Positions 1 to 15,186 of a DNA stretch of 15,186 bases are shown here, piece after piece. This DNA comes from an uncultured Thermoplasmatales archaeon (GTDB lineage: Archaea; Thermoplasmatota; E2; UBA202; DSCA01). Below the pieces are notes generated by a model. The model saw only the letters and a program-made list of their open reading frames with translations, made no database searches and was not told where the DNA came from. The translations under genes and the position numbers were made by a program. The stretch spans positions 1 to 15,186 of the forward strand of contig CAZESS010000030.1 in assembly GCA_964514975.1 (NCBI GenBank), given 5' to 3'. How positions within the stretch are numbered: position 1 is the first letter of the stretch; each line of letters begins with the position of its first letter.

Positions 1-201
1 TATCGGTACCATCTATATGACAAAGCTTCATTGTATATCATTTGTCAGACAAAAAAGTTCATGCACTCTAGGCTGTCAAATATGCGGCCAGTATGAGAAC
101 AATCCGCCCCCTGAGAATGCAAGCATAGAACGCAGGCTGGGTTTACCCTGGCCTACTGTCGACAATATATCTATAATTTCAATGTTCCTAAAGGAAAATA
201 G

Positions 202-302
202 TGTCGGGGGCGGGATCTGAACCCGCGACCTCCTGATGTCCCAGCGAACCCTTGAGCTGTGCTTATGAGTCAGGCGCTCTAACCAGGCTGAGCCACCCCG
301 AC
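202..302 (-). tRNA. Elongator tRNA-Met (CAT) with a 26-nt intron at canonical position 37/38 (intron 238..263); CCA not encoded
   Basis: The reverse complement folds as a cloverleaf: acceptor GTCGGGG/CCCCGAC-A, D-arm GCTC/GAGC, anticodon stem CCTGA/TCAGG with loop CT-CAT-A|intron|A, T-arm GCGGG-TTCAGAT-CCCGC. The intron forms a bulge-helix-bulge (CTCA/TGGG helix with 3-nt bulges TAA and ACA). Intron and acceptor stem fit archaeal elongator Met rather than initiator Met or Ile2. Confidence 0.93.
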
Positions 303-333
303 AGATTGGATGCCGGCGTTCCGGCGGCGTGTG

Positions 334-459
334 TCAGCGTTTTTCGACGGTGTAGCCGCAGTGGGTGCACTTCCACTTTTCGTAGACGTCATGCTCGAAG
401 GAGAACGGCACCAGTGAGCCATCCTCGCATTCTGGGCACGGCGGGAATATGTTTCCTAT
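334..459 (-). CDS. Small 41-aa C4 zinc-finger/zinc-ribbon protein with a non-canonical ATA start; not in the ORF track
   Basis: Translation (M/I)GNIFPPCPECEDGSLVPFSFEHDVYEKWKCTHCGYTVEKR* has CPEC and CTHCG knuckles. A Shine-Dalgarno GAGGTGA (470..464) lies 4 nt before ATA, and an in-frame TGA just upstream excludes an earlier ATG. Confidence 0.75.
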   Translation of the reverse strand: MGNIFPPCPECEDGSLVPFSFEHDVYEKWKCTHCGYTVEKR

Positions 460-514
460 CGTATCACCTCAAAAGGGAAAAACGGCCTGTTTTTTAAACG
501 TATCGCTCCGGGGA

Positions 515-526
515 CAAGGTTTTATG
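515..526 (+). promoter_or_regulatory. Putative BRE/TATA box of a leaderless tpiA transcript
   Basis: CAAGG-TTTTATG begins its T-run 29 nt upstream of the ATG at 549, the typical archaeal leaderless spacing. Confidence 0.5.
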
Positions 527-548
527 CCCCGCTGGCATTACATCATCC

Positions 549-1220
549 ATGAAGACACCGGCTGTCGTGGTGAACCTGAAAACCTACGAGAAGGGCACCG
601 GCATCCATGCCGTCAGGCTGGCTGAAACGATGCAGCAGGTGCACGAGGATACGGGGGCCTCGCTTGTCATCGCGGTGCAGGCCGCCGACCTCCATCGGGT
701 GGCGCAGGCGGTTGACATCCCGGTTTTCGCGCAGCACATGGATCCCGTTGTATATGGCAGCCATACGGGCTGGCTGCTGCCGGAGACGCTCGCCGGGGCG
801 GGTGCGGGCGGCGTGCTGCTCAACCATTCGGAGCACCGTCTTAGAACCAGCGAGGTGGCTGCGGCGGTGGAACGGGCGAATGATCTCGGTCTCGAAACGA
901 TTGTCTGCGCGGACAGCCCCGCTGTTGCAGGTGCGATGGCGGCGCTGCATCCCGGCTACGTGGCAATCGAGCCCCCGGAGCTCATCGGCGGCGACGTCTC
1001 GGTTACGTCGGCGGACCCGGGCATCGTGACGTGCTCCGTGGCACGGGTGGAGCAGGTGGCGCCGGCGGTGCGGGTGCTGTGCGGCGCTGGCGTGAAAACG
1101 GCCGGGGATGTCGAGGCGGCGCTGGAACTGGGCACCAGGGGCGTGCTGCTGGCCAGCGGCGTTGTCAAGGCTGCCGAGCCGGCGGAGGTGCTCCATGAGC
1201 TCGCCGGGGCAGTGGTATGA
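549..1220 (+). CDS. tpiA: Triosephosphate isomerase, archaeal type
   Basis: Motifs VVNLKTY, AQHMD, LLNHSEHR, AIEPPELIG, LCGAGVK and GVLLASGVVKA; 223 aa. Confidence 0.97.
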   Translation: MKTPAVVVNLKTYEKGTGIHAVRLAETMQQVHEDTGASLVIAVQAADLHRVAQAVDIPVFAQHMDPVVYGSHTGWLLPETLAGAGAGGVLLNHSEHRLRTSEVAAAVERANDLGLETIVCADSPAVAGAMAALHPGYVAIEPPELIGGDVSVTSADPGIVTCSVARVEQVAPAVRVLCGAGVKTAGDVEAALELGTRGVLLASGVVKAAEPAEVLHELAGAVV

Positions 1221-1873
1221 AACCCTTTGTCCATGTGAACTGCGCGATGTCGGTCGACGGCAAGATAGCGCTGGCCACAGGGGAACAGATACGTATCTCC
1301 TGTGAGGCGGACATGGCCCGGGTGCACCGGCTCCGCAATGACTCCGACGCCGTCCTGGTCGGCGTGGGCACCGTGCTGGCGGATGACCCGAAGCTGACGG
1401 TCAAGGAACGATATGTCCCGTCGGTGAGGCAGCCCCTGCGCGTGGTGCTGGACAGCGAGCTGCGGACGCCGTCCGACGCGGAGGTGATGAGCAATGCGGC
1501 GCCGACGCTGATCGCCACGGGCGGGCCGTCGTTTTCGCGTGGCAACGTGGCGGCGGTGAAATGTGGCGACGGGCGGGTGTCGCTGCCGGCGTTGCTGTCG
1601 CTGCTCCATGAGCGCGGCATCCGGCGGCTGCTCGTGGAGGGCGGTGAAACGGTTATCTATCAATTTTTGCGGAAGCGGCTGGTCGACCATCTTACGGTAT
1701 ATGTCGCCCCCATGGTTATCGGCGGCACCGGGACGCCGACGATGGCCGGCGGCACTGGGGCGGCAACCCCTGCCGAGGTCATCGGACTGGAACTTGCCGG
1801 GACCAAGCGGCTGGGCGAGGGCGTGCTTTTAACGTTGTATCCCTCAGTCGCCGGTGACCTGGACGATGAGTGA
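1217..1873 (+). CDS. arfC: 2,5-diamino-6-ribosylamino-4(3H)-pyrimidinone 5'-phosphate reductase (RibD C-terminal/Rib7-like; archaeal riboflavin pathway)
   Basis: Motifs KPFVHVNCAMSVDGKIA, HRLRNDSDAVLVGVGTVLADDPKLTV, PLRVVLDS and LLVEGG; no deaminase domain; ATGA overlap with the tpiA stop. Confidence 0.9.
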   Translation: MKPFVHVNCAMSVDGKIALATGEQIRISCEADMARVHRLRNDSDAVLVGVGTVLADDPKLTVKERYVPSVRQPLRVVLDSELRTPSDAEVMSNAAPTLIATGGPSFSRGNVAAVKCGDGRVSLPALLSLLHERGIRRLLVEGGETVIYQFLRKRLVDHLTVYVAPMVIGGTGTPTMAGGTGAATPAEVIGLELAGTKRLGEGVLLTLYPSVAGDLDDE

Positions 1874-2260
1874 CCGCTGCCGGGGCTTGACGTCGCATTC
1901 AACGAACACGATCTGCTGCCAGGTGCCGAGCTGCAGGGTTCCATCGATGACCGGCACCGCAATGCTTGGCCCGATGAGGCTCGCCCTGATGTGTGAATGG
2001 CCGTTGCCGTCGTGCCAGCGCTCCTCGTGCCGGTAGGCGATGTCGTGCGGTGCGATGCGTTCGAGCGCCGCCGGCAGGTCCTCAAGCAGCCCCGGCTCGT
2101 GTTCGATGGTGGTGATGGCGCCCGTTGACCCGGGATTGAAGATGCAGGCAATGCCTTCCCGGATGCCCGATGCCTCGACGACCTGCTGCGCCTGCCCGGA
2201 GATGTCGACGATGTCCATCTCCTCTGTCTGCACCTCGATGGTGCCGGTGTATGCTGCCAT
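1844..2260 (-). CDS. yjbQ: YjbQ/UPF0047 family protein (secondary thiamine-phosphate synthase activity)
   Basis: Motifs PGSTGAITTIEHEPGL, YRHEERWHDGNGHSHIRASLIGPS and LGTWQQIVFVECD. Start placed at ATG 2260 (MAAYTG) rather than 2320. Confidence 0.92.
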   Translation of the reverse strand: MAAYTGTIEVQTEEMDIVDISGQAQQVVEASGIREGIACIFNPGSTGAITTIEHEPGLLEDLPAALERIAPHDIAYRHEERWHDGNGHSHIRASLIGPSIAVPVIDGTLQLGTWQQIVFVECDVKPRQRSLIVQVTGD

Positions 2261-2335
2261 GGCCTGATAATGGGTATGTGTACTAAAATGTTGGCCGCAC
2301 ACGCAAATCTTTAAAGGCATGGTGCTTTCCCTGCC

Positions 2336-2827
2336 ATGAACGTTGGCACGGATACATATGTGGCATCATCCGCCGTGATGCTCGGCGACGTCTCGCTGGG
2401 GAATCGATGCAGCGTCTGGGAGCACGCGGTCATCCGGGCGGACCTGAACAGCATCACGATCGGCGATGGAAGCAACGTGCAGGACTGCTGCGTGCTGCAC
2501 GTGTCACCGGACGACGAAATCAAAATCGGGACGGAGGTCTCGGTTGGCCATGGGGCCATCGTGCACGGCGCCCGGGTCGACGATGACTGCATCGTGGGCA
2601 TCAACGCGACGGTGCTCGACGGGGTGCACATCGAGGAGGGATGCATCATCGCCGCGAACGCGGTGGTACCCCCTGGAACGCATATCCCTGCGCACAGCCT
2701 GGCGGCCGGCGTCCCCGCACGGGTCGTCAGGCAGGACAAAGGGCTGCTCGACGCCATCCGTGAAAACGCGCGGCATTACCATCACCTGCGAGAGCAGTAT
2801 CTCAAGGAAACATATACGCGGTTTTAG
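2336..2827 (+). CDS. Gamma carbonic anhydrase family protein (YrdA/CaiE-like left-handed beta-helix)
   Basis: Hexapeptide repeats, IRAD, SNVQD, and three putative metal-binding His (VLH, GHGAIVHG); AGVPARVVR. Confidence 0.92.
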   Translation: MNVGTDTYVASSAVMLGDVSLGNRCSVWEHAVIRADLNSITIGDGSNVQDCCVLHVSPDDEIKIGTEVSVGHGAIVHGARVDDDCIVGINATVLDGVHIEEGCIIAANAVVPPGTHIPAHSLAAGVPARVVRQDKGLLDAIRENARHYHHLREQYLKETYTRF

Positions 2828-3949
2828 GGCTCGTAGCCCAGCATGCCGAACGCGAAGGCCCAGCGCTCCCCAACCCGGTTTTTGTGCACATTGTCCAGCT
2901 CGTAGTTCCGCGCCGTGATGTGTGACTGCGATGCGATGTACCTGGTGAAGCGCTCCCGGTGGTCGTCGAACCCGCTGAGGGACAGCGCGGTGTAGAGGCG
3001 CTCGAGCTGCTCGATGGGATGCTGCACGAACTGCTCGTAGCCAACCTCGACATGCCTGCCGTCGGGGATGCTCGAGTGGCTGGCTTCATAGGAACGGTAG
3101 AGCGCCTCATATGTATCGAGGATTGCCTCGCCCATCTGCTCCTGCGAGGGCGGCCGCTGGACGGTGTAGCGGGGCAGCACCCGGGTCATGAACTTCATCA
3201 TGGAGGCGTAGACGTCGTAGGGGTTGCGGCGGATGTGGATGAAGCGTGCGTCGGGGAACATGTCAAGGAGCACCGGTATCCGGGCGGTGTTCGCCGGGTT
3301 TTTGAGCACCAGCCGGCGTCCCTCCCAGGTGTAGGTGAGCTTTTTGAGAAAGTGACGGTATGTCCGGCGCCACATGGCCTGCATGGTGCGCGGTGCGCTG
3401 TCGAGGGGGACGGTGGCATTGTAGTAGCGCATGTTGTGGGGGAAAATCCAGCCGTTGTAATAGGCGTAGGGGGGTGAGTGACCCGAGCGGGTATTCCTCT
3501 TCCTGGGGCAGGTCGGCGCCCATGGGGACCTCGTCCATCGGCCTGGTGTCGGGGATGCTCGCCGCCACGATAGATTTCAGGGCGGGGTTGCCAAGGAAGG
3601 CGCCCGGGACGAGGGAATGGAAGGTGGAGCAGTAGCCGAACTGCTCGTCGATGGCGAGCAGGTTGTGAAGATAGGTGGTGCCGCTACGCCAGTGACCGAT
3701 GATGAACACCGGATGCTTTTCGATGGCGGTGTCGGCGACGGCGCTGCCATATCGGACGCTGTCGAGCAGGCGGAAGGGCGCCAGGATGGTGCTAATCAGC
3801 CCGGCGTAGAGCAATCGTGGCACGTAGCGGCCTGCAATACGGAAATGATTTTGTGCCAGCAGCCTGAGCAACGTTGTCGTGTTGGCGCCGGCAAGCGGCT
3901 CGTACATGACGTCGAACGGGTCTTCTAGGATTTCCCACTCCGTGGCCAT
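2824..3949 (-). pseudogene. PAPS-dependent sulfotransferase family gene split by a +1 frameshift in a G6/C6 run (3469..3474); about 374 aa if restored. Could be a pseudogene, a sequencing error or recoding
   Basis: The N-terminal ORF has the 5'-PSB loop PVFIIGHWRSGTTYLHNLL and RPMD...PQEEE. The C-terminal frame has LVLKNPANTARI, FPDARFIHIRRNPYDV and YEQFVQHP. Deleting one C gives the continuous read LTP-YAYYNGWIFPHNMRYY. Confidence 0.85.
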
Positions 3950-3987
3950 CGTTTTTGATGCACGGATGCCTTAAAATACTTGCCGCC

Positions 3988-4014
3988 ACCCGCACCCCCT
4001 TATTTCCACTGGAA
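3988..4014 (-). repeat. ORB-like 27-bp element, copy 1 (TTCCAGTGGAAATAAGGGGGTGCGGGT)
   Basis: TTCCA-N-TGGAA dyad plus G-string; 24/27 and 25/27 identical to copies 2 and 3; lies between the divergent sulfotransferase and GT4 promoters. Confidence 0.8.
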
Positions 4015-4083
4015 CTGCTACGGGGGCAGGGGGCGAGCTAACCTTAATAAGCAATGCGGCATTCATCTGTAAAGAGGGCGAGC

Positions 4084-5100
4084 ATGAAAATCTGCATGGT
4101 TACCGGGCTGCAGAAGCTGGGCAGGATGCTGTCGTTCACCAGCGCCGGCGGGATGGGCACACAGGTCCCCATGCTGGCGGAACGCCTGCGCAGCCGGGGA
4201 TTCGAGGTCTCCATCGACGACCCCACGGGATGCGATGTCATCCACCTGCACAACCCCATGCCCCAGTTCGTGCCGCTCATCCTCAGGGCAAAGAAGCGCG
4301 GCACGCCCGTGGTCATCCACGCCCGCCATCTCCCCGAGCTCGTCAAAGGCGGCTTCAAGTTCGAATCATTGATCCATCCGCTGTTCACCCGGTACTCCCG
4401 CTGGCTGTACAACCAGGCCGACCTCGTCATCTGTGCGACACCCTACGTCCGGCGGTGGATGGAGGACAACCAGGTATCCTCGGCCCTGACGGTCATCCCC
4501 AACGGTGTCAACCTCGAGCGATTTGCCTACAGCGAGGAAAAGCGACGCCGTTTCCGTGAGCGACACGGCGTCGGCGACCGGTGCGTCGTGTTCTCGGTCG
4601 GTCTGCTCATCCCGCGGAAGGGGGTCCATGATTTCATCGAGACCGCACGGCGGCTGCGGCCACGCGACGACTACGCCTTCTTCTGGGCGGGCTCCACCGA
4701 GCCGGGGCTCGAACGCGTTGATATATCGGATGCGCCGGACAACGTCACCTTCCTCGGCCACGTTCCCTTCGACCGCATCGGCGAGCTGTACTCGGGCGGC
4801 GACATCTTTTTCTTTCCGACCCATGCGGAGAGCTACGGCAACGTGCTCTTCGAAGCCGCCGCCGCGAAACGATTGCTCCTCATCAGAGACATCGACATCT
4901 ACCGGAGTTGGCTCCGGCACGGCGAAAACTGCCTGAAAGGCGACAGCGCTGTGGCGTTCACCGGGGCCATCGAACAGATGCGGCAGGATGACGAACTGCA
5001 GGAACGGCTGCGGCAGGGTGCCCGGAAGCTGGCCGAAAAACATGACATCTCCCAAACCGTCGACCTGCTGGCCGATGCGTATACCCGGCTGGTAGCATGA
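4084..5100 (+). CDS. Glycosyltransferase family 4 (GT-B), similar in style to glycolipid glucosyl/galactosyltransferases
   Basis: Motifs MKICMV, DVIHLHN, ADLVIC, VIPNGVN, VGLLIPRKG, FLGHVP and DIFFFPTHAESYGNVLFEA (EX7E). Start ATG 4084 preferred over 4054. Confidence 0.9.
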   Translation: MKICMVTGLQKLGRMLSFTSAGGMGTQVPMLAERLRSRGFEVSIDDPTGCDVIHLHNPMPQFVPLILRAKKRGTPVVIHARHLPELVKGGFKFESLIHPLFTRYSRWLYNQADLVICATPYVRRWMEDNQVSSALTVIPNGVNLERFAYSEEKRRRFRERHGVGDRCVVFSVGLLIPRKGVHDFIETARRLRPRDDYAFFWAGSTEPGLERVDISDAPDNVTFLGHVPFDRIGELYSGGDIFFFPTHAESYGNVLFEAAAAKRLLLIRDIDIYRSWLRHGENCLKGDSAVAFTGAIEQMRQDDELQERLRQGARKLAEKHDISQTVDLLADAYTRLVA

Positions 5101-5675
5101 TCGGCGACGTCATCGTCGACTTTTTCAGCGGCTTCGGCGGCCTCGGCCTCATCATCGCGCTCTACCTGATATTCCTGGTGGACAGCATGATATTCCCGGC
5201 GCTCCCCGACTTTTTTCTGCTGATGATTTATGCGACAGATCCGCACAGCCTCCCCTGGGCGCTCACCCTGTTCTGCGTGGCGGTCGCCGGCAGCTTCTCC
5301 GGGAACACCCTGCTCTACCTGCTCGTTAAAAAGGCCTCGGTACCCGGCTTTATCGCTCGGGCCATGCAGAAATACAGCGACCTGCTCATCGTCAACGACG
5401 AGCGCATCCTGCTGATAAACCGCGTTGCCCCTGTTTTGCCGTATACCGGGGCTTTCATCGCCGTCAACAACTGGCGATACCGCCTGTCCATCACCTACAT
5501 CGTGGTCGGCGCCGCCGTAAAGTTCGGCGTCCTGCTGATGCTCTCCGGGACGTTTTACCGGCTGTTCAAACGAGGCGTGGCACAAAATGCGACGCTCGTA
5601 CTCATCATCACGACCATCGCCGTCAGCCTCGTCGCCTCCTACATCGAAAAACGGCGGCTGCGCCGCCCAAGCTAA
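5097..5675 (+). CDS. Integral membrane protein, DedA/VTT (SNARE-associated)-like
   Basis: About 5 hydrophobic segments, FLVDSMIFPALPD, AGSFSGNTLLY and a conserved-type R-x-x-P (NRVAPVLP); ATGA coupling to the GT4 stop. Confidence 0.65.
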   Translation: MIGDVIVDFFSGFGGLGLIIALYLIFLVDSMIFPALPDFFLLMIYATDPHSLPWALTLFCVAVAGSFSGNTLLYLLVKKASVPGFIARAMQKYSDLLIVNDERILLINRVAPVLPYTGAFIAVNNWRYRLSITYIVVGAAVKFGVLLMLSGTFYRLFKRGVAQNATLVLIITTIAVSLVASYIEKRRLRRPS

Positions 5676-7021
5676 TGCCCGAGCGAGATGTCTATCCGGG
5701 GGAACGGCAGCATCCTGCACCGGAAGCGCACCGCGACGTCGAAAAAATGCGATACGACCCGGCAATCAACGCCCAGGCCATCTCGCGGGGAGCGCATGGT
5801 GAGGTCGAGCGCGTTGTGCCCGAGCACCGACACCTGGCGCATCGGCTCTATCTCACAGGTCCCGTTGAGATACACGGCCTCGCTCCCGTTGCTGTACACG
5901 CCGGTGACCGGGCCGGGTGACTCCCAGAGATAGATGGCCCGCCAGAACGACGACGACAGATTTGTGTCCAGATAGGTATGGACATCGCAGGCCATCGAGC
6001 AGTTCAGGGTGACATGGTGCTCGCCGTGCCGGGCTGTCAGCCCGATGCTCGTCGGGTAATATGCGTCGTAGGCAGGGGCATATACCATGTTACCGTAACA
6101 AAAATCGATGTCGGAAAAGGTGAGATAGCGTCCCTTGGGGGAAACAAGGTAGAGGATGCCGAAGGCTGGCCCCTCGCTGACCCAGAACGGAATATTGCCA
6201 TAGAACATGCTCCATCCGTTGTCGAACGAGGCCCATATCCAGTCGTAGCCGAACGGGTTGCTCTCCGTGGCAAGACCGATGCTTGCTGGCAGGTCGCTGC
6301 GATACGACAGCCACCAGGAGGCAAGCCGGCCGTATGCCCTGATCGTTTCCGGGGCGCTGCCGCCCTGCAATGGATTGCTGTAGGTCCAGTTGCCCCAGAC
6401 GTGCTCATAGTAGCCCGTGCCGATACAACTCTGTGTCACGTTGTCCATGGTAAACGTGCCCGAGACATCGCAGCGGGGGATGAACCCGTAGCGGTAGGAG
6501 CCGAGCCCCATCGGGAGCACCGCGTCGGAGATGCCGTCAGCGACCCATTTCGGCGGCGTCGTGGCCTCGAGCTGCAAATCAACGGTGACGTTTTCTCGTT
6601 CGAAATGGACGCGATAGGAGGGATAGCTGCCCTGCATCCACGAATCATGGTAGCGCAGGTCGACGCGGTTTTTTTCAAACGAGAGCGTACCGATCGGGTC
6701 GCCATATGACCCGAGGGAATAGCTTACACCGCTTGAAAGGTTGAACAGGGTGAGAAAAAGATTGCAGGCTGGGGTCTCCCGCTCGTATTCAAAGGAAGAT
6801 GTCAGCGTCCATCGCGCCCCGTTGTCGAGCGTCATAATGGCGTCGATGTTCCACCATTCACGGCTGCAGGGGTAATGGTCGCCCTCATCCGCCGCCGTCC
6901 AGGTAGATGCACCGGTGTACACCGACCCGGGATGGCCAGGTGACATGGGGCAGAGCATCATCTGCAATGGGATGACACCGAGCAGCATGACGGTCACGCA
7001 GCAGACAATGACGGGACGCAT
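5672..7021 (-). CDS. Secreted or membrane-anchored lipocalin-like protein (AttH/CrtC/tocopherol-cyclase-like fold)
   Basis: N-terminal hydrophobic signal, EWWN motif, GTGYYEHVWG, GYDWIWASFDNG, YPT and WESP. Start at 7021 inferred from TATA TTTTTTATA at about 7049..7041; ATG 7030 is an alternative. Confidence 0.65.
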   Translation of the reverse strand: MRPVIVCCVTVMLLGVIPLQMMLCPMSPGHPGSVYTGASTWTAADEGDHYPCSREWWNIDAIMTLDNGARWTLTSSFEYERETPACNLFLTLFNLSSGVSYSLGSYGDPIGTLSFEKNRVDLRYHDSWMQGSYPSYRVHFERENVTVDLQLEATTPPKWVADGISDAVLPMGLGSYRYGFIPRCDVSGTFTMDNVTQSCIGTGYYEHVWGNWTYSNPLQGGSAPETIRAYGRLASWWLSYRSDLPASIGLATESNPFGYDWIWASFDNGWSMFYGNIPFWVSEGPAFGILYLVSPKGRYLTFSDIDFCYGNMVYAPAYDAYYPTSIGLTARHGEHHVTLNCSMACDVHTYLDTNLSSSFWRAIYLWESPGPVTGVYSNGSEAVYLNGTCEIEPMRQVSVLGHNALDLTMRSPRDGLGVDCRVVSHFFDVAVRFRCRMLPFPRIDISLGH

Positions 7022-7054
7022 GGTGTCCATACCGCCCGCATATAAAAAAACATT

Positions 7055-7081
7055 ACCCACACCCCCCTGTTTCCACTGGAA
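7055..7081 (-). repeat. ORB-like 27-bp element, copy 2 (TTCCAGTGGAAACAGGGGGGTGTGGGT)
   Basis: 26/27 identical to copy 3; sandwiched between two divergent TATA boxes (about 7041..7049 on minus and 7083..7090 on plus). Confidence 0.8.
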
Positions 7082-7108
7082 CTTTAATATAGCTGCGGGA
7101 TTTCACCT

Positions 7109-8743
7109 ATGCTGCTGACGCTGCTCGACGGCTACGTCGACGAGCCCGCATGCCTAGGCGTCCCGCCCTACATATCTCCATACATCAGGTATGCAGCAGG
7201 CGCCATCATCGATGCCGGGCATCGCTGCCAGTACCGCACCGTCGACCAGTGGCGACAGGGTATGTCACTCGACGGTGAGCTGCTCCTCGTCATCACCGGG
7301 GCGCTCGTCCCGGGCCGGTACCTCCGCGGTATGCCCCTGTCATACAGGGAGCTCAAGACCATCTCCGCAACGTTCAACGGCCCGATCATCCTCGGAGGCT
7401 CGGCAGCCCTGTACGGCATTGGCCATGGCGGCGGAGCACCGCCGCGCGCGGCGGACGACCTCGTCGACTACACCGCCGAAAAAGATGCCGATACGTTTAT
7501 CTACGACGTGCTGCATGATACCTTGCGGCAGCGCCATCGCACACGGCAGGAATGGCGGCGCTGGGCTCTTGCAGGCGCATCGGTCGTCACCGGCCATCCT
7601 GATTTCCCTGACACCCTGCTCGCGGAAATCGAGACCTACCGGGGATGCCCCCGGTATCTGACGGGCGGGTGCAGCTTCTGCATGGAGCCGCTCTACGGCA
7701 GGCCGTCGGTTCGCTCCGTCGAGAGTATCGTGGCAGAAATCGGGCGGCTGCATCACTATGGTGTCCGGCATTTCAGGCTGGGATGTCAGTCCTGTTTTTA
7801 CTCCTATGGTTCCGATGACATCGGCAGCCGGGAAACACCGCGGCCAAACGTCGCAGCGATACACCAACTACTCACACAGATATGGGAGGCAGCTCCACAT
7901 ATCAGGGTGCTGCACATCGACAATGCCAACCCGTCGGTCATCGCATGCTATCCCGACGAGGCTGCGGAGATAACACGCCTGATAGCCCGCTACGGCACGG
8001 CGGGGAACACGGCAGCGCTCGGCATGGAAACAGCGGATGCAGCGGTCCGCAGGGCAAACAATCTCAACGCAACGCCCGAAGATACGATGGCTGCCATCCG
8101 CCTCATCAACGACATCGGCGGCAGGCGCGGCGACAACGGTATGCCCCAGCTGCTGCCCGGTATAAACCTGCTCTACGGACTGCCCGGTGAGAGCGACGAT
8201 ACCTCCCAAAAAAACCGTGCTTTCCTGAAACAGGTAAAACGGGAGAGATTGCTCCTGCGGCGAATCAACATCCGTCAGGTCGTGCCCGTCCGTGGCCATC
8301 ACACGGGAACGGACACGGGGGCGCTGCAGCGGTTTAAACAATGGGTGAACGAGTCTATAAACCGGCCGATGCTCCGACAAATCGTGCCCCGGGGAACAGT
8401 CCTGGCGGACGTCTACCTTGAGATACATCGGGGCAAGCAGACATTCGGCCGGCAAATTGGCTCCTATCCACTGCTGGTCTGCTTGCCATACCAGGAACAA
8501 ACAGGGTGCTATGTCGACGTGAAGCTGACAGGGCATGGCTACCGGAGCGTTACCGGCGTCGTATATCCGCTTAACATAAATGAGGCATCGCTCGATGCGC
8601 TGGCGTCGCTGCCAACGGTCGGTGAAAAACGGGCCGCCCGCATCATCGCCGGTCGCCCCCATACAGATATGGATGAGCTCGCCATGGTCATGGACGACGA
8701 GTTCAGGCCCGGAGCGATATCAGGCTGGTGCCGATTCGGGTAG
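7109..8743 (+). CDS. Radical SAM protein with TRAM-like and C-terminal helix-hairpin-helix domains (COG1031-like, uncharacterised)
   Basis: N-terminal LDGYVDEPACLGVPPYISPYIRY, EIETYRGCPRYLTGGCSFC (CX7CX2C), HIDNANP, RRINIRQV, GRQIGSYP, and NINEASLDALASLPTVGEKRA (HhH). Confidence 0.88.
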   Translation: MLLTLLDGYVDEPACLGVPPYISPYIRYAAGAIIDAGHRCQYRTVDQWRQGMSLDGELLLVITGALVPGRYLRGMPLSYRELKTISATFNGPIILGGSAALYGIGHGGGAPPRAADDLVDYTAEKDADTFIYDVLHDTLRQRHRTRQEWRRWALAGASVVTGHPDFPDTLLAEIETYRGCPRYLTGGCSFCMEPLYGRPSVRSVESIVAEIGRLHHYGVRHFRLGCQSCFYSYGSDDIGSRETPRPNVAAIHQLLTQIWEAAPHIRVLHIDNANPSVIACYPDEAAEITRLIARYGTAGNTAALGMETADAAVRRANNLNATPEDTMAAIRLINDIGGRRGDNGMPQLLPGINLLYGLPGESDDTSQKNRAFLKQVKRERLLLRRINIRQVVPVRGHHTGTDTGALQRFKQWVNESINRPMLRQIVPRGTVLADVYLEIHRGKQTFGRQIGSYPLLVCLPYQEQTGCYVDVKLTGHGYRSVTGVVYPLNINEASLDALASLPTVGEKRAARIIAGRPHTDMDELAMVMDDEFRPGAISGWCRFG

Positions 8744-9436
8744 CCTGTCCCGCCATGTACCGCCGCGGAGCTCTGACAGATGGACAACGGTCAGCGATAC
8801 TGTTTCGTCGGTGAGCAGTTCCTCCATCCCGGATGTGTGTCCCTCGCCGACGAAGGCGACGATGCTGTCATACATGTCCAGTGCCTGCCTGAGCCGGGCT
8901 GCCATGTGCCGGTTTCGCTCCTCGATGAGGATGGTGTAGAGCTCGGGAAGGGTGGAGTGCATCTCCTGCAGATAGGTCTCCGGCTCGGTTTCAAACGACT
9001 CGATTTCCTTTTCAACGCGCTTTTTGCTGATGAAGAGCGACGAGAGGCCGCTCACCATGAACAGCAGCTTTTTTCGCAGCGGGATGCTCCGCCACAGCCT
9101 GGTCATCACCATCCTGACGTCTAGGTCGATGCAGAGGATACCGATGGCGCTGTCCCGCGCTCTCCGGGCGGCGGCGGCCATCTCCGACCCGGTGGCAACG
9201 CCGTATTTTTTCGCTATCCGTTCCTGCAGCGATGCCAGCAGGGAATGGAAAAAGGGCAGGTCGCCGCGCTGTCCACCCGGTGACAGCAGCGCCTGGAGGC
9301 GGCTGCGGTCGAGTTCCAGGGCGACAACGTCCGGCTGCACTCTGGTGATGATGCCCTCCACCTGGGATGCGATGTCGAAGACATGGCCGACGCCGACCAG
9401 CACGACCTGTTTTTCTTGTTCGTCTACAGCAGCCAC
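8720..9436 (-). CDS. TraB/PrgY/GumN family protein
   Basis: Motifs LVGVGHV, PDVVALELDRSR, GSEM, ILIEERNRHMA and VGEGH; GTG start overlapping the hypB end. Confidence 0.85.
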   Translation of the reverse strand: MAAVDEQEKQVVLVGVGHVFDIASQVEGIITRVQPDVVALELDRSRLQALLSPGGQRGDLPFFHSLLASLQERIAKKYGVATGSEMAAAARRARDSAIGILCIDLDVRMVMTRLWRSIPLRKKLLFMVSGLSSLFISKKRVEKEIESFETEPETYLQEMHSTLPELYTILIEERNRHMAARLRQALDMYDSIVAFVGEGHTSGMEELLTDETVSLTVVHLSELRGGTWRDRLPESAPA

Positions 9437-10062
9437 GCTACCAGCTCGTCGATGCCCTCATCGTGTCTGGCATCGGTCAAAAAATATTGTTTCGGTGCTA
9501 TCTCCTCGATGTCGGCGACGATGCCGTCGATGTCGACGTCCATGTGCTCGGCCAGGTCTATCTTGTTGACCACGACGAAGTCGGCCGTCTGGAAGATAAG
9601 CGGATGTTTTTTCACCATGTCGTCGCCCTCGGTAACCGATATCACGACGCCTCGTTTGTCGCAGCCGAGGGAGAAATCAGCGGGGCAGACAAGGTTGCCA
9701 ATGTTTTCTATGAATACGATGTCAAGGCTTTCAAGGTCGAGGTCGTCCAGTGCATGTTCGATGAGATGCGCATCGAGATGGCATTCCTTGCCGGTGTTGA
9801 TGTTCACCACGGGCACATGGTGCTCCCTGATGCGGCGGTAGTCACTGTCGCCGGTGACGTCGCCCACGATGACGCCGACCCGGTATGTGCCGAGCAGTCG
9901 GTCGGCTATCTTTTCGATGAGCAACGTCTTTCCGGAGCCAATGGCGCCCATGAGGTCGATGGCCGTCATGCCGGCCTGCCTGAATCGGTCGGCGTTGTCA
10001 CGCGCTATTTTCTCGTTTTCCTCGAAGATGTCCTTGCCGACGGCGACGTCAACCTTGTGCAT
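9424..10062 (-). CDS. hypB: Hydrogenase nickel incorporation GTPase HypB
   Basis: Motifs MGAIGSGKT (P-loop), NTGKECHLDAH, ENIGNLVCP, SVTEGDD, KHP and NKIDL. Confidence 0.95.
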   Translation of the reverse strand: MHKVDVAVGKDIFEENEKIARDNADRFRQAGMTAIDLMGAIGSGKTLLIEKIADRLLGTYRVGVIVGDVTGDSDYRRIREHHVPVVNINTGKECHLDAHLIEHALDDLDLESLDIVFIENIGNLVCPADFSLGCDKRGVVISVTEGDDMVKKHPLIFQTADFVVVNKIDLAEHMDVDIDGIVADIEEIAPKQYFLTDARHDEGIDELVAWLL

Positions 10063-10067
10063 GATAC

Positions 10068-10295
10068 CTACAAGGCATCGTCATCTTTAAATGCTTCCGT
10101 CCGCACTGCATCCAGCAGTCCGTGGGCGTAGTTGATGCAGCCAAAGGCGGTAAAAAAATCCTGCTTTTCCAGATAATATCGAGCGTCGTCATAATAACGC
10201 CGGGCCATGCCAACAACATCCTTTGCCCCCATCCCGGCGACATGTTTTTCGAACAATGCCAGGTCTTTTTCGATGCGCTCACGCTGATCCATCAT
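10068..10295 (-). CDS. DUF357 domain-containing small archaeal protein
   Basis: MARRYYDDARYYLEKQDFFTAFGCINYAHGLLDA matches the DUF357 pattern; SD GAGGTGA upstream; coupled to the hflX stop. Confidence 0.85.
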   Translation of the reverse strand: MMDQRERIEKDLALFEKHVAGMGAKDVVGMARRYYDDARYYLEKQDFFTAFGCINYAHGLLDAVRTEAFKDDDAL

Positions 10296-11569
10296 GTCTG
10301 CCTCACCTCCGCGCCCCGCTGCTGGCAGCGCCCCGTTATCTTGTCCTTCACGCGCTCGCTGCAGGTGACGCGGACGACGCTGCTCCCGTCGTTGCTAACC
10401 CTGCATATGCGGGCCTGCTGGTTAAAAATAAACGACATGTCGTCCTCGTCGACGCCGTCGGGGAACACGATGTCCATCTCCACCCGGTCTGGCAGGGCAT
10501 CGTAGATTTCGTCTACCAGCTCGCCGAGGTTGTCGCCGGTCCGAGCGGACAGGAACAGGCAGGGCCGGTTGCCAACCACGTCCTCGGTGCACGACCGCAC
10601 CGCCTGCTGCTCCCGTCCGGTGAGCCGGTCGGCCTTGTTCATCCCCACGATGATGTCGGGATGGTTTTCCATCTCCATGATCTCCCGCAGCGACACGGAT
10701 GCTTTTTCCCTGATGGTGTCCAGGCTCTCGCTGGCGTCGATGAGCAGGACGATGACGTCGGAGAGCGCGATTTCCTCGAGCGTTGGATGGAAGGCGTCCA
10801 CCAGCCAGTGGGGCAGGTCGCGGATGAACCCGACCGTATCGGTGATGAGAATGGGCATCGCATGCGTTCCCCGGTCATGTTTCAGGCGCCGCGTGGTGGT
10901 GGACAGCGTCGAAAACAGGCGCTCCTCGACCGCTACCTCTTCGTCGGACAGCTGGTTGAGCAGGCTGCTTTTTCCGGCGTTGGTGTACCCGGCGATGGAG
11001 ACGAGATAGAAGCCCTTCTCGCGGCGGTTTTTCCGGTGGGCCTCCCGGACCTTCTCGGTTTTGTCCAGATCCTCCTTTATGTTTTTCATCTGTTTTTTGA
11101 TCATCTCGTAGTAGTTGGCGACCTCGTACTGGCCGCCGGCCATGAACCCCGGGTGCTCGCCGGTTCTGGCGCGGTGGATGAGCTCCCGGACATAGGGTCG
11201 CTCGTAGCGGAGCGAGGCAAGGCGGACCTGCAGCTTTGCCTCCTTTCGCTGCGCCCTGTCCGCAAATATGTTCAGGATGAGCCGGATGCGGTCGTACACC
11301 GTGACGTTCAGCTCTTTTTCCATGGTGTACCACTGCGATGGTCGCAGGCGCTGGTCGACGATGGCGCAGTCGATGTCATGTCCATCGACATATTCCGCTA
11401 CCTCGGCTATCTTGCCCGCGCCGATGTATGACGCCGGGTCCGGTGCGTCCCGCTGCTGGATGAAGGTCTGCTGGACATGATAGTCTAGCGCCCGGGCGAG
11501 ATGCCGCAGTTCCTCGTTGTCACGCTGGAGTGACACGATGACGGCGTTTTTTTCGTCCATCTCGTTCAT
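10292..11569 (-). CDS. hflX: Ribosome-splitting GTPase HflX
   Basis: YIGAGK, LRPSQ, DRIRLILNIF, EAKLQV, G1 GYTNAGKS, LFSTL, G3 DTVGF and G4 NKAD. The true start may be ATG 11560 by promoter spacing. Confidence 0.95.
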   Translation of the reverse strand: MNEMDEKNAVIVSLQRDNEELRHLARALDYHVQQTFIQQRDAPDPASYIGAGKIAEVAEYVDGHDIDCAIVDQRLRPSQWYTMEKELNVTVYDRIRLILNIFADRAQRKEAKLQVRLASLRYERPYVRELIHRARTGEHPGFMAGGQYEVANYYEMIKKQMKNIKEDLDKTEKVREAHRKNRREKGFYLVSIAGYTNAGKSSLLNQLSDEEVAVEERLFSTLSTTTRRLKHDRGTHAMPILITDTVGFIRDLPHWLVDAFHPTLEEIALSDVIVLLIDASESLDTIREKASVSLREIMEMENHPDIIVGMNKADRLTGREQQAVRSCTEDVVGNRPCLFLSARTGDNLGELVDEIYDALPDRVEMDIVFPDGVDEDDMSFIFNQQARICRVSNDGSSVVRVTCSERVKDKITGRCQQRGAEVRQT

Positions 11570-11595
11570 TTAATGGGGGTGGGGTACAAAACCTT

Positions 11596-11622
11596 TTCCA
11601 GTGGAAATAGGGGGGTGTGGGT
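11596..11622 (+). repeat. ORB-like 27-bp element, copy 3 (TTCCAGTGGAAATAGGGGGGTGTGGGT)
   Basis: Perfect TTTCCA-G-TGGAAA dyad plus G6 string; abuts the DP1 stop codon and sits directly upstream of the putative hflX TATA (TTTTGTA, 11591..11585 minus). Confidence 0.8.
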
Positions 11623-13061
11623 CAGGTGGTGAAGTTCATCAGGCTCGTCCGCCCGCTATCCAGGGACACGATGGGCACCTTGGCCGGGTCGGGCATGAAG
11701 TTCATCATCCGCTGGTAGTCCGTTTGCGACTGCCATGTAGAGGCGTTGATAAGCTGTACGCCCCGGTAAGAGTCGATCGCCGTCGTATGCACATGGCCGG
11801 TGACGAAGACATCCGGGATGCGGTCGATGACCATGTAGTCATGCAGCTCCGGCGCCAGCGGGGTAATTTCCCCGTAGATGGGAGCCATGTGCCGCCGCAT
11901 CAGCATGTGCTTCATGATCTCCGTCGGCTGGTTCTGGTTGATGCCGATGCGCGTCGAAAAATCAAACAATGACTGCCCATGGTACAGCAGCACCTCCAGC
12001 CCGTCCAGGCGGACATAGGCCGGGTTGCCCACGAACACCACATTTAAACCAGAAAAAATCCGCTGGATGTCCTCATCAAACGTCGGCTGCGGGAGCGCCT
12101 GCCGCACCGCGTCATGGTTCCCTGGCTGCAGCACAATCGTCACATCGCGCGGCACCGCCTCCAGTTCCCCCGCCAGCGCCTTGTATTGCTCGTAGATGTC
12201 CTCGATGTACAGGTCATCCTCCTGGTTGGGATAGATGCCGACACCCTCGACGGCATCTCCCGGTATGACGAGATATCGTATCTGCCGGGCGACATCCTGC
12301 TGGCGGCTTGTTCCAACCTCGCCGTTCATCCACCGCATAAAGCTACGCCATGCATCCTCCAGGAAGGTCTTGCTGCCAATGTGCACGTCGGCGGCGAAGG
12401 CGACATACCCGTCGTTGTTTCCCCCCTGGTTTTGCTGCCCGATCGGCACGTCCGGCCGGATCAACTGCTGCCCGATGAGAAGACCGTTGCGTCCCGCCGT
12501 GCCGACGACGCCGACAACCTCGTCCTCCACCAGCGTGTCCGCCATCGCCGCGTCCTCCTCCGGGATGTAGACGGTGGCGCTGTCGCTCTCGTCCTCGATG
12601 TCCACCAGGACATGTCCCTTTGAGCTTCGTGTAACGCTGTCGACGATGCCGATGACCGCAACCGGGCCGTCCCTGCCCTTCGCCTTTTTGACCGGGATGA
12701 CGTTTTTCATCTCCTGGCGTTTCCGGAGCAGCCGGTAGAGCTGGCTGTACCGGTCGCGGAACAGCTTCGTGAAATCGGTGATGTCCCCCTCACAGCAGCT
12801 TTTCCCGGTGACATCCTGTATGACCTCGAGCTGCACCGGACGCGCCGGGGCTTGCACGGCATCGATTGCGCCGTCATCTCCGGGGAACACGTCCTTGACG
12901 TCGTCCAGCAGGATGTTGAGCGGTTTTCCGTCAAGGCATTCGAGCACCCGCTGCGCGCTGCTCAGGCAGTCTCCCTGTCGCACGAGATAGTCCACGGCCT
13001 CCGACTGGATGAAGACATGCCGCTTCTGAAAGTACTCGATGACTTTCCGTCGCTCATTCAT
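11622..13061 (-). CDS. polD1: DNA polymerase D (pol II) small subunit DP1, 3'-5' exonuclease
   Basis: FRDRY, OB fold (VIGIV...IEDE), and metallophosphoesterase motifs ADVHIGSKTF, PGDAVEGVGIYPNQ, PGNHD, YHG, RRHMAP, TGHVH and STWQSQTDYQ. Start ATG 13061 chosen because ATG 13073 lies inside the SRP RNA. Confidence 0.96.
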   Translation of the reverse strand: MNERRKVIEYFQKRHVFIQSEAVDYLVRQGDCLSSAQRVLECLDGKPLNILLDDVKDVFPGDDGAIDAVQAPARPVQLEVIQDVTGKSCCEGDITDFTKLFRDRYSQLYRLLRKRQEMKNVIPVKKAKGRDGPVAVIGIVDSVTRSSKGHVLVDIEDESDSATVYIPEEDAAMADTLVEDEVVGVVGTAGRNGLLIGQQLIRPDVPIGQQNQGGNNDGYVAFAADVHIGSKTFLEDAWRSFMRWMNGEVGTSRQQDVARQIRYLVIPGDAVEGVGIYPNQEDDLYIEDIYEQYKALAGELEAVPRDVTIVLQPGNHDAVRQALPQPTFDEDIQRIFSGLNVVFVGNPAYVRLDGLEVLLYHGQSLFDFSTRIGINQNQPTEIMKHMLMRRHMAPIYGEITPLAPELHDYMVIDRIPDVFVTGHVHTTAIDSYRGVQLINASTWQSQTDYQRMMNFMPDPAKVPIVSLDSGRTSLMNFTT

Positions 13062-13068
13062 TTTAGCC

Positions 13069-13383
13069 GGCATGGACGCGTCCGCGGTGGGCGGGAAGCA
13101 CCGGGCAGCGACGGCCCAGCGTTTTTCTCAATCCCGCGATCCCCTGAGCACCATGAGTCATCGGCCGGGCTGCTCCCTTCCGGGCCTGACCCTCTGTCCG
13201 AAACCAAGATGGACAGCCGACCCTCCGGCCGGCTGCGGCCATCACCTCTGGTCCCAGGGGACGGGATTTCATCGTCCAACGCTGGATCGCTGCCTGGACT
13301 CCACGCCGCCGTTGGACTTCGACCCCGACTGAAGGCGATTTCCGGTGACAGGAGACGCCTAACTTCCCGGTCTAGTCCACACC
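13069..13383 (-). ncRNA. ffs: Archaeal signal recognition particle (7S/SRP) RNA, about 315 nt
   Basis: The minus strand has the helix-8 signature GGTCAGGCCCGGAAGGGAGCAGCC, a helix-6 GGAG tetraloop and an Alu-like 5' domain (CTAGACCGGGAAGTTAGGCGTCTCCTGTCACCGGAAATCGCC). Terminal helix 1 is GGTGTGGAC/GTCCATGCC, and a BRE/TATA AAAGGTTATTAAAT lies upstream (13424..13411). Confidence 0.93.
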
Positions 13384-13422
13384 TTTGGCCAGCATCCATA
13401 TAACCCCGCGATTTAATAACCT

Positions 13423-13674
13423 TTACCATGGCCGCCGGAGCACCAGGAACTCGTTGCGGAAAAAGCGGTAAAACAGCCAGGCCAGCGCGCCGGTCACGAA
13501 GGCCACGTCCCGGGCGACATGCCACATCGACGCACGTTCAGCGTCGCTGCCGTAATGATAGCCCGCCATGTAGGCATCCTGCGCCAGAAACACGATGGCT
13601 ATGATGAGCACTGCCACCACGATGATGTCGAGATAAAAAAGCCAGCGTCTCCATTGTTTCGGCTCAACCGCCAT
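13423..13674 (-). CDS. Small two-TM hypothetical membrane protein (83 aa)
   Basis: MAVEPKQWRRWLFYLDIIVVAVLIIAIVFL... has two hydrophobic helices; SD-like GGGAGG before ATG 13674. Confidence 0.7.
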   Translation of the reverse strand: MAVEPKQWRRWLFYLDIIVVAVLIIAIVFLAQDAYMAGYHYGSDAERASMWHVARDVAFVTGALAWLFYRFFRNEFLVLRRPW

Positions 13675-13787
13675 AGTCGTTCCCTCCCATATGATATTGC
13701 CAAACGATATAAAAGGTTGGTGTTTTTCCGGGGGCAGTCGCCGGCTCCTTGTGCCAATGCTTATAAAAAAGCAGGGGATGTATGTGT

Positions 13788-14276
13788 ATGAAAACGTCAG
13801 CGGTGGCGGTGACAGGGCTGCTGGTCCTTGCCATGTTTCCCCTCTCCGGCGGGGCAACATCGTCGTCAACGCCGGTCAATGCGCCGGATGCTGCAGCAAA
13901 CGAGCTCATCAACATCTCCGTCGAGGAGACCCAGGCAATGCTGCAAAACGAGAGCGATGGACGGGAGCTCGTCGTCGACGTCCGCACCTTTGCCGAATGG
14001 TTCAACGAGCGCATCGACACCCCGCACAGCTACGACTCGCCCATCCTGTATCCGTTGCATTTCATCGAGATACCGCTGTTCAGGCAGATCTTCCACCTGG
14101 CGTTCCAGGGCAACGAGGTCATCCTGTACTGCCGGAGCGCCAACCGGTCCTACACCGCCGGCACCACGCTCGTCGACGAGGGCTTCCAGGGAACGCTCTA
14201 CAACATGGCAGGCGGCATCGTCGCGTGGAAGGCAGCGGATCTGCCAGTCGTCAGAGGCTTCAGATTCGGGGCATAG
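13788..14276 (+). CDS. Rhodanese-like domain protein with N-terminal signal peptide
   Basis: Signal MKTSAVAVTGLLVLAMFPLSGGA; motifs ISVEE, VVDVRTFAEW, VILYCRSANRS (catalytic Cys loop) and YNMAGGIVAW; TATA TTATAAAA about 27 nt upstream. Confidence 0.88.
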   Translation: MKTSAVAVTGLLVLAMFPLSGGATSSSTPVNAPDAAANELINISVEETQAMLQNESDGRELVVDVRTFAEWFNERIDTPHSYDSPILYPLHFIEIPLFRQIFHLAFQGNEVILYCRSANRSYTAGTTLVDEGFQGTLYNMAGGIVAWKAADLPVVRGFRFGA

Positions 14277-14279
14277 CGC

Positions 14280-15186
14280 CTACTGGAGGAGCATGAACAG
14301 CCGCTGCAGCAGCGGAAATCGTTGTGCCAGCAGCCGGAGCAGCGGCGGCAGCGTTGTTTTCGGCGTGGCGACGCTGACGGGGATGGTGGCCGTGTCGCTC
14401 CCGTCGCGAGTGTTGACGATGGTGAGGCTGCCGCTGAAGGAGGCGTTTTCCTGGTCTGGCACCTCGACGGACACCTCGACCGTTGCTGGATGACCCGGCT
14501 TCACGTATTGACGGTCTTCCACGGTAAACGTCCATGCCCCCCAGCCGGGCTGCTCGGCTATCTCCCAGCTAAGGCTTGACAGGTCGTTCCCGACGTTTTT
14601 GACGGTGAACCGACCGGTGACCTCCGTTCCGGGCTGCACCTCGCTCCAGCTGAGGGAGCCGTTGCAGGCGAGGTCCGCCACGGTCGGCGTCCAGGGGTTG
14701 CCAAGCCCTCTGATACAAAAGTTGGCCGACGGGGTGAGATAGGTGAGGTCGAGCCACCGCTGGCCGGTGCGGAAATAACTTTGTCCCACACTGGCGCTCG
14801 AGGTGACCATGGCTCCGTCGCTCTGGACGCCCAGCAAAACGGGGACCTCAGACGTCCGGTCATAGGGATGGCCGCCCCGGGATAGCGAGAGCTGCAGGTA
14901 AAAGTCGTCGCCTGCGGTAAACGCCACCGGCTCGATGTTGATGGTGTGATAGCCCGTGTGCTCGATGGTGCCCCTGGTGCTGGCGAGCTCGTCGTGCAGC
15001 GCTCCATCGGTAAAGCGGTCGTAGACCGTGAGGGTATATGCCTCGCTGTCAGCGGCCGTGTAAAAGCCGACTGACTGGAGCAGCATGTCCTCGCGGGCGG
15101 TGAACGCGTTGAACGCGTCGCTGGCGCGCTCCATGGTGTCTCGCCAGCCGTGGTAGTCGTGTGCGTAGATGGTTTTGTAGGGCATG
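14280..15186 (-). CDS. C-terminal part of a large secreted protein, probably a C1A (papain-like) peptidase with lectin-like and Ig-like domains; truncated by the window edge
   Basis: IYAHDYHGWRD...AFNAF...GFYT...TGYHTI...GQSYF...ANFCIRG resembles the lectin-like domain that follows C1A peptidase domains. It is followed by a beta-rich Ig-like domain (FTVKNVG..LSWEI..PGWG.W.F) and an amphipathic C-terminal tail. The catalytic domain is not in the window. Confidence 0.7.
   Translation of the reverse strand, partial: MPYKTIYAHDYHGWRDTMERASDAFNAFTAREDMLLQSVGFYTAADSEAYTLTVYDRFTDGALHDELASTRGTIEHTGYHTINIEPVAFTAGDDFYLQLSLSRGGHPYDRTSEVPVLLGVQSDGAMVTSSASVGQSYFRTGQRWLDLTYLTPSANFCIRGLGNPWTPTVADLACNGSLSWSEVQPGTEVTGRFTVKNVGNDLSSLSWEIAEQPGWGAWTFTVEDRQYVKPGHPATVEVSVEVPDQENASFSGSLTIVNTRDGSDTATIPVSVATPKTTLPPLLRLLAQRFPLLQRLFMLLQ

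Follow-up and report, generated by a model that had tools for sequence, protein, structure and literature searches.

What do three copies of an origin recognition box (ORB) do when they stand singly, kilobases apart, in an archaeal contig? The initial annotation of a 15,186-bp contig of an uncultured Thermoplasmatales archaeon (all of it analysed here as the window) drew attention to three such 27-bp elements and raised three options: a kilobase-scale origin, auxiliary initiator sites, or initiator-controlled promoters.

Three canonical boxes at a single locus

The consensus TTCCAGTGGAAAYARGGGGGTGYGGGT occurred at exactly three sites in the window in a pattern search, each with 0 mismatches (Table 1). 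No further site was found in the window at up to three mismatches, and 0 of 200 dinucleotide shuffles of the window matched the consensus. Pairwise identities counted from the sequences are 24/27, 25/27 and 26/27, as first described. A PWM trained on 38 distinct ORB copies from relatives gave the three sites 42-48 bits, compared with -0.0 for the window's runner-up and a maximum of 2.7 over 20 shuffles. As only these three score above background, the window holds no weaker copies, genic or otherwise, which agrees with the early remark that all copies are intergenic. ORB1 separates a sulfotransferase ORF (-) from a GT4 glycosyltransferase gene (+), and ORB2 separates the CrtC-like gene (-) from the radical-SAM/HHH (rSAM) gene (+). 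ORB3 stands between PolD DP1, at its stop codon, and the HflX start; the final base of ORB3, 11622, also opens the DP1 stop triplet.

Each 27-mer consists of the dyad TCCAGTGGA followed by a G-string, fully matches the pan-archaeal and Methanomassiliicoccales ORB consensus as given in Table 2 of PMC4153887, and does not differ from the boxes next to orc1 in sister orders. The genome itself is a Thermoplasmatota MAG of 1.96 Mb (98.9% complete, 66 contigs). The exact 12-nt core occurs three times in its 1,955,736 bases, always on the present contig, and a search with the 27-mer allowing up to six substitutions likewise returned three matches. The contig ends of this genome carry no partial ORB, and where generic mini-ORBs (TCCANNNGAAA) form other close pairs, these have neither a G-string nor A/T enrichment. 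Since these three are the only ORB-like sequences of the genome, all on one 15-kb contig, a MITE is ruled out, and so is the earlier suggestion of an Orc1/Cdc6 regulon with genome-wide promoter placement.

Table 1 Features of the locus around the three boxes
Feature	Position	Strand	Remarks
ORB1	3988..4014	-	exact match; PWM 44.9 bits; same direction as ORB2
CrtC-like lipocalin-domain protein	5672..7060	-	Pfam PF07143, weak; outer neighbour of ORB2
TATA-like box TTTTTTTATAT	7040..7050	-	4 nt past ORB2 G-string end, facing CrtC-like gene
ORB2	7055..7081	-	left member of inverted pair; exact match; PWM 42.3 bits
TATA-like box CTTTAATATAG	7082..7092	+	adjoins ORB2 dyad end; 17 nt before rSAM ATG at 7109
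Radical-SAM protein with C-terminal helix-hairpin-helix	7109..8743	+	Pfam PF04055, PF12836
TraB/PrgY/GumN-family protein	8720..9436	-	Pfam PF01963
CobW/HypB/UreG-family GTPase	9424..10062	-	
DUF357 small protein	10068..10295	-	Pfam PF04010
GTPase HflX	10292..11569	-	NCBIfam TIGR03156, 290 bits (cut-off 216.75)
A/T-rich stretch AAGGTTTTGT (AAGCTTTTTTAT in congeners)	11586..11595	-	adjoins ORB3 dyad end
ORB3	11596..11622	+	right member of inverted pair; exact match; PWM 48.2 bits
DNA polymerase D small subunit (DP1)	11622..13073	-	Pfam DNA_pol_E_B, Metallophos and OB fold
SRP (7S) RNA gene	13070..13382	-	Rfam RF01857, 188.7 bits; upstream of DP1

The boxes enclose a cassette of two inward-reading units

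ORB2(-) and ORB3(+) are inverted with their dyads facing: ORB2 has its G-string leftward (outward) and its dyad end rightward (inward), and ORB3 has its dyad end leftward (inward) with its G-string end adjoining the DP1 stop codon. The ~4.5-kb spacer holds the rSAM-HHH gene, the first inside the pair and inward-reading, converging on the HflX-DUF357-CobW/HypB-TraB operon, which begins at ORB3 with HflX, reads inward and is closed by the TraB/PrgY/GumN gene. The product of the latter scored 119.8 bits against NCBIfam TIGR00261, under the cut-off of 178.35. An ORF at 9367-10131(+) was rejected as spurious and antisense in favour of the CobW/HypB/UreG GTPase gene. Outside the pair, the ATG at 7029-7031 is the probable start of the CrtC-like gene, and the placement of DP1 beside the third copy, already noted in the initial annotation, was confirmed by its domains.

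Each ORB has promoter-like sequence fused to its dyad end. The TATA-like box at 7082..7092 and the rSAM start would together have the geometry of a leaderless-type promoter, and the box at 7040..7050 is kept within the genus. ORB2 is flanked by two divergent TATA-like boxes. The A/T-rich stretch at ORB3 precedes the HflX ATG (11569) by 26 nt. At these putative promoters the start codons are ~27-31 nt from the ORB box. Across the order, 58 of the 64 ORB copies carry a TATA-like box next to their dyad end, defined as an octamer with at least 7/8 A/T no more than 14 nt away (window background 4.3%), which places the ORB in the BRE/upstream position of the promoters. The boxes thus have the fixed position relative to core elements of putative promoters that is typical of transcription-factor operators; such tight fusion to TATA-like boxes suits a transcription-factor role no less than an origin, a point against the origin reading.

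The inverted pair is conserved throughout the order

A scan of related genomes with the 27-mer, as first proposed, revealed very strong positional conservation. The exact pattern is present in 36 of 38 relatives of the order (11/12 in family f1 and 25/25 in family f2), and the other two (G008 and G014) each have a copy with one mismatch. All 23 same-contig ORB pairs, found in 22 genomes, are ordered (-,+) at a spacing of 3.5-5.0 kb; G005 and G009 also have pairs, the second copy having one mismatch. The G-rich 27-mer is kept in loci of 29-62% GC. In the order, one ORB of the pair always has PolD DP1 as its outer neighbour, and the SRP RNA gene and DP1 border the pair throughout. The assemblies are drafts, and in many relatives the contig breaks off at an ORB or close to it.

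The pair does not depend on particular neighbour genes. The rSAM gene inside it is conserved in relatives, lost in G005 and G009, and the pair persists there; it also persists in some f2 genomes where a Hexapep-family gene replaces the CrtC-like gene, and in either orientation of the cassette. The boxes accompany the two inward units through inversions, and they outlast rSAM loss and the change of outer neighbour.

On the DP1 tree with 30 ingroup rows, the cassette between ORB2 and ORB3 has been inverted at least nine times, and the ORB pair persists whichever way it is oriented. One assembly (G012) contains both junction types. In family f2, the inverted repeats reach 9-36 nt past the dyad end. 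Homologous recombination between the 27-82-bp inverted repeats is enough to account for the flips; inversion alters nothing obvious because both ends bear the same kind of inward promoter.

A cognate initiator encoded away from the boxes

The genome contains one orc1 gene, on contig C15, apart from the ORB contig; no cdc6/orc1 gene was found within the window, as originally stated. Its product scored 583.6 bits against NF001625 (cut-off 501), and its closest solved relatives are 2QBY_A (Sso Orc1-1, E 9e-114) and 2V1U_A (E 6e-104), the two Orc1 crystal structures in complex with ORB DNA. The genome thus encodes a cognate initiator of the Orc1-1 type, placed differently from the adjacent orc1 of oriC1-type origins. 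The same holds across the order: orc1 was found in 37 of the 39 genomes searched, in 0 of the 37 on the ORB contig, and is relocated away from the boxes. Nor does orc1 mark an alternative origin, as ORBs are absent from the 30 upstream regions examined, where a short promoter-like stretch is present.

The 4,514 bp separating ORB2 from ORB3 are coding DNA of ~60% GC. No 100-bp window inside the ORB pair exceeds 53% A+T and no 100-bp stretch in the whole window exceeds 62%, a maximum reached at the contig's first bases. The short A/T-rich DUE found between the inverted ORBs of oriC1 has no counterpart here apart from TATA-like boxes of ~10 nt, consistent with the early description of the elements as canonical ORBs not grouped around a DUE. 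This lack of an A/T-rich unwinding element between or beside the boxes speaks against an origin. Strand composition switched between the boxes in G003:C4 (a change point reached by 0/300 permutations) and more weakly in G001:C95 (31/300), with no signal in G024:C7 or G019:C23; the compact origin used as positive control (G056:C6) was silent too, and comparable local skew switches occur without ORBs on long contigs of the window's genome. Skew therefore weighs neither for nor against an origin.

Comparison with known origins

The oriC of Thermococcales lies next to cdc6-DP1-DP2 and is compact, with many mini-ORBs, and adjoins cdc6; it shares with the present locus the linkage to the gene for the PolD small subunit. 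G040 has an ORB-orc1-DP1 arrangement. The compact origins of sister orders within the same class (L104-L107, L112 and L085) read ORB(-), an A/T-rich stretch of ~145-190 bp, ORB(+), then orc1. They have the identical core TTCCAGTGGAAA followed by GGGG, with dyads inward and G-strings outward, and the mutual polarity of ORB2 and ORB3 is the same. They differ in their A/T-rich spacer and in a degenerate second box just upstream of orc1, and neither promoter fusion nor a cassette was visible in the flanks examined. At the present locus, two convergent transcription units, together a 4.5-kb cassette, take the place of the usual ~170-bp A/T-rich unwinding element.

In Haloarcula hispanica oriC1, two inverted ORBs carry essential G-strings at their outer ends, CCCCCC on the left and GGGGGGGG on the right (as reported in PMC3936714). 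The outward G-strings, initially taken as an oddity, are therefore canonical, being shared with this origin and with those of the sister orders, and only the spacer is abnormal; the H. hispanica origin, a compact one, adjoins cdc6A. The oriC1 of Sulfolobus/Saccharolobus (ORB1-ORB2-DUE-ORB3) has the same Orc1-1 initiator type, ORBs made of a dyad and a G-string, and two inverted boxes plus a third. According to PMC12141716, its inverted boxes border a short DUE, rich in A/T and adjacent to orc1-1, and initiation maps to the DUE/ORB3 junction. At the present locus 4.5 kb of genes fill the spacer, a DUE is absent and orc1 is on another contig. Loss of either box is reported to kill both the Sulfolobus and the H. 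hispanica oriC1 (PMC12141716, PMC3936714). In the accounts of characterised origins consulted, two inverted ORBs always border a DUE at short range, which also counts against an origin here.

The nearest published parallel to boxes parted by coding DNA is H. hispanica cdc6D (oriC3-cdc6D*), with one ORB per flanking intergenic region, described by its authors as a deficient, non-functional origin (PMC3528665), a precedent that likewise tells against an origin here. Those boxes flank one gene only, the initiator gene itself, whereas the present pair encloses five non-initiator genes and is kept across the whole order. For Methanomassiliicoccales, of the same phylum, Borrel et al. (2014; PMC4153887) give nearly the same ORB consensus, GTTCCAGTGGAAATGG-AGGGGTA, which a GGGGGT may follow. 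The predicted origin of Ca. M. alvus has ORB pairs on either side of a gene, ~1.8 kb apart, according to that paper; that gene is orc1/cdc6.1, with two ORBs close together on either side of it, unlike the single boxes and unlinked orc1 of the present locus. Solitary ORBs distant from orc1 occur in the sister orders (in G102, between DP1 and DP2), and orphan ORBs away from orc1 are given for Ca. M. intestinalis (PMC4153887, Table 2), an occurrence that weighs against an origin. In haloarchaea, oriC1 has as its neighbours a GTP-binding protein gene, cdc6 and a DNA polymerase gene with the label polA (PMC4010727). The origin-type gene setting of the present pair, beside DP1 and SRP RNA, counts in favour of an origin.

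A proposed stretched, promoter-fused origin and its alternatives

We consider a kilobase-scale origin, one of the options raised initially, to be the best reading of the locus. The 27-mers are probably the ORBs of the single Orc1-1-type initiator, with ORB2 and ORB3 marking a stretched, promoter-fused chromosomal oriC of the order, a reading to which we assign a probability of roughly 55%. The arrangement looks like a variant of known ORB origins with its spacer stretched to 4.5 kb. By analogy with ORB2/ORB3 of Sulfolobus, Orc1 on each box would recruit MCM on the dyad-proximal (inner) side. The adjoining promoter region, in place of a long DUE, would supply the easily opened DNA at the Orc1-bound box, and Orc1 occupancy and inward transcription would therefore be coupled.

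The main rival, though unlikely, is that the boxes are Orc1-controlled promoters only, operators repressing or activating rSAM, HflX-DUF357-CobW/HypB-TraB and the CrtC-like gene, with replication beginning elsewhere or by an origin-independent route. An Orc1 paralogue serves as a transcription factor in Sulfolobus. Some archaea are reported to replicate without an origin or Cdc6 (PMC5663688), which speaks against the origin reading. The TATA-like octamers at 58/64 dyad ends, the divergent boxes around ORB2 and the solitary ORB of G102, placed as at a replication-gene promoter, all fit such operators. However, the pair outlasts rSAM loss, the change of outer neighbour and the swap of units between boxes, and the conserved (-,+) polarity, the same as in compact origins, is needless for an operator. 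Promoters alone would also leave the Orc1-1-type initiator without origin boxes in a 98.9%-complete genome, and likewise without boxes beyond this locus in 36/38 relatives.

A transcription-assisted split origin, in which promoter opening would stand in for a DUE at two promoter-fused boxes 4.5 kb apart, appears distinctly unlikely. A single Orc1 at each box would load one MCM hexamer inward of that box, and the convergent transcription units would push the hexamers together; distant, inverted ORC sites are functional in yeast reconstitutions. Recombination between the Orc1-bound inverted boxes would repeatedly flip the cassette, harmlessly because the module is symmetrical.

In E. coli, the datA/DARS titration sites work alongside a separate, complete oriC. 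We give little credence to the boxes being such auxiliary or titration sites (datA-like or H. hispanica oriC2D-like), the true origin lying in an unassembled or unrecognised region. They resemble datA/DARS as initiator boxes away from a DUE, the assemblies are drafts (66 contigs here) with many relatives' contigs ending at or near ORBs, and ORB clusters are reported to down-regulate an H. hispanica origin (PMC3936714). Yet that titrating region has 11 ORBs in 722 bp, compared with two or three single boxes here, and no primary origin was found in the present genome for them to act on. The contig ends hold no partial ORB and the orc1 flanks of 30 relatives no ORB; the same primary origin is unlikely to be missing from some 37 independent assemblies.

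Very improbable is a dedicated invertible-segment system, with the 27-mers as sites at which a site-specific recombinase flips the cassette. The at least nine orientation changes, the two junction types in G012 and the extended f2 repeats would suit it, but Pfam and NCBIfam searches of the cassette and its surroundings turned up no recombinase or invertase domain, homologous recombination across the repeats suffices, and flipping has no obvious effect with the same kind of inward promoter at both ends; moreover, the 27-mer fully fits the pan-archaeal ORB consensus as tabulated in PMC4153887 and equals the sister-order orc1-adjacent boxes. Termini of a MITE/IS remnant (an alternative raised initially), an isolated CRISPR repeat and a repeat arisen by chance can all be dismissed, as the short intergenic inverted repeats typical of such elements are here three copies at a single locus rather than many dispersed ones, fixed in position across two families and matched by 0/200 shuffles, with no transposase or repeat array.

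The third box

Order-wide conservation is limited to ORB2 and ORB3. Among the loci examined, ORB1 at the sulfotransferase/GT4 position is confined to the window's genus: the position is empty in G007, G010 and G012 and occupied in G001-G004. ORB1 may be a genus-specific auxiliary site.

Corrected gene map and box placement in the window

The gene map of the window was corrected with Pfam, NCBIfam and Rfam. HflX, DUF357, the CobW/HypB/UreG GTPase and TraB form a four-gene operon on the minus strand, and on the corrected map the 4.5 kb between the second and third of the 27-bp origin-recognition-box-like elements (ORB1 to ORB3) resolve into two convergent units, each running inward from a box. 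Two candidate genes were discarded. The ORF at 9367-10131(+) is a high-GC artefact antisense to CobW/HypB, and in a 32%-GC relative only the minus strand is open; the ORF at 13058-13525(-), 155 aa and seemingly "90% conserved" in relatives, is the SRP RNA gene. The sulfotransferase occupies two adjoining ORFs in relatives too and may represent a conserved frameshift or a two-gene arrangement. Rfam matched a tRNA over 101 nt at 202-302(-) (57.3 bits), which may contain an intron; ARAGORN found no tRNA in the window.

Genes, RNA and ORB-like boxes on the 15,186-nt window (corrected map)
Feature	Coordinates	Strand	Basis or remark
TIM	549-1220	+	Pfam/NCBIfam/Rfam map
RibD_C	1217-1873	+	Pfam/NCBIfam/Rfam map
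UPF0047	1844-2320	-	Pfam/NCBIfam/Rfam map
Hexapeptide transferase	2336-2827	+	Pfam/NCBIfam/Rfam map
Sulfotransferase in two ORFs (Sulfotransfer_3)	2824-3432 and 3263-3949	-	ORFs overlap in window
ORB1	3988-4014	-	
GT4 glycosyltransferase	4054-5100	+	Pfam/NCBIfam/Rfam map
Conserved unknown	5097-5675	+	
CrtC-like	5672-7060	-	Pfam/NCBIfam/Rfam map
ORB2	7055-7081	-	
Radical-SAM with helix-hairpin-helix (rSAM)	7109-8743	+	Pfam/NCBIfam/Rfam map
TraB family	8720-9436	-	Pfam/NCBIfam/Rfam map
CobW/HypB/UreG GTPase	9424-10062	-	Pfam/NCBIfam/Rfam map
DUF357	10068-10295	-	Pfam/NCBIfam/Rfam map
HflX	10292-11569	-	Pfam/NCBIfam/Rfam map
ORB3	11596-11622	+	
PolD small subunit DP1	11622-13073	-	Pfam/NCBIfam/Rfam map
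Archaeal SRP RNA	13070-13382	-	Rfam RF01857, 188.7 bits; directly upstream of DP1

The consensus proposed in the initial annotation has exact matches at the three boxes only across the whole window, with no further match at ≤3 mismatches and none in 200 dinucleotide-preserving shuffles (0/200). The intergenic placement that it had claimed holds for all three sites, the last base of ORB3 being part of the DP1 stop triplet. A position-weight matrix built from 38 distinct copies (64 in total) from relatives scored ORB1, ORB2 and ORB3 at 44.9, 42.3 and 48.2 bits; the next-best window position reached -0.0 bits and the maximum of 20 shuffles 2.7 bits, so the window has no degenerate extra copies.

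The same three boxes were recovered from the window's own genome, a 1.96-Mb draft in 66 contigs (57.7% GC, estimated completeness 98.9%), of which the window makes up all of contig C30. The 12-nt core TTCCAGTGGAAA has three matches in the whole assembly, every one inside the window, and the 27-mer at ≤6 substitutions again returned three. The generic mini-ORB TCCANNNGAAA has 61 matches genome-wide vs ~39 expected from composition, seven of them followed by GGGG, including the three ORBs. Besides the ORBs, only one mini-ORB pair lies <600 bp apart, both on the plus strand, with no G-string and 54% A+T between them; the genome also contains 61 A/T-rich islands.

Conservation of the box pair across the order

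Relatives were searched with the core plus GGGG as an exact pattern. Within the window's family it detected boxes in 11 of the 12 other genomes, and in a second family of the order all 25 genomes were positive. It missed G008 and G014 (the sole genome of a third family), both of which have a one-mismatch copy. Copies on the same contig form 23 pairs in 22 genomes, always (-,+) and 3.5-5.0 kb apart; in G005 and G009 the second copy, with one mismatch, lies 3.1 and 3.6 kb away, likewise in the order (-,+).

According to tblastn of the window proteins against 40 fetched loci, every box pair brackets the same cassette, in the window a set of five genes in which rSAM faces HflX-DUF357-CobW/HypB-TraB. 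One box of each pair has DP1 as its outer neighbour, with the SRP RNA behind it; the initial annotation had remarked on DP1 beside ORB3. Outside the other box lies the CrtC-like gene in the window's family, and a hexapeptide transferase or some other gene in some second-family genomes. Positional conservation in relatives had been named beforehand as a test, and the pair, the cassette and DP1 are indeed kept together across the order. Among the loci examined, ORB1 is found at the sulfotransferase/GT4 position in the window's genus only (G001-G004) and is absent there in G007, G010 and G012. Loci from 29 to 62% GC all retain the G-rich 27-mer while the flanking proteins are at 40-55% identity, which amounts to strong purifying selection on the box itself.

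Canonical polarity around an abnormal spacer

Each genome from sister orders of this class has a single exact match to the pattern, and in 8 of 17 loci the match lies <3 kb from orc1. The layout in those regions is a full ORB(-), an A/T-rich stretch of ~145-190 bp, a degenerate ORB(+) and then orc1, with the dyad (inner) ends toward the duplex-unwinding element (DUE) and the G-strings outward. H. hispanica oriC1 has the same layout, its left G-string being CCCCCC and its right GGGGGGGG (Wu et al., PMC3936714, Fig. 5 legend), and that paper states that the AAA+ domain makes contact with the G-string. Because these layouts agree, ORB2(-)/ORB3(+) is canonical in relative polarity, and the outward G-strings, initially taken as odd, are not.

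The abnormal part is the spacer: instead of a DUE, 4,514 bp of coding DNA at ~60% GC separate the boxes, as the initial annotation had said in noting no DUE. Sister genomes that are themselves GC-rich, at 54-56% across the fetched loci, still have a clear DUE, with 67-73% A+T in 100-nt stretches. Compared with short-range archaeal origins, the boxes of this order are ~25 times further apart, lack a DUE and orc1, and are fused to predicted promoters.

DP1 lies near boxes in other settings too. The arrangement in G040, which belongs to a different order, is ORB-orc1-(1.6 kb)-DP1, and G102 (L082, G102:C12) has a solitary ORB at 1327-1353 between DP1 and DP2; DP2 of the window's genome is on contig C1. 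DP1-ORB-DP2 was rejected as a general pattern, with 0/30 other loci of this sister-order family (f4) matching at ≤2 mismatches. One of them, G095 (L192), has a 3-mismatch ORB remnant between DP1 and DP2, seen by eye, and in the other 29/30 no ORB separates DP1 from the next gene, be it DP2 or a different one. Full-length orphan ORBs away from orc1 and DP1 were also observed in sister orders, at 9661-9687 of L110 (G086:C11), 7994-8020 of L111 (G150:C59) and 1501-1527 of L081 (G087:C59); one example lies just downstream of a Hel308-like helicase/CGI-121 operon.

Fusion of the boxes to predicted promoters

On the dyad side, an octamer with ≥7/8 A/T occurs within 14 nt in 58 of the 64 copies of the order, and by the same criterion in 24/64 on the G-string side and in 4.3% of random 14-nt window stretches. 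The TATA-like sequence at the dyad end is AGTTTATAT in the low-GC family, CTTTAATATA at ORB2 of the window, and AAGCTTTTTTAT or AAGGTTTTGT at ORB3 in the genus. With start codons 27-31 nt (rSAM) and 26 nt (HflX) from the box, the box, TATA-like element and start together make predicted promoters with the geometry of the leaderless archaeal type. In this geometry the dyad end (…CTGGAA) lies at the expected BRE position. ORB2 has a second TATA-like box, 4 nt past its G-string end, toward the CrtC-like gene.

The initiator gene is unlinked to the boxes

The window's genome has one orc1/cdc6 gene, on contig C15, in agreement with the earlier remark that the window holds no cdc6. Its 415-aa product scored 583.6 bits against the ORC1-type equivalog NF001625 (cut-off 501). 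Among proteins of solved structure, S. solfataricus Orc1-1 (2QBY_A, E 9e-114) and A. pernix ORC1 (2V1U_A, E 6e-104) come closest to it. They are the two Orc1 proteins with crystal structures on ORB DNA. A search of 39 genomes of the order located orc1 in 37, never on a box-carrying contig; G019 has its boxes at 120-125 kb on a contig of 201 kb (G019:C23) without orc1. The gene is single-copy except in G013, which has three distant paralogues.

An alternative origin at orc1 was considered and rejected, as the gene has no ORB-like repeat within 18 kb around it in the window's genome, where the upstream intergenic region is 84 bp, and the 260-nt regions upstream of orc1 from 30 genomes of the order, this one included, contain no ORB. 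These 260-nt regions (L153-L182) share a conserved promoter-like stretch, …ACAAGGTTTATTTA…, which probably represents the orc1 promoter and may include an operator. It reads GAACATGCTAACACATC…ACAAGGTTTATTTA in the window's family, and a related TATA-like core is present in the other family.

Divergent Orc1/Cdc6 paralogues were observed at G003:C4:83025-83900 (24% identity, 15 kb from ORB3) and on contigs C30, C20 and C22 of G013 (36-39% identity). These may be part of integrated elements; no such extra paralogue is present in the window's genome.

Repeated inversion of the cassette

On the inner side of the DP1-side box, some genomes have HflX and others rSAM, and the box polarity is unchanged. 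A quick IQ-TREE phylogeny of DP1 (32 rows: 30 ingroup, 2 outgroup; G006 and G027 are not included, their contigs having no DP1) requires at least nine changes of cassette orientation, including one that separates the near-identical sisters G030 and G020 (end branches 0.027 and 0.045). The window's genus has one orientation in all five genomes. The G012 assembly (L041 on C54, L043 on C8) contains both the rSAM-ORB-DP1 and the rSAM-ORB-CrtC-like junction, and hence the cassette in both orientations; G018:C92 matches G012 at all of its 216 aligned residues and probably comes from the same organism.

In the second family, identity between the two copies of a pair continues for 9-36 nt past the dyad end (19 pairs), giving inverted repeats of 38-82 nt in total with ≤2 mismatches per side; in the window's family, identity ends at the box. 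Pfam and NCBIfam searches of the window revealed no recombinase near the cassette, and the flips are most simply explained by homologous recombination and gene conversion between the inverted boxes. Of five public runs, all in the form of assembled Logan contigs and none recorded as RNA, three (X1-X3) were compared with the window. Their contigs cross ORB2 (5378-8944, 6839-8050) and ORB3 (10813-11723, 10083-11721) with the same arrangement as the window, and the joints listed include no strand change at the boxes; as such contigs drop rare variants, they carry no information on orientation polymorphism.

Strand composition

Third-position GC and AT skew were analysed with a change-point model, corrected for gene strand, using 300 permutations. 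In G003:C4 (~65 kb), AT skew changes sign between ORB2 and ORB3, reached by 0/300 permutations, with the control origin silent; G001:C95 has a weak change point there (31/300), the positive control again being silent. None was detected in G024:C7 or G019:C23, nor at the positive-control compact origin G056:C6. On the long contigs of the window's genome, we found no replichore-wide skew, and local AT-skew switches occur away from any ORB. ORF picking in this high-GC genome was faulty, an antisense ORF being favoured over TIM and RibD_C. Given that the positive-control compact origin gives no signal, skew carries no information on the origin.

A candidate origin split over kilobases

The boxes are almost certainly Orc1 sites, as predicted from their identity with the orc1-adjacent boxes of sister orders, the cognate Orc1-1-type protein and their extreme conservation. 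The best-supported reading of the ORB2/ORB3 pair is a candidate replication origin. These are the only boxes in this genome and its relatives, they retain origin polarity and an origin-type neighbourhood (DP1, SRP RNA, GTPase), and the pair outlasts loss of rSAM, change of outer neighbour and inversion. The haloarchaeal oriC1 described in PMC4010727 (Fig. 2 legend) is surrounded by genes for a GTP-binding protein, cdc6, a signal sequence peptidase and the DNA polymerase polA.

Against the origin reading stand the missing DUE and the short range of characterised origins. In the published accounts compared, inverted ORBs are closely spaced around an A/T-rich DUE, usually adjoining orc1, and genetic dissection of oriC1 of Sulfolobus (PMC12141716) and H. 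hispanica (PMC3936714) found both closely spaced boxes to be required. An H. hispanica locus with a single box on each side was classed as deficient (PMC3528665), and orphan ORBs occur elsewhere, both in the sister orders and in Table 2 of PMC4153887. A less likely reading is that the boxes serve as operators only, with Orc1 as a regulator, a role that the promoter fusion suits. A dispersed Orc1/Cdc6 regulon and a mobile-element (MITE/IS) family, both raised initially, are ruled out by genome scans that return only the window's three boxes, on a single contig.

In Sulfolobus, Orc1-1·ATP on ORB2/ORB3 of that origin recruits open MCM hexamers between the boxes, with N-terminal tiers facing each other (PMC12141716). 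Transposing this scheme, each box of the present order would load MCM on its inner flank, a predicted promoter. If the pair is a true origin, archaeal helicase loading would tolerate kilobase separation and initiation would be linked directly to transcription, making the locus a natural substrate for the question whether archaeal MCM hexamers need head-to-head loading at one spot. Origin predictors that require an ORB cluster beside orc1 would fail in this lineage. If the boxes are operators only, the lineage would have a canonical initiator without a recognisable origin, which is interesting too.

The kind of element is known, namely archaeal ORBs of the oriC1 system. New is the architecture: kilobase-split boxes, no DUE, unlinked orc1, promoter fusion and a repeatedly inverted cassette, order-wide. 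In the literature searched, we found no treatment of ORBs in Thermoplasmatota, Thermoprofundales, Marine Benthic Group D, Poseidoniales or Marine Group II, and, in the text consulted, no description of an invertible cassette between ORBs.

Additional observations

Many MAG contigs of the order end at or within ~100 nt of an ORB. In sister-order DUEs (L104, L105, L106, L085, L107, L112), two copies of a short motif, which reads GAAGTATC, GTGAGTAT or GTTAGTAT, lie at similar distances from the left ORB in each locus. The motif may be a second conserved origin element, positioned like the Sulfolobus ucm.
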